Assembly: GCA_963664405.1 (NCBI GenBank)
Contig: OY761158.1
Coordinates: forward strand, 6,464,001-6,528,000
Direction of reading: 5' to 3'
Origin: Thermoanaerobaculia bacterium
GTDB lineage: Bacteria > Acidobacteriota > Thermoanaerobaculia > Multivoradales > Multivoraceae
DNA length: 64,000 nucleotides
The position numbers were made by a program, and so were the translations under genes. Shown one piece after another: positions 1 to 64,000 of this stretch. Numbering within the stretch: position 1 is the stretch's first letter; every line of letters starts with the position of its first letter. The notes under the pieces were generated by a model that saw only the letters and a program-made list of their open reading frames with translations, was not told the origin of the DNA and did no database searches.

Positions 1-672
1 TCGGCGGTGGTTCCCGAGGTGAGGCTGGTCTACTTCGACCCCTCCAAAGACGCTTTTGTTGCGGCGACGGCGGCGAGTGTTGCGCTCGATGTCCTGCCTG
101 GGAGTCTCCAGGAGGACCTGCGTTTAACCGAGTCTCTCGCTCCGAGTACCGGCAAAGTCGCGGTGCGAATACTCGCCGATGACATTCTTCCCATCTACCG
201 GGGTCTCGAGGTCGTGCGACCCAAGCGGCTCGCCAAGCTCGGCGGTGGGGTCACGCTCTTCCTGCCGCCGCTGATGTTCTCGCTCATCTTTTCGCTGCGT
301 CGCCGCGAAGAGCGCTTTCGTGCCGATCTCGGCTTGCGGCGTAGCCGAGGAGCCCAACGGACTGCGCTGAGGGCGATCCGCGAAGCCGAGCGAGAGGGTG
401 ACTCGGCGGCCGACTACTCGCGGATTCTGAAGGCCTATATTGGTGACAAGACGGAGGCCGAGGGCAGGGCACTGACAGCGGGTGAGTGTGCAGAGAGGCT
501 GCGGGGTCGAGGTGTCGAGGATTCGCTCGTCGCCAAGGTGGAGCGATCGCTCCTCGAAGCCGAGATCGCCGACTATGCAGGTGGAGCCGTGCCGTCGAGT
601 GGACTCGACTCAGCGAGTGCCAAGAAGCTCCTCGGCACACTCGAGCGCCAATTGCGGCGGAGCGCGCAATGA
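1..672 (+). CDS. BatD-like protein, C-terminal part (5' end outside window)
   Basis: ORF open from the window edge with a TM segment; lies directly upstream of a BatE-like TPR/SH3 gene, the usual Bat operon order. Confidence 0.6.
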   Translation, partial: SAVVPEVRLVYFDPSKDAFVAATAASVALDVLPGSLQEDLRLTESLAPSTGKVAVRILADDILPIYRGLEVVRPKRLAKLGGGVTLFLPPLMFSLIFSLRRREERFRADLGLRRSRGAQRTALRAIREAEREGDSAADYSRILKAYIGDKTEAEGRALTAGECAERLRGRGVEDSLVAKVERSLLEAEIADYAGGAVPSSGLDSASAKKLLGTLERQLRRSAQ

Positions 673-1451
673 GCGCTCTTCTGCTCGTCGCGGCCTTGGC
701 TGCCGGCCTGGCAGCGGAGATTCCTGGCGCGGATCTGGAGATTGTCAGTGCTGAGAGTCCTCTGGATCCGGGCGAGATCTTCGTCGCCGCCAACACCGCC
801 TACGGTGACGCTGACTATGATGCGGCGGTCGCCGGCTACAAGAGCTTGCTGGAGCAAGGCTGGGACCGGCCCGAGCTTCACTACAATCTCGGCAACGCCT
901 ACCTGAGGAGGGGCGAGCTAGGGGGAGCCATCTCGTCGTATCGGAGGGCCGAGTCAGGGCTGCCAAGGGACCAGGACGTCCAAGCAAATCTCGACTTTGC
1001 GAGGAAGAGCTCTCTCGATGCCTTGGCCCCGCCCGAGCCCACGCCGCTGTTGCGGACTCTTTTGTTCTGGCATTACGCGCTGAGTCGAGCCGAGCTCTGG
1101 CGCGTCGTCATCGTGCTGAATCTCGCTCTATGGCTGATTCTTAGTTTGCGACTCTTTCGGCGGAGCTCGGAGTTGCTCCGCTGGGCTTCTGTTCTTCTAG
1201 CCCTGGGCCTCGTTGCATCTGCGTCCTCGCTTGCCGTGCGCACCTTCTCCCCCCGCAGGGTTGCCGTGGTCTTGCCGCAAGAAGTCGAGGTCTACTCCGG
1301 TATGAGGGTTGATGGCGTGGTACGTTTTAAGCTCCACAGTGGCAGCGAGGTGCGAGTCGAGGAGAGCGCCGAGAATTGGTTCCGGGTGGGCCTGCCGGAC
1401 GGGCAGCAAGGTTGGATCGAGGCCGAGTTCGTAGAAGTAGTCGAGTTATGA
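669..1451 (+). CDS. BatE-like TPR + SH3 domain membrane protein
   Basis: Signal peptide, TPR (LHYNLGNAY), two TM helices, C-terminal SH3b-like GWI motif; ATG overlaps the upstream stop (ATGA). Confidence 0.75.
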   Translation: MSALLLVAALAAGLAAEIPGADLEIVSAESPLDPGEIFVAANTAYGDADYDAAVAGYKSLLEQGWDRPELHYNLGNAYLRRGELGGAISSYRRAESGLPRDQDVQANLDFARKSSLDALAPPEPTPLLRTLLFWHYALSRAELWRVVIVLNLALWLILSLRLFRRSSELLRWASVLLALGLVASASSLAVRTFSPRRVAVVLPQEVEVYSGMRVDGVVRFKLHSGSEVRVEESAENWFRVGLPDGQQGWIEAEFVEVVEL

Positions 1452-2734
1452 CGATCTCCACCGCGCCCCGGAGAGTGCCTTTTTCGCGCCGCGCCGCGGA
1501 CCTCGAAAGTGCTCCGATAAGCTGGCTTATGGCGCAAGCCTTGGAAGTGCCGGGTCTGCTCTCCCTTGCCGCAGGTTTCGTCGATCAAGAGACACTACCG
1601 GCCGCGGAGATGGTGGAGATCGCCGCCGCCGTACTCGGCGACGAGAAGAGCGGTCGCGACGCGCTGCAGTACGGAACGACGGCCGGCGATCCCGAGCTGC
1701 GCCGAGTATTGCTCGATCGATTGGCGTCTGATCGATCGCCGATCTGGAGTCAGGTCGGTATCGAAGACGTCGTCTTGACCAGCGGCTCTCAGCAGCTTCT
1801 TTACTTATTGGCCGAAGTGCTGCTCGAGGACGGCGACATCGTGCTGGTGGAGGACCCTTCGTACTTCGTGTTCATGGCGGCGCTCGAGAGCCTTTCGACC
1901 CGGCTGGTCGGAGTCGAGTGCGACGCCGATGGAGTGCGTCCTGAGGCACTCGACCGCTGCCTCGAAGAGCTGCATCGCCGGGGTGACCTCGGGCGGGTCA
2001 AATTGGTCTACCTCATGACCTACTTCCAGAACCCGACCGGCGCCAGTTTGAGTGCCGAGCGGGGCCCTCGAGTGCTCCAGGTGATGCGAGACTGGCAGGA
2101 GCGGGGCCTCGAAGCACTGGTGCTCGAAGATGCCGCCTACCGAGACTTGTGCTTCCCGGGCGAAGCCGAGGTGCCGCCACTTTTCGAGGGGCAGGATGCG
2201 AACGAGACCGTCTGCTATGCGGGGTCGTTTTCGAAGTCGCTCGCTCCGGGGTTGCGTCTGGGCTATGGAATTGTGCCTACGGAGCTAGCCGAAACGCTGG
2301 TGAGGCTGAAGAGTCACCATGACTTCGGTACCGGAAACTTGAGTCAGCAGCTGGTGCTGAAGGCGTTGCAGACGGGCATGATCGACAGCCATGTCGAGAA
2401 GATGCGTCGTCGTTATCTGGGCAAATGCGAGCTCCTATTCGAGGTGTTGAGAGCGGAGCTCGGTGATGCGATCGAGCTCGAGATGCCACGAGGAGGCCTC
2501 TACCTGTGGGGGCGCCTTCCAGAGGGGCTGGACACAGGTCTCCAGAGCCGTGTTTTCGCGCGCGCGCTCGAAGAGAAGGTGCTCTATGTGCCCGGCGAGA
2601 TCTGCTGCGTGAACGAAGCCTCGCCTGACGACCCGACTTGTCGCTCCATGCGACTCTGCTACGGCTATCCCCCAGACGAGGAGCTGGCGGAGGCCGGCCG
2701 CCGGCTTGCTCGCGCGATCGCCTCCGTCGTCTGA
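1448..2734 (+). CDS. PLP-dependent aminotransferase class I/II (2-aminoadipate transaminase-like)
   Basis: FQNPTG, EDAAY and GSFSKSLAPGLRLG motifs. Confidence 0.9.
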   Translation: MTISTAPRRVPFSRRAADLESAPISWLMAQALEVPGLLSLAAGFVDQETLPAAEMVEIAAAVLGDEKSGRDALQYGTTAGDPELRRVLLDRLASDRSPIWSQVGIEDVVLTSGSQQLLYLLAEVLLEDGDIVLVEDPSYFVFMAALESLSTRLVGVECDADGVRPEALDRCLEELHRRGDLGRVKLVYLMTYFQNPTGASLSAERGPRVLQVMRDWQERGLEALVLEDAAYRDLCFPGEAEVPPLFEGQDANETVCYAGSFSKSLAPGLRLGYGIVPTELAETLVRLKSHHDFGTGNLSQQLVLKALQTGMIDSHVEKMRRRYLGKCELLFEVLRAELGDAIELEMPRGGLYLWGRLPEGLDTGLQSRVFARALEEKVLYVPGEICCVNEASPDDPTCRSMRLCYGYPPDEELAEAGRRLARAIASVV

Positions 2735-2814
2735 TAACTTCCGCCTCGGCGTGGATAGAGCCGGCGCCTTAGACGCCTGGCAAGCAGGCATTGCCACGCG
2801 ATGAGGAGAGGATC

Positions 2815-3687
2815 ATGAAAGAGAAGGTTGCGTTCGTAGGGCTGGGGGTCATGGGATACCCGATGGCGGGGCACCTGATGGGCGCCGGCTATGAAGTAAC
2901 GGTGTTCAATCGAACCGGCTCGAGGGCGGAAGCGTGGGTCGCGGACCACGGTGGAAATTCCGCTCCCACACCGGCCGAAGCGAGCGAAGGTGCCCAGATC
3001 GTCTTTGTCTGCGTGGGAAATGATGACGATGTGCGGCAGGTGACCCTCGGCGAAGGGGGCGCTCTCTCGGCGATTGCGAGCGGCTCCCTTTTGGTCGACC
3101 ACACGACGGCTTCTGCGGCGATTGCGCGGGAGCTCCACGCAGCGGCCAAGAGTCGAGGCTGTGGCTTTCTCGATGCACCGATCTCCGGCGGCCAGGCGGG
3201 CGCCGAGAACGGTGTGTTGACCGTCATGGTGGGCGGGGATCAGGCTGACTTCGACCGCGCGGCCGCGGCCATCGACTGCTATGCGAAGAGAGTTGCGCTG
3301 CTCGGTGGCCCTGGCTCCGGGCAGCTGACCAAGATGGTCAATCAGATTTGTATCGCAGGGTTGGTCGAAGGCCTGGCCGAGGGGCTGCACTTCGCCCAGG
3401 CGGCCGGGCTCGATCCCCTGGCAGTCGTCGACACCATCTCCAAAGGTGCGGCCCAGTCCTGGCAGATGGAGAACCGCCACAAGACCATGGTGGAGGACCA
3501 CTATGAGCACGGATTCGCAGTGGAGTGGATGCGGAAGGATCTGGGGATGGCGCTCGAGGAGGCGAGGCGCAACAAAGTTTCTCTTCCGGTAACCGCCCTG
3601 GTCGATCAGCTGTACTCCGAGGTGGAGAGTCTGGGCGGCCGGCGTTGGGACACCTCTAGCTTGCTTCGTCGTTTGCAGAAGGGCTGA
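2815..3687 (+). CDS. NAD(P)-dependent beta-hydroxyacid dehydrogenase (3-hydroxyisobutyrate DH family)
   Basis: FVGLGVMGYPMA Rossmann motif, DAPISGG, KMVNQ. Confidence 0.9.
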   Translation: MKEKVAFVGLGVMGYPMAGHLMGAGYEVTVFNRTGSRAEAWVADHGGNSAPTPAEASEGAQIVFVCVGNDDDVRQVTLGEGGALSAIASGSLLVDHTTASAAIARELHAAAKSRGCGFLDAPISGGQAGAENGVLTVMVGGDQADFDRAAAAIDCYAKRVALLGGPGSGQLTKMVNQICIAGLVEGLAEGLHFAQAAGLDPLAVVDTISKGAAQSWQMENRHKTMVEDHYEHGFAVEWMRKDLGMALEEARRNKVSLPVTALVDQLYSEVESLGGRRWDTSSLLRRLQKG

Positions 3688-3705
3688 GGTCCGAGGAAGG
3701 TCGCG

Positions 3706-4971
3706 GTGCGGGTCTATTTCAGCAACCTCGGTTGCAAGCTGAATCAGGCGGAGGTGGACGCCCTGGCTCGGCGCTTTTCTGCGCGTGGGCATGATGTGGT
3801 GGGACGTCTGGAAGAGGCCGATCTCCATGTCGTCAACTCCTGTACGGTGACCCATCTCGCAGCGCGGGACTCCCGGAAGGTGGCGCGGCGGGGAGCGCGG
3901 GTGCGGCCAGGGTTGAGAACGGTACTGACGGGCTGTTTCGCAACCCACGAGTCGGCGGTCGCGCAGGCTCTCGAGGGCGTCGACCTAGTGGTGCCGAACA
4001 CCGATAAGGATCGACTAGTGGAGCTGGTTCGAGAAGCCTTTCCGGAGTGGCGAGATGGAGTCGAAGAGGCGAGTGGGGTTCCAGTCTCCTACGTGCCGCT
4101 CGCCTTCGGCCCAACCCGAGGGCTGGTGAAGATCGAAGACGGCTGCAATATGCACTGCGCGTTCTGCATCATCCCCACCACGCGTGGCCGCCAGCGCAGC
4201 CGACCTCGCAGCGAGGTGGTCGAGGAAGTCCGGGCGATGGAGGCTACCGGCTATCGAGAGATCGTTGTTACCGGAGTGCAGATCTCGTCCTATCGAGACG
4301 GTAGCGCGGGGCTCTGCGAGTTGGTCGAGAGTCTTCTCGAGGCCACTTCGAGCTGCCGTTTTCGCCTCACGTCGATTGCACCTTGGCAGTTCGATCCGGC
4401 GCTGCTCCCCCTACTTTCGGAGCCGCGAATCTGTCGCCATGTTCATCTTTCGCTGCAGAGCGGTAGTGACACGGTTCTGCGACGAATGCATCGCCCGTAC
4501 ACAGCCGAAGGCTTTGCAGATCTCGTCGGCCGTTTGCGCGAAGCGGTCCCCGGCGTTGCGGTGACGTCGGACGTCATCGTGGGCTTTCCGGGCGAGAGCG
4601 AAGACGAGTTCGAGGACAGCCTGGAGTTCGTCGATGGGCTTGGGCTGGCGCGTACCCATGCCTTCACCTTTTCGACGCGGCCCGGGACCGAGGCAGCTGA
4701 GCTGCCCGATCAGGTTCCGGTGCCCGAAAAGAAGGCTCGGATGGCGCGCCTTCTCGGAGTCGCCGCCGCGGGCGAGTCCCACTTTCGCAACCGCAACCTG
4801 GGCGGCGAAGTCTCTGTTCTGTGGGAGGACCAACGCGAAGGCCGATGGTCGGGGATGACCGACAACTATCTGCGGGTCTTTGCCGACAGCGAGGAAGACC
4901 TCGGCGGCACGCTTGCTCCGGCGACCCTGGTGGCTACGACTGCCGGCGGAGTTCTCGGGTCGCTCACATAG
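3706..4971 (+). CDS. mtaB: tRNA methylthiotransferase MtaB-like (radical SAM)
   Basis: LGCKLN, NSCTVT, GCNMHCAFC CxxxCxxC motif, C-terminal TRAM-like region. Confidence 0.85.
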   Translation: MRVYFSNLGCKLNQAEVDALARRFSARGHDVVGRLEEADLHVVNSCTVTHLAARDSRKVARRGARVRPGLRTVLTGCFATHESAVAQALEGVDLVVPNTDKDRLVELVREAFPEWRDGVEEASGVPVSYVPLAFGPTRGLVKIEDGCNMHCAFCIIPTTRGRQRSRPRSEVVEEVRAMEATGYREIVVTGVQISSYRDGSAGLCELVESLLEATSSCRFRLTSIAPWQFDPALLPLLSEPRICRHVHLSLQSGSDTVLRRMHRPYTAEGFADLVGRLREAVPGVAVTSDVIVGFPGESEDEFEDSLEFVDGLGLARTHAFTFSTRPGTEAAELPDQVPVPEKKARMARLLGVAAAGESHFRNRNLGGEVSVLWEDQREGRWSGMTDNYLRVFADSEEDLGGTLAPATLVATTAGGVLGSLT

Positions 4972-5773
4972 CCGTTGTCGAGAAGCCGGCGTCGACGTAG
5001 TGGATCTCCCCCGTAACGCCGCTGGAGAGATCTGAGAGCAGATATACCGCGGCTCTGCCAACGTCGTCGATATCGACGTTGCGCCGCAGCGGAGCCCGCT
5101 CGGCCGCCTGAGCCATCATCCCGCGAAGACCCGAGACTCCGGAGGCGGCGAGGGTCTTTATCGCTCCAGCAGAGATCGCGTTGACGCGGATCTCCTGCTC
5201 GCCGAGGTCGAGGGCGAGGTAGCGCACAGAGGCTTCGAGAGCCGCTTTGGCAATTCCCATCACGTTGTAGTTGGGAAGAGACTTGACAGAGCCGTAGTAG
5301 GTGAGCGCGAGGACGCTGCCGCCGTCACTCATCAATTTCTCCGCGCGGCGAGTGAGGGCGAGAAGAGAGTAGGCGCTGATCTCCATCGACTTGAGGAAGC
5401 CCTCTCGGGAAGTATCCACCGTGCGTCCGGCCAGGTCGTCGCGCTCGGCCCAGGCGACAGAATGGACGAGGAAGTCGAGCTTTCCCCAGGACGAGTGCAG
5501 CGCCGCAAAGGTGTCGTCGAGCTCTTGCGGGCGTGTGACGTCGAGGGGCACAACGAGCTCGGAGCCGATTTCAGCGGCCAGAGGGCGGACCCGGCGCTCC
5601 AAAGCCTCGCCCTGGAAGGTGAAGGCGAGCTCCGCCCCCTGGAGATGGGCCTGGCGGGCGATGCCCCAAGCGATGGAGCGGTGATTGGCCACCCCAACTA
5701 TCAGTCCCTTCTTTCCCGCCAAGAGGCCGGTTGCGGCTCCCTGAGCCTCCGTTGAAGCTTCGCTCGAGGTCAT
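4964..5773 (-). CDS. fabI: enoyl-ACP reductase
   Basis: GVANHRSIAWGIA, YNVMGIAKAALE, VNAISAG motifs. Confidence 0.95.
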   Translation of the reverse strand: MTSSEASTEAQGAATGLLAGKKGLIVGVANHRSIAWGIARQAHLQGAELAFTFQGEALERRVRPLAAEIGSELVVPLDVTRPQELDDTFAALHSSWGKLDFLVHSVAWAERDDLAGRTVDTSREGFLKSMEISAYSLLALTRRAEKLMSDGGSVLALTYYGSVKSLPNYNVMGIAKAALEASVRYLALDLGEQEIRVNAISAGAIKTLAASGVSGLRGMMAQAAERAPLRRNVDIDDVGRAAVYLLSDLSSGVTGEIHYVDAGFSTTAM

Positions 5774-5792
5774 CGTACCTACTTTCCGAGAG

Positions 5793-7556
5793 TTAGAGCC
5801 CAGTAGCCCGAACCACTTCTTCGAAGGTCGTGGTGCCGTCTGCGAGGCGTTGCAAGGCGGACTGGCGCAGAGTTCGCATCCCGTTCTTGACCACTTCACG
5901 CTTGATGCGTCTAGCGTCGGTGCCTTCTTGGATCAGGTGCTTGACGGCATCGTCGACCGCCATGATCTCGAAGATGCCGACCCGGCCGAGATACCCCGTT
6001 CCACGGCAGTCGTGGCAGCCTTCGCCTTCGAAGACCTGCACTTTCTTGCCAGGAGGGACTGCCAGATGAAGGGACTGCACTTCCTCGGGAGACAAGAAGC
6101 GCTCGGTCTTGCAGCGCTCGCAAATCTTTCTTGCCAGTCTCTGTGCCATGGCCCCGATCAAGGTGGAGCTGATCAAAAAGGGCTCGACGCCGAGATCAAT
6201 TAGCCGAGAGATCGAGGATGCGGCGTCGTTGGTGTGAAGAGTCGAGAAGACGAGATGGCCGGTGAGAGCGGCTTGAGTCGCATACTGGGCGGTCTCGGCG
6301 TCACGAATCTCACCAATCATGATCACGTCGGGGTCCTGGCGAAGAACGTGACGAAGAGCCTCGGCAAAGCTCACTCCGACTTTGGTTTGAACCGAGGTCT
6401 GATTGAAGTCCTCGCAGACCATTTCCACCGGGTCCTCGATCGTGGTGACGTTGATCTCGCGGGTGGTGATGGTTCGCAGCGCGGAGTAAAGCGTTGTCGT
6501 CTTCCCCGAGCCAGTAGGGCCTGTGATCAGAATGATGCCGTGGGGGCGCCTGATGAAGTCGTTGAAGACGGCCATCTCTTCCGGATAGAAGCCCAGCGCC
6601 GGCAACTCCATCTGAAAAGTGTCGGGGTCGAAGATTCTCATTACCAGCTTTTCGCCAAAGGCGACCGGGAGGGTCGAGACTCTCAGCTCGATTTCTTGTT
6701 CGCGGCGCTGAGTCTTCACTCGCCCGTCTTGAGGTCGACGCTTCTCCGCGATGTCGAGGCGCGAAAGGGTTTTGATCCGGCTGACGATGGCGCGGTGGAC
6801 GAGACGGGGAATGGTTTGGACGTCGTGGAGGACGCCGTCGATCCTGAAGCGCACGAGCGAGACTTCGCGTTTGGGCTCGACATGAATGTCACTGGCCCTG
6901 GTGTCGAAGGCGTGCTGGAGCATGAATTCGACGGCGTTGATGATGTGCGCGTCACTCGACTCGATCTCCGCCTCGCTCTTCATGCGCACGAGCTGCTCGA
7001 GATTACCGAGGTCGATCTCTCCGGTAAGATCTGCCGCTGCCTGCTTGACGGAGTGGCGTAGACCGTAGAACTCGGTGAGAGCGCGGAGGATGTCGGGCTC
7101 CGAGGCCACCACGATGTCGATGTCTCGACCCGAGATGCGCCGAAAATTGTCCAGGCCTTCGATGTCGTAGGGGTTGGCGCACGCGAGCTTCAGCTTGCCG
7201 TCGATCATGCTCAGCGGCACCATGCGATGGCGGCGAGCGAAGGGGCGTGAGACTTCCGACTCCATGAGGTCGGCACTGAGGGCCAGGGGGTCGAGATGGA
7301 CATGCTCCAGGCCGGCGTCTCTGGCGAGAGTTTCGGCTACGAGGTTCTCGTCGACAGTAGCGCCCGGGTGCTTCTCGCTGCTGAGGTTGAGCCGTGAGAC
7401 CAGCTCGTAGGCGGGCGAGTGCTGCTCATAAGCCCTCGCTTGAACCCCGGAAGGGAGAAGGCGGGCTTCCTCGCGAAGGAGGCTGGCTTGAGCGCCTGTG
7501 ATCTCTCCCTGGCGCTCGAGCACAGAAGCCACGAGATCTGGAGTCAAGCTGGGCAT
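5793..7556 (-). CDS. GspE/PilB family secretion/pilus assembly ATPase
   Basis: ASDIHVEP, GPTGSGKTTTLY, LRQDPDVIMIGEIRD, tetra-Cys motif. Confidence 0.92.
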   Translation of the reverse strand: MPSLTPDLVASVLERQGEITGAQASLLREEARLLPSGVQARAYEQHSPAYELVSRLNLSSEKHPGATVDENLVAETLARDAGLEHVHLDPLALSADLMESEVSRPFARRHRMVPLSMIDGKLKLACANPYDIEGLDNFRRISGRDIDIVVASEPDILRALTEFYGLRHSVKQAAADLTGEIDLGNLEQLVRMKSEAEIESSDAHIINAVEFMLQHAFDTRASDIHVEPKREVSLVRFRIDGVLHDVQTIPRLVHRAIVSRIKTLSRLDIAEKRRPQDGRVKTQRREQEIELRVSTLPVAFGEKLVMRIFDPDTFQMELPALGFYPEEMAVFNDFIRRPHGIILITGPTGSGKTTTLYSALRTITTREINVTTIEDPVEMVCEDFNQTSVQTKVGVSFAEALRHVLRQDPDVIMIGEIRDAETAQYATQAALTGHLVFSTLHTNDAASSISRLIDLGVEPFLISSTLIGAMAQRLARKICERCKTERFLSPEEVQSLHLAVPPGKKVQVFEGEGCHDCRGTGYLGRVGIFEIMAVDDAVKHLIQEGTDARRIKREVVKNGMRTLRQSALQRLADGTTTFEEVVRATGL

Positions 7557-7737
7557 GGTTCTGGGCGCATAACGCTATGCATTCGTGGGCCGAAACAGCA
7601 TTTTAGCTTATATCGATCAGTTCATTCAGCTCGATAGCCCGGCATTGGGACGAAGAGGGGGAGTGTTATCATGAAGATCGACCGCCGCCGCCGGGCTTTA
7701 GGCGCCTTCCCCAAGTTCGATCCCATAGGGAAAAGAC

Positions 7738-8883
7738 ATGTTGCATTCGGTTCGAGCCGGCTACTGCCATTCCCTGATCGCTATTCTCGCGCTCCTCGGC
7801 GCCGCCGTCGTCGTGGCTGAGGCGCCAGAGCGTCAGATGAGCGAGCTGGTGCTGCCGGAGGGGTTTTCGATCAGCGTCTATGCCGAGGGTGTCGACAACG
7901 CTCGTTCGATGGCCCAAGGCCCAGAGGGGGTCGTGTTCGTCGGCACTGACGCTATGACGTCAAGCGCGAGGCGCGCCGGCAAGGTCTATGCGGTCGTCGA
8001 CAGTGACGGTGACGCCAAGGTAGATCAGGTCCTTACCGTCGCCGAGGGTCTGAGGATGCCCAGCGGTGTGGCGTGGCGGGAGGGCTCTCTCTATGTTGCC
8101 GCGATCAGCCGTATTCTTCGCTACGACGATCTCGCATCGCGGCTCGAGAACCCCCCGGAGCCAGTGGTGCTGAGTGCCACCTTTCCGAGCGCTGGACATC
8201 ACGGTTGGAAGTTCATTCGATTCGGTCCCGACGGCAAGCTCTACGTGCCGGTCGGCGCGCCCTGCAACATCTGCGAGGTCGAGGATCCTTACGCCGCGAT
8301 TCTCCGTCTCGAGCCGGATGGGACGGGTCTGGAGGTGTTTGCTCGCGGGATCCGCAACACGGTGGGCTTCGATTGGCATCCCGAGACGGGAGCGCTGTGG
8401 TTTACTGAGAATGGGCGAGACATGATGGGCGATGACGTTCCGCCCGACGAGCTCAACCGCGCGGCCGAGTCTGGTATGCACTTCGGCTATCCCTTTTGTC
8501 ATGGCGACGGTGTTCCCGATCCCAAGTTCGGCAGTGAGGAAGGGTGTCGCGAACAGACGCCACCGGCTCTAAAACTAGACCCGCATGTCGGCGCGGTCGG
8601 GATGCGATTCCTCAGCGGCGATCGGTGGCCGGAGGAATACCGTGGCCAGATCATCCTTGCGGAGCATGGCTCCTGGAATCGCTCTGAGAAGAGCGGGTAC
8701 CGGTTGATGCATGTGCGCGTGGAAGGTACGGAAGCCACGAGTTACGAGGCCTTCGTTGAAGGTTGGCTGCAAGGTGGAAAGGCCTGGGGCCGGCCTGTGG
8801 ACGTGCTAGAGCTCGAGGATGGCTCCCTGCTTGTCTCGGACGACATGCAGGGAGTGCTGTACAGAATTCGCTACGAGGGATGA
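7738..8883 (+). CDS. PQQ-dependent sugar/sorbosone dehydrogenase family protein
   Basis: Signal peptide, VGAPCN, GIRNTVG, HGSWNRS, GRPVDV motifs. Confidence 0.88.
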   Translation: MLHSVRAGYCHSLIAILALLGAAVVVAEAPERQMSELVLPEGFSISVYAEGVDNARSMAQGPEGVVFVGTDAMTSSARRAGKVYAVVDSDGDAKVDQVLTVAEGLRMPSGVAWREGSLYVAAISRILRYDDLASRLENPPEPVVLSATFPSAGHHGWKFIRFGPDGKLYVPVGAPCNICEVEDPYAAILRLEPDGTGLEVFARGIRNTVGFDWHPETGALWFTENGRDMMGDDVPPDELNRAAESGMHFGYPFCHGDGVPDPKFGSEEGCREQTPPALKLDPHVGAVGMRFLSGDRWPEEYRGQIILAEHGSWNRSEKSGYRLMHVRVEGTEATSYEAFVEGWLQGGKAWGRPVDVLELEDGSLLVSDDMQGVLYRIRYEG

Positions 8884-8899
8884 CGGAGATGGGCTGCCG

Positions 8900-10054
8900 A
8901 TGAGCTCGCGAGCTTCTCATCTGAGTCGGGTACGGCGCCTGGTCGTCAAGGTCGGTTCTCGTGTCATCGCTCCTGGCGGTGTTCTCGATGACCAGGCTCT
9001 GGACGGTTTATGTGATCAGTTACTCGCCGTACGCAGGCGCGGGATCGATGTAGTTCTGGTGAGCTCGGGCGCGGTGGCGGCGGGTCGAGAGCAGCTCGGG
9101 CTAAAGGAGCGACCCCGCACCATTCCTCTCAAGCAAGCGGCCGCGGCCGCTGGTCAGATCGCCCTGCTGCGCTCTTACGCCGGGCGCCTCGTGCCGGCGG
9201 GGCAGCAGGTGGCGCAGCTTCTGCTCACGGCGGACGACGTTTCGGATCGACGTCGGTTCACTAATGCGCGCAATACCGTATCGACCCTTCTCGGAATGGG
9301 TGTGGTGCCGATCGTGAACGAGAACGATACGGTGGCGGTGGAAGAGATCAAGCTCGGCGACAACGATCGCCTGTCGGCGTTGGTGACCAACTTGGTCGAA
9401 GCGCAGCTGCTGGTCTTGCTGACGGATGTCGACGGTTTCTATAACGCGGACCCTCGCAGGGTTCCGGGGGCGAAGCGTTACGGATTCATCGCCGAACTGA
9501 CTCGCGAGCATGTGCAAGAGGCTGGGCCGACGACGAGCGAAGTCGGTCTTGGTGGCATGGTGACCAAGCTCGAGGCGGCACGGCAGGCGACACTGTCGGG
9601 CTCTTCTACGGTAATTGCCTCGGGCGGGGAAGAGCGGGTGCTCGAGCGCATTCTCGACGGTGAGGAGATCGGCACCTGGATCGCGTCGCGTCGTGCCATT
9701 GGCGCTCGCAAGCATTGGATCGCATACTCGAGCGAGCTTGCAGGGGCGGTCGTGGTCGACGATGGGGCTCTAGGGGCCCTTCGAGATCGCGGCAAGAGTC
9801 TGTTGCCGTCGGGCATCGTCGACGTTCGTGGCGAGTTCGACCGTGGAGCGACGATACGGGTCCTCGCCCTGGACGGTAGCGAGATCGGTCGTGGGCAGGC
9901 GGCTTATTCCGCGGCGGACCTTCAGCGCCTCGCGGGGTGTCAAAGCTCCGAGATCGAGGCAGTGCTCGGTTATAAGTACTTCGACGAGGCGGTGCGGCGG
10001 GACGACTTCGTGCTCACCACTGATCACAATCTGATGGAGGTTGGGGAGCGATGA
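8900..10054 (+). CDS. proB: glutamate 5-kinase
   Basis: VVKVGS, SSGAVAAG, NENDTV, GDNDRL, C-terminal PUA domain. Confidence 0.95.
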   Translation: MSSRASHLSRVRRLVVKVGSRVIAPGGVLDDQALDGLCDQLLAVRRRGIDVVLVSSGAVAAGREQLGLKERPRTIPLKQAAAAAGQIALLRSYAGRLVPAGQQVAQLLLTADDVSDRRRFTNARNTVSTLLGMGVVPIVNENDTVAVEEIKLGDNDRLSALVTNLVEAQLLVLLTDVDGFYNADPRRVPGAKRYGFIAELTREHVQEAGPTTSEVGLGGMVTKLEAARQATLSGSSTVIASGGEERVLERILDGEEIGTWIASRRAIGARKHWIAYSSELAGAVVVDDGALGALRDRGKSLLPSGIVDVRGEFDRGATIRVLALDGSEIGRGQAAYSAADLQRLAGCQSSEIEAVLGYKYFDEAVRRDDFVLTTDHNLMEVGER

Positions 10055-11343
10055 CGGCGCCGGCAACAACCGAGAGCTCGACCGATCTAGCCCTCTCTCT
10101 GAGCCGAATAGCCGAGGCTGCTCGGCGTGCGAGCCGAAGCCTCGCGGCGGCCCCCTGCAATCAAAAGGACCAAGCCCTGCGGCGGATGGCGGAGGCCTTG
10201 AGGGATAGTCGTAGCGCCCTTCAGGAGGAGAATGCAAAAGATCTCGAATCCGCCCGGGAGGGGGGACTCGTCGGTGCAATGCTCGAGCGACTAGCACTCT
10301 CGGACAAGGTTCTCGATCGCATGGCGGAGGGTCTCGAAGAGGTGGCGGATATGCCGGACCCGGTGGGCTCCATCTCCGAGCTGCGGGCACGCCCGAATGG
10401 GATGAAGGTGGGGAAGATGCGCATTCCCCTGGGAGTCGTGGGCTTTATTTACGAATCGCGGCCCAATGTGACTGCGGATGCGGCAGGTCTCTGTCTCAAG
10501 TCCGGCAACGCGGTGATCTTGCGAGGCGGCTCAGAGGCCATTTGTTCGAATCGCGCCATCGCGGAACAGCTGGTCGCCGGCATTGCTTCGGCGGGGATCG
10601 ATGCGGACGCAGTTCAGCTGGTGAAGACCGTGGACCGTGGTGCGGTGCACGCCATGCTGCAACTCGACGATCTCATCGATCTGGTGATTCCGAGAGGGGG
10701 CGAAGGCCTCATTCGTTTTGTTGTAGAGAACACGCGGATACCTGTAATCAAGCACTACAAGGGCGTATGTCACACCTATGTGGACCGAGACGCCGAGCCC
10801 CAGATGGCAACCGAACTGGTGGTGAATGGCAAAGTGCAGCGAGTCTCAGTGTGCAACTCGACAGAGACGCTCCTCATTCACTCGGAGTGCGCGCCCTCTC
10901 TATTGCCCGAGATCGGGGCAGCTCTGGTCGAGGAGGGAGTAGAGATCCGTGCCTGCGAGGAGAGCTCGGTCCTTCTTGGCGGAGTGTCGCACGTAGCCGC
11001 CAGCGAGGGCGACTTCGGCACTGAGTTTCTCGACAAGATCCTGGCGGTGCGGGTGGTGAAGTCACTGACTGCGGCAGTCGCACACATCCAAGCTCACGGT
11101 ACTGACCACACTGAGACCATCGTTACCGAAAGTTATCCACGCGCGATGCGTTTTTTGCGTGAGGTGAACTCGTCGACCGTACTGGTCAACGCCTCGACGA
11201 GGTTCTCCGACGGTTACGAGCTCGGTCTCGGCGCCGAGATCGGCGTCAGCACGACCAAGATCCACGCTTTCGGTCCGATGGGAGTCGAGGGCCTCACCAC
11301 CGAGAAGTTCATCGTTCTCGGTGAAGGCCAGCTCCGGCACTGA
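10051..11343 (+). CDS. proA: gamma-glutamyl phosphate reductase
   Basis: IYESRPNVT, VIPRGG, NASTRFSDG, LGAEIGVST motifs; coupled to proB. Confidence 0.95.
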   Translation: MTAPATTESSTDLALSLSRIAEAARRASRSLAAAPCNQKDQALRRMAEALRDSRSALQEENAKDLESAREGGLVGAMLERLALSDKVLDRMAEGLEEVADMPDPVGSISELRARPNGMKVGKMRIPLGVVGFIYESRPNVTADAAGLCLKSGNAVILRGGSEAICSNRAIAEQLVAGIASAGIDADAVQLVKTVDRGAVHAMLQLDDLIDLVIPRGGEGLIRFVVENTRIPVIKHYKGVCHTYVDRDAEPQMATELVVNGKVQRVSVCNSTETLLIHSECAPSLLPEIGAALVEEGVEIRACEESSVLLGGVSHVAASEGDFGTEFLDKILAVRVVKSLTAAVAHIQAHGTDHTETIVTESYPRAMRFLREVNSSTVLVNASTRFSDGYELGLGAEIGVSTTKIHAFGPMGVEGLTTEKFIVLGEGQLRH

Positions 11344-11392
11344 CCCTGAAGACCCCGAGGCAGGGAGGAAGGCTCGGACCGTCAGGTTGAAG

Positions 11393-11824
11393 CTAGCGAG
11401 GAGGGCGACCCAGCACTTTCTGGGCCGAGAGGCGGAGGAATGGACCGCGGAGGAAGTCGGGCATGCGACAGTGGCGGCGGGTTTTGCGATCGACCCAGAT
11501 GTGGCGAGAATTGCCGGTGACGAGAAGGTCGTCGCCACGCTTGACCTCGTAGCCGAATTGCACGGCGCGAGAGGCAGCCCAGTCAACCCAGGAGCGGACA
11601 GTCACGCAGTCTCCGTAGCGAGCGCCGTCGCGGTAGGTCAGCTCGAGACCCGATACGACCAGGAAGAAGCCCGCTTCCTCGATCAGAGCGTAGGGCTGTC
11701 CACCTTCTGCGCACAGGCGAGTCCTCGCAAGCTCGAACCAGATCGGATAGACGGCGTGGTGGACGCCCATCTGATCGGTCTCGGCATAACGGACCTCGAC
11801 CTCGATGTCGACGCTCGGCTTCAA
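11393..11824 (-). CDS. acyl-CoA thioesterase (YbgC/4HBT family)
   Basis: VRYAETDQMG motif. Confidence 0.85.
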   Translation of the reverse strand: MKPSVDIEVEVRYAETDQMGVHHAVYPIWFELARTRLCAEGGQPYALIEEAGFFLVVSGLELTYRDGARYGDCVTVRSWVDWAASRAVQFGYEVKRGDDLLVTGNSRHIWVDRKTRRHCRMPDFLRGPFLRLSAQKVLGRPPR

Positions 11825-12531
11825 TGGTGCTTCCTCGAGTAGTGAAGGATGGTGCTGATGATCTTGATCCCAGCGAGAACGGTACCCCGAATGGTACCTG
11901 TGATCTTCGACACTCCGACCCGCCGACGATAGCTCACCGGAACCTCGAGGACTCGTAGGCCTCCCCGCAGGGCCTTGACCTGCATCTCCGCAGTCCAGCC
12001 GAAGTCAGGATCAGCCATGTGTAAAGCCTGCAGGCTGTCCCAGCGGATGGCTCGAAAGGGTCCCAGGTCGGTGAACTTGTGTCCGTAGAGCGCGCGGATG
12101 AGCAGCGTGGCCAGGATGTTCCCGATCCGCGCTTGAGGAAGGAGGGCTCCCGGCTCTCTTTCGCCGAGGATGCGCGAGCCGATCACAAGGTCGCACAGGC
12201 CCCTTTCGATGGGCTCGACGAGGGTCGGTAGCTCCTCGGGGTGGTCTGAGTAGTCTGCGTCAACGAACACCACGATCTCGGGCGGATCCTTTCGAGCGAG
12301 CTCGGCGATACCGACAAGGCAGGCGCTGCCATAGCCCTGCCTGGCGGCGTTGACGACATCGGCTCCGCTATCTCGAGCGACCTCTGCTGTGCGGTCGGTC
12401 GAGTTGTTGTCGGCTACCACGACGCGACGGGCTCGAGTTGCAGCGAGTGCCTTCAGCACCAGTGGCAGGGAAGCCTCCTCGTTGAAGGCCGGTATGACGA
12501 CATCGATGATGGCGGTCTCGGGAGACGACAC
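11821..12531 (-). CDS. glycosyltransferase family 2
   Basis: IPAFNEE, DNNSTD, DAD motif. Confidence 0.9.
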   Translation of the reverse strand: MSSPETAIIDVVIPAFNEEASLPLVLKALAATRARRVVVADNNSTDRTAEVARDSGADVVNAARQGYGSACLVGIAELARKDPPEIVVFVDADYSDHPEELPTLVEPIERGLCDLVIGSRILGEREPGALLPQARIGNILATLLIRALYGHKFTDLGPFRAIRWDSLQALHMADPDFGWTAEMQVKALRGGLRVLEVPVSYRRRVGVSKITGTIRGTVLAGIKIISTILHYSRKHH

Positions 12532-12657
12532 GTCTCTAATTGTATCGGCGCCCTAGATGAAGATCGGAGCCCTGTCGCGGAGCGTGGTAAACTGCGGCCC
12601 CTTCCGCGCCCACCTCCGCGGCAACATCTCCACTTCTCAGACCAAAGGACTCATCCC

Positions 12658-13941
12658 GTGCCTTCCGCCGCGAGCTACCGTGCACGCTCTATAAAGGGCA
12701 TGAGGGACCTGCTGCCGCCAGATACAGCGGTGTGGGCCCAAGTCGAGGCAACCGCGAGGCGGGTCTTCGGCCGCTATGGCTTCGACGAGATCCGCACCCC
12801 GATCGTCGAGGAGACGGATCTCTTCGTTCGAGGCGTAGGAGAGGCGACCGACATCGTCGGCAAGGAGATGTATTCCTTCGTCGACAAGAGAGGAAGGAAC
12901 CTCAGCCTCCGCCCGGAGAGTACGGCGCCGGTGGCGAGGGCCTTCGCCCAGCACGGGCTGCGCGAGCGACCACAGCCTGTTCGACTTTTCTATATCGGCC
13001 CTCAGTTCCGCTACGAGCGCCCCCAGAAAGGTCGCTACCGCCAGTTCCACCAGATCGGTGCCGAGGTCCTCGGGGATCCCGGCCCCTGGAGTGATGCGGA
13101 AGTCGTTGTGATGCTGATGACATTCCTGCACGAGCTTGGCTTTAGAGATGCGCGCGCCCTCGTTAACACTGTGGGTGATGGCGAGAGTCGGGCCCGCTAT
13201 CGTGAGCAGCTGTTGGAGTACCTAGAGCCGAAAGCGGAGCAGCTAGGGGAGGACAGCCGCAGGCGCCTCCGCAGCAACCCATTGCGAATTCTCGACACCA
13301 AGGTCGCCAGCGAGCGCGAGCTCCTTCAAGGAGCACCTCGCCTGAAGGACTGCCTGAGCGAGGAAAGCCAGGCGCACTTCAGCGAGTTTCTACGCGGCCT
13401 CGACGCCTGCGAGGTCAGTTACGAGGTTGCAGATCATTTGGTTCGCGGCCTCGACTACTACACTCGCACGGTCTTCGAGATCGTTTCTCCGGCCCTCGGA
13501 GCTCAGGACGCTCTGGTCGGAGGCGGCCGCTACGACGGCTTGGTGGAAGAGGTCGGTGGGCCGCCGACGCCCGGGATCGGCTTTGCGATAGGTCTCGACC
13601 GCTTGATTGAGATCCTTCCCGGTGGTGAGCTCTCTGCGGACCAGGAGCCCAGCTTCTTGGTTGTGCCGATGGGAGACGTTGCCAGTGTCGAGGCCCTTCG
13701 TCTCTGCGAGGAGCTTCGTTCCCTGGGCCTGCGCGTGACCGCTGAGCTCGCTGCGCGATCGGCGCGCACAGCGCTGCGCCGTGCCGACCGGATGGGCGTT
13801 CACTATGTCGTTTTTCTAGGTGAGGATGAGCTCGCGAGCTCCGAGGTCTCGATCAAGAACTTTCGTTCGGGAAAGCAGTTGCGGCTGAGTCGGCAGGCTC
13901 TGGAAGAAGGGCTGAAGGAATTGCTCGAAGGCGGAGAATAA
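12658..13941 (+). CDS. hisS: histidine--tRNA ligase
   Basis: LRPEST, FRYERPQKGRYRQFHQ, VRGLDYY, GGRYDGL. Confidence 0.97.
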   Translation: MPSAASYRARSIKGMRDLLPPDTAVWAQVEATARRVFGRYGFDEIRTPIVEETDLFVRGVGEATDIVGKEMYSFVDKRGRNLSLRPESTAPVARAFAQHGLRERPQPVRLFYIGPQFRYERPQKGRYRQFHQIGAEVLGDPGPWSDAEVVVMLMTFLHELGFRDARALVNTVGDGESRARYREQLLEYLEPKAEQLGEDSRRRLRSNPLRILDTKVASERELLQGAPRLKDCLSEESQAHFSEFLRGLDACEVSYEVADHLVRGLDYYTRTVFEIVSPALGAQDALVGGGRYDGLVEEVGGPPTPGIGFAIGLDRLIEILPGGELSADQEPSFLVVPMGDVASVEALRLCEELRSLGLRVTAELAARSARTALRRADRMGVHYVVFLGEDELASSEVSIKNFRSGKQLRLSRQALEEGLKELLEGGE

Positions 13942-15708
13942 GTGATGAAACGACGTGGAGCAGGAACCATTAGCGTAGACGACGTGGGCTCCCGCGTGCG
14001 CCTCCAAGCGTGGGTTCGTCGCCGCCGCGACCACGGCGGGGTCCTCTTTCTGGATCTCCGAGATCGTAGTGGTGTTGCCCAGGTCGTGGTTCGTCCCGAG
14101 GAGCAGCCGGAGGTGGCGGCCGCCCTGCAGCCGGTACGCAACGAGTGGGTTGTTGAAATCGAGGGAGAGGTGAAGCGGCGCTCTCCCGAGGCGGTGAATA
14201 CGAAGATCCCGACCGGCGAGCTGGAGGTGATCGCGGACCGCGGCGTCGTCCTTGCTCGCTGCGCAGCGATGCCCTTTGCCCTCGAGGGGCCGGTCGAAGC
14301 GAGTGAGGAGACCCGCCTGCGTTTTCGCTTCCTGGACCTGCGTCGGGAGGAGCTCGCTCGTAATCTTCGGCTTCGTCACCAAGTGGTGATGGAGTCCCTC
14401 AAGTTCTTCGATGAGAATGACTTTCTCCACGTCGAGACGCCGATTCTCACCCGCTCGACTCCGGAAGGGGCAAGAGACTACCTGGTTCCGAGTCGCGTGC
14501 ATCGGGGCAGCTTCTTCGCTCTGCCTCAGTCGCCGCAGCTTTTCAAGCAGATCCTCATGGTTGCCGGCGTCGAACGCTACGTCCAGCTCTGTCGCTGTTT
14601 TCGCGACGAGGATCTGAGGGCCGATCGCCAGCCCGAGTTCTCCCAGCTCGATGTCGAGATGTCGTTTGTCGATCGAGAAGAGGTAATGGGCCTGATCGAG
14701 GACCTCACTCGTCGCATCTTTCCGCTGGTCGACATCGCGCCCTCGACTCCCTACCCGCGCATGACCTACGAAGAAGTGATGCGCAAGTACGGCATCGATC
14801 GACCTGATCTGCGCAGCCCGTTGGAGATCGTCGACCTTTCAGAGGTGCTGGGCGAGTGCGTCTTTCGCGTCTTTCGCGAGCAGGTCTCCGAGGGTGGAAG
14901 GGTTCGCGGCATAAGAGTGCCTGGAGCGGCCTCGGCGAGTCGTCGCGAGGTCGAGGATTGGGCTGAGCTGGCGCGGAGCGAAGGAGTGGCGGGAGTGTTG
15001 ACTCTTCGTCGTCGCGACGGTGAGCTGAGCTTCCAGGTCAAAGATAGTCTGACCCGAGGAGAGCTCGATGCCGCGGCTGAGCAGCTCGCTCTCGAGGAGG
15101 GCGACCTGGCGCTGCTGGTTGCTGCGCCGGCGGAACGCGCAAGTGCCGCCCTCGGTGCTCTGCGGGTACCGCTGGCTCGCCACGCCGGGGTGTTTGAAGA
15201 GGGAGAGTCTCGGCTTCTCTGGGTGACGGATTTTCCTGTCGTCGACTGGAACGCCGATGAAGGTCGATGGAACGCGGTTCATCACCCCTTCACCCATCCC
15301 CATCCTGAGGATATGGAGCTATTGGACAGCGATCCGGGTGCGGTTCGGTCGCTCGCCTACGACCTGGTTCTAAACGGGACCGAAGTCGCGGGTGGGTCGA
15401 TCCGTATTCATGATCCGGAGCTGCAGAGGAAGATGTTCGGACTGCTGGGGATTTCCGCGACAGAGGCAGAGGAGCGTTTCGGTTTCCTCCTCGAAGCTCT
15501 ACGCTACGGGGCGCCTCCCCACGGCGGCATCGCGGTAGGGCTCGATCGACTGCTAATGCTGATGGCTGGCGCCTCTAGTATCCGTGAAGTCATCGCCTTT
15601 CCGAAGACCGCCTCGGCGGTCTGCTTGATGACCGATGCGCCTTCGGGTGTGGACTCGGAGAAGCTCAGCGAGCTCGGGATCCGAGTGCCGCCACGGCAGA
15701 CGAGTTGA
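13942..15708 (+). CDS. aspS: aspartate--tRNA ligase
   Basis: RDHGG, TPEGARDY, LPQSPQLFKQ, FRDEDLRADRQPEF, GAPPHGG. Confidence 0.97.
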   Translation: MMKRRGAGTISVDDVGSRVRLQAWVRRRRDHGGVLFLDLRDRSGVAQVVVRPEEQPEVAAALQPVRNEWVVEIEGEVKRRSPEAVNTKIPTGELEVIADRGVVLARCAAMPFALEGPVEASEETRLRFRFLDLRREELARNLRLRHQVVMESLKFFDENDFLHVETPILTRSTPEGARDYLVPSRVHRGSFFALPQSPQLFKQILMVAGVERYVQLCRCFRDEDLRADRQPEFSQLDVEMSFVDREEVMGLIEDLTRRIFPLVDIAPSTPYPRMTYEEVMRKYGIDRPDLRSPLEIVDLSEVLGECVFRVFREQVSEGGRVRGIRVPGAASASRREVEDWAELARSEGVAGVLTLRRRDGELSFQVKDSLTRGELDAAAEQLALEEGDLALLVAAPAERASAALGALRVPLARHAGVFEEGESRLLWVTDFPVVDWNADEGRWNAVHHPFTHPHPEDMELLDSDPGAVRSLAYDLVLNGTEVAGGSIRIHDPELQRKMFGLLGISATEAEERFGFLLEALRYGAPPHGGIAVGLDRLLMLMAGASSIREVIAFPKTASAVCLMTDAPSGVDSEKLSELGIRVPPRQTS

Positions 15709-16829
15709 CGGTAGCTGGATCCCCCGCCGTGTCTGATCTCCGCCGCTTGGTCCTCCACACTGGCAGCCACGAATGCCCCGTCGTCGTCGGAGCTGGGGCT
15801 CTTCGAGAGGTCGCCGAGGAGTTGGTGGAGTGGTCAAGGGGGCGAACTGTTTTCGTGCTCTCCTCTCCTCCCCTGCGGGAGCTTCAGGCACACCTGATCG
15901 AGAGTCTGGCGATCGAGGCCGCCGCCGTCAGATCGATCTGGGTTCCGGATGGGGAGTCAGCGAAGACCCTTCAGGTGGCGGGGGAGGTGTGGAGCGAGAT
16001 GCTGCGCCAGGGCGGCAAGCGGGACAGCCGTTTGATCGCCATCGGAGGCGGCACGGTCGGTGATCTGGGCGGGTTCGTGGCCGCCTGCTTCCTTCGCGGT
16101 ATCGAGGTGGTACAGGTGCCCACTACGCTGCTTGCACAAGTCGACGCGTCGGTCGGTGGCAAGACGGCGGTCGACCTTCCGGAGGGAAAGAACACGGTTG
16201 GCGCCTTTCACGATCCGACTTTGGTGGTCTCCGACACCGAGGTGCTTCGCACTCTCGATCGTGGCGAAATTCGTTCAGGGCTGGTCGAGGTGATCAAGAT
16301 GGCGGCCCTGCTCGATCCCGAGCAGCTCGATAGGGTCGAGGATAAGCTCGATCTACTGCTCGCAGGTGATGCGAAAGCCTTGGCGCCCGTAGTTGCCGAT
16401 GCGGTTGCTACCAAGATTAGGGTCGTCGAAGAGGACCCCTTCGAACGGGACCAGCGGCGTCTGCTCAACTTCGGTCATACACTGGGGCACGCGCTGGAGG
16501 CGGCCCTGGGCTATGAGGGCCTCCGCCACGGAGAAGCGGTGGCTTACGGCATCCTCTTCGCCATGCGCCTTGCCAGGAGGCGGAGTCTTCCGGAGGCGGA
16601 CGAAGCTCGTATTCGATCTTTGCTTGCCAGACTGGAAGTGCCTCCCCTGCCCGAGGTGGACCCCAGCGCCGTGCTCTTGGCCATGCAGCGCGACAAGAAG
16701 GCGCGTGAGGGTAGGCTTGCCTGGGTCCTTCCGACCCGAATAGGCGGTGCCGAGATCGTCGAGGACTTGTCGCCGTCGGAGGTAGAGACCGAGCTGCGAG
16801 TCTTCCTCGACACCCCCCAGCCGGTCTGA
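15705..16829 (+). CDS. aroB: 3-dehydroquinate synthase
   Basis: GGGTVGD, PTTLLAQVDASVGGK, LNFGHTLGHALE. Confidence 0.95.
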   Translation: MTVAGSPAVSDLRRLVLHTGSHECPVVVGAGALREVAEELVEWSRGRTVFVLSSPPLRELQAHLIESLAIEAAAVRSIWVPDGESAKTLQVAGEVWSEMLRQGGKRDSRLIAIGGGTVGDLGGFVAACFLRGIEVVQVPTTLLAQVDASVGGKTAVDLPEGKNTVGAFHDPTLVVSDTEVLRTLDRGEIRSGLVEVIKMAALLDPEQLDRVEDKLDLLLAGDAKALAPVVADAVATKIRVVEEDPFERDQRRLLNFGHTLGHALEAALGYEGLRHGEAVAYGILFAMRLARRRSLPEADEARIRSLLARLEVPPLPEVDPSAVLLAMQRDKKAREGRLAWVLPTRIGGAEIVEDLSPSEVETELRVFLDTPQPV

Positions 16830-16918
16830 GCCCAGGCGCTCGGCTTTCCAGGATATAGAATCCTGTCTATAATAGAGGCCTCACTGCTCCGGCCGCTCGC
16901 CTGGAAGGCACCCCGGCA

Positions 16919-18676
16919 ATGCTCAATTTTCTGCGCCGAATCCGCCAACTCCGGCTGAGGAATCTCCTCCTCGTCTTCCTTATGACTTATGGATGCCTGT
17001 CACTGGTGATCTCGGCTCTGACGAACGTTCGCCAGAACGGGCAGTTGGTCGAGACGCTGGAGCAGATCAGCCTGACTCATCGGGTCGAGGCGCTGTCGCG
17101 TCAGCTGGGTGGCGAGGTGAGCTCCGGCCAGCAGCTCCTTCAGCAGCTGGCGGATACTCTGCTGTCCATACCGTCCAGCGGAGTTTCCTCCGGCGTGCGG
17201 GATCGGTGGGTTGACGAGTATCTGCGGACCTTCGCTGAAAAGAACCAGCTCCTCCGCTACGTTCGAGTAGCCCTGGTGGAGCAGGGGCGAGAGTTTGGTC
17301 CAAGCGCCCTGCCGGCCGAAGTCGAAGAGGTCATGTCAGAGGCTATCTCCGACGCCGTTTTGCAAGGGAGTGGAGGAACGCGCTTTGTTCTCCTCGCCGA
17401 GACCAAACAGCCGGCGGTTGTCATTACCGAGGTAGGAAGTCTTCGTGGCGCTCAACAGGCGGGGGTGGTCCTCACCGCTCTGGTGCCGCTCGATTTCCCG
17501 CCCGAAGGCCAGACGATGACCTTCTTGGTCGATTCCGAAGGCGCCGTACTCTGGGCGGAGGACCCCGACCCGGCTTACCTCGAGGCGCTCGGTGAGTCGA
17601 CTCTGATCGCGGACTTTGTCAATCACCCCTCAGTTTTCGTTTCTGAGTACTGGCAGGAGATCGGGGACTTGCGCCAGCGAGTGATCGCCCAGGTCAGCCC
17701 GATTGCGCGACTGGGTTGGGGCGTTGTCGTGCAGCAGCCCAAGTCGACTGCGTTCGGTGTCGCCAGGCAGGTGGTCAATTCGACCCTGGTCTCGGCGCTG
17801 TTGATGCTGGTGCTCGCTTTAGTGTTCGCGGTCGGAGCAAGTCAGGTCGTGAGTAGCCCGATTCAACGCCTAGCCGAGAGAAGCTCCGAGATCGCCGCCG
17901 GCAACTTCGGGGGGCGCGTACCCCCGGGGGGGCTCAGTCGCGAGCTGGTCAATCTTGCCGATAGTTTCAACGTCATGAGTGGTCATGTCGAGAAGTCGGT
18001 TGAACGCCTCCGCCGGGCAGCCGAGGAGAATCACGAGCTCTTTCTGGGCTCGATTCGAGCCATTCTGGCAGCCGTAGAAGCGAAGGAGCCCTACACGCGA
18101 GGTCACTCTGAGCGAGTTGCTGCATTCAGTCAGGCGATCGCCCGCCATCTTGAAAGTGATGCCGAGTTTCAGGAGCAGGTCTGGGTGGCCGGGCTGCTCC
18201 ACGATGTCGGCAAGATCGGTATCGACGACCGGATCCTCAAGAAGGGTAACGCCCTCACCGAGGAAGAGTTCGAGGAGATCAAGCGCCACCCGATTATCGG
18301 TGAAGAGATCATGGCGTCGATCGACCGTCTCAGCTATAGCCTGCCGGCCATTCGCTGGCACCACGAGAAGTGGAACGGTCGTGGCTATCCGGATGGTCTG
18401 CGCCGTGAAGCCATTCCCTTGATGGCTCGTATTGTCAGCGTTGCCGACTCGTTCGACGCAATGACCACGCAGCGGGTCTACCAAGAGGCGATGTCGCCTC
18501 AGGAGGCCGTGAGCTGGATCCGAAAGCAGAACGGGATCGCATTCGACGCCAGGGTCGTCGAAGCATTCCTCAAGGCCTACCTCAAGGAGGAGGTCAAGGC
18601 GGTCGACTCGAGCCCGATCGTGGCGGCACCCGAGGAGCCGATCGCGCTTGCGGTCGGGGACAGCGTCTACACCTAG
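16919..18676 (+). CDS. membrane-bound HAMP + HD-GYP c-di-GMP phosphodiesterase
   Basis: Two TM helices, HAMP, LLHDVGKIG, HHEKWNGRGYPDG. Confidence 0.9.
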   Translation: MLNFLRRIRQLRLRNLLLVFLMTYGCLSLVISALTNVRQNGQLVETLEQISLTHRVEALSRQLGGEVSSGQQLLQQLADTLLSIPSSGVSSGVRDRWVDEYLRTFAEKNQLLRYVRVALVEQGREFGPSALPAEVEEVMSEAISDAVLQGSGGTRFVLLAETKQPAVVITEVGSLRGAQQAGVVLTALVPLDFPPEGQTMTFLVDSEGAVLWAEDPDPAYLEALGESTLIADFVNHPSVFVSEYWQEIGDLRQRVIAQVSPIARLGWGVVVQQPKSTAFGVARQVVNSTLVSALLMLVLALVFAVGASQVVSSPIQRLAERSSEIAAGNFGGRVPPGGLSRELVNLADSFNVMSGHVEKSVERLRRAAEENHELFLGSIRAILAAVEAKEPYTRGHSERVAAFSQAIARHLESDAEFQEQVWVAGLLHDVGKIGIDDRILKKGNALTEEEFEEIKRHPIIGEEIMASIDRLSYSLPAIRWHHEKWNGRGYPDGLRREAIPLMARIVSVADSFDAMTTQRVYQEAMSPQEAVSWIRKQNGIAFDARVVEAFLKAYLKEEVKAVDSSPIVAAPEEPIALAVGDSVYT

Positions 18677-18684
18677 CGCCGGTA

Positions 18685-19638
18685 GTGACCGAATCGAGCG
18701 CAGATAGCGATCCCGAGAGCAGCGCCAAGGCGGGGCTCTGGGCCAAGCTCAGGCTCGGCTTGAGCAGGACCCGCGGCCAGCTGGTCGATCGGATCGGTGC
18801 GGCGGTCGAGGGAAGGGGAGTTAGTGATGAGGAGGCTCTCGAGGCTCTCGAGGAAGCCCTCATTGCCGCCGACCTTGGTGTCGATACCTCTCTCGAGCTC
18901 ATCGAGCGGGTGCGAGGCGGGCTGCGGCCCGGGGAGATCGGAGACAGCTTCCGCCTCAGAGAGATGCTTCTGGACGAGATCTCTGTGCTTCTCCTAGATG
19001 CTCCACCGCTCCAGCAGGTGACGAACAGCCCGGTGGTGAGCCTCTTGGTGGGCGTGAACGGCGTGGGAAAGACCACCACCATCGCCAAGCTGGCCAAGCT
19101 CTCGGTCGACCGAGGGGAGAGAGTGCTGATCGCCGCAGCGGACACTTTTCGAGCGGCTGCGATCGAGCAGCTGATGGTATGGGGAGAGCGTCTAGGGGTG
19201 GCGGTCGTCAGACAACAGCAGGGCGGCGACCCGGCGGCAGTGGTCTTCGATGCCCTTCAGGCCGCGCGCGCGCGTGGTATCGACCACCTGATTGTCGACA
19301 CCGCGGGGCGGCTTCATACCAAGAAGAATCTGATGGAAGAGTTGGCGAAAATCGGCCGTATCGTTTCTCGGGAAGGGGATGGTTTCGTTCGCCGCACTCT
19401 CCTGGTACTCGACGCAACGGGCGGTCACAATGCTCTCCAGCAGGCCAAAGACTTCAATGCGACTGTCGCCATCGACGGAGTGGTCCTGACCAAGCTGGAT
19501 GGGACCGCCAAAGGCGGCATTGTCGTAGCTCTCGCGCGCGAGCTGCGCCTGCCGGTGGCGTTTCTCGGAGTGGGTGAGGGCGCCGACGATCTGGTCCCCT
19601 TTCTACCCCGGGATTACGCAAGGGCTTTGTTGGGGTAA
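18685..19638 (+). CDS. ftsY: signal recognition particle receptor
   Basis: GVNGVGKTTT, DTFRAAA, DTAGR, TKLDGTAKGG. Confidence 0.96.
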   Translation: MTESSADSDPESSAKAGLWAKLRLGLSRTRGQLVDRIGAAVEGRGVSDEEALEALEEALIAADLGVDTSLELIERVRGGLRPGEIGDSFRLREMLLDEISVLLLDAPPLQQVTNSPVVSLLVGVNGVGKTTTIAKLAKLSVDRGERVLIAAADTFRAAAIEQLMVWGERLGVAVVRQQQGGDPAAVVFDALQAARARGIDHLIVDTAGRLHTKKNLMEELAKIGRIVSREGDGFVRRTLLVLDATGGHNALQQAKDFNATVAIDGVVLTKLDGTAKGGIVVALARELRLPVAFLGVGEGADDLVPFLPRDYARALLG

Positions 19639-19781
19639 GGACCCACTCTGATGTTTTCCAGCTGGTTCCTTCTCATTCGGCTCAGTCGCTAAAGTCCTGC
19701 TAGTTCAAGGACTTGCTTTCCTTCTGGTTCCTGCTGGTTCGTGGAGCGGGGTCTCATTCTTCTCAGTCTGTTAGATGGCTG

Positions 19782-20756
19782 TTAGATGGAATCGCCCACG
19801 ACACGCAGGCCACGGCTCGCAACCTTGGCCTCACGATGGAGACGGCCGATCGTTTGGTCGAGATTGCTCATCGCCGTCTCCGAAGTTTTCTGGAAGAGGT
19901 GTCCGTAGCGATCCATGGTGATCGAGATGGAGGCGTGTCCGAGCTGTGCACTGACGTACTTCGGGGACTCCCCCTGGTCGATCAACAGCGATGCATAGGT
20001 GTGGCGCAATGCGTGGAGGCCAATGGAGGATCGGAGCCCGGCGCGCTCCCGGATCGCGCTGAACTTCCGTCTGTACCATTTGTCGGGATAAGTAGGAGTG
20101 CCTGTACGGGTGTGAAAGACGAAGTCGCTAGAGAGCCCCGGCGATGCCTCACGGTGGCGCTCTAGGGCGCCTAGGACGTTCTGAGGAAGGTCTACGACCC
20201 GGGCTGATTTGTCGGTCTTCGGCGTCGTTACTACGCCCTGATACACGGATCGGCGAATGGTGAGACGGGCACCAGCGAAGTCTTGCCATTGGAGGCCAAA
20301 GATTTCGCCGCGCCGCAGGCCGGCGAAGAGGCCTAGGTGGATGACAGCGCTCTCCTCGGCCGAGTCAGTCACAGCCTCAAGAATGTCTACTATGTCGGAG
20401 TGCTCGAGGAAGTCGGCCTCGCTGCGCTCAATGCGGATTCGCTTCTCGCCGGCAAGCGGATCGCTCGTCATGTAGTGCTGCTTGCGGGCCCAGGCGAAGA
20501 TCGAATTCAGGAGCGTGAAAATATTATTGTGCGTCTTCTTCGAGAGCTCGCCGGCGGCTATCCTGTTAGCCATTGTCTTTCGCCAACTCTGAACGGCTCC
20601 ATCTAGGCTGTCGGAGCGGTACTCCCCGAAGGCCGGGATCAGCTGCCTCATCACTATCGACCGGTAAGACTTCGCCGTGGATAGCTTCATCTCAGCGCCC
20701 ATCTTCAGACGAACTTCGAGCTCGTCCGTGAGCCACTTGTCCAGGAGGTCTGACAT
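19782..20756 (-). CDS. tyrosine recombinase/integrase, probably N-terminally truncated
   Basis: Catalytic residues present: R (GLRRGE), K (TPKT), HxxR (HALRH), H (LGH), Y (DRYGH); frame extends only to about 20790 and lacks the usual arm-binding domain. Confidence 0.85.
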   Translation of the reverse strand: MSDLLDKWLTDELEVRLKMGAEMKLSTAKSYRSIVMRQLIPAFGEYRSDSLDGAVQSWRKTMANRIAAGELSKKTHNNIFTLLNSIFAWARKQHYMTSDPLAGEKRIRIERSEADFLEHSDIVDILEAVTDSAEESAVIHLGLFAGLRRGEIFGLQWQDFAGARLTIRRSVYQGVVTTPKTDKSARVVDLPQNVLGALERHREASPGLSSDFVFHTRTGTPTYPDKWYRRKFSAIRERAGLRSSIGLHALRHTYASLLIDQGESPKYVSAQLGHASISITMDRYGHLFQKTSETAMSNLDQTIGRLHREAKVASRGLRVVGDSI

Positions 20757-20875
20757 GAGCAGCGGCTTGACCTTGCGGAAGGTCCTGGTGCGCGTAGCAG
20801 GTAGGATGGATCAACCCATCGCTCGGCACCCAGCTCGACGAGGGTAGAGGTGGGGATTTCAAAGGGGGCTCCGCC

Positions 20876-21289
20876 ATGACCGGTCTCATTCGCGCGTTCA
20901 TCAGATTCAACAAGGGCCTGCTCAAGATGCCCGTTCCCTGGCAGTTGTGGCTCCTGTTGATGGTAGGCATCAACCTGATCGTGCCGCTCTTCTTCCTGGA
21001 CCGTCTAGAGGCGTGGGTGGTCATAGGCGCCGTTCTGCTCAGCATGATGCTGATGACGGCGTTGACAGGACTGGTCGGATTCACACGGCTTCTTGGGCTG
21101 GGACACGTCTTCTGGATTCCGCTCGTTGTCTTTCTGTGGACACGGCTCGAGCAGATTCCAGCCGAGGGCGTCTTCGGCTTGTGGATCCGAGCTCTGATCG
21201 CCATCAATGTCCTCTCGTTGGTCATCGACACGGTCGATGTCATTCGCTACATTGCCGGCGACCGGGAAGAGACGGTCCAGGGGCTCTAG
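20876..21289 (+). CDS. small membrane protein (4 TM), hypothetical
   Basis: Hydrophobic 137-aa ORF with an upstream purine-rich RBS. Confidence 0.7.
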   Translation: MTGLIRAFIRFNKGLLKMPVPWQLWLLLMVGINLIVPLFFLDRLEAWVVIGAVLLSMMLMTALTGLVGFTRLLGLGHVFWIPLVVFLWTRLEQIPAEGVFGLWIRALIAINVLSLVIDTVDVIRYIAGDREETVQGL

Positions 21290-21439
21290 TTATCGGAGTA
21301 ATTACGTGTTACCGGCGACGAAGAAGCGCGGGATCTTGGCTTTCTAGCCGCGGTTTTCGGGGCGGCGCCCGACGGCGTGAGCGACGACGGCGACGGTGTC
21401 GGGTCTCTGTAAGTGGGTGTAGATGATGAAAGTCGATGG

Positions 21440-21605
21440 GGTCAGCGTTGCAGATACAGGAGAACCAGGCTCCGGTGCGCTCCCTGTCGGAACATAACGT
21501 TGGCACGGTTGAGGCTGATGGCCTCCACCTTGATGCGAACCTCGCCCTCGCCCGGCTCCGTGAGAGGCAAGTCCTCGATCTTGAGCACGTCGGCGCTTCC
21601 TGTTT
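21440..21605 (-). pseudogene. fragment of Zn-binding dehydrogenase/quinone oxidoreductase N-terminus
   Basis: Translates TGSADVLKIEDLPLTEPGEGEVRIKVEAISLNRANVMFRQG; cut at the MITE end. Confidence 0.7.
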
Positions 21606-22083
21606 TGAGAGTGAGCACGGTAATCGATGGGAATAAGGGCCATTCTGAGCACGGTGGGTGAGGGAAGGGGTGTTTGGTCCCTCAAGTAGTGTGCTCAAAA
21701 CTAGGTCCGGCGGCATCATCCCCGCCGAAGGCGGGGCGTCCGGGCCTGACGCGCAGTCCATACTTGTTCTTTTCGCTGATCACGCTGAACGAGGGCTGAC
21801 ACGCAGCGATGGCACGAACGGCACGCTATCTGATGGGCGATCGAGGCAGTTCGCCCAGCTTCCATCGCGCCTGGGCCCTGGTTGCGCCCTCAGATACCTT
21901 GAACGGAACCCCCATTCCCACCAGACAAGGTGATCGGGTTTCCTCGAATCGCCATCAAATACCGTGAACAAGGCCGTCTGAGGCAACTGGCAGCGAAACG
22001 CAGCTTCGGCTAAGTCCTTCAAAAGGCTACACGACCATCACTTATCGTGATCGGACCGCCATCGATTACCGTGCTCACTCTCA
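21606..22083. mobile_element. MITE copy 1 (478 bp, diverged variant)
   Basis: Perfect 25-bp TIR TGAGAGTGAGCACGGTAATCGATGG; no TSD; flanks belong to two different truncated genes. Confidence 0.9.
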
Positions 22084-23016
22084 CCTGCTCGGGCCCACCC
22101 GTAGCGCCCAGCGCTTCCGCGGTCGTCCGGGGCCCCCTGGAGGGAACGTACCCTTCTCCAGGAGCTTAGCCTCGAGGCGTCCGCCTGTCGCCTCCATAAT
22201 CTCGTTGTGGTAGCTCTTCAGGCGTCGGATGATGTCTCGGTCACGGTCGCCCTCTCTGTCGCGGAAGAGCGACATTAGGGCCTCGTGGGGCACCTCGGAT
22301 ACAGTCCGTGCAGCGCCACAGCGTGCGATGAGGAAACAGAGGTAGTCCCAGCCGATCGGGCGATCCATGAAGAGTTTGAGGAGTTCGAGCGGGACAATCA
22401 GGCGGTTGGAGGTATCCGAGAGGTACTTCCAGAAGTCAGCCGAAAGGATCACCCCGTAGGGGTGTGAATCGGGCAACACCAATTGCCCAGCCTTCTCACT
22501 CTTGAGCTGTTTGCTCGTCGGTAGGCTGAAGCGCCGGACGATGAAGAGTTGTTCACCTTCGATACCCTCATCGAGCTCGGCTTGCGAGCGCCCAAACAAG
22601 AGGCGCACCGAGAGGCCCGAGATACCCTTGAAGCGTTGCCGGAAGAGCGCGAGCGTGCGACCGTCCTCGGAGAGGTTGAAGGTTTTGAGGAGCTCGCCGA
22701 CGCGCTGGAAGTGCACGATTGGCGAGCCCTGCTCGATCGCCAGGTGCTGAATCCCGGCGAGGACGAAGCGGTCGGCACCGAAAGGAAGCTCGTTGCCTTC
22801 GGTGGCTGTGTACGTAACGCGCAGCCACATATCGCCACCGAGGCGTAGTGTCCGCGTCAGTGAGCTCGAACCTGCTCTGCGCTTGGGAAGCCCTGCCATC
22901 GCCAGGGCCTTGGCGGTACGGATCGCTTCGATGCGCTGCTGCTCATCGAGTGCCTCGCGGATGGAGACCACCTTCTCGACACGCTCGAGGAGCGCCTTAT
23001 GCTTGCGCTCGTTCAT
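22081..23016 (-). CDS. plasmid-type replication initiator RepA (RepA_C-like); stop codon supplied by the MITE TIR
   Basis: LPFGADRFVL motif resembling RepA_C; iterons immediately upstream. Confidence 0.65.
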   Translation of the reverse strand: MNERKHKALLERVEKVVSIREALDEQQRIEAIRTAKALAMAGLPKRRAGSSSLTRTLRLGGDMWLRVTYTATEGNELPFGADRFVLAGIQHLAIEQGSPIVHFQRVGELLKTFNLSEDGRTLALFRQRFKGISGLSVRLLFGRSQAELDEGIEGEQLFIVRRFSLPTSKQLKSEKAGQLVLPDSHPYGVILSADFWKYLSDTSNRLIVPLELLKLFMDRPIGWDYLCFLIARCGAARTVSEVPHEALMSLFRDREGDRDRDIIRRLKSYHNEIMEATGGRLEAKLLEKGTFPPGGPGRPRKRWALRVGPSR

Positions 23017-23064
23017 GGGTTCCGGGCGACCGTAACACGGGCTGTGGAAAGCAGGAGTTTTCCA

Positions 23065-23157
23065 CGTGAACGAGAACGCGAAATCATCGCACCGGTTCGT
23101 GAATGAGGACGCGTAAATACGTGAATGAGGACGCGTTATTACGTGAATGAGGACGCG
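23065..23157 (+). repeat. iterons / putative oriV
   Basis: CGTGAATGAGGACGCG at 23098, 23120 and 23142 (22-bp period), degenerate copy at 23065, followed by an AT-richer tract. Confidence 0.8.
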
Positions 23158-25580
23158 AAATAGTCGGTAAGTACCTATGCCTTCAAGGGACTAGCGCGAG
23201 GGCAGTACCCTCAATATTCTTACAGTATCTACCTAAGCAGTAGTAGGGAGGCAGGCTGTGGAAATCTGACGATCTATGGAAAGCTCCCGCCCCAACATCA
23301 CCTCGAGCTCCAGCACCATTCTCGGGAGCTTCCCACAGCTCTTGGAAATCCCGCAGACGGGATTCCCACAGCTTCCACGGCCACGACGACTACTAAAATA
23401 GAGTGGGTTTTCAAGAGAGCCTGAGCGGAGAACCCCCGAAACCGAGTGTTCGTTTCACCATTCGTTTCTTAGAAACGAACGGTTGCCGCGATGCGCGGAA
23501 GAGCGCGCAACCCTTACCAGGGCTTGCGCAGCTGGTTCCCCCCTGGTGTCGGGCTCGCGCCCGACTCCGCGTACCGCCTCTCATTTCCTATCGTCATGAG
23601 AGCTCCACTTCGCTATCGCTTCGTTTCGGGTCTCGCCTATGTCGTTATCACTCTTGGGCTCGACCTCGGTCCGCGGAGTCGGGCGCTGCGCTACCGGCGG
23701 CAAGAGCCGCCTCCCGACACCAGGGGGGTAAGAATTGCCTAGGCAAAGCCGAGGCATCCGAATCGAGCAAAGCTCGAGAAGAAGGTAAGGAGACGCAAGG
23801 CCGAGGCGTGCTGCCTGCCAAATAGCAGGCAGCGTGTTCCGAGAACACTCGGAAAGAAAAGAGAGAGGAACGAAAACGGTTACCCCAAGGTCTCCGTGAG
23901 ATCTCCAGAAAGTCGACTCCTGCTCACATCCCTCATGGTGGCAGACAGCCTCGCTCCGTCAAGGTCGAGGACTCTCTTGACCTCGCCTCGGACTGACTGC
24001 TCGGGGTTTTCCGGTATGTGAGCAGGTAGTCGAAGCTCACGCTAATCAGTAAGCAACAACAGACGTATGAGCGACAGCGAAATGAGTTATCTAGTGCGCA
24101 CACATTTAGACTTTGTGGAGAGCTGCTTTCTACACGAGACGGTCGACTGGAGAGAAGACTCCAGTGGTGTAACTTCGTATGTGGCGAGCAAGCCACTCGA
24201 GTACCGCGTGACCACATATGAGAACGAGAGTGGTGAGATTGAACACAAAGTAGAACGGAATCGGTGAGCTCAAGAAGAGCGTCCAAAGCGACGCTCTTCT
24301 TGCTGGAGACTCCGGAGGCAATAAGTTTCCCAACCACCCCCGTTTTCGTGCAGGAGGTGGCGGACGTCCGCCACCCTTCTTGACGAGAACGCCTCCGATG
24401 CGTCTGGCGGTTGTCCACAGCTTCGCGATTGGACTGCGACCCGTATACTGAAAAGCAAGAGAGATCTTTTTTCGGTTCTAACGACAGCACCTTCACCTCA
24501 CCAACTCGCCTGTCATAGCGTGTGCTGTCTCCGTTCTTCGAGCACACGGCCCTCCATACCCATAGAGGGCTGATGCCCTCGAAGAACAGACAGCCATGTT
24601 GGTGAAGCTCACCCCCTCAAAGAGGAGGAAAACCGAGGGGTAGAGCTCTGTAGCGCTAGTTAGCCGGCCCCTCTTGGCTCGCTCTGCTGCATGCGGGAGG
24701 TGCTGTCAGTGGAACTATTGAAATCACAACAGCACATCCTTGGAGAACGCTCGATTGCGGGGTACCCCCCGCGGCCGTTTGGTATTGCCCTTCCCGATCG
24801 GCGTCATCACCTTTTTGTTATTGGCGCGACAGGCCTTGGGAAGACAACATTTCTTCACGGTTCTTTGATCCAGGACTTGGCGACGCCGGGTGTTGGCGTG
24901 GCTTTCCTAGACCCTGACGGCACGGCAGCGGCTCAGCTCCTCGACTACATCCCACCGTCTCGCACGGGAGACGTCGTCTACTTCGACCCGGAAGACGCTG
25001 ACCACCCAATCGGCTTGAACCTGCTCGATACGCGCGGCGACGTCGATGAGCACCAGGTCGTCGGCGAAGCGGTGTCGATCTTTAAGCGCTTCTGGGGCGA
25101 CAGCTTCATGGCGCGCTCGGAAGACCTCCTTGCGAATACGCTTGCCGCCCTCGTTGAACATGGTGGCCAAACGCTTCTGGGTGCATTGCGGATGCTCACA
25201 GACGCCCCTTATCGGGAGCGCATACTCGCGAAGACGACCAACCCTGTCGTTTTGGGGTACTGGCGCGACGAGTTTGAGCACTACGACGCCCGCTATCGCG
25301 AACAGATGGCCGCGCCCATCCTCAACAAGCTCCGGCGCTTTGTCACCGACGCGCCCATGCGCAATATCGTTGGCCAGGTCAAGAGCGGTTTTGACATCGA
25401 GGCGCTGATGAACGAGGGCAAGATTCTCCTCGCGCGCCTACCGGTGAGAGTGAGCACGATAATCGATGGGAATGTTGGCCATTCTGAGCACGGTAGGTGA
25501 GGGAAGGGTGTTTGGTCCCTCAAGTAGTGTGCTCAAGACTAGGTCCGTCGGCATCATCCCCGCCGAAGGCGGGCCGTCGG

Positions 25581-26944
25581 GGATCCGTCCCGAATGCTGT
25601 GGAAATTGAGAATGGCGTAATCTCCTAGTGGTCAAACACATCGCCGGTTAGGGCGAACGGAGGATTACGCCATGGTGGAGAATATCAACGAGGAAGGGGA
25701 AGCTGCACGCTTCCGTCAGGACATTCGTTCGTTGTTACGCGAGCGTGTTCGTGCGGCGATCGAGATCACACTCGAGGAAGAGCTGTCCGAGGCGCTGGGC
25801 TGCAGCGCCTACGAGCGTTCAGGCGAGCGTGCGGGCTATCGCAACGGCAAGCAGCGTCGTCTGATCACGACGGCGTGTGGGTCGAAGGAACTGGACATTC
25901 CACGAGGACGGCTAGTCGGCGAGGATGGGGCCAGCGTAGAGTTTCGCAGTGCGATCGTGCCGCGTTACGCTCGTCGTACGCAGGAGGTCGATGACGCGAT
26001 CCTGGGTGCGTATCTGGCTGGCGCTAACAGCCGCCGGATCAAGAAGGCATTGGCTCCGCTGCTGGGTGAGGAGCACCTGTCCAAGAGCGCAGTTTCGCGT
26101 GTGGTGTCTCGGCTGAAGGAGCTTTTTGCTCGCTGGAGTGAGCGCGATCTGTCGGAGGAGTCCTACGTGCTTCTGTTTCTCGATGGCTTTCACCTGAAGG
26201 TCCGCTTGGCCCGTCGAGTGGTCTCGGTACCGGTGCTGGTGGTGCTGGGTGTGACTCCGGACGGCACCAAGGTGCTGGTGGCCTTACGTTTAGCCGCGAG
26301 CGAGGCCGCCGAGCACTGGAAGTGGCTGATCGAGGATCTGAAGGCCCGAGGTCTTCAGGCTCCGCGCTACCTGGTCACGGATGGCCACAAAGGGCTGGCC
26401 GCGGCGCTGAAGGCTTGGCCTGAGGTCAAAGTCCAGCGCTGCGTCCAACACAAGTGGGAGAATCTGAAGAAACACTGCCCGGTGCACGCACACGACGAGC
26501 TGCGGCGTGACTGGCACTCGATCGTACGAGCCGAGGACGCGGCACAGGCCCGCAAGGCCTACGCGGCGTTCGTCACCAAGTGGTCGCGACTAGTCCCGGC
26601 GGTGGCTCGCAGCCTTGAGGAGGCAGGGTTCCAGCTACTGACCTTCTACGAGCTCCCCAAATCGCTGTGGAGTTCGGTGCGCACGACCAACGCTCTGGAG
26701 AACCTGAACCGCGAGTTTCGTCGCCGCACTAAAACCCAGGGCTCCTTTGCCACCGAGGCTGCCGGCGTCACGCTCCTCTGGGGGCTCGTCGCCTTCGGGC
26801 AGATACACCTGCGAAGGATTAACGGCTACCGGGCGCTTCAGCTCCTGCTCGAGGTTGAGAGGGCCGCGTAAACGGTAGGATTTAGCAAAAGACGACTCGG
26901 AGGACTACGCCTGAACCCATTTCCACAAAAAACGGGACACATCC
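25581..26944 (+). mobile_element. IS256 family element
   Basis: TIRs GGATCCGTCCCG..TGTGGAAAT / GGATGTGTCCCG..TGTGGAAAT; 8-bp TSD GCCGTCGG. Confidence 0.92.
25672..26871 (+). CDS. IS256 family (Mutator) transposase
   Basis: YRNG, LFLDG, TDGHKGL, QRCVQHK, TTNALENLNREFRRR. Confidence 0.93.
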   Translation: MVENINEEGEAARFRQDIRSLLRERVRAAIEITLEEELSEALGCSAYERSGERAGYRNGKQRRLITTACGSKELDIPRGRLVGEDGASVEFRSAIVPRYARRTQEVDDAILGAYLAGANSRRIKKALAPLLGEEHLSKSAVSRVVSRLKELFARWSERDLSEESYVLLFLDGFHLKVRLARRVVSVPVLVVLGVTPDGTKVLVALRLAASEAAEHWKWLIEDLKARGLQAPRYLVTDGHKGLAAALKAWPEVKVQRCVQHKWENLKKHCPVHAHDELRRDWHSIVRAEDAAQARKAYAAFVTKWSRLVPAVARSLEEAGFQLLTFYELPKSLWSSVRTTNALENLNREFRRRTKTQGSFATEAAGVTLLWGLVAFGQIHLRRINGYRALQLLLEVERAA

Positions 26945-27879
26945 GCCGTCGGGGCCTGACGCGCAGTCCATACTTGTTCTTTCGCTGATCACGCTGAACG
27001 AGGGCTGACACGCAGCGATGGGATGAACGGCACGCTATCTGATGGGCGATCGAGGCGGTTCGCCGAGCTTCCATCGCGCTTGGGCCCCTGGTTGCGCCCT
27101 CAGATACCTTGAACGGAACACCCATTCCCACCAGACAACGTGATCGGGTTTCCTCGAATCGCCATCAAATACTGTGAACAAGACCGTCTGAGGCAAGTGG
27201 CAGCGAAACGCAGCTTCGGCTAAGTCCTTCAAAAGGCTACGCGACCATCACTTATCGTGATCGGACCGCCATCGATTATCGTGCTCACTCTCAACCGGCG
27301 AGCCTCGGCGAGAGCAACGCCGACCTCCTCGGCTCCATGCTCGTAACCAAGTTCTACCTCGCCGCACTGAAGCGTGGGCGTATGCTCGAAAACGAACGCC
27401 GCGACTTCTACCTCGTCCTCGATGAATTTCAGCGCTTCTCAACCGACACATTCGCCTCGATCGTGGCAGAGGCGAGAAAGCATCGGCTCAATTTGGCTCT
27501 CGCCGCACAGCACCTCGGCCAGACGTCAGACGCGGTGCGAGCCGCTGTCTTAGCGAACGTCGGCACCCTCATTTCCTTTGGTCTCGGCGCCGACGACGCA
27601 CGACGGCTTGAGCCCTACTTCCTTCCTTATTCACAAGAAACCCTTCGAGATCTCGGCCGTGGTGAGGTGGTGGTCAGACTCTTGGCGAACGCCGAAGCCG
27701 GACAGCCATTCCTCGCACGAACGACGCTTCCCGATCGAACGCACTATCACGGCCGCAGTGAGCTTGTTCGCCGTGAGTCACGGCGGCACCACGCGAGCGA
27801 TCGCCAGAAGGTGGAGAAGAAGCTCGCGAGTTGGTACAAGGCCAAGCAGTGAGAGGGTGGCCATGCAAAAGAAAACCGC

Positions 27880-28290
27880 CTAGGCCGAAGCCTGGCGGTT
27901 GAACTCTCTCGTGCGAATCGACGGAGGCCGGAGTCCCTCGAGTCGGCTAGCGATAGCGTCGTCGTCTCCATGACAGTCTAAAAGAATGCCGAGGAGGTGT
28001 GAGCGCCATTCGGTATCGTCGAAGTCGGTGGGTGTCGAGTACTGCTCCATAAGGCGGAATGCGCGCTCTCTGGTGTCATCAGTAAGGTCACCGAATGCTT
28101 CAGGAAAGTCTTCGTGAATGCTCCGAAGCAGCCCGATTGCGTTGCTGAGCCAGCTCCGTGCGCCCTCGAGCTCCATATAGACGAGGGCAATCTCCATTGC
28201 GAGTTGATGCGTCACAACACTCTCCTTTCGTGGAAAAATCAGTGATGGAAGACCCCAGAACAACCTGAGATGCTCCTCACCGGCGTCCAC
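27880..28290 (-). CDS. hypothetical protein
   Basis: ORF track only; start uncertain. Confidence 0.4.
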   Translation of the reverse strand: MDAGEEHLRLFWGLPSLIFPRKESVVTHQLAMEIALVYMELEGARSWLSNAIGLLRSIHEDFPEAFGDLTDDTRERAFRLMEQYSTPTDFDDTEWRSHLLGILLDCHGDDDAIASRLEGLRPPSIRTREFNRQASA

Positions 28291-28365
28291 GAAAGAAGGG
28301 TGCCGTGCGCCCGTTGAGTGACGTTAAGGAAAGAACTATAAGTAGTTGAATACTAAGAGTTTACG

Positions 28366-30090
28366 TTGATTTGTCAAGTATATCCTGCGCGCACCACAGC
28401 ATGGGTTCTGTGCTCTGTTTTGGCCTTGGTAGAAGGAGAGAGCCGCCCATTGCTAGCGCAAGAACCTGTTGGTCTACCGATCGCTGGTCGCTTCAATGAC
28501 AACGTGGAAATCCAGTGGAGTCGGCACACTCTAGAGGCAAGGGTGCGCACCGCCTTCGCGCCAAGCTCCCTCAAGACGCCAGAGGGCAAGGCTTATTGGT
28601 ACCTCTTTCACGAAGGTGACTATGTGGTGGCGTGGGAGTTCGACAGCGATCGCGGCGTGCGAATCACCCCGGGCGGAATGGTGCCCGAGGTGTTCATCCC
28701 ATCAACAAGATACCTTGACGTTCTCGCGAGCGAACCCATTCGCAAAGACCCCGCATATCTTAGGGATCTGAGAAACAAGCACGCGCGATTTGCGGAAGCA
28801 ACCACCGCCATTGCTTGCCTTGTACCAACACGCAAGATCGCAGCCTTCTATCCGCTTCCCTCCGAAACCTCAGGGGTGAAGAATCAGTCAAGCATCTTGT
28901 CCCTCAATAAGATGATGCCGGCATACGAAGAACGAAACGGCTGGTACCGAATTGACCTATTTGACGATTGGATACCCCCATCGGCGATCGAGGCGCGCCA
29001 ACCCTTCAAGGATCGCGGCCGAGACGCGTGTGAGCGACGACCCTCTAAACGCTCATATCGCTTCTCATCTTCAACAGCCTTCCACGCCGGCGCCTCGTCT
29101 CAGACTAGGGTCACAGGCTTTTCCGAGGTTGGCGAGACGGTGCAGACCATCACGACGGAAGTCCCAGGCGGCTGGTTTAGGGTAGAGGGTTTTTCTGGAA
29201 GGAAGGGCTGGTTCCGCGCCACCGATCTCGTGGCCAGTAATACCCCTCGGTCGGCTCCGCCGGTTGACCTCCCTCTCCCCCTATGGGGAAGCGTTACCGC
29301 GAGCGTCCTCAACGTCCGCGACGGGCCATCGGCGAACACAAAGGTAGTTCATACCCTTACGAAGGATTCCCGCGTTTTTCTGTTTGAGCGAGGGGGGGGT
29401 TGGTGGCGCATCACCAAGCTAAGCAGTCCAGGACGTGTTGGTTGGGTATCAGCCTCCCACATCGAGGTCCTCGGCCGGCCGCCGGATCCATGGCCGAACC
29501 CTCCATACTTCGCCACTTTTGATCACCCACTGTCGTCGCAGGGCTCCGGAGAGAGCCGCCAAGACGGTGTCGGCCCGAAAGCTCCGCCCTACCGCAGCGT
29601 CTACCATGAAGCCCTCCTTCCGCTCCTATTGCTCCCCTTTCTTGTCACCGCGACTCTTGTGCGTGGCCTCGAGCGCGACGCAGGAGACTATGGGGTGTGG
29701 CTTCTCTGGGTCTTCATCTTTACTTTCTTAATTGGCTTCATTCCCGCGCCGGAAGGCGTCTTGGTGGTCTTTGGCCTCTACGGGCTCTGTGCGATCTACT
29801 GGCTCTACGAGCTCTTTTTGTTGGTGCACTATTTGATGGTGCCGCACCCGCTCGAAGACGAGCTCAGGAGAGCGGTGGACAACCGCGCAGCGATTGACCT
29901 CGACAAGCTCGAGCGCATTGTGGCCGAGAGCATGGGAGATCTTCCTAAGCGGGGGTATAAACTGAAAAATAGAACTCGCCGCGTGCGTCGACTGATTGAG
30001 CTTCTGAGAGCTGAGCAGGAGCTTTTCCAAGAGCTTCTCGGCCGAGAGCGATTGTTGAACATACTCGAGAAGCTTGAACACTATGGCTAG
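28366..30090 (+). CDS. SH3b-domain membrane protein
   Basis: LNVRDGPS...GWWRI...GWVS SH3_3 repeats, three C-terminal TM helices and a coiled coil. Confidence 0.7.
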   Translation: MICQVYPARTTAWVLCSVLALVEGESRPLLAQEPVGLPIAGRFNDNVEIQWSRHTLEARVRTAFAPSSLKTPEGKAYWYLFHEGDYVVAWEFDSDRGVRITPGGMVPEVFIPSTRYLDVLASEPIRKDPAYLRDLRNKHARFAEATTAIACLVPTRKIAAFYPLPSETSGVKNQSSILSLNKMMPAYEERNGWYRIDLFDDWIPPSAIEARQPFKDRGRDACERRPSKRSYRFSSSTAFHAGASSQTRVTGFSEVGETVQTITTEVPGGWFRVEGFSGRKGWFRATDLVASNTPRSAPPVDLPLPLWGSVTASVLNVRDGPSANTKVVHTLTKDSRVFLFERGGGWWRITKLSSPGRVGWVSASHIEVLGRPPDPWPNPPYFATFDHPLSSQGSGESRQDGVGPKAPPYRSVYHEALLPLLLLPFLVTATLVRGLERDAGDYGVWLLWVFIFTFLIGFIPAPEGVLVVFGLYGLCAIYWLYELFLLVHYLMVPHPLEDELRRAVDNRAAIDLDKLERIVAESMGDLPKRGYKLKNRTRRVRRLIELLRAEQELFQELLGRERLLNILEKLEHYG

Positions 30091-30700
30091 CAAAAAGAAG
30101 GACGACCAAGAGAGAGAACTCGTCGATCCTGACGACGTACAGACGGCGGAAGAGGCTCTCGAAGCCACCCCAAAAAAACCACTCGTTCCCTCGATTCGCC
30201 GAGCTCGGCCGCCGGCGTTTCTGACGCGAATGACAAGGAAGCGCGTCGAGGCCGAGACGGAGTTTCTTGGGGCGTTAAAGGATCATGACGAAGCTGCCCT
30301 CGACTGGGCCCGCTCCCACAACGCGCTCAGCCCACAGAATCTTGGGAAGGTGAAGGCACTCGACGAAGAGCATCTCGACGAGGCGCTTGAGGAAACGAGC
30401 CAGCGCCGTGAGGTCAGAGCGGCTGAGCACCAGGTCAAGTTGGCGGAATTGGAGAGAAATCTCAGAGACGTAACCGAGCCTCCGAAACCGAAGCCTCACC
30501 GAAAAACGGAGGAAGAGAAGCTCCGAGAAGCAGTTAGGAAAGAGGGGGGGCGCGAGGATGCGCGTACAAGCATCTTGCGAGAGAAACGCATCAAGATATG
30601 CGGCGGCGAGGACCGTGATCCCGAGACCCATGAAGAAAAGCGGGCCTACGGAGCCGTCCAAGGCATCATGGATCGGATCTACAGAGAAGGACTCTCCTAG
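30074..30700 (+). CDS. hypothetical coiled-coil protein of the conjugative module
   Basis: Charged ORF between the SH3 gene and the ATPase gene. Confidence 0.6.
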   Translation: MNTMASKKKDDQERELVDPDDVQTAEEALEATPKKPLVPSIRRARPPAFLTRMTRKRVEAETEFLGALKDHDEAALDWARSHNALSPQNLGKVKALDEEHLDEALEETSQRREVRAAEHQVKLAELERNLRDVTEPPKPKPHRKTEEEKLREAVRKEGGREDARTSILREKRIKICGGEDRDPETHEEKRAYGAVQGIMDRIYREGLS

Positions 30701-30706
30701 GCAACT

Positions 30707-32890
30707 ATGAAGAAGACGATCTTGCTTGGTACTCGCTCAGACGGCTCTCGGGTCGTCTTTCCGGAGCGTCTGCGACAGCGCCACTGTCAGGTAATCGGGG
30801 CTTGAGAGTGAGCACGATAATCGATGGGAATGTTGGCCATTCTGAGCACGGTAGGTGAGGGAAGGGTGTTTGGTCCCTCAAGTAGTGTGCTCAAGACTAG
30901 GTCCGTCGGCATCATCCCCGCCGAAGGCGGGCCGTCGGGGCCTGACGCGCAGTCCATACTTGTTCTTTCGCTGATCACGCTGAACGAGGGCTGACACGCA
31001 GCGATGGGATGAACGGCACGCTATCTGATGGGCGATCGAGGCGGTTCGCCGAGCTTCCATCGCGCTTGGGCCCCTGGTTGCGCCCTCAGATACCTTGAAC
31101 GGAACACCCATTCCCACCAGACAACGTGATCGGGTTTCCTCGAATCGCCATCAAATACTGTGAACAAGACCGTCTGAGGCAAGTGGCAGCGAAACGCAGC
31201 TTCGGCTAAGTCCTTCAAAAGGCTACGCGACCATCACTTATCGTGATCGGACCGCCATCGATTATCGTGCTCACTCTCAGCTCCGGGAAAAGGTAAATCG
31301 AAACTGCTCGAGCTGATGATCCGTAGAGACATCCTCAACGGCACCGGCACGCTCTTACTTGATCCCCACGGATCGCTGTACGACGACATTGTGCGCTGGG
31401 GAGCGGCCGCCGGTCTCATCCCAGAGATGGAGAATGTTCTCCTCTTCGAGCCCAGAGACGAAGACTTTCTCTTTGGCTTCAACCCCCTCAAACTCGACGG
31501 GCTGAGCCGCTCTCAAAGAGAAGACGCTCTTGCAGCGATGGTGCGCGCAATCGGGCAGCTCTGGGGACACGTGGATTTCACTAATACCCCAACGCTCAAC
31601 CGCGGCCTTCCGCTCATTGTCTACACCTTGTGGGCCAAAGGGCTCACCCTCCGTGAGGGTTCAGAGCTCTGTCAGCGCGGTGATCTGCAGCGCTGGGCTT
31701 CAACCGACCTTCCCGACGAGAGTTACCGGCAGGACTGGGAGTATCTGCACTCGCTCACGGATAAAGAGCTCCGCGACGAAATGCGGAGCACCTACAGCCG
31801 CTTCATACCTTTCCGGCAGAACTCGCTGGTGCGCGGCATGGTGACCCAGACCGCTCACTACCTCGACTTCAAGCGCGTGATGGACGACGGTGGTGTGGTA
31901 CTCATCAACCTCGCCAAACTCTCGGAGGACAACAAACGCATCCTCGGCGTGCTCATGATGAACGACATCTTCACCCGAGGACTGCAGCGCGAAGCCGACG
32001 TCTCACCGCTTTTTAATGTCTATCTCGACGAAGCCTATTACTTTTTCAACGAAGATATAGAACGTATCCTCTTTGGTTTGAGTAAGTTCGGGGTTGCCCT
32101 AACACTGGCCCACCACACACTTTCGCAGGCCGAAAAGGCTGGCAAGTCCGTGCGCGACGCACTCCTGCAGATACCGAACAAGATCATGTTTGGAGGTCTA
32201 CTCGTCGCTGACGCTCGTGAGCTCGCTGAACAAGCGTTCGTCGGAGAGATTCAACTCGAAGAGGTCAAGCATGTGCTTGATAAGCCCACGGTCGTCGGCT
32301 ACATCACAGCTATTCTCCGTGCTCATAGCGAGACCGTTGGCAGTGGTGTTTCCTCGTCGAAAGCGACAGGAGGCTCCTCGTCGAAAGCGCCAGGGATTTC
32401 AGGAGCCACTACCTCGACGTTTGATGACGAGGGCAACGCCATGGCGACTTCCATTATGGAGGCCGTTTCAGAGCTCAGCAACGAAACCGACTCATGGTCG
32501 AGCAGCGAAACGGAAACGCCGTTCTCGTCGGAGACCGAGGGCTGGTCAGAAGCCCTACGCCCCGTTCTAAAAATTATGCCCACAGCGACCTTCAGTCTCG
32601 AAGAACAGATCTATAAGGCCGTGGCCACCATGGTGTGCCAGCCGACGCAGTACGCGATCGCAAAACTCAGCGAGAAGCCAAGCGCACACGTTCGGGTGCC
32701 GAATGTGCGGGAGCTCCCGACGACCGAGGAGTTCGTCGGCGAATGCAAGCAAGACAACTTCGAGCGTTCATACTTCACGTCACCGCTTGCACAAGCCGAG
32801 CTCGAGGAAACAGAGCGCCGAGAGAAGCTCCTAAAGGGAGCCACGGAAGCCCTCATCCCCGAAGAGCCAACCAGCTATCGAACATACTAG
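30707..32890 (+). pseudogene. second VirD4/VirB4-like ATPase split by MITE copy 3 inside Walker A
   Basis: MKKTILLG...HCQVIGA|PGKGKSK restored by removing the MITE and one GCT; DPHG and YLDEAY motifs downstream. Confidence 0.85.
30803..31279. mobile_element. MITE copy 3 (477 bp, uninterrupted)
   Basis: 25-bp TIR, 3-bp TSD GCT, near-identical to copy 2. Confidence 0.92.
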
Positions 32891-32949
32891 ACACCCTGTC
32901 TAGAGCCGTTTCCACAGGCTCCCGGCTCTCCTGCGGGCTATAGTGGTGT

Positions 32950-33906
32950 ATGGAAGCACTCGCTCCAGCACCCATGCCAGCACGCCAGCGATCAGACGAT
33001 GGCGTTATCCCCCGCGATCGTTACATCATCGAGTCGGTCTATCGACATCGGTTTCTCAACACGCCCCAAATCGAGGCGCTGACCGAAGCGCACCCGCGCA
33101 AAGTGCAGGAGCGCGTCAAAAAACTCCGCGAGCGGAAGTTTCTAACCAAAATCCCGCTCCATCGAATGGGTCCCGGCTCAGAGCCGTTGGTCGTTGCCCT
33201 TGCCAATGCCGGCGCCGAGCTCCTGGGCGTCCGCGGCAAGACCGACTACACCAACAAAAATCGGGACCTCAAAGCACATCTGCGCGTACCGGGGTCGGTG
33301 CGCCATACGCTTGCAACAGCCGACGTGCTCATCCCTTACGAGGTGGCGTGTCGCACGCGTCCGGATGTTACGTTTGAGACGCTCGAAAGACTCCTCGCGC
33401 GCGCGGCGCGGCGAACAAGAACCGCAAGGAATCCTCTCCATTGGAAAGTCGGAAAGATCACTTTCAGAAAGAAAGAATACGCCGTTGAAAGCGTCGTACC
33501 CGATGGTGGCTTTGGTCTCCATGTTTCGAGCGCACCCGAAGGGCAGCAAAACGCCTACTTCTTCCCCGAGATCGATCTCGGCACCATGACCATAGAGCCC
33601 GAGCGAGGACTCAAGGCGTCGATCGTGAAGAAGATCCTCTGCTACCGCGAGCGATGGCTATACTGGAAAGAGCACCCCGAACAGCACCCCTTCCCCTTCA
33701 TGCGCAATGCGTGGCGTGTTCCCTTTGTGACCACATCACCTGGTCGTGCGAAGCACTTTCGAGAGGCATGCCACAAAGTTCTCGCGGGTCGGGGTGTAGG
33801 ACAGTTTCTCTTTACTGATTTCGAGAGCCTTGCGGCGTCTCCTTCCCCATTGGAACATCTCTGGATCGACGGCCGTGGAAAGAGAACAACCCTGACAGAT
33901 GAGTAG
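32950..33906 (+). CDS. replication-relaxation (Replic_Relax) family relaxase
   Basis: N-terminal wHTH (RHRFLNTPQI), HTLA, VPDG and EIDLGTM motifs; follows the T4SS ATPase. Confidence 0.8.
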   Translation: MEALAPAPMPARQRSDDGVIPRDRYIIESVYRHRFLNTPQIEALTEAHPRKVQERVKKLRERKFLTKIPLHRMGPGSEPLVVALANAGAELLGVRGKTDYTNKNRDLKAHLRVPGSVRHTLATADVLIPYEVACRTRPDVTFETLERLLARAARRTRTARNPLHWKVGKITFRKKEYAVESVVPDGGFGLHVSSAPEGQQNAYFFPEIDLGTMTIEPERGLKASIVKKILCYRERWLYWKEHPEQHPFPFMRNAWRVPFVTTSPGRAKHFREACHKVLAGRGVGQFLFTDFESLAASPSPLEHLWIDGRGKRTTLTDE

Positions 33907-34578
33907 GTGTCGAACGTTCGACACCCCCTCCATCTAGGCCCACGAGCACCACAAGAGTACGAACTCCCCCGCCGCCCAAGCAGTGCCCCCTCCGATGCCC
34001 TCGGGGGCTCTTCATGTATGAGCCTGGTCTCTCTCAGGCTCCTCACACCCCTCGCTTTACAGGTATAGGGGTGCGAGAGAGCCAGCATCGAGACCACAAG
34101 ACAGGCGCCCCAAAAGGTCGGATTACCAACCAAACACCAAACAGACCTATGGGATACATGCAAGACAAAGAGGCCGACTTTCGAGCGCTGCTCGAAGCGC
34201 ACGGCGCCGGTGAGGCTGCTGTTGATGGCTGCGAGAAAGCGCATCCCGTTGGCTGCGAGCGCAGTTTCCGGGATGGAGTGAGCTGAGGGCTTCGCGACCG
34301 CGGGAAAGCTAGGCCTTCTTCAGGAAGGGCGGCATCATCCCGCCGGAACGGCGGTCCGGGTGCGTGGTCCCGGCGGCGTGTTTGCGGTCGGAAGAGATGC
34401 GTGAGTCGGTGTAGGGCTTTGCAGTGCGGGCTCTGCTCTGATAGAGCAGGCCGACCAGAGACGGCGAGAGCCCGGGAAAGCGAAGTAGAAAACGCCCCGG
34501 GCTCTGCCCCAAACCGCAGCATTAGCTGCGCTTGCAGTATGGCAGAGAGTCGGGGTCGTCGTCGAATGGGAGGCGACG

Positions 34579-34974
34579 ATGCGACCGGACTACCGACTCT
34601 TCGACTGTGCTCGATGCCGTCGGCGTATCTCGCTGTGCTCGCACTGTGACCGTGGCCAGCGTTACTGCCGGGCTTGTGCTCTGGTGGCTCGTCGGGAATC
34701 GACTCGGGCGGCCGGCCATCGGTACCAGCGAAGCCTCCGAGGTCGGCATTGTCATGCCGCCCGTCAGGCCCGCTACCGTCGGCGCCAGCGCGAGCGGGCA
34801 GAGAAAGTGACGCATCAGGGTACCCCAGGCGGTACTTCGGGGAGGACACTGTGTCGGATCGAGACTCCGAGGCGCGAAGTGCGCTACGACCCGAGGAATC
34901 CGCGATGCATGCAGTGTGGAGAGGCCTGCCGAGAGTTTGTGCGAACGAGCTTTCGTCGTTGCCGACGGAGATAG
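34579..34974 (+). CDS. Cys-rich accessory protein inside IS21
   Basis: CARC..CSHCDRGQRYC..C motif directly upstream of istA. Confidence 0.65.
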   Translation: MRPDYRLFDCARCRRRISLCSHCDRGQRYCRACALVARRESTRAAGHRYQRSLRGRHCHAARQARYRRRQRERAEKVTHQGTPGGTSGRTLCRIETPRREVRYDPRNPRCMQCGEACREFVRTSFRRCRRR

Positions 34975-34978
34975 GGGC

Positions 34979-36487
34979 GTGATCGACGCACAGCTGCGCG
35001 GGGAGATCCGTCGTCTGTTCCTGGTCGAGAAGTGGAAAGTCGGCACGATCGCTCGACAGCTACAGCTGCACCCCTCAACCGTGCGCCGGGCGCTGGAGAA
35101 GTCCGGCGTGCTACCCCAGCAGCGACGAGGGAGGATGATCGATCCTTACCTGCCGTTCATCGAGCAGGTGCTCGGGACCTACCCACGACTGCCGGCGAGC
35201 CGTCTCTACACCATGGTGGTGGAGCGCGGCTATCCAGGAGGCCCGGATCAGTTTCGCCACCTGGTGGCCTCGATGCGACCGAAGCCCCAGCGCGAGGCGT
35301 TTCTCTCGCTGCGCATGCTGCCAGGAGAGCAGGCGCAGGTCGACTGGGGCCACTTCGGTCGGCTCCGCGTCGGCCGGGCACATCGTCGGCTCTATGCCTT
35401 CGTCTTCGTGCTGTCGTTCTCGCGCACGGTCTTCGTGCACTTCACCCTCGACACTCGTCTCGAAACCTTCTTGCACGCTCACCAGCTGGCCTTCCACTAC
35501 GTCGACGGCGTCGTCAGGACCGTTCTGTACGACAACCTGCGAACCGCGGTGATCGAGCGGCAGGGAACCGCGGTGCGCTTCCATCCCGTGCTGCTCGATT
35601 TCGCCAGCCACTACGGCTTCCTTCCCACCGTCGCCGCGGTGGCTCGGGGAAATGAGAAAGGCCGCGTCGAGCGCGCAATCCGCTTCCTGCGAAGCTCGTT
35701 CTTCGGCGCCCGAACGGTGAGCGATTTGGATCGTCTGAATCGGCAGGTCCTGGAATGGTGCCAGAGGTCGCAGCGCAGACCCTGGCCGCAGGACCGACAG
35801 CGAACCGTGAAAAGCGCCCTGGCCCAGGAACGACCTCGACTGCTTGAGCTTCCCGGAGACGACTTCGAAACCGACCTGCGACTGGAGATCAAGGTCAGAA
35901 AGACGCCGATCGTGCGCTTCGACCTCAACGACTACTCGGTGCCGCACAGTCATGTGCAGAGGACCGTCACGCTCCTCGCCAGCGAGCATCGGGTGCGGAT
36001 CCTCGATGGCCAGGAGCTCCTCGCCGAGCACCCTCGCTCGTACTCCCGGGGCGAGCAGATCCTCGATCCTCAACACCTCGAGGAGCTCCTCGCTCACAAA
36101 CGCAGGGCCCGACGACACCGGGGCTTCCATCGGCTGTTTTCCGCTGTGCCTCGATGCGAAGAGCTGATGCAGCAGCTCGCCGAGCGAGGCGAGAACCTCG
36201 GAACGCAGACCGCCGGCCTGCTCCGACTCCTGCGCCAGTACGGCCCCCAGCGACTCGACAAAGCCGTGCGCGAAGCGCTCCTGAACCACGCACCGCGATT
36301 CCAGTCCGTCCGGCTCCTACTCGAACGGCACCAGCGCGGCCTCGGTCAGCCCCCGGCTTTACCGGTGCCGCTCAGCCAGGAGCTCCAACAGCGAGATCTC
36401 TCCGTGAGACCGCACAACCTCGAGGACTACGACCAACTTGGAGGCAACGACGATGGCCCGACCCAGGAAGAGTCCAACGATCCCTGA
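34979..36487 (+). CDS. istA: IS21 transposase
   Basis: PGEQAQVDWG, LYDNL, EKGRVER. Confidence 0.93.
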   Translation: MIDAQLRGEIRRLFLVEKWKVGTIARQLQLHPSTVRRALEKSGVLPQQRRGRMIDPYLPFIEQVLGTYPRLPASRLYTMVVERGYPGGPDQFRHLVASMRPKPQREAFLSLRMLPGEQAQVDWGHFGRLRVGRAHRRLYAFVFVLSFSRTVFVHFTLDTRLETFLHAHQLAFHYVDGVVRTVLYDNLRTAVIERQGTAVRFHPVLLDFASHYGFLPTVAAVARGNEKGRVERAIRFLRSSFFGARTVSDLDRLNRQVLEWCQRSQRRPWPQDRQRTVKSALAQERPRLLELPGDDFETDLRLEIKVRKTPIVRFDLNDYSVPHSHVQRTVTLLASEHRVRILDGQELLAEHPRSYSRGEQILDPQHLEELLAHKRRARRHRGFHRLFSAVPRCEELMQQLAERGENLGTQTAGLLRLLRQYGPQRLDKAVREALLNHAPRFQSVRLLLERHQRGLGQPPALPVPLSQELQQRDLSVRPHNLEDYDQLGGNDDGPTQEESNDP

Positions 36488-37238
36488 CGAACCACTACGA
36501 GAGCTCGCCCGATCCCTCGGCTTCTACGCCCTCGTCGACGACTGGGGCACCTACCGAGAACAGCCCTGGCTCGAACAGCTGCTGCGCAAAGAAGAGGCCG
36601 AGCGCAAACGGCGCAGCCTCGAACGGCGCATCCGCACCAGCCGCGTCGGGCTCTTCAAGAGCATCGCCGACTTCGACTTCTCCTGGCCCCAGCGCATCGA
36701 CCGCGAGCAGATCCAGGATCTGCTCACCCTCCAATTCCTCGACGACATCACCAACGTCATCCTCCTCGGACCCAACGGTGTCGGCAAGACCATGATTGCC
36801 AAGAACCTCCTCTACCAGGCGCTGCAACGAGGGGCCACCGCCAGCTTCGTCACCGCCTCCGACATGCTCAACGATCTCGCCGTCCAGGAAACCCCCTCGG
36901 CGCTCCAGAGAAGGCTCTCCAAATACACCCGACCCTCGCTTTTGGCAATCGATGAGCTCGGCTATCTCTCCTACGACCACCGCCACGCGGATCTCCTCTT
37001 CGAGGTCGTCTCCAGGAGATACGGCAACAAGCCCATTCTTCTCACCACCAACAAGCCCTTCGCCGAATGGGCCGAGGTCTTTCCCAACGCCTCCTGCGTC
37101 GTCACTCTCGTCGATCGACTCACCCACCACGCCGAGATCGTCAAGATCGAGGCTAACTCCTATCGCCGCAAGGAGGCCAAGGAGGCTGCTGAAAAAAAGG
37201 CCAAGGACCGCGCCAAAAGGCGGAGCGCAGCACGATGA
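36438..37238 (+). CDS. istB: IS21 helper ATPase
   Basis: GPNGVGKT, IDELGY, LVDRLTHH. Confidence 0.93.
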   Translation: MEATTMARPRKSPTIPDEPLRELARSLGFYALVDDWGTYREQPWLEQLLRKEEAERKRRSLERRIRTSRVGLFKSIADFDFSWPQRIDREQIQDLLTLQFLDDITNVILLGPNGVGKTMIAKNLLYQALQRGATASFVTASDMLNDLAVQETPSALQRRLSKYTRPSLLAIDELGYLSYDHRHADLLFEVVSRRYGNKPILLTTNKPFAEWAEVFPNASCVVTLVDRLTHHAEIVKIEANSYRRKEAKEAAEKKAKDRAKRRSAAR

Positions 37239-37600
37239 CGCTCATGACCCGAAGCCACTATCGGCGCCAGCTCCTCCGCCTCTATCGACTCCTTCCCGAC
37301 ACCCCGCACCGCTTCCACCACGGCGACCGCGTCATCGTCGACCAGCTCTTCGACCAAGACCTGCCTCTCACCGTCCTCCAGGCCGCCCTCCTCCTCGGCT
37401 CCGCCCGACGCGCATGCCGAGATCCGCGCCTACCAAAGCTCCAGCCCATCCGATCCCTCGCCTACTTTCTCCCCATCCTCCGAGAACTCCCCACGACGCC
37501 ACCCCCCGAGGGGTACCTCGACTATCTGCGCCACACCCTGAGTCACGCCTCGCGGGGACAAAAAACCGACTCGCAGCCAACTAAGTGCGCTTTCTCGTAG
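37235..37600 (+). CDS. accessory hypothetical protein inside IS21
   Basis: ATGA-coupled to istB and ends within the right TIR. Confidence 0.6.
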   Translation: MTLMTRSHYRRQLLRLYRLLPDTPHRFHHGDRVIVDQLFDQDLPLTVLQAALLLGSARRACRDPRLPKLQPIRSLAYFLPILRELPTTPPPEGYLDYLRHTLSHASRGQKTDSQPTKCAFS

Positions 37601-37856
37601 CCGGTAACAGCTGCAGACGAACTGACGAAACACTTCAAGAATGCGCTTCTCCAGTCCTACAGAAACGGGCTCAAGACAACTCCCCGCGCTCCGCTTGCAA
37701 AGAAGGAAGCCTAAGGCATACTGGATACACATTGCATGACAGCGAAATCAGAAAAAGAGGAACGCTCTTGGGAAGAACGCGAGAGAGAGGATGTGGAGCG
37801 AGAAGTAGCCTACGAGGACGCAGTCGCGCTGTTGCAGGATGCAGTGACCAAATAGT

Positions 37857-38090
37857 ATGGAGAAGGAACCAACAAACAAAGAGCTCGGCGACCGCATCGA
37901 TCGAGGCTTCGAGGCCGCGAAGAAAGACCGCGCCTCCATTAAATCTTCGGTTGACGCCGCCCACGACAGCATTGTCGAGATTGGCCAAGACATCAAAGAA
38001 ATGAAGGGCGACATCCGGCAGATTCGAGACCTCATCCTCGCCAATCACGAACGCCGAATCAGCGACCTCGAAGGGCAACGCGTGAGCTAA
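37857..38090 (+). CDS. small coiled-coil hypothetical protein
   Basis: 77-aa ORF ending HERRISDLE, followed by a terminator. Confidence 0.6.
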   Translation: MEKEPTNKELGDRIDRGFEAAKKDRASIKSSVDAAHDSIVEIGQDIKEMKGDIRQIRDLILANHERRISDLEGQRVS

Positions 38091-38110
38091 GCATCAGCTA
38101 CGCAGGAGAG

Positions 38111-38148
38111 AAAAACACCCCCCAGCTCTCGGGGGGTGTTCTCTTTTT
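38111..38148 (+). terminator. rho-independent terminator
   Basis: AACACCCCC..GGGGGTGTT stem followed by a T-rich tail. Confidence 0.7.
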
Positions 38149-38286
38149 CGGGGAGGCCCACCCACCCCGTTCAGTCTTCTTGTGGTGCTTGAATCCGGAG
38201 CCTTGACAGCTCGCTTGGCGAGCGTACTCTGTCTGTCAGACCCCTAGTACCTTCCACAACTTAGTTTTGGAGAAAGGAGGTTCGCC

Positions 38287-38415
38287 GTGAGCGAATCTGA
38301 AGGGCCGCTCTGCGAGTGGTCGCCCGCGACGTTTCGACGTCGCTACCGTTTGTCCCTCGTCCGTGAGGCAGAGGTCCCCTACGACGCGGAGCTGACCTGC
38401 TGTAGCCGACCCGAA
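38287..38415 (+). pseudogene. RadC/JAB-like N-terminal fragment
   Basis: AAAGGAGG RBS; YRLSLVREAEVPYD...SRPE resembles the start of mobile-element RadC proteins. Confidence 0.45.
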
Positions 38416-39165
38416 GTCCTGCCGGTAGCCGAAGACCAGGGTGTTCTTGCGTTTCTTGCCGAGGCCCACGCCGAACTGCACGAGGGCGTTGAAGGCACCC
38501 TCCGTGTCGCCTCCGCCGACGTCGGCCCGCGCGTTGAAGCTCCAACGGTCGTTCAGCCCGGTGATGTACCGTCCCCCCACGAAGCCGTCGGCGTAGGTCT
38601 CTGACGTCGTGCTAACTAGGGGGTCCGTCGCCGAAGGCGGCCGCAGCTCCAGATTCTGCTCGTAATCGTAAATGCGCAGGCCGAAAAGGAGGTCGAAGCC
38701 CTCCGATTCTCCCCCGGGGCGATAGATGCCACCGAGCTCGTAGATTCCCGACTCGATGACCGCGCCGACGTTCGTACCGCTCGGCAGCATCCCCTGGTCC
38801 TCGCTTGTCGTTGTGCCGTCCGCTATTTCCATATAGAACAGATCGACGAAGAAACCGGCCGACCCACGGACACCCTCGAGGTGGGCGGTGACTATGCTCT
38901 CCAGCTTGTCGAGCACTTCGTCGACGGGGACCTCCGCCTCGAAAACGGATTTGTCGTTGATCTCGACGTCCATCGTCGATTCCGCAAGCCATCCGTAGAA
39001 TGTGAAGGTCCATTCCCACTCCTGCGCCGCCGCAGAGGTGGGGCATAGGGTCGCAGCTACGACCCACAAGGCGGCGGCCAGGACGCGACCCGTACGTTGT
39101 TGGCGCCTGACACCACTGTTCTCGATGGGATGGTGCATTTTCCTCGGGCTCCTTCTGACATTCAC
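38416..39165 (-). pseudogene. outer-membrane beta-barrel protein, C-terminally truncated
   Basis: Signal peptide, WEWTFTFYGW and amphipathic strands; normal sequence stops after LVFGYR. Confidence 0.6.
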
Positions 39166-39170
39166 GAGAG

Positions 39171-40418
39171 GTGGTGCGATCTTATTCCATTCGAAACGAG
39201 GCCGGCGTTGTTCGTTCCCCAGTCTCTCTGCAGGTGCCGCCCCATCAGTCCGAGGCCACGGGTGGTGCAGAGGGGCGCTCCGACTACGAGGGCGAGCGCG
39301 CTAGAATAGCAGCGTGCGCGGCCGGTCAGTTGTCCCGAGTCAGTCCCTTTGCAGTCTGCCGGAGTGAGACCTTGAAGCCCCGGCTGGCCGCCGCGTTGGC
39401 CTCGGCGTTCTTGACCGCCTTCGCCTTCAGCGCGGCGGCCGGTGCCGTCGGCGAAGCGAGGTGCGTGGTCACGTCGAATATCGCCCACAATCCCCCGGCG
39501 CAGGAGGGCCCCGCGCCGATCTCGGTCTTGGTCTACGTTCTCGACGTCACCAGAATCGACGACGTGTTACAGACCTTCTCGGCGCAGATCGTGCTCCAAA
39601 CGAGCTGGAGTGATCCCCGCCTCCATGCCGATGCACTGGGGTGGTCGCCCGTCGGTTGCCGCTTCCCATTGGACGAGATCTGGCACCCACATGTGGAGAT
39701 CGTCAATCAGCTCGAAACGAGCCGGCTCTGGGACGAGGTCCTCGAGGTCGACGACGACGGCCTGGTGTCCCTCAGACAGCGTCTTCTCGGAGCCTTCTCC
39801 TCGACTATGGACCTGCGGGACTTCCCCTTCGACGTGCAGATCCTGCCGCTGCGCATCGCCTCCTTCCGCTACGACGACACGCAGGTGACGCTGACCGTGG
39901 ACGAGAATCGATCCGGTCGCCTCAAGTCATTCTCCGTGAGCGGGTGGAACGTGGATCTCGCCGAACCTGCCCCATATCGAGAGGTTGTCGCATCGCAGCG
40001 TGCGATCAGTGGCGTCGACTACCGTCTACGCGCCTCGCGGGACGTCGGCTTCTACCTCTTCAAGGTGCTCTTGCCGCTCAGCCTGATCGTTTTGATGGCG
40101 GGGACCGTTTTCTTCATCGATCCGACGACCCTGGCCGCCCAGGTCGGGGTGTCCACGGCCGCGGTTCTGACTCTGATCGCGTTCCAGTTCACGCTCATGG
40201 ACCTTCTGCCACGCGTCTCGTACCTCACTCGCATCGACCGTTTCCTCATCTGGTCGACGCTCCTGGTCTTCGCGGCCCTCGGTGAGTCCGTCCTCAGTGG
40301 CCGGCTGGCCCACCGCGGCCGCGAAGAGCTGGGCCGACGCATCGACCGCGCCAGCCGGTGGCTCTATGTGGCACTGTTCTCGCTCGTCTGGCTGAGCTTC
40401 GTGCCCTGGGCTCGCTAG
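39171..40418 (+). CDS. prokaryotic pentameric ligand-gated ion channel (GLIC/ELIC-like); start uncertain
   Basis: WSDPRL, IWHP, DLRDFPFDVQ Pro-loop, four TM helices with LPRVSYLT. Confidence 0.85.
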   Translation: MVRSYSIRNEAGVVRSPVSLQVPPHQSEATGGAEGRSDYEGERARIAACAAGQLSRVSPFAVCRSETLKPRLAAALASAFLTAFAFSAAAGAVGEARCVVTSNIAHNPPAQEGPAPISVLVYVLDVTRIDDVLQTFSAQIVLQTSWSDPRLHADALGWSPVGCRFPLDEIWHPHVEIVNQLETSRLWDEVLEVDDDGLVSLRQRLLGAFSSTMDLRDFPFDVQILPLRIASFRYDDTQVTLTVDENRSGRLKSFSVSGWNVDLAEPAPYREVVASQRAISGVDYRLRASRDVGFYLFKVLLPLSLIVLMAGTVFFIDPTTLAAQVGVSTAAVLTLIAFQFTLMDLLPRVSYLTRIDRFLIWSTLLVFAALGESVLSGRLAHRGREELGRRIDRASRWLYVALFSLVWLSFVPWAR

Positions 40419-40541
40419 CGGTGGACGCCTCGCCTGCAACCGGAAGACCCCAGAGCCGCCTCAGGAGCTCGATGCCACACGAACGTCACCCACCGTCTTG
40501 TAGTATCCGAGCTTCAATCTGCTGAACTGTAGGAGGACGTC

Positions 40542-42464
40542 GTGTATCGGTTCTCTGCATCGTTTCTTCTCCTCCTCGGACTGAGCGGCGTCATCACCGC
40601 TCAAGAGCCGCTGCCCGACCCCGAGTCGCTCGAGTCCGCGTTCCCCTCTCGACGCGGCGGCTACTCGCCGTACGCCGGGCGCAACTTCCCGACCCGGCTA
40701 TTCTGGGGAGAGACGCATCTGCACACGGGGATGTCGTTCGACGCCGGTGCCTTCGGCGCCCGCCTCGGCCCCGATGACGCCTATCGCTTCGCGCGCGGCG
40801 AAGAGGTGGTCTCCTCGACCGGTCAGCCGGTCAAGCTCAGCCGTCCGCTCGATTTCCTGGTCGTCGCCGACCACTCCGACAACATGGGCTTCTTCCCCCG
40901 GCTCTACGGCGGGGAGCCGTCGATGCTCGCAGATCCGAGCGGACGCCGCTGGTACAACATGATCCAGGAGGGCGGCCAGCGTGGCGTCGAGGCCGCCGTG
41001 GAGATCATCCAAGCCATCACCGGTGACACATTCCCGCCCGTTCTCGCGTCGCTACCTGGATCCGACGCGTACCGGTCAGCGTGGCAGCGAACGATCGAGG
41101 CGGCCGAAGCCCACAACGAGCCCGGCAAGTTCTCCGCCTTCATCGGCTACGAGTGGACCTCGACCGACAAGGGCTACAACCTGCACCGGGTTGTCGTGTA
41201 TCGCGACGACGCGACGCGCGCCGCCGTGATGGAGCCGTATACGACGATTTCGCCCGCCGGTAGCCACGACCCTGTCGATCTGTGGAACTGGATGGGGGCC
41301 TACGAGGAGCGCACGGGCGGCCGGGTTCTCGCGATCGCTCACAACGGCAACCTCTCGAACGGTTGGATGTTCCCGATGATCGAGACCTATACCGGCCGGC
41401 CCGTGGACCGCGTCTACGCGGAGGCGCGGGCGCGCTGGGAGCCCCTCTACGAGGCCACCCAGATCAAGGGTGACGGCGAGACTCACCCCTTCCTGTCTCC
41501 GAACGACGAGTTCGCCGACTACGAAACCTGGGACTTCGGCAACCTCGATCTCACGGCGCTGAAGGAAGACTCGATGCTCGAGCGCGAGTACGCGCGCAGT
41601 GCCCTGCAGATGGGCCTTCAGCTCGAGCGCAAGCTCGGCGTGAACCCCTACAAGTTCGGCCTGGTCGGCGCCACCGACAGCCACACTGCTCTGTCAGCTG
41701 TCGAGGAGGAGAACTTCTTCGGCAAGCACTCTGGAGCCGAGCCCAATCCCAAGCGGGTCGAGCACGCGCTGGCGAAGATGGGCGAGCTCGAGTACGCCGG
41801 ATGGTCGATGACGGCGTCCGGCTATCAGGCTGTGTGGGCGACCGAGAACACACGCGAGGCGCTCTTCGACGCCATGATGCGCAAAGAGACCTACGCCACG
41901 ACGGGGCCCCGGATCACGGTGCGCTTCTTCGGTGGCTGGGAATTCGAGGCCGCCGATGTGCAAAATCGCCTGCCTGCCAACTTCGGCTACACCAAGGGGG
42001 TACCGATGGGTGCCGATCTGCCGCGGAGCAACGGCAGCGCCGCCCCGTCGTTCCTCGTCGCTGCGCTCCGCGACCCGATGTCGGGCAACCTCGATCGGAT
42101 CCAGATCGTCAAGGGCTGGATCGACGCCGACGGCGAACGTCACGAGAAGGTCTACGACGTCGCCTGGTCGGGCAACCGCTCGCCCGGCTACGACGGCAAG
42201 GTGCCGCCGGTCGGCAACACCGTCGACGTGGCTACGGCGACCTGGACGAACACGATCGGCAGCCCCGAGCTCGCCGTCGTCTGGTTCGACCCCGATTTCG
42301 ACCCCGACCTTCCGGCCGTGTACTATGCCCGGATCCTCGAGATCCCCACGCCACGCTGGACGGCCTACGATGCACTGCGCTTCGGCATCGACATGCCGAC
42401 CGCGGAGGTGCCGATGACACATCAGGAGCGGGCCTACACCTCGCCGATCTGGTATGCGCCGTGA
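40542..42464 (+). CDS. DUF3604 family secreted PHP-like protein
   Basis: WGETHLHT, DHSD, GYEWTS, HNGNLSNG, ERAYTSPIWY. Confidence 0.85.
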   Translation: MYRFSASFLLLLGLSGVITAQEPLPDPESLESAFPSRRGGYSPYAGRNFPTRLFWGETHLHTGMSFDAGAFGARLGPDDAYRFARGEEVVSSTGQPVKLSRPLDFLVVADHSDNMGFFPRLYGGEPSMLADPSGRRWYNMIQEGGQRGVEAAVEIIQAITGDTFPPVLASLPGSDAYRSAWQRTIEAAEAHNEPGKFSAFIGYEWTSTDKGYNLHRVVVYRDDATRAAVMEPYTTISPAGSHDPVDLWNWMGAYEERTGGRVLAIAHNGNLSNGWMFPMIETYTGRPVDRVYAEARARWEPLYEATQIKGDGETHPFLSPNDEFADYETWDFGNLDLTALKEDSMLEREYARSALQMGLQLERKLGVNPYKFGLVGATDSHTALSAVEEENFFGKHSGAEPNPKRVEHALAKMGELEYAGWSMTASGYQAVWATENTREALFDAMMRKETYATTGPRITVRFFGGWEFEAADVQNRLPANFGYTKGVPMGADLPRSNGSAAPSFLVAALRDPMSGNLDRIQIVKGWIDADGERHEKVYDVAWSGNRSPGYDGKVPPVGNTVDVATATWTNTIGSPELAVVWFDPDFDPDLPAVYYARILEIPTPRWTAYDALRFGIDMPTAEVPMTHQERAYTSPIWYAP

Positions 42465-42581
42465 TCCGGGGCCCCGCCGGGCAGAAACTCCTTGCGCATT
42501 CCGCTGGCAGAACAGCCACCTCCTGCCTCGCGTGACTCCGCAAGATCCTCCTCATCCCTGGGCCGCCCTGGGGGGAGATTG

Positions 42582-42616
42582 CGACACGCTGTCGCGAAAT
42601 CTGTATAGAGGCGACA
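42582..42616. repeat. CGACA-N3-TGTCG-N17-CGACA site (terminal-type arrangement)
   Basis: Same 27-bp box family as the cassette junctions, and the same arrangement as 59204-59238. Confidence 0.65.
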
Positions 42617-42940
42617 TCACCCGCTTCCAAGAGCCTCCCGTCCTGGCACCTTCCAAGGTAGATGACGCCACAGACTGAGCCGCGTTGGATCGGAGACGAG
42701 CAGCTCCCCTCCCTTGCATTCTTGCGAGGCGTTGCTATGGTGGCTAAATAGGAAGTCCTTTTTAGCACTGCCTTGAGCTCCCCTCTCGACCCTTATGGAA
42801 TGGGGGTTTTCAAGGCTCTAATCTGACTACTGGACGCAACGCCCGAAAAGTGAGCCAGCCAACGCTTAGAAAGTGATCCACCCTCGGCCAAAAGCCGGTA
42901 GCTTGGTCTTGTGAAAAAGGACTGAGCTACTGGAGGAAGG

Positions 42941-44389
42941 ATGCTGAAGATGGATCAGGTACATGTTATCCGGCACAAGGTGCTGATCGAGGGTCGTAGC
43001 GAGCGATCGGTGGCCCTTGAGCTGGGAGTGAGCCGGAATACGGTTCGCAAGTACAGGGAGATGAGCGAGCCTCGGCGGGTGGTGTTGGCACCGCGCCGTC
43101 GCATGGTGCTGGAGCGGGTGGCTCCGCGTATGGAGGAGCTTCTTGAGGATTGGTCGAGACGGACGACTCGCAAGCAGCGGATCACGGGGAGTCGTCTGCA
43201 TAGCGAGCTGGTGTCGGAAGGCTTGGAGGTCGGGATCACGACCGTTCGGAGCTACTTTCGAGAGTGGAAGCGTCAGCGTCAGGAGGCCTACATCCCGCTG
43301 ATCCACCGCCCTGGGGAGGAAGCGCAGGTGGACTTCTTCGAGGTCACGGTCGAAGAAGACGGCACCGCACACCGGGTGTGGAAGTTTGTGATGCACTTTC
43401 CGTACTCGGGCCGTTCGTTCGTCTGGCTCTACGATCGCGCGGACCAGGTGTCGTTTCTGGAGGGTCACGTTCGAGCCTTCGCGTACCTGGATTGCGTTCC
43501 CCATCGTTGTGTTTATGACAATTTGACAGCAGCCGTCCGTCGCCGGGTGGGCGTCGAGCGGGTACTGACGGATCGATTCCAAGCGTTGGTGAGCCACTAC
43601 TTGTTCGAGGCTTGCTTCGCGCGTCCCGGTGAGGGTCACGACAAGGGGAGCGTGGAGTCTCGAGGCAAGGGTTTACGCTTGGCGCATCTGACGCCAGTGC
43701 CTCGGGGTCGATCTCTGACCGAGATCGCGGAGTCCGTTCTCGCATCGGTGGAATCGGCGTTCCACAGCAAGGCGGGGCCGAAGTGGGAGGAGGAGCTGAA
43801 AGGGATGCTCGAGCTCCCGCGGTTCGCGTTCGACCCCAGATCGCCGGAAGTGGTGCGGGTATCCCGCCAGGCGATGGTGCAGGTGAAGGGATCGACCTAC
43901 TCGGTACCGTCACGGTGGAAGAGTCTGCAGATCTCAGCGCTGATCGGAGTCGAGGAGATCACGTTTCAGTGCCGCGGCGAGGAGGTTCACTCTCGCCGTG
44001 TCCGTCGGGGGAAACGAGAGATTCTCTATTCCCACTACTTCGACGAGCTCGCTCGCAAGCCGCAGGCGGTGCGCCAAGTGGCGCCGGAGCTCTTGGCCGA
44101 GCTCGGCGAGCCGTACCGCAAGCTCTGGACGATGCTGGACTCGCGCTATGGAGCCTTGGAAACAGCGCGACTGTTCGCCAAACTGCTGGGCTCGGTGTTG
44201 GATCACGGGACCGAGGATGTAGCCGTGGCGCTCGAGGAAGCACTCGGTGCCGGTCGTTTTGACCTGCTGAGTCTCGAGCGGCCTGTTGAGCCCTCGAAAA
44301 ACGAGGTTCCCGAGGGTCTCAAAGAGCACGAGATCGAATCCGCTCGAGCCGCTGACTTCGACGCGCTGCTAGAGGGGTCTGTGTCATGA
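42941..44389 (+). CDS. istA: IS21 transposase
   Basis: [20 protein letters not shown]. Confidence 0.93.
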
Positions 44390-45138
44390 GCCGGGCTGCG
44401 CGTCGGGCGGTGATGCAGGAGTACTTGCGGAGCTTGAAGCTTCCCTCCGTCCTTCGAGACTACGAGGATCGAGCCCGGCAGGCTCAGGACGGCCAGTGGG
44501 ACTACGAGGACTACCTGCGCGATCTGCTAGACACGGAGATCCGGGACCGAGAAGCCCGAACCGTGCAGCGCCGGCTCAAGTCGGCTCGCTTCCCCGACCA
44601 CAAGACACTCGAGCAGATCGATTGGAACGCCCTGTCTGGAGTCTCCAAGCCGAAGCTCAACGAGCTCGCCTCGTGCGAGTACATCGAGCGTGGCGAGGAC
44701 ATCATATTGGTCGGCCCGATCGGCACGGGAAAAACGCATCTGGGTATTGCACTGGGCATCGAGGCCGCGAAGCGCCGGTACCGTGTGCTCTTTTGCAAGG
44801 TCTCCGACTTGGTCCGCGATCTGCTCGAGGCGCGCGAGCACCGCGAGCTCCGCCGACTCCAGCAACGCCTTCTACGAGTCGACCTCTTGGTCTGCGACGA
44901 AGTGGGCTTTGTGCCGTTCGACCGGGCTGGAGGGGAGCTCCTTTTCAACGTCTTCGCGGATCGATACGAGAGGAAATCCACGATCGTGACGTCAAATCTG
45001 GCGTTCTCAGAATGGGTCAAGGTCTTCGCCGACGAAAAGCTCACGACGGCGCTTCTGGATCGGCTTTCGCATCATGCCCACATCCTCACCACCAAGGGCT
45101 CCTCGTACCGCACCCGCTCTCGGAGAAAAGTCAAATGA
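44386..45138 (+). CDS. istB: IS21 helper ATPase
   Basis: [23 protein letters not shown]. Confidence 0.93.
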
Positions 45139-45471
45139 GCCGCTCTCGAGGGGTACCTACGGCCTGCACCAGGCAGAGATCGGGCCTCTACGAGCCTCTC
45201 CGCGCGGCCGTCGCTCCGGAATCGGCTGCGGAATCTGACCGCCTGCGGAAAACGGCAGACCGTTTCCACGCAGGCCTTGGAAAACCGGCAGACCGGTTTC
45301 CCACAGCTACCGCACCCGCGACGACGACGATCTAGTACTGAAGCACTGAAGAAGGGAGAAAGACAGGAAATCCCGTACACTCAAACTTGCTGAGAGTGGC
45401 TCACTTTCAAAACGGTGAACGGCTCACTTTTCAAACGTTGCCACCAGACTACCCTTTTTAGCCACCCATCT

Positions 45472-46104
45472 ATGCCCTCATCATCCACCAAACGCGTCGC
45501 GATCTACGCCAGGGTCTCGACCATCGACAAGAACCAAGATCCGGAGACACAGCTTCGAGTGCTTCGAGATCTCGTACACCACCACGACGGCTGGAGTGTT
45601 GCCGACGAGTTTGTCGACCATGCCAGTGGTGGGACGACGGATCGCGAGCAGTACCAGGAACTTCTCGACAGCGTGCGCAAGCGCCAGGTCGACGTTGTTC
45701 TCGTCTACCGCTACAACCGCTTTGCTCGATCGACCCGGGAGCTCATCAACGCACTCGAGGAGTTTCGCGCCCTCGATGTCGACTTCATCTCCTACTCCGA
45801 GAACATCGACACCACGACACCCCAGGGAAGATTTTTCTTCACAGTGATCGCTGGTTTTGCGGAGCTCGAACGCGAGCAGATCTCAGAGAACGTGCGTGTC
45901 GGTATGGCCAGAGCACGAGCGCAAGGCAAACAGATTTCCCGACCTCGGATCCCGGAAGCCAAGCAGAAGCAGCTCCGCGATCTCGCTGCATCCGGCAAGT
46001 CGAAACGCTCGATCGCTCGGGAGCTCGGCATCAATCGCCAGACCGTGGCGAACTATCTAGCGGAAAAAGCCCAAGAATCACCTGCTCCAAAAGGGGGTCC
46101 CTAA
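45472..46104 (+). CDS. small serine recombinase (resolvase/invertase) with C-terminal HTH
   Basis: YARVST catalytic motif, RFARS, AELERE, HTH SIARELGINRQTV. Confidence 0.92.
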   Translation: MPSSSTKRVAIYARVSTIDKNQDPETQLRVLRDLVHHHDGWSVADEFVDHASGGTTDREQYQELLDSVRKRQVDVVLVYRYNRFARSTRELINALEEFRALDVDFISYSENIDTTTPQGRFFFTVIAGFAELEREQISENVRVGMARARAQGKQISRPRIPEAKQKQLRDLAASGKSKRSIARELGINRQTVANYLAEKAQESPAPKGGP

Positions 46105-46186
46105 ACCCTGCGGGGCCTGTAGCTACGGGCTCACGGGCTCTTTCGCTGCCAAGAGAAGGTGTCCCTAAAGGAGTGCCTTTTGAGCC

Positions 46187-46290
46187 CTCAGCGGCCCGCC
46201 ATCCACCACGACAGGGCGAGATCAACGCCTCTCCGCCCGCTTTTATTCAGATCGGGCTATACGTGTCGTAGTGCGCCAGATTTCGCGACA
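46187..46290. repeat. cassette junction site 1 (degenerate first box + 50 bp + full box)
   Basis: ..CGCC..CACGACA, then GCTATACG TGTCGTAGTG CGCC AGA TTTCGCGACA. Confidence 0.75.
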
Positions 46291-46293
46291 CGC

Positions 46294-46335
46294 TCAACCA
46301 GTCGGCGCCAGCCGCTCAAGCTCCTCGAACCAGTG
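46294..46335 (-). pseudogene. C-terminal remnant of a kinase paralog
   Basis: HWFEELERLAPTG* matches the ends WFEELERLVPTD* and WVEELERLVPTE* of the neighbouring kinases. Confidence 0.75.
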
Positions 46336-46346
46336 GAGGGCGGCGT

Positions 46347-47798
46347 TCACCGAACACCCAGCACCGCGCGACCGGGAGCCACACCCTCGACCAGCTGGCC
46401 GTCTCTGAGTACTGCAGTCCCTCCGACGAGCACGTGGATCATCCCCTGGGACGGAGTATCTCCTTTGGTGAACGTGGACCGGTCGAGGATGGTGTCGGGA
46501 TCGAAGATCGCGAGGTCCGCATCGGCGCCGACCTGCAATCGGCCCTTCTTCTTCATCGCCGGCGCAGCGCCTGCGAGCCGTTCGGCGGGCAGCAGAGTCA
46601 TTTTCGCGAGCGCATCCATCAAGCTCAGCGCGTTGCGTTCCCGCACGTAGTGTCCCAACACCCGCGAAAAGGTGCCCGCGCCTCGTGGGTGTGCGGGACC
46701 GTAAAGATAGGGAATCCCGTCGCTCGCGACCATCACGTCCGTCTGGGCGGTGATCCATTCGTTGGTCTCTTCGTTGCGTCCGTGAATGATGACCCAGCCC
46801 CCTTGTTGTCGATACTTGGTGAAAGTCGCGGTCGTGAGTCTTTCGCCAGTCGGGGGCCACTGAAGTTGCTGGTAGTCGTCGTCGGTCAAGTCCTGCCACG
46901 AATCGAACCACGCGGATTGGATCAACGTCGAGCCGGCGGTGTACGGATAGGCTTCCGTCGTGACGTCGAGCCCGCGCTCCTGCGCGCCTCGAATCATCCC
47001 CAACGTGACGCGCGCCAACTCGTCGGAGCTGCTGTTCATGTGAACGATGTGGGCGGAGACGCCGGTCGACGCGGCGTTCGAAAGGACTTCCTGAAACGCA
47101 CCGAGCGTGCCGCCGGAGTTCTCGCCGCGGACATGGATGTAGATCGGCACGCTACGGGAAGCGGCGAGATCGAACAGCTGCAGAATCTCCACCCGAGAAG
47201 CGCCGGGGGTGTACGTCAGGCCGAACCCGATTCCGAGAGCGCCTTCGTCCAGCCCCTGTTCGAGCATCGAGCTCAGCTCTGAAAGTTCGTCTTCGGTCGC
47301 GAGTTTGTAAGCGTGCTGGCCCTTGTTGAGCTCGGCCTGCTCGTCTGGCGGAAGCGTCGGAAGATGTTTCAACGCGACGCCGTCCATGAGCTTGGCTCGC
47401 GCAGGCCAGTGCCCGACCGTTGCCCCGTAGTGGATCAGAGCGCCTTCTCGTGACGTGAGCCACTCACCGACGGGGTAGACACCTACTTCCATCTCGAGCG
47501 CGGTCGTGACGCCGTCGGCGGCTTGCAAGCGGTTGCTCACCGGATCCTGTCCATGCGCGTGAAGGTCGATGAAGCCGGGTGCGACGACGAGTCCATCCGC
47601 CTCGATGGTCGCACGGCCTTCGAGCGGTGACTCGCTGATGGCCGTGATCCGACCGTCGGAAATCCCGACGTGCCGCACCGCGTCGAGGCCGGTCTCGGGA
47701 TCCATCACCGACCCGTTTTCGATGACGAGATCGAAATCTTGGGCCGGCGCCAGCGACGCGAACGCTAGTAGTATGAGAAATGGTTTCATGACGCGCAC
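46347..47798 (-). CDS. amidohydrolase (D-aminoacylase-like), secreted
   Basis: Signal peptide, PGFIDLHAH, HPRGAGTF, KGRLQVGADADL. Confidence 0.88.
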   Translation of the reverse strand: MRVMKPFLILLAFASLAPAQDFDLVIENGSVMDPETGLDAVRHVGISDGRITAISESPLEGRATIEADGLVVAPGFIDLHAHGQDPVSNRLQAADGVTTALEMEVGVYPVGEWLTSREGALIHYGATVGHWPARAKLMDGVALKHLPTLPPDEQAELNKGQHAYKLATEDELSELSSMLEQGLDEGALGIGFGLTYTPGASRVEILQLFDLAASRSVPIYIHVRGENSGGTLGAFQEVLSNAASTGVSAHIVHMNSSSDELARVTLGMIRGAQERGLDVTTEAYPYTAGSTLIQSAWFDSWQDLTDDDYQQLQWPPTGERLTTATFTKYRQQGGWVIIHGRNEETNEWITAQTDVMVASDGIPYLYGPAHPRGAGTFSRVLGHYVRERNALSLMDALAKMTLLPAERLAGAAPAMKKKGRLQVGADADLAIFDPDTILDRSTFTKGDTPSQGMIHVLVGGTAVLRDGQLVEGVAPGRAVLGVR

Positions 47799-47827
47799 AC
47801 GATTATTCCATCAGGCCCCGTAGTACA

Positions 47828-47870
47828 GGATCTCGTAGTGACGCAGGCGCGTGCCTGCTTCTAGTGACAT
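47828..47870 (-). pseudogene. N-terminal remnant of a kinase paralog
   Basis: MSLEAGTRLRHYEI vs [14 protein letters not shown]; ATG is 60 bp from the junction box, as in intact units. Confidence 0.75.
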
Positions 47871-47930
47871 CGGTGGGCGGATCTTATCGGACGTGCGAAG
47901 CAGTCAGCGGATCAGAGAGGTGATCCCCCC

Positions 47931-48023
47931 TGTCGCAAAGCACCGAATTTCACGACAGCCCCTTCTCTCAGAGGGTCATCTGCTTTCGGCTATACCTGTC
48001 GCAGAGCGCCCAAAAGTGCGACA
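47931..48023. repeat. cassette junction site 2 (two 27-bp boxes, 39-bp spacer)
   Basis: TGTCGCAAAG CACC GAA TTTCACGACA ... GCTATACC TGTCGCAGAG CGCC CAA AAGTGCGACA. Confidence 0.85.
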
Positions 48024-48027
48024 CGCG

Positions 48028-50702
48028 TCACTCGGTAGGTACGAGGCGTTCCAGCTCTTCGACCCAGCTCTCGACTATCACGACCCCTCCGTTCGACGAG
48101 TCCCCCCCCTGTCTAGCCATGACGAATCGTTGCCCATCAAGCGAGACGTCGTAGTTCGGGTTCCCGTTGGGATCTCTTGCATAGTTCCCCTCAAACAGGA
48201 TCTTCGGTCTCTGAGGCGAGAGTGGGCCAGAGGTCTGAACGCTCACCGACATCATGCGCAGGCCGTCGCGATAGAAGAGCTCGCGCCCGTCTCGGGACCA
48301 CAACGGCTCGCGTCCCCCTTCACTCGAGACCTTTACGGCGCCGCGGGGACCTGGGAAAGGAGCAACGAAGACCTCATCCGGCCCTTCTTCGTCGGAAACA
48401 TAGGCGAGCCAACGACCGTTTGGCGAGAGCACGGGCGCTCTTTCGTCATTCGGCGTAGACAGCCATGGCGACCTCTCACCTTCATGCAGTATCCAGATGT
48501 CACGCTGTGTGGACGGCGGGATCTCGTAGTAGACGAGGGTCTGCCCGTCTTGCGACCAGTTTCCTGGGGCTTGGATGATCTGGCCCTCAAGCAATTGGAG
48601 AGGCTCTGTGCTTCGGTCGGCGGCGACGACATGAAGATTGCGCCAGCCGCCGACTCCCCGTGTCTGAAACGTGATGCTCTCGCCGTCTGCAGTCCAAATG
48701 GGCCACGAGGCACCAAAATCGGTAAGGCGCGAGAAGATGTCTCGTTGCAGGTCGTAGAGCCAGATGTCCGGGGTGCCTCGAGTTACTCCGAGGGCGAGAC
48801 TCATCCCGTCTGGCGAAAGGCGGGGCCAGCTTGCAGCGCCGTCCGACGTCGCCAGGAGTTCTTCGTCTCCATCTCGATCGACCCAGACCAGGGTGTCGCT
48901 CACAATCTGGCCCAGCTCGTACGCGAGCGTTCCGTTCGAGGAGACCGAGATGCCGGCTCTCGTGTCGACGGCCCGCCTACCGTCCGTAGAGCGCAACGAG
49001 CGCAACGAGTGGATCACAGGGGCCGGTTCTCCAACGATCTGGACATTCTCTAGATCGAAGGGAGCTGCCCAAATGGCATCCCCACGAAGGAAGACAAGGT
49101 GCCCCGGTGGGACGAATCGCGGATCGGTTGCGTCCTCGATAAGGAGTCGCCGATTCTTCCCGGTGGCGACATCGGCGACCTCAACGTTGTAGTCCCCGTC
49201 GTCGCCCGTGACTAAGAGAAAGAATTCAGCACCCGCAAGAAGTTGCGGTCGCCAGGGAACGAAACCGCTGTCGAAGGTAAGTATATTCTCAGGCTCGCCT
49301 CCCGAGCCTGACACTTTGAGGATCCCCTCGCCGTCCATGCCGAAGACGATGAGGTCTCCCTCCCAACTCGCGCCTCTCACAATGTTGTGGACCTCGCACA
49401 GAGATACAGGAGTCCCTCCTGCAAGCGGGATCTTCCGCATGTGTGCCCCATCCAGGAAACCGACCCAAGCTCCATCTGGTGAGAAGAATGGCGAGGATGC
49501 GCCTTCAGTTCCCAGAATCGGAGAAGCCTCGAGGGTGTCGAGACGGCGTCGATAGAGACGGGCGACACCCTCTTCCTCGCCAGTGAAGACGAGAGTTCTG
49601 CCGTCCGGTGAGAGGGCGATCAAGGATGCAGAAGAGCCCGAGACCTGGCTCAAGGGAAGGTTCAGGAGGTAGCGAGAGGTGGGGAGCGGTTGGGAGAGAG
49701 GCCGCGGCCGATTCCAAACTACGATACCTGTTGCTGCGGACCCCAGTATCAAGGCGCAGATCGCCGTGGCAAAGGAACCGCGCGAGAAGGACCTTCGATC
49801 GGAGGGGTCGGGAACCACCGTCGTTGTCGCGTCCAAGCCCGAGAGAGACTCTTCGATCTCGATCCGGGCCATGGCGATGTCGGGAATGCGCTGCTGCTTT
49901 TTTTTCTCGAGAGAACGCCGTACCAGCCGCCGAATCGATGAAGGCAGTTCGACCGGCAGCGCCTCAAGGTCCGGCTGGTCCCGGAGCACTGCTGCCAGAG
50001 TGTTGGGCGCATCTTCACCTTGAAAGGCGCGCTGCCCGGTCAGTGCCTCGTAGAGGCAAGCACCGAAGGCCCAAACGTCGGTCCTCTTGTCCACCGCCTT
50101 TCCAGACGCCTGTTCCGGGCTCATGTAGGCTGCGGTGCCGAGGATCTGTCCGCGCTGCGTCGCCGCAAGGGTGAGAGTGGGTGAGTTGGAGAGGCCCGGA
50201 TCGACCATGTCAGCCTCTTTGACCATGGCCTTCGCCAGGCCGAAGTCGAGGATCTTGACGTTCGACTCATCCGTGCCGAGCTTGATGTTGGCAGGCTTCA
50301 GATCGCGGTGGATGATGCTCTTCTCATTCGCCGCCTCGAGCCCCTCTGCGATCTGCAGGAACAGCGGCAGCGCCTCATCGACAGGGATAGCTCCTCTCTT
50401 GATGCGGTCAGCCAACGTCTCGCCCTCGACCAACTCCATCACGAGGAAGTTGGTATCGCCTTCCCGTTCGAAGGCGTGGAGGCTGGCGATGTTCTTGTGG
50501 TTGAGCGAGGCCAGGACCCGCGCCTCGCGCTCGAATCGAGCTAGACGCTCCGGGTCAGAGGCGACCTCGTCGAGAAGTGCTTGATCGCCACCTCGCGGCC
50601 CAACTTGGTGTCGCGAGCTCGATACACCTCACCCATGCCCCCTGCACCGAGGGAAGAGACCACTTCGTAGTGGCCGAGGCGAGTGCCAGCTTCTAGAGCC
50701 AT
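48028..50702 (-). pseudogene. Ser/Thr kinase + TM + TolB/PD40 beta-propeller, 1-bp frameshift near 50579
   Basis: [22 protein letters not shown] in one frame and HRDLKPAN/DFG in another; AAG-CA-CTT lacks one base relative to KLLL in the paralogs. Confidence 0.85.
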
Positions 50703-50763
50703 TGACTTGGCGACATCATACCCGTCGCCCGGGGGATTCAGCGGCTCAGAGCTCGATTTGCGA

Positions 50764-50855
50764 TGTCGCAAAGCACCCGGAACTACGACAGTTCGCCGAT
50801 TTCGGCGTTATCGAGATTCAGCTATACGTGTCGTCTCTCGCCAGATTTCACGACA
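50764..50855. repeat. cassette junction site 3 (two boxes, 38-bp spacer)
   Basis: TGTCGCAAAG CACC CGG AACTACGACA ... GCTATACG TGTCGTCTCT CGCC AGA TTTCACGACA. Confidence 0.85.
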
Positions 50856-50997
50856 CTGACGATGTTGTCCATTGCACCTTCCACTACAAAAGGTGCCAAC
50901 TCGTTTGAGAACCGTGACTATCAGTCCGTTAAGGACGACGGCGATCGCGACGCCCGCAAGACTTGGGAGATCCGGGCGCGGAACCGGTGCTTCGGCT

Positions 50998-52401
50998 TCA
51001 GCTGCCGTACGTCGCGGCATCGAGCTCGAAAGCCAGGCCTCGCAATGACTCGATACAAGCCCGGCGCTTAGCGTTTTCTGCCGCTACTTGGCGGAAGAGC
51101 CGGAGAGAGGCTCGATCGTCGAGCGCGGACGTATCGCGGTCCAGATGTTCAGACAAAAGCTCGCAGCGCAGAGCTTTCACTGTGGGGCCGTGCCAGAAAC
51201 TGGCGTTGAGCTCGACGTCACCGTAGAACGAACGATTGGCGATGTTGGTCGAACCGATCGTTGCCCACACGTCGTCAATGAGAGCGATCTTGGCGTGCAC
51301 GTGGATGTCCTGGTAGCCGCGGTCGGGCCGGTTGGACGCGATACCCGCGAGGGTAAAACGGGGCGATGAGCCCAGGGTCGCGAGCGCCTCGAAGAACGGC
51401 CGCGACTTGGGATCCTGCCGGGTTCTCGACATGTCGGCCATCTTCACGGGCACCAGACAGACGACGTCGATCCCGCGATCACAGGCCACCTGCAGGCGTT
51501 CGATTACCTGCGGCGCTCCGATAGCCTGATCTTCGATGTAGATTGTGGAGCGTGCTGCGTCGATGGCGCTCAGGTACTGCTCGAGAGTGCTGTACTCGCC
51601 CGCACCGATCGCGAAACACTCGCCGCCGGGCGTTGCCGTGGAGTCACTGTAGTGACCCGCACGCACAGTGCGCTGAATCTGTACCGTCGCCTCGCCGACC
51701 TCGGAACTCAGCGCTTGGGGATGGGCCAGCTTGGCGTGACCTACTGCCGATGGCCAGACGCCGTCGTCGAGAGTTCTCTCGCTGGCTTCGTTCCACCGCT
51801 GCACGAAGTTGTGGTGAACATCCGTGGCCGATGGTCCGACGATCTCGACGTACACGTCATGGGTACTGCCGACCACCTCCCGGGGGCTGTGACCCGGCGA
51901 GACCACCGAGTTGGGGTGCAGATTGATGCCACCAACAAAGGCCACTTCGTGCTCTTTCCCGGCGTCGATCATCCAGCTCTTCTGGTGTTGGCAGTACCGT
52001 TTCTGGGCTCTGTCCCATACCGCCTGGAATCGCGAGCCACGCTCCGCCAGCCAGGCGCGCTGCTCCGAGGTGCCAGGGAAGTGCGACTCCGGGTGCGTTG
52101 TATCCGGATCGGAGCGCCAGAAGATGGCTCGTACGTCGAGGCCGCGGTCAACGGCCGCGTCCAGCACGTCGAAGAAAGTGCCGCGACCGTCTGGCATCTG
52201 CATGTTGCGTTTGATGAAGCTAACGGTCACCCAAACACTGTGACGCGCCGCCTCAGCGGCCTCACAGATACGGCGGAAGGCGGGCTCGCCGTCGACCATG
52301 GGATGTACGGCGTTACCGACGCGCGCCGGGTACGAGCCGGAGGTCGAGAAGGGAATGTGCTGGCCGTGGCGCTGCATGACGAGCGGCTTGACTACAAGCA
52401 A
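50998..52401 (-). CDS. phospholipase D family protein
   Basis: Two HKD motifs, HQKSWMID and HAKIALID. Confidence 0.9.
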   Translation of the reverse strand: MLVVKPLVMQRHGQHIPFSTSGSYPARVGNAVHPMVDGEPAFRRICEAAEAARHSVWVTVSFIKRNMQMPDGRGTFFDVLDAAVDRGLDVRAIFWRSDPDTTHPESHFPGTSEQRAWLAERGSRFQAVWDRAQKRYCQHQKSWMIDAGKEHEVAFVGGINLHPNSVVSPGHSPREVVGSTHDVYVEIVGPSATDVHHNFVQRWNEASERTLDDGVWPSAVGHAKLAHPQALSSEVGEATVQIQRTVRAGHYSDSTATPGGECFAIGAGEYSTLEQYLSAIDAARSTIYIEDQAIGAPQVIERLQVACDRGIDVVCLVPVKMADMSRTRQDPKSRPFFEALATLGSSPRFTLAGIASNRPDRGYQDIHVHAKIALIDDVWATIGSTNIANRSFYGDVELNASFWHGPTVKALRCELLSEHLDRDTSALDDRASLRLFRQVAAENAKRRACIESLRGLAFELDAATYGS

Positions 52402-52618
52402 CTCTCACTATATTACGCTCTCTGACAGCCAGCCCTCGTTCGCGATAGGAGGCTTAGAAGCCGCTAGACCAGTGTCACCTTCCGCCTGAAAGTGTGCAGT
52501 GGCCAGCTCTCCCTATTGAGGCAGCGGCGCAACCGCCGAAGGTTGTCAACAGAAGGAAAGTGCAAGACATGCACCTTCCACAGCGAACTGTGCAAGCAGA
52601 CTTCTGGCTTGCGGGTGT

Positions 52619-52711
52619 CGTCGCGATGCACCCGGAACTGCGACACCGCACCGATTTCGGGGTCTATCGACTTTCAGCTATGCGTGTCGTGGTCCGCCCC
52701 AAACTACGACA
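52619..52711. repeat. cassette junction site 4 (two boxes, 39-bp spacer)
   Basis: CGTCGCGATG CACC CGG AACTGCGACA ... GCTATGCG TGTCGTGGTC CGCC CCA AACTACGACA. Confidence 0.85.
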
Positions 52712-52724
52712 GACCTGGGCGGAT

Positions 52725-53486
52725 TCAAATCCCGTTGGGGACGCCACTCCCTAGCGCGATGCGACCAGACGCTGCGCTGCGGTCTTCCCTCGAACCGGAG
52801 TCATCGGTGCGGGAGTACACGATGGCGTTGCCGTCTTTACCCACCATTTCGATGACCCCGACACGGCGCAGGCAGTAAGTCATCTGCTGCGCTAGACGGC
52901 GCCGCCGTCGGAGCGCCTCGGCGAGGTCGACAGTGGTGAACTCCCGCGGCACCTCGCTTGGCAGAAAGGAGGCCAAGGCCTCCGGTGAGTCGATGATGAG
53001 CCGATCGACGACCTCGAGCAGCCGACGCTCCTCGACCACCCAGCCCCTGCGTCGCCATCCTTTGTCGCCGTCGAAGCGGCGCACTTCTTCCTCGCGGATG
53101 AGCAGCACTTCGAGGGTCAAGTCGGCATGAGCGATGAGCCCCGGGAAGCTCACCAGCTCCCCGAAGAGGTCGACTGCAGCGCCTCGCTTGGGTGATTTCC
53201 GGCGGGAGGTCACTTCCCCCGACTCGTCGAGCTTCAGGATCCACTTCTCCACAGCGATCGGATGCACCACGCGTACGGCATGCCCATCGAGAAGCTTAGC
53301 CAGCTTGCGCTTCATCGATGAGAACCCGCGGGTCTGGATCTCGATGAGCAGACCGTTTCGGACGAGGTCGATCACGAACCCGTCGACGGGCTCTTCGACG
53401 CGATCATCGTCTTCGGCATACCAGCGTTTGAGTGCCGCATGCAGCGGCTTCTCGCCAAGCGTTCCCACATGCGTTCGAGCGGTCAT
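52725..53486 (-). CDS. hypothetical protein, PD-(D/E)xK nuclease-like with C-terminal wHTH
   Basis: EKPLHAALK...IDLVRNGLLIEIQT motif; C-terminal FTTVDLAE helix-turn-helix. Confidence 0.65.
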   Translation of the reverse strand: MTARTHVGTLGEKPLHAALKRWYAEDDDRVEEPVDGFVIDLVRNGLLIEIQTRGFSSMKRKLAKLLDGHAVRVVHPIAVEKWILKLDESGEVTSRRKSPKRGAAVDLFGELVSFPGLIAHADLTLEVLLIREEEVRRFDGDKGWRRRGWVVEERRLLEVVDRLIIDSPEALASFLPSEVPREFTTVDLAEALRRRRRLAQQMTYCLRRVGVIEMVGKDGNAIVYSRTDDSGSREDRSAASGRIALGSGVPNGI

Positions 53487-53517
53487 CTGCGGCGACGCTA
53501 TCAAGGCGCCGCTCGGC

Positions 53518-53544
53518 TGTCGTCTTCCGCCGAAAAAGACGACA
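53518..53544. repeat. cassette junction site 5 (single box)
   Basis: TGTCGTCTTC CGCC GAA AAAGACGACA, 3 bp from the kinase stop codon. Confidence 0.8.
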
Positions 53545-53547
53545 CGA

Positions 53548-56226
53548 TCAGTCGGTAGGGACCAACCGCTCCAGCTCCTCGAACCAGTTCTGGACCAGGA
53601 CGACGTGATTGGGTGCTCCCCCCTCGGTCGTCTCCACCGGTTTGACCATCAGGAACTTCTGAGCGTCAGGGGCGACGTCGTACATGCGGCCGATGGTGAC
53701 GGAATAGCTCCCGGTGAAGAGCACCTCCGGGCTTCCAGCCTCGAACGCGGGCTCGGTCCTCACTGGTACTGCCATCAGGCTGTCTCCGGATCGATAGAAG
53801 AGTTCGCTGCCGTCCGGTGACCACAACGGTTCGGTGCCGCCTCTCGCCGAGATCGGGATACGACCGCTGTCAACGTCAGGGAACGGCCTCACGTAGATCC
53901 GGTCCTCGCCCGATTCGTCCGACTGGTAGGTCAACCACCGACCATCGGGTGAGATCTCTCCATTCCGCTCACCGAACTCCGAGGCCAGAAGCGGTTCTGG
54001 CGGTTCCTCGCCTTCCAGCGACAGCACCCCCAGATCGCTCGCCGTCGTGCCGACGCGATAGATGAGAAGCTTGCCGTCGGGGGAGATCGACGATGGAAAT
54101 AGATTCTCTGCGGTCTCCGTGAGCTGCATCACCTCGCCCGTACCATCAGCCGCCCTCTGGTAGACGTCGAAGGTCCCGCCACGAACCGAGCTGTACACCA
54201 CTTCGCGGCTGTCAGGAGTCCAGATCGAATGCATGTCCATTCCCGGATCGCGGGTCAACCGGTCCAGGGTCTCCCGACCGAGATCCCAGATCCACACATC
54301 CTGTTCTTCATCAAGAGAAGAGACTGCTACCCGCCGTCCGTCCGGAGAAATGCGCGGATGGGCATAGGACCGAAATGGGGCCAAGAGGGCCTCCTCCCCT
54401 CCATCCCGTCCCACCCAGACCAGGGCCGTCTGCACCCCTCCCCCTGCGCCACCCGTGACGTACACCAAGGATCCGTCCTGCGAGAAGTCGAAGTTCACAG
54501 CACCTGTGGGCATCGTGCCGACGCCTTTCAAGACGGGCACCGGATTTCCCCGGACCTCAAGACTTCCTGCATCGAAGGCCACCGCACGTAACGTGCCGCT
54601 CACCCCATAGACCAGGTGCCCAGTGGGCACGTACCGGGCGCCGGCCCCTTCAGAGAACAGGACCTTCCGCTCCCCGGTAGTGAGAGATTGGGCCACGATC
54701 TGCGTTTGCTCGACGTTCGCGCTCGTGAAGACCGTGAAAAGGACGGCCTCGCCGCCAGGCAGCATCTCGGGAAAACGATAGGCAGTCTCACCCCTCTCGC
54801 GATCTGGCGCTACCAGCAGCTCCAGCTCGCCGCCTCCCCCCGACACCCGATAGAGACCCCCGGTTGCGGAGCCGAAGACAATGGTGTCGTCCGCCCCCCA
54901 GTTTGCACCGGTGAGAAGGTCGGGTAGCTCGCACAACGTCACGGTTGGTCCGCCGAGAATGGAGACCTTCTTGAGAGTCCCGCCGGATCGGAAGCCGACC
55001 CAGGCCCCGTCGGGCGACAGGAAGGGAGCAGTCGCGCCCTCCGTACCTGCGAGCTGGGACCCGACGAGGCGATCCACTCGGCGAACATAGAGAGAGCCTT
55101 CGCTGAGGTAGACGACCACCCGACCGTCGGGTGTCATCGCCAGATCGCGACCGGGGAAGGTACCCCCCACCGGCACACTGGGAGCGGCGCTCAGCACCGA
55201 GCGAACCACAGGGCGCTCGGGTGGCGCGGGTGCGGGCTTCAGGGTCCACACGGTGATCCCCGCGATTACCGCACCGGCAGCCAGCATAGCGAGGCCCGAA
55301 GGTACGGGGCTGCGCTTCTCCGCCACGACCGCGCCGGGCGTGGGCTCACGGTCCTGCGGAGCCACGATGGCTTCTTCGATCTCGATGCGGGCGTCACCGA
55401 TATCGCGCAGCCGCTGTCTTGGGTCCTTGCTGAGACACCGCCGCAACAGTTCTCGGAGCTTTCGGGGCGTAGCGTCGGGGAGCCGTTCCCAATATGGGTC
55501 GGACTTGAGCACCGACGCCAGGGTGATGGAGGCGTCCTCGCCCTCGAAGACTCGCTTGCCGCTCAGCGCCTCGAACAGACAGACCCCGAAAGCCCATACA
55601 TCGGCGCGCTTATCGACGGTCTTTCCTCGCGCCTGCTCGGGAGCCATGTAGGCGGCAGTGCCGAGAATCTGGCCGCGTTGGGTCGCGGCGAGTGTGAGCG
55701 TCGGAGACTCAGACAAGCCGCCGTCTCCGCTCCCACTAGCTTCCACAGCCATCGCCTTGGCCAGACCGAAATCGAGGATCTTGACCGCACCGTCTTCCGA
55801 CACTTTGATGTTCGCAGGCTTCAAATCCCGGTGGATGACCCCTTTCTCGTGGGCTGCCTCCAGGCCCTCCGCGATTTGCAAGAAAACGGGTAATGCCTCA
55901 TCGACAGGGATTGCACCTCTCTTGATGCGATCAGCCAGGGTCTCGCCTTCCACCAGCTCCATGACCAGGAAGCTGGTGTCGCCTTCCCGCTCGAAGGCAT
56001 GGAGGCTGGCGATGTTCTTGTGGTTGAGCGACGCCAGCACCCGCGCCTCACGCTCGAAGCGCGCCAGCCGCTCGGCGTTCTGCGATACCTCCTCAAGGAG
56101 CAGCTTGATCGCCACTTCCCGCCCGAGCTTGGTGTCGCGGGCTCGGTAGACCTCTCCCATGCCCCCCGCGCCTAGCGAGGAGACCACTTCGTAGTGGCTA
56201 AGGCGAGTGCCAGCTTCTAGAGCCAT
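53548..56226 (-). CDS. Ser/Thr protein kinase + TM + TolB/PD40 beta-propeller
   Basis: GAGGMG, VAIK, HRDLKPAN, DFG, YMAPE, multiple SPDG repeats. Confidence 0.93.
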   Translation of the reverse strand: MALEAGTRLSHYEVVSSLGAGGMGEVYRARDTKLGREVAIKLLLEEVSQNAERLARFEREARVLASLNHKNIASLHAFEREGDTSFLVMELVEGETLADRIKRGAIPVDEALPVFLQIAEGLEAAHEKGVIHRDLKPANIKVSEDGAVKILDFGLAKAMAVEASGSGDGGLSESPTLTLAATQRGQILGTAAYMAPEQARGKTVDKRADVWAFGVCLFEALSGKRVFEGEDASITLASVLKSDPYWERLPDATPRKLRELLRRCLSKDPRQRLRDIGDARIEIEEAIVAPQDREPTPGAVVAEKRSPVPSGLAMLAAGAVIAGITVWTLKPAPAPPERPVVRSVLSAAPSVPVGGTFPGRDLAMTPDGRVVVYLSEGSLYVRRVDRLVGSQLAGTEGATAPFLSPDGAWVGFRSGGTLKKVSILGGPTVTLCELPDLLTGANWGADDTIVFGSATGGLYRVSGGGGELELLVAPDRERGETAYRFPEMLPGGEAVLFTVFTSANVEQTQIVAQSLTTGERKVLFSEGAGARYVPTGHLVYGVSGTLRAVAFDAGSLEVRGNPVPVLKGVGTMPTGAVNFDFSQDGSLVYVTGGAGGGVQTALVWVGRDGGEEALLAPFRSYAHPRISPDGRRVAVSSLDEEQDVWIWDLGRETLDRLTRDPGMDMHSIWTPDSREVVYSSVRGGTFDVYQRAADGTGEVMQLTETAENLFPSSISPDGKLLIYRVGTTASDLGVLSLEGEEPPEPLLASEFGERNGEISPDGRWLTYQSDESGEDRIYVRPFPDVDSGRIPISARGGTEPLWSPDGSELFYRSGDSLMAVPVRTEPAFEAGSPEVLFTGSYSVTIGRMYDVAPDAQKFLMVKPVETTEGGAPNHVVLVQNWFEELERLVPTD

Positions 56227-56285
56227 GACTTGGCGACATCTTACCGGTCGCCCGTGGTATCAGCGGCTCGGAGCTCGATCTGTGC

Positions 56286-56378
56286 TGTCGCAGAGCACCG
56301 AATTTCACGACAACACCTCTGCTCGAAGGCTTATCTGCTTCCGGCTATGCGTGTCGCAGACCGCCACAATTCGCGACA
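56286..56378. repeat. cassette junction site 6 (two boxes, 39-bp spacer)
   Basis: TGTCGCAGAG CACC GAA TTTCACGACA ... GCTATGCG TGTCGCAGAC CGCC ACA ATTCGCGACA. Confidence 0.85.
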
Positions 56379-56388
56379 CGCCTTCGCC

Positions 56389-59058
56389 TCACGAGCCCCC
56401 CTCGGAGAACATCTCGAGCACCTTGGCCCGCCAGTTCTGGACCAAGACTAGACGCTCCTCCTCGTCCTCTTCTACCGCCTGGATCATGAGGAAGCGACCG
56501 TCGGGGTGGACGGCGTAGTTCTGGTAGCGTCCGGGCACGCGCAGGTAATCATCCTCGAAGAGTGGCTCGGGACGCCGGGTGACGAAGCGCTCGCCGTCGA
56601 TCTCGATCGGGAGCGTCATCATGTGGGTCGGGCTGCGGTAGAGGATCTCGCTGCCTTCGGGGGAGAAGCTCGCCTCCTGGCCGCCGTCGAAGGTGAGCTG
56701 GCGCGGCTCGCCGGGACCGGGGAAGGGCCGAATCCAGACGTTCTCCTCGCTCTGAACGACCACCGAGTAAGCGATCCAACGTCCGGTGGGGTGGAAGCGG
56801 GCGGCGCGGACCCGGTTCCCCTCGAGGAGGGTCTCGGACTCCCCGCTCTCCCGGTCGAAGACCCAGAGTCCGGGGAAATCGAAGTTCGTGTAGAGCATGT
56901 AGCGCCCGTTCGGGGAGAAGTCGAGAACGGACTGGGCGTGCTCCGACGGCACGAGACGCTCCGCCGGGGCACTGCGATCGGCGGGCTGGATGTAGAGCTG
57001 ATAGCGCCCCTCGAAGCGATCCGACATGAAGACGATCTCCTGGCCGTCGGGCGGCACCCACCTCGCGCCAAGGTTGCGATTCCCCTCCTGGGTCGGGCGG
57101 GTCCAGGAGCCGGTCTCGAGGTCGAGCATCCACTGCTCGTAGTTCCCCTTGGCGTCGCGGGCGCTGACCGAGATCCGGAGCCAGTCCAGGGAGTGTCGCG
57201 GCGACAGGAAAGGCTTGCGCTCCGGCGCCACCTCCTCGATGTCCAGGCCGTCCCGACTCACCCAAACCAGCCGGGACACGCTCCGACTCCCGAGAACGTA
57301 GAGCAGGTCGCCCGAATCTGCGAGCGCGAAGCGGCCGACATCGACGTTAGAGCGGAGGCGCGGGGCCACCCCGGTCTCGACCTGACGCGCTGGGCCGAGG
57401 AGGTCGGCGGTCTCGGGATCGATCGGCGCCGCCCACAGTCCACCCCCGCGATAGAAGACCAAAACCCCCGGATCGAGATAGAGCGGCTGCGCCCCAGGGA
57501 GGAGAACCCGTTCCTGGCCAGTCTCGAGGTCCACCGCCCGCACCTCGCTCCAGAAGCCGTCCTGACGCTCGGATCTCAAGTGGGCCAGGGCGATCCGTTC
57601 ACCAGGCAGAAGCGCTCCCCCGTAGCCATGCCCCACCTGCTCGGGGACGCCCCCACCCGCCGGAATCCGCCATAGCTCGCGAGACGTGCCGCTGCCTGTC
57701 TCAGGCGTGTAGTAGAGGAAGCCATCGCGCCCCCAGACACCGGCGCTGCGGATCCCGTCCACCAGAACGCTGGCGCCTCCACCCTCCACGGGAAGCGTCT
57801 TCAGACTGCCCCCCGCGTCCCTGAAGGCAAGCTGCTGGCCGTCGGGCGAGAAGGTCATGGAGCGGGTGGCACCGTCGCTACCGGAGATGCGCTCGGCGAC
57901 CAGGGAGTCGAGAGAGCGTCGGTAGAGGCTGGTCTCGGCTCCCTCGCGACGACTGAAGACCACTAGCCGACCGTCCGGAGAGAGCACGACGGGCTGATCC
58001 GGAGCTGCCTCGAGATCGAGAGCCGTGACCGTCCAGGTGTCATCCGAGGCAGCGTCGCTCGCCGCATCGCCTCCATCTCGGAACAGGCCGAAGCCCAAGA
58101 CAAGACCGATCACCACAGCGAGGGCGAGGGCGAGGACAACCGACACTCGCCGCCGGGCTGGTGCCGCCTCGCCACCGGCTGGCGCGTCGATGTCCGGCTG
58201 CTCGAGCACTCCTCGGATCTCGATCCGAACGTCGGCGATGTCGTGAAGGCGCTCCCGCGGGTCCTTCGTCAAACACCGTCGGAGCAGTCTCCTGATCGCT
58301 CTCGGCGTCGCCGGGGGGAGCTTGCCCCAGTCGATCTCCGCTCTGAGCACCGCTGCCAGCGTGTCGGCGGCATCGTCGCCGTGGAACGCCCTCGATCCCG
58401 TCAGCGCCTCGTAGAGACACACGCCGAAGGCCCAGACGTCGGCCCTTCTATCGACCTCTTTCCCCTTGGCTTGTTCGGGCGACATGTAGGCCGCCGTGCC
58501 GAGGATCTGGCCCCGGAGCGTGGCCGCCTGGGTCAGCGTGGGCGACTCCGAAGGGTCGCTCTCCGGGCCCGTTGCCGGAGCCATTGCCTTGGCCAGACCG
58601 AAGTCAAGAATCTTGACGTTGCCGTCGTCGGTGACCTTGATGTTCGCGGGTTTGAGATCCCGGTGGATCACTCCCTTCTCGTGCGCTGCCTCAAGCCCCT
58701 CGGCGATTTGGAGAAACAGAGGGATCGCCTCCTCGACGGGAATCGGGCCGTGAGCGATCCGATCGGCCAGAGTCTCGCCCTCGACCAGCTCCATGACCAG
58801 GAAGCCCGTGTCACCTTCCCGCTCGAAGGCGTGGAGGCTGGCGATGTTCTTGTGGTTGAGCGAGGCGAGAACTCGCGCCTCGCGCTCGAAGCGAGCTAGA
58901 CGCTCAGGATCTGTGGAGACCTCATCAAGCAGCAGTTTGACCGCTACCTCGCGACCGAGCTTCGTGTCCTTGGCTCGATACACTTCTCCCATGCCTCCTG
59001 CACCTAGCGAGGAGACCACTTCGTAGTGGCCGAGGCGAGTGCCAGCTTCTAGAGCCAT
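56389..59058 (-). CDS. Ser/Thr protein kinase + TM + TolB/PD40 beta-propeller
   Basis: Same kinase motifs with a divergent propeller. Confidence 0.93.
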   Translation of the reverse strand: MALEAGTRLGHYEVVSSLGAGGMGEVYRAKDTKLGREVAVKLLLDEVSTDPERLARFEREARVLASLNHKNIASLHAFEREGDTGFLVMELVEGETLADRIAHGPIPVEEAIPLFLQIAEGLEAAHEKGVIHRDLKPANIKVTDDGNVKILDFGLAKAMAPATGPESDPSESPTLTQAATLRGQILGTAAYMSPEQAKGKEVDRRADVWAFGVCLYEALTGSRAFHGDDAADTLAAVLRAEIDWGKLPPATPRAIRRLLRRCLTKDPRERLHDIADVRIEIRGVLEQPDIDAPAGGEAAPARRRVSVVLALALAVVIGLVLGFGLFRDGGDAASDAASDDTWTVTALDLEAAPDQPVVLSPDGRLVVFSRREGAETSLYRRSLDSLVAERISGSDGATRSMTFSPDGQQLAFRDAGGSLKTLPVEGGGASVLVDGIRSAGVWGRDGFLYYTPETGSGTSRELWRIPAGGGVPEQVGHGYGGALLPGERIALAHLRSERQDGFWSEVRAVDLETGQERVLLPGAQPLYLDPGVLVFYRGGGLWAAPIDPETADLLGPARQVETGVAPRLRSNVDVGRFALADSGDLLYVLGSRSVSRLVWVSRDGLDIEEVAPERKPFLSPRHSLDWLRISVSARDAKGNYEQWMLDLETGSWTRPTQEGNRNLGARWVPPDGQEIVFMSDRFEGRYQLYIQPADRSAPAERLVPSEHAQSVLDFSPNGRYMLYTNFDFPGLWVFDRESGESETLLEGNRVRAARFHPTGRWIAYSVVVQSEENVWIRPFPGPGEPRQLTFDGGQEASFSPEGSEILYRSPTHMMTLPIEIDGERFVTRRPEPLFEDDYLRVPGRYQNYAVHPDGRFLMIQAVEEDEEERLVLVQNWRAKVLEMFSEGGS

Positions 59059-59118
59059 TGACTTGGCGACATCATACCCGTCGCCCGGGGGATCAGCGGC
59101 TCAGAGCTCGATTTGCGA

Positions 59119-59238
59119 TGTCGCACCTCACCCCGAAAGACGACACGCAGGCCCGCAAGTCCCCGTATTTGCTGGATTCTCTTGGTGCCCCAAGGGCGAA
59201 AGGCGACAGTTTGTCGCGATATGTGCGTGGGTGCGACA
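59119..59238. repeat. array-head site (box, spacer, half box, 3 bp, box)
   Basis: TGTCGCACCT CACC CCG AAAGACGACA ... GGCGACA GTT TGTCGCGATATGTGCGTGGGTGCGACA. Confidence 0.75.
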
Positions 59239-59643
59239 CCTTACCTCTGAGCACGGTCGTCGTTTCGACATCTGCGGAAGCCCGCCCCAGGATGGCACCG
59301 ATCTGAAGCCGTTCGCTGATCCCCTACCCGACGAGCTACTCACCTCCTGCTCACCAGCTTCTAGAAGAGGGGAGGCGGCTGCCTCCCATTACAGACAAGA
59401 TCGCTGTCACGCCTACGCGCCGTGAAGGCTAGCCGCCCTCGTTATACAGGGTGCGCGGTGGTGGCGTTTGATGCAGCGCTCGCGCAAAACGGCGGCAGAG
59501 GAACTCCGGACAGGGGTAAGGTGGGGGGTCCCCCGCCGAGGCTCCCTGCCGCTCGGGGGGCCCGTGGAGGGAGGGTCCAGGCCCCTAAAAGACTGCGCTG
59601 GTCATCATACTCCTTCACCAGTGGTCTTGACCCGGCTGGGATG

Positions 59644-60006
59644 CTAGTCCGGATCCCGGATCGCACTCGAGAGCATGAAACGGACCTTGCCCCCGGCCTG
59701 TCGGTAATACGGTGCGATGGTGGCCCGGCGACCATCTTCGAGCTCCAGCTCCACTACCCGCGCCTTCACGGCGATGTCGAAAGCGGCGCCCTCATCGTCG
59801 AGGTCCAGGGTGCCTCGGCCCTCCATGCGCTGACGGGTTTCTATGGGGCCGCCGTCGCCGCCCGTCAGCGTTCGGACAAGCTGGACCTTCAGGTGATAGT
59901 GCGCGTCAACCGACCTGTCGTCGTAGTGGATGCGACCATAACCGTTGAGGTCTTCGAGCGTCTCGTTGCGGACCTGTCCTTTGCCGCGACGGCTGCGACG
60001 TGCCAT
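59644..60006 (-). CDS. hypothetical protein (paralog of 60714-61043)
   Basis: LEDLNGYGRIHY..VDAHYHLKV..GRGTL..VELELEDGRR..VRFMLSSA aligns with the paralog. Confidence 0.7.
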   Translation of the reverse strand: MARRSRRGKGQVRNETLEDLNGYGRIHYDDRSVDAHYHLKVQLVRTLTGGDGGPIETRQRMEGRGTLDLDDEGAAFDIAVKARVVELELEDGRRATIAPYYRQAGGKVRFMLSSAIRDPD

Positions 60007-60184
60007 GAGGACTTCTGATCCTACCTCAGCGCAGATCTGCGCTGAGGTTCGCGAAGCTGGCAACCAGAAACGCCCGAGAACGCCCGTTCTCTGCCGCGGG
60101 AGGGTAGTGTGCACACCCTGCCGCGCCAGCGGCCTTTCTGGGCGCGACCGGGGCGCAAGTAGAGGCTCTCGGGTGGCTCTCGGG

Positions 60185-60529
60185 CTACTGTTCCAGAAGG
60201 GAGAGGAGAACGGCTCGGTCCTGACGGGAAAGGCTCGTGAACTCGGCTCCGATTTCGAGCCGGCCACCCTCGGCGAGCTCGACGTGAACCACTCGCGCCT
60301 CGGCTTGAATCAGCTCCTCGCCTGCGCCAATCTCGAGCTCCAAGAGGTCGCCCTCCTCCAGCCCCGTGCTGACTTTAAAGCGGACGCCAGACCGGCTGAG
60401 ATCGATGGTTCTACCCATTGAAGTCGATGTTATTCGGCGCTCGTGCCTGGTATAGGCAACTAGACTGACGGAGTGGACGCGAGGCGCGCTTCTGCGGTTC
60501 TGATCGCTTGGCATCGGAGCCACCGGCAC
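60185..60529 (-). CDS. PilZ domain protein
   Basis: RRSAPR (RxxxR) and DLSRSG (DxSxxG) motifs. Confidence 0.8.
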   Translation of the reverse strand: MPVAPMPSDQNRRSAPRVHSVSLVAYTRHERRITSTSMGRTIDLSRSGVRFKVSTGLEEGDLLELEIGAGEELIQAEARVVHVELAEGGRLEIGAEFTSLSRQDRAVLLSLLEQ

Positions 60530-60713
60530 GGGTAGTTTACGAGGCTCAGTGTACTCCTACCGTCCGCGTAACCCAGCACCGCCGCCCTGATCGTCTCCAA
60601 CTCCACCGTGGGTAGCGCCAATTGGCGCTAGGGGTGAAAGAGTCCAGCGACTGGACGAACCGGGCAAATTTGTCCACTTCGTAAAACATCGGCAGCGCCG
60701 CCGATGTTTCTAG

Positions 60714-61043
60714 CTAAACCGGCCGCGCACTCGAGAGCACGAAGCGGACCGTGCCCTGTGCCGCTTCCCTGGTCTCGGGGAACCGTACGATGGGCCACCG
60801 CCTCCCGTCTTCAATCTCTAATTCCACCCCAACCTCCGGGAGAGAGTGTGCGGCGGCAAGATTATCGAAAATGAGGATACCTCTCCCCTCTTTAAGACCA
60901 CGGTAAGTTCCTCCGCCCGGATGCGTCCCGACTTCCTGTGTGACCTTCAGCTGATAGTGCGCCTCAACCGACTCTCCGCTGTAGTAGACGCGACCCTTAC
61001 CCTCAAGGGTTTCGAGCTCTCTGCGGATTCTGCCTTGTGCCAT
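60714..61043 (-). CDS. hypothetical protein (paralog of 59644-60006)
   Basis: LETLEGKGRVYY..VEAHYQLKV..GRGIL..VELEIEDGRR..VRFVLSSA. Confidence 0.7.
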   Translation of the reverse strand: MAQGRIRRELETLEGKGRVYYSGESVEAHYQLKVTQEVGTHPGGGTYRGLKEGRGILIFDNLAAAHSLPEVGVELEIEDGRRWPIVRFPETREAAQGTVRFVLSSARPV

Positions 61044-61244
61044 CAGGCGATTCTACATCCGGGCAAATCTGCCCGAAGGTTCGTGGAGTCGTCGCGCAGC
61101 ACAAGAGCAAAAACCGAGGCTCTCACAGGCCCGCTACGGCCCTATCGCCCACCCCTGAGGAGTAGGACCGGCGTCGCACCGTGGAGAGGATGTAGCGGAC
61201 GTATAGAGGGTCGAGCTCGTCACGGTCCCTTCTCGAGGAGGATG

Positions 61245-61335
61245 TTTGGAGAATGGGGAGAGGTCTTCCCCAACGCTACTACCGTCGTCACCATCGTCGA
61301 TCGCCTCGTCCATCGCTGCGAGCACGTGAAGTTGG
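61245..61335 (+). pseudogene. istB C-terminal remnant
   Basis: FGEWGEVFPNATTVVTIVDRLVHRCE resembles [26 protein letters not shown] of the istB at 36438. Confidence 0.75.
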
Positions 61336-61416
61336 GTGCTCCGTAAGAGTTCGCCGTAGCCCGTCTAGCTTGGTTCGAGGATCCGTGTTGTCGTTGTCGT
61401 TTCGAAGGGGACAACG

Positions 61417-61749
61417 ATGGATGGACAAGCAGCTCAGTTTCGGGAGTCGGTACGGCAGGGAAATGTGGGTAAGGTTTCGGGCCGTCGTCGGTTCACAGAA
61501 GAGCAGCGGTTGGAGGCAATGAGCTACTTCGAGTTGCGCCGACGGGAGGGTGCTCGGGTGTCGGCGATCGCCGAGGAGTTGGGAGTGGGCAAGACGACTC
61601 TCGAGCGCTGGCGTAGTCGAGACTCGGGCTTCGTGCGTGTCGAGGCCGTGCCGGCCGCGTCGGAGGTGACTTTGGTGAGTCCGAGTGGCTACCGGGTCGA
61701 GGGCCTGAGCGCGGACCAGGCGATCGAGTATGTGAGTCGCCTCGGATGA
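61417..61749 (+). CDS. tnpA: IS66 TnpA (HTH)
   Basis: HTH ORF, first in IS66. Confidence 0.8.
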   Translation: MDGQAAQFRESVRQGNVGKVSGRRRFTEEQRLEAMSYFELRRREGARVSAIAEELGVGKTTLERWRSRDSGFVRVEAVPAASEVTLVSPSGYRVEGLSADQAIEYVSRLG

Positions 61750-62126
61750 TGGAGTTGCTTCCCGGCCGGCAGGTCTTCGCGTACGCGGGCCCGGTGGACA
61801 TGCGCAAGGGGTACGACAGCCTGGCGGCTCTGGTGGAGCAGGATCTCGATCAAAACGTCTTGTCGGGAGATCTCTTCCTCTTCGTAGCTCGCAACCGTGT
61901 GCGGGCGAAGGTGTTGGTCTTCGATGGATCGGGCCTTTGTCTGCTGGCAAAACGTCTGGAGAAGGGCCGATTTGCGTGCCTCTGGCGGGATCGAAGAGGT
62001 CCCGTACTGCGTCTGTCTCGGGCTGAGCTTGGGCTGTTTCTCGAAGGAAGCCAAGCCGTTGGTAGAAAACGACTTGTTCCTGAGAATCTAGACAAAAAAG
62101 AGCTTGCGATTCGCTCACCGGCATGA
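61746..62126 (+). CDS. tnpB: IS66 accessory protein TnpB
   Basis: VDMRKGYD, KRLEKGRF. Confidence 0.92.
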   Translation: MMELLPGRQVFAYAGPVDMRKGYDSLAALVEQDLDQNVLSGDLFLFVARNRVRAKVLVFDGSGLCLLAKRLEKGRFACLWRDRRGPVLRLSRAELGLFLEGSQAVGRKRLVPENLDKKELAIRSPA

Positions 62127-63600
62127 GAGAAAGGGGCATCCGATGCAGGTGCCCGAAACGACCGCCTCTCTCGACGTCGTACTCGCGCACTATTCGCTTC
62201 TGAGCACCGAAAACGACCGTCTGCTGGACCTGGTCCGCCAGCTGAAGCGAGAGAATGCGAGCCTGCGCGGCGAGGACGCCGATCAGGCCGAGCTCGAGTT
62301 GCTTCTGGGTCTTGGCAAGCTCGAGATCCAGCGCCAGGCCCGGGAGCTCCCCGACTCGGAAGCGCGACCGCGCAAGCAGCGCGGCCACGGGCCGACGCCG
62401 CAACCGGACCTACCGGTGGTCGTCTTGGAGCACGTGCTGGGAGAGGGCGAGCGGACGTGTCCGGCCTGTGGAGACCCGACGCTTCAGCCCTTGGGCGTCG
62501 AGACACAAGACTCCGAAGAGATCACGATCGAGATGAAGCGCGTGGTGCGTCGGGTGCATCGGCGCCAGAAGTACCGTTGCGCTTGCAACAGCGCAGTTGG
62601 GACGGCGCCGAATCCGCATCCGCGGCTGGTGCCCGGCGGTCGGTACTCGCTGGAGTTTGCGGTCTCGGTGGCGACGTCGAAGATCGTCGATCACATGCCT
62701 CTGCATCGCCAGGTCAAGGAGCTCAGCCGCAGCGGTCTACGAGTGACGAAGCAGACGCTGTGGGACCAGGAGCAAGCCCTAGCCGAGGTGCTGCGTCCGA
62801 CCTATGCAGCGCTCAAGGAGCAGATCCTGGGATCTGACTTCCTCCATGCCGACGAGACGGGCTTCCTGCTGACGCAGGGCAAGCACTCGAGACGAGAAAC
62901 TCTCTGGGTGCTCAGCACGAATCAGCATGCCTGGTACACGCTGGGGCGCAAGAGCTTCGCTGCGGGCGAGGAGATCCTCGGCGCTTACGACGGAATCGTG
63001 ATCGCGGACGGCTACCCAGTGTACGAGCAGCTTTCCCGGGCCGGGCCCCTGCGTCTGGCGAATTGTTGGGCTCACAGTTTGCGCAAATTCCGCGATGCGC
63101 AGAAGCATCGGCCGCGGGAGTGCGCCCAGATCTTGAAGTTGATCGGAGAGCTCTACGAGATCGAGCGCGAGATCGACGCCTTGGATCTTGAACCGGCGGA
63201 CACTCTGCTGCGCCGGGCGGAGGCTCGAGTGAAGCGCTCATCGAAGGTGATTGCGGCGATCAAGGCTTGGGCGCTGTCGCAAACGGGGCTTCCGCGCAGC
63301 GACTTCATCAAAGCGGTCAAGTACATCCTGGCTCGCTGGGAGGGGCTGACTCGCTTCCTCGAGGATGCACGGCTACCGCTGGACAACAACCGTGCCGAGA
63401 ACGCGCTGCGAGGACCCGTCGTCGGCCGAAAGAACTATCTACAGTTTCGATCTCGGCGGGGATGCGAGGTCGGAGCCATTCTCTACTCGCTCTGCGAGAC
63501 TGCGCGGCTGCATGGCGTCGCGCCAGATCACTACCTTCGCGTCGCTGCACAACGGGCGCTTCAAAATCCCGGCACCGCCACCTTCCCCGATCGGATCTGA
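62104..63600 (+). CDS. tnpC: IS66 transposase TnpC
   Basis: CPACG zinc finger, HADET, ADGY, CWAH, DNNRAENALR, GRKN. Confidence 0.93.
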   Translation: MRFAHRHERKGHPMQVPETTASLDVVLAHYSLLSTENDRLLDLVRQLKRENASLRGEDADQAELELLLGLGKLEIQRQARELPDSEARPRKQRGHGPTPQPDLPVVVLEHVLGEGERTCPACGDPTLQPLGVETQDSEEITIEMKRVVRRVHRRQKYRCACNSAVGTAPNPHPRLVPGGRYSLEFAVSVATSKIVDHMPLHRQVKELSRSGLRVTKQTLWDQEQALAEVLRPTYAALKEQILGSDFLHADETGFLLTQGKHSRRETLWVLSTNQHAWYTLGRKSFAAGEEILGAYDGIVIADGYPVYEQLSRAGPLRLANCWAHSLRKFRDAQKHRPRECAQILKLIGELYEIEREIDALDLEPADTLLRRAEARVKRSSKVIAAIKAWALSQTGLPRSDFIKAVKYILARWEGLTRFLEDARLPLDNNRAENALRGPVVGRKNYLQFRSRRGCEVGAILYSLCETARLHGVAPDHYLRVAAQRALQNPGTATFPDRI

Positions 63601-63902
63601 TCGTCCGCGGGCCCCTTGCCCAGCTCGGCACCGTCGTCAAGACGTGCCACGGCGAGCTCTTACGGTGCTCCGCTGACTATGGAAGAGGAACATCAAGAGC
63701 TTGTAGGCGCGCTTCGTGTGCAGCCCATGATCGAGAAGGCCGCTGGCTCCGGAGCGCGATTTCTTGTCCATCGCTTCCACCAGCGTCCAGGGTTTCCCCA
63801 GGTTTGCGTAGGACTTGCGTAGCCTCGATCTGGTCATGATCACCCGATGCTCGAATCGCGGTGCGCACAAGAAATCCTCGAAGGGAGACTTTTTCGCTGA
63901 GA

Positions 63903-64000
<98 letters not shown>

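Follow-up and report, generated by a model that had tools for sequence, protein, structure and literature searches.

Integrons are the textbook bacterial platform for stockpiling and reshuffling gene cassettes, and their crossover takes place at the outer R box. The other familiar cassette carriers are the dif modules, which borrow the Xer system and are, to our knowledge, the only other well-known case. Their pdif sites alternate in orientation. Modules built from pdif sites and XerC/XerD are among the subjects of work on Acinetobacter plasmids (PMC6449649, PMC13141974, PMC10132070), and IS1111-attC-type elements that target integron sites form part of a further study (PMC11187229). Here we describe chromosomal arrays that look like a gene-shuffling platform working like an integron, with different sites.

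The window, the whole 64-kb stretch of DNA analysed, contains one such array on its minus strand. The units are bounded by 27-bp boxes of two classes. On the gene strand, class A boxes have the core GGCG and lie 3-13 bp past stop codons, and class B boxes have the core GGTG and lie ~60 bp ahead of kinase starts. The features are as follows, in window positions.

59212..59238, minus strand: leader box P, a TGTCG-N17-CGACA frame with no GGYG core, at the upstream end of the array
59146..59211, minus strand: 66-nt leader spacer from P to the first B box, with the same sequence in arrays A1 and A9
59119..59145, minus strand: B box (GGTG), the putative first crossover site past the leader
56389..59058, minus strand: unit 1, Ser/Thr kinase with PD40 beta-propeller, 889 aa
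56352..56378, minus strand: A box (GGCG), 10 bp past the kinase stop
56313..56351, minus strand: 39-nt A-to-B spacer with the GnATAGC, GATAr and CCCC motifs of the 52-junction consensus
56286..56312, minus strand: B box, 59 bp ahead of a kinase ATG
53548..56226, minus strand: unit 2, Ser/Thr kinase with PD40, 892 aa (Pkinase 2e-53, PD40 4e-23)
53518..53544, minus strand: A box, 3 bp past the kinase stop and 13 bp ahead of the next ORF
52725..53504, minus strand: unit 3, 259-aa protein, flanked by A boxes on both sides
52685..52711, minus strand: A box, 13 bp past the stop
52619..52645, minus strand: B box with one mismatch
50998..52401, minus strand: unit 4, PLD-family protein, 467 aa (PLDc_2 4.6e-19)
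50829..50855, minus strand: A box, 142 bp past the PLD stop
50764..50790, minus strand: B box, 61 bp ahead of a kinase ATG (50702)
48028..50702, minus strand: unit 5, kinase-PD40 gene interrupted near 50541, with ORFs of 76 aa and 804 aa
47997..48023, minus strand: A box, 4 bp past the stop
47931..47957, minus strand: B box, 60 bp ahead of a kinase N-terminal relic
46294..47870, minus strand: unit 6, amidohydrolase (46347-47798) in a former kinase unit
46264..46290, minus strand: terminal A box of the array
45415..46104, plus strand: resolvase, a small serine recombinase with a C-terminal HTH; the terminal A box lies 160 bp away
42590..42616, plus strand: box relic TGTCGCGAAATCTG/TATAGAGGCGACA without a GGYG core, across an IS21 copy from the array

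The boxes named in the original prediction at 46264, 47931, 47997, 50764, 50829, 52685, 53518, 56286, 56352 and 59119 are all present; that at 52619 is present too, but ends in CGACG. The predicted spacing also holds, with gaps of 10, 3, 13, 4 and 3 bp between stop codons and CGCC (A) boxes, the PLD unit at 142 bp being the exception, and of 60, 59 and 61 bp between CACC (B) boxes and kinase ATGs, to which the 60 bp ahead of the kinase relic can be added. Read on the gene strand, leader box P is followed by AAC and an extra half-site, TGTCGCC (59202-59208). The kinase of unit 1 is ~92% identical to units of arrays A1, A3 and A8, and the A-core-to-B-core module that contains the 56313..56351 spacer recurs beside differing neighbors. 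The protein of unit 3, read at first as nuclease-like, has no match in Pfam, NCBIfam or PADLOC. The claim that these sites flank unrelated genes stands for the 259-aa gene, the PLD gene and many units elsewhere, but not for the amidohydrolase. This gene lies inside a former kinase shell, of which an N-terminal relic (MSLEAGTRLRHYEIL.. at 47811-47870) and a C-terminal relic (..HWFEELERLAPTG*, ending at 46294) are left, and it is therefore no independent evidence for unrelated cargo. Past the terminal A box, the resolvase unit (42703-42830 and 45447-46058) is split by the IS21 copy (42831-45446), and the box relic on the far side adjoins what is left of an IS91-like right end (about 42520-42556).

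The window has 12 matches to TGTCG-N17-CGACA where 0.11 would be expected, a count reached by none of 100 shuffles. Genome-wide, N17 gives 118 matches and every other spacing from 5 to 34 gives 6-42. The refined box, TGTCG-N8-GGYG-N5-CGACA, occurs 88 times in the genome versus 0-5 times in each of 40 relatives, and its reversed-pattern control has no match in the same genome. The 10-bp inverted arms and 7-bp core first proposed for the box give way to a smaller invariant set, the ends TGTCG and CGACA and a 4-nt core, GGCG or GGTG on the gene strand. Among 101 boxes, C or T at position 6 has a single exception and A or G at position 22 has two; the inner arm positions do not covary (1.62 of 5 complementary, versus 1.66 in shuffled pairings). 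A and B boxes are frequently joined in a 93-bp A-spacer-B composite. The spacer motif described earlier as GCTATRCS is confirmed as gene-strand GnATAGC, at least 90% conserved in 52 unique junctions.

Most of the perfect boxes (82 of 88) fall in nine clusters that span about 169 kb, and the arrays make up about 2.5% of the chromosome. Each cluster keeps to a single strand (13/13, 10/10, 23/23, 12/12, 11/11, 14/14 and 11/11, together with two head-only stubs), and the arrays take the form of mostly single-gene units, up to 3.8 kb in size, all in one direction with one box after each gene. A conserved leader box stands at the start of each array. A leader head of P box, 66-nt spacer and B box opens the arrays at genome positions 41336, 3944777, 5004409 and 6523212 and is found again at the head-only stubs (873849 and 4411856) and in metagenome contig L039. 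In array A8 the first B box is preceded by a degenerate leader copy, and at 617787 and 747662 the B box that follows P is interrupted or missing. Nothing related lies beyond the terminal A boxes. The cargo includes kinases, whose 5' leaders and C-terminal coding sequence are conserved among units, PLD, amidohydrolase, methyltransferase, MFS transporter, ATP-grasp, ornithine cyclodeaminase and DUF1326 proteins, an extra RpoD-like sigma factor, Na/H exchanger, zincin, sulfatase, cupin and DUF3604 proteins, and alpha/beta hydrolase, PNPOx, MBL-fold and DsbA-like proteins.

These arrays share much with integrons: they are long and co-oriented, with mostly single-gene units of unrelated function; a short conserved site follows each gene and the unit boundaries lie in the site core; the outer ends of the site are conserved and its inner parts variable; the array has a distinct head; and an IS110/IS1111-type element aims at the sites. 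There are also differences. The crossover maps to the center of a 27-bp site and not to an outer R box, the sites fall into a GGCG and a GGTG class that are often paired in the 93-bp composite, nine arrays share one chromosome with no adjacent integrase, and the units are large and seem to bear their own promoters. The sites themselves are not attC sites, which have the layout R''/L''...L'/R' and fold as a single-stranded hairpin. As predicted, neither RYYYAAC nor GTTRRRY is present in the 52-junction consensus. The suggestion that two boxes pair as an attC-like single-stranded hairpin did not hold up: eight single-strand folds scored z = -0.84 to +0.85 relative to shuffles, the alifold consensus has only trivial 5-6 bp end pairs, A-box arms do not covary with B-box arms, and no hairpin or covariation was found within the box, between boxes or across the unit. 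An integron with IntI, the tyrosine recombinase that has an extra domain specific to IntI and is encoded next to the array, can likewise be set aside. Of 26 TIGR02249 matches in the genome, the highest-scoring has 122 bits where the cut-off is 265; the top genes align to the model in two segments that leave positions 181-235 uncovered; and the leader boxes have no recombinase in common upstream of them.

Resemblance to dif modules lies in gene modules set between arm-center-arm sites of ~28 bp, shuffled between replicons by a recombinase that the modules do not encode, the sites being targets of dedicated insertion sequences. The boxes, however, are all direct repeats within a cluster, in contrast to the alternating pdif sites, and their arrays are chromosomal and belong to another phylum. 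The sites of dif modules are 28 bp long, made of a XerC arm, a 6-bp center and a XerD arm, and are related to chromosomal dif. Compared with the general dif consensus, the box has variable inner arms and the junction consensus has no ATAA-N6-TTAT inner palindrome, and a dif-like regular expression matches the genome once, probably by chance. Nor do the boxes look like REP/REPIN elements, extragenic palindromes that form hairpins and are linked to a RAYT transposase, as they are clustered rather than dispersed and have no stem beyond 5-6 bp.

Comparison of units between arrays indicates that whole units have moved recently. Twin units are found in A1 (31969..28161) and A3 (755749..759557), with 99.8% identity over 3.8 kb, in A3 (767727..768557) and A7 (4990631..4989797), with 99.0% identity, and in A7 (4991476..) and A2 (600055..), with 99.5% identity. 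Their positions are non-syntenic, and the neighbors of the twins are unmatched or far more diverged. At seven of the nine boundaries inspected, one of them a B box, identity begins or ends inside the 4-bp core; of the other two, one shows no homology in common on that side and the second can be read either way. The two arms of a box go with opposite flanks, the left arm with upstream DNA and the right arm with downstream DNA. Of 11 box pairs that share only the upstream flank, 10 have identical left arms and different right arms; of 47 that share only the downstream flank, 30 have identical right arms and different left arms, 15 differ in both arms and 2 agree in both. No pair shows the opposite pattern. 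The pairs counted come from paralog families and so are not independent. Boxes 41243 and 6523119, for example, have the leader region and left arm in common but not the right arm or first unit. Since box position 13 tracks the left side (24310 vs 4989797) and position 18 the right (28161 vs 759557), the crossover is confined to GGYG, box positions 14-17. Fixed synteny without hybrid sites is thus not what is seen, hybrid sites being the rule.

Homologous recombination of the usual kind between paralogous arrays, or gene conversion, might also yield such a mosaic, the boxes being mere limits of similarity. The conserved 5' leaders and C-terminal coding sequence of the kinases could support exchange of this kind, and some homology boundaries do lie at box edges or beyond; many fell at box edges rather than in the core in a first automatic pass. 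At the clean boundaries, however, the 55-nt flanks beyond the core are only 27-40% identical, which is no similarity, and the sequence common to both sides is the 4-6 bp core and a 5-bp end, too short for RecA-type exchange. With seven boundaries in the same 4 bp, we regard this explanation as extremely improbable.

The boxes are not limited to this organism. The A-spacer-B composite is present in 3 further genomes and 30 metagenome contigs, and 16 of these 33 loci carry 3-5 boxes, co-oriented every time. Two of three environmental contig pairs switch homology at the core, L028 and L029 (99.6%) at an A core and L024 and L035 (94.8%) at a B core; L030 and L055 switch just past the right arm. 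Each of the other genomes has only 2-4 boxes, and arrays would be hard to assemble in MAGs. Assembled contigs of four public runs break at junctions, with no joint at a box among those listed and no circle, deletion junction or difference between strains seen, and the order of PLD gene, 259-aa gene and kinase is the same in the assembled contigs of three samples.

The boxes also have a regular position relative to gene starts. Hexamers resembling a -10 element (TAAGAT, TAGAAT, TAGACT) lie 12-14 nt before many start codons, with boxes 39-44 nt upstream of them and more TGTCG/CGAC half-sites bracketing them. Units thus seem to carry their own -10-like element and need not be promoterless, unlike integron cassettes, most of which lack a promoter and depend on a shared one, Pc, at the array head. 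Because of this fixed distance a regulatory role of the boxes is possible, and it may coexist with recombination. A purely regulatory account would make the boxes operator or activator sites for a factor that binds TGTCG half-sites, with arrays of paralogs arising by tandem or segmental duplication and the regulatory region copied along. It fits the bracketed hexamers, the B boxes 59-61 bp ahead of kinase starts, the low number of boxes in other genomes and the limited repertoire of arm sequences, common to several genomes as expected from protein contacts. A scan for canonical sigma-70 promoters at the junctions nevertheless found none, and this account leaves unexplained the A boxes just past stop codons, the terminal A boxes with nothing related beyond, the segregation of arms with opposite flanks, the non-syntenic twins of 99-99.8% identity that end in a 4-bp core and the many unrelated gene families between boxes. 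We consider it quite unlikely.

Insertion sequences of two kinds, IS110-family and IS91-like, land in or beside boxes. The IS110-family element lies directly after the core in four places, always in a single orientation: in A7, in A3 and, as relics, near 1144.9 kb and 3962.6 kb. Contig L030 has, between two kinases, a transposase at 86.6% identity. The element is a core-specific parasite of the arrays, to which the IS1111-attC elements of integrons are the analog. These landings would be incidental if the boxes were REP/MITE-like repeats, or the units transposon-like with half-box ends and a GGYG target duplication, and no dedicated recombinase existed. TGTCG and CGACA do form an inverted repeat, and a unit has GGYG and a half-box at either end, ...CGACA at one and TGTCG... 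at the other. Yet neighboring units have one GGYG in common and not two, the bases beside the tips are variable and those 6-13 bp inside invariant, the reverse of transposon ends, and the units have no transposase. The boxes are moreover gathered in one-stranded clusters rather than scattered, and show none of the hairpins or covariation sought. This reading is very unlikely.

We therefore think it probable that the boxes are double-stranded site-specific recombination sites and that two like boxes enclose a mobile cassette. The twins, the core switches in the genome and in environmental contigs, the arm segregation, the co-orientation and the diverse cargo all support the cassette shuffling at boxes that was originally predicted. 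A recombinase acting in trans would recognize the TGTCG and CGACA ends, each 9-13 bp from the center, and exchange strands inside the invariant GGYG core. Like boxes in direct orientation (A with A, B with B) would recombine to release a putative circle with one hybrid box, and in the reverse reaction the circle would insert at any like box, so that every array box would be a hybrid with its left arm from the upstream unit and its right arm from the downstream unit. The leader, comprising the P box, half-site, 66-nt spacer and first B box, may act as attI.

The geometry of the boxes is possibly that of tyrosine recombinase sites. A consistently linked recombinase is missing, none being conserved at array heads. 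The likeliest named candidate, with clearly less than an even chance, is sInt, a stand-alone tyrosine recombinase of ~175 aa embedded in arrays (genome 5456065-5456601) and lacking an N-terminal DNA-binding domain. The genome has three copies or relics of it, every one within an array or next to one; the intact copy has an A box on one side and a B-like box on the other, and a degraded homolog lies ~310 bp from a lone box in genome G008. Close homologs were found neither in three other box-bearing genomes (best 32-42% identity) nor in 400 sampled genomes of the phylum (31-38%), and the 1629 proteins of its family come from many phyla that are not known to have these boxes. A small serine recombinase is unlikely, and host XerC/D still less probable. 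An enzyme other than these three is a serious possibility, slightly likelier than sInt but a little short of an even chance.

The serine recombinases deserve mention for the resemblance of the boxes to res-type sites, which are likewise ~27-28 bp long with conserved outer TGTC...GACA, A/T-rich inner arm positions, exchange at the center and several protein-binding subsites within ~100 bp. The box ends may resemble the TGTCYNNTA half-site of gamma-delta/Tn3 res, and a resolvase gene stands beside the terminal box in the window. The boxes differ in having an odd length and in occurring by the dozen per replicon as gene arrays. A res-type site has its cognate recombinase encoded beside it. The genome has four genes for small serine recombinases, of which just one is next to an array; around the remaining three, TGTC-N16-24-GACA is absent from the 400 bp upstream and the 600 bp downstream. 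The window resolvase is itself a weak candidate, as its unit is split by IS21, its 91% paralog at genome 2755053 has no box nearby and no close homolog was found in genomes G008 and G041-G043.

On balance we lean slightly towards a second, independently evolved, integron-like multi-array platform. It would consist of promoter-bearing genes between double-stranded sites of two orthogonal classes, start from a leader, use a recombinase type new to cassette arrays, possibly the widespread ~175-aa tyrosine recombinases that are a catalytic domain only, reshuffle a large stock of sensor kinases and accessory enzymes, and have its own IS110-family parasite. It would stand apart by the nature of its sites, the absence of IntI and of a single-strand hairpin, the several arrays per chromosome and a cargo in which signaling kinases dominate. 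A third such system would mean that cassette platforms evolved more than once. It would offer genetics a new recombinase and site pair, with two site classes that apparently do not cross-react, and its boxes would serve as a natural, defined target of an RNA-guided IS110-family element. For the organisms themselves, it would account for the diversification of large kinase families in this group of sediment bacteria.

The box TGTCG-N17-CGACA is a real feature of this genome, as the original prediction held. The window contains 12 matches where 0.11 are expected, a number attained in none of 100 shuffles. On the minus (gene) strand 10 of these 12 boxes share the finer form TGTCG-N8-GGYG-N5-CGACA, and the box at window 52619 is an eleventh of this form with one mismatch. 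Across the whole genome (6.78 Mb, a single contig) the N17 spacing gives 118 matches, compared with 6 to 42 for each other spacing from 5 to 34, whilst GGYG stands at its fixed offset in 88 sites. A reversed-pattern control gave no matches in the source genome, and the 40 relatives compared, all from its family or order, yield 0 to 5 matches apiece, mostly random-looking. The placement of the boxes relative to genes is likewise as first described: class A boxes (core GGCG) lie 3-13 bp past stop codons, or 142 bp in the case of the PLD gene, and class B boxes (core GGTG) lie 59-61 bp ahead of kinase start codons. The internal structure is simpler than the proposed 10-bp inverted arms around a 7-bp core. 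Only the outer pentamers of the arms are invariant, with position 6 nearly always a pyrimidine and position 22 a purine; the inner positions are no more complementary than in randomly paired arms (1.62 of 5 versus 1.66 of 5, 101 boxes), and the invariant core is 4 nt.

The boxes are organized into arrays. Nine clusters (A1 to A9), together covering ~169 kb, account for 82 of the 88 perfect boxes and comprise seven multi-unit arrays and two head-only stubs, with all boxes within any one cluster co-oriented. Cumulative GC skew over the whole genome has its peak near 6.76 Mb, with five of the nine clusters no more than ~0.9 Mb away from it, and its minimum near 2.74 Mb. Read along the gene strand, an array head consists of a leader box P (same frame but without GGYG), 3 nt, a TGTCGCC half-site, a spacer and the first B box. 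The B box is followed by ~60 nt carrying a -10-like hexamer that precedes the ATG by 12-14 nt, then by the gene with its stop codon, and then by an A box. Two continuations occur past the A box: a 39-nt spacer (GnATAGC ... GATAr ... CCCC), a B box and another kinase in one, and an immediately adjoining gene in the other.

The arrays hold 32 kinase-family ORFs, fragments included, together with unrelated cargo bounded by the same boxes: PLD, amidohydrolase, SAM methyltransferase, MFS transporter, ATP-grasp, ornithine cyclodeaminase, DUF1326, DUF5916/CBM9, a Na/H exchanger with TrkA domains, zincin, sulfatase, cupin, DUF3047, DUF3604 and a kinase-AAA-TPR protein. Individual units of note are as follows.

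Units and relics within or beside the arrays
Genome 771143-772837 (positions 11143-12837 of locus L012): full-length RpoD-like sigma-70 factor, 564 aa, in a box-flanked unit
Window 46294-47870: amidohydrolase within a kinase shell, the kinase interior being replaced and its relics kept between the B and A boxes
Window 48028-50702: interrupted kinase unit with ORFs of 76 and 804 aa
Window 40542-42616, plus strand: DUF3604 gene, then an IS91-like right-end relic and a core-less box

The RpoD-like unit has two paralogs elsewhere (74% and 64% identity), one of them ~8 kb past the end of array A5. The kinase relics around the amidohydrolase amount to 19 N-terminal and 13 C-terminal codons, and the interrupted kinase unit is probably a pseudogene. 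Array A5 also has units of the DUF3604 family, and the plus-strand region with the DUF3604 gene may be what is left of an array on the opposite strand. A palindrome, GCACCTT-N9-AAGGTGC (tGGAAGGTGC), flanks the PLD gene at window ~50865-50895 and 52555-52579 and recurs near boxes of other arrays at genome 3979.8 kb and 5004.2 kb.

Using the box cores as cut points, we divided the arrays into units and compared each unit with every other. Several have near-identical twins in other arrays whilst their neighbors are unmatched. Thus A1 31969..28161 and A3 755749..759557 are 99.8% identical over 3.8 kb, A3 767727..768557 and A7 4990631..4989797 are 99.0% identical, and the A7 unit starting at 4991476 is 99.5% identical to the A2 unit starting at 600055, with the adjoining A7 unit twinned in another array. 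Examined base by base, seven of nine unit boundaries have identity starting or stopping in the core or no more than 3 nt away, the far-side arm and all DNA past it being unrelated; a B box is among these seven. The remaining pair comprises one boundary without shared homology at that end and one that is ambiguous.

A strict all-pairs criterion, requiring one flank to be at least 93% identical and the opposite flank at most 55%, leads to the same position. Among 11 box pairs sharing the upstream flank only, 10 have the same left arm and different right arms. Among 47 sharing the downstream flank only, 30 have the same right arm and different left arms, 15 differ in both arms and 2 match in both. 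The pairs of both groups are not independent because they are members of paralog families. No pair in the all-pairs count has an arm following the wrong flank. Where partners differ, position 13 follows the upstream side and position 18 the downstream side, which places the exchange within GGYG. Every such pair joins boxes of one class, which fits a need for core identity, though the architecture itself partly imposes it. Our first automatic breakpoint passes spread the boundaries more widely, some to box edges, because the conserved TGTCG, GGYG, CGACA and ATAGC stretches lengthen alignments, and these passes were superseded by the strict flank criteria and inspection by eye. One box combines features of both classes.

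Genome 5468225-5468251 (locus L021): box whose left arm and upstream spacer are typical of class B but whose core is GGCG and whose right arm differs

Such a box arose either by recombination between B and A or by a T-to-C change at position 16.

The A-gap-B composite is also present in three further genomes (two Acidobacteriota MAGs and one Myxococcota MAG) and in 30 metagenome contigs. Sixteen of these 33 non-source loci hold three to five boxes, all co-oriented, with units of ~250-1000 bp or of kinase size, and one metagenome contig starts with a P-type leader. The three genomes have just 2-4 genuine-looking boxes apiece, a count to be read in light of the poor assembly expected of repeat arrays in MAGs. 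Cargo at the 33 loci includes alpha/beta hydrolase, PNPOx, MBL-fold, DsbA-like, DUF3604 and sulfatase-like proteins, and the kinases are 25-67% identical to those of the source genome. Long stretches of near identity link three pairs of loci: L028 and L029 (99.6%) switch at an A core, L024 and L035 (94.8%) at a B core, and L030 and L055 (97.9%) directly past an A right arm. Comparison within the genome and between environmental genomes therefore supports the original reading of cassette shuffling at the boxes.

Part of the stretch is contained in 20 of the 24 public runs listed, with no RNA run among those containing it, and seven runs from two studies contain 0.47-0.94 of its sampled words. 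The four runs examined are Logan assembled contigs, which break at A-B junctions. The 15 joints listed, with 116 more recorded, lie in kinase repeats and none is at a box. Neither this nor the uncovered parts of the stretch is informative in either direction, since assembled contigs can reveal neither the presence nor the absence of circles. A 2.7-kb contig that is identical in three samples carries PLD, a 259-aa gene (window 52725-53504) and a kinase end.

Mobile elements are found at and around the boxes.

Insertion sequences associated with the arrays
Genome 4985456-4987016 (array A7; 5456-7016 of locus L019) and 779053-780613 (array A3; loci L012 and L013): IS110-family element directly after the GGCG core of A boxes
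Genome near 1144.9 kb: IS110-family relic after a GGCG core
Genome near 3962.6 kb: IS110-family relic after a GGTG core
Genome 5460111-5460710 (array A8): second IS110-type copy, more diverged, reversed, inside a B left arm
Genome 34789-37391, 41380-43976, 596927-599449, 615191-617709 and 887165-889767 (loci L008, L009 and L010): IS91-family element, 2.6 kb
Window 42831-45446: IS21-family element (istA, istB) whose insertion separates the resolvase gene from its upstream region

The IS110 transposase matches the NCBIfam IS110 model at 4.6e-34, and the four core-adjacent insertions have one orientation throughout. The A7 copy is followed by the right arm that it displaced and by the ATAGC spacer, the arm GACTGCGACA lying 24 nt past the homology with the A3 copy. 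A transposase 86.6% identical to this one lies between two kinases on environmental contig L030. This use of boxes parallels the targeting of attC or pdif sites by insertion sequences. The IS91-family element encodes both a 286-aa tyrosine recombinase and a Y2 transposase, and its right end abuts TTAT/ATAA. Four of its five full or nearly full copies are in or beside array junctions (two in A-B spacers next to the conserved GATAA, one in a B left arm and one 17 nt from a P box); the fifth is at a site without a box, and an extra partial copy abuts a lone A box. Genome 4569624-4572239 carries another copy of the IS21 element, 99.96% identical.

The array is not an integron. The genome has no integron integrase (best TIGR02249 score 122 bits against a cut-off of 265), and attC motifs are absent from the conserved junction, as the original prediction had noted of the boxes. 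Its analogy to an attC-like hairpin fails. Four window junctions, folded as ssDNA on both strands, give z-scores of -0.84 to +0.85 against shuffles in the eight folds, an alifold consensus of 52 junctions contains end pairs alone, and arm covariation is absent at all three levels compared: within a box, across the A and B boxes that form a junction, and across the two ends of a unit. The boxes are unlike dif and are all direct repeats, and therefore the arrays are not dif modules as described in the literature; a chromosomal dif site was not found in the genome. Rfam, searched over window 42000-61000, gives no matches up to an E-value of 0.1, and a scan of the whole window and of seven array loci found no tRNA genes. 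A tRNA-like 3' fragment upstream of the A5 head was not confirmed. Our literature searches turned up no description of such sites among the titles and abstract openings covered, and no paper combining TGTCGC, GCGACA and a recombinase.

A consistently linked recombinase, which the original prediction had proposed seeking, did not emerge: among 25 tyrosine-recombinase and 12 serine-recombinase matches in the genome (4 of the latter small) none is conserved at array heads. The best lead for the enzyme is sInt (genome 5456065-5456601), a stand-alone tyrosine recombinase of ~175 aa consisting of the catalytic domain only. Array A8 has, at its far end, the sole intact copy as a unit flanked by boxes. 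Array A3 has an N-terminal relic past its last A-type box, stub A4 has a C-terminal relic (52% identical) whose end is 194 nt upstream of its P box, and a degraded homolog in relative G008 is ~310 bp from a lone box. Counting against sInt, its family is large and widespread (1629 proteins at E up to 1e-10 in many phyla, many at 59-92% identity), no close homolog was found in the other box-bearing genomes, and no relative above 38% identity in 400 sampled genomes of the phylum. A search of viral contigs gave a single weak match.

The window resolvase, 160 bp from the terminal A box, was also considered. The box has a constant outer TGTC...GACA, inner arms rich in A/T and a central exchange point, a geometry reminiscent of resolvase site I. 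The resolvase is a weak candidate: its unit is split by IS21, an intact 91% paralog (genome 2755053-2755676) has no box nearby, and no close homolog was found in the other box genomes. The comparisons made showed no co-occurrence of serine recombinases with boxes, and 20 integrase frames plus the resolvase gave no matches to the 33 environmental loci.

The junctions have no canonical sigma-70 promoter or intrinsic terminator that we could find. In the kinase leaders (e.g. window 59059-59118 and 56227-56285), inverted half-sites GCGAC-N7-9-TGTCGC bracket the -10-like hexamer, TAAGAT or TATGAT, which lies between the B box and the ATG, 12-14 nt from the latter. This layout points to occupation of the promoter by a TGTCG-binding protein as well, and to mRNAs with very short leaders. 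The comparative evidence supports the boxes as sites of the cassette-platform kind, with no prior description found in literature searches of the scope given, and a regulatory role for them may coexist with recombination.
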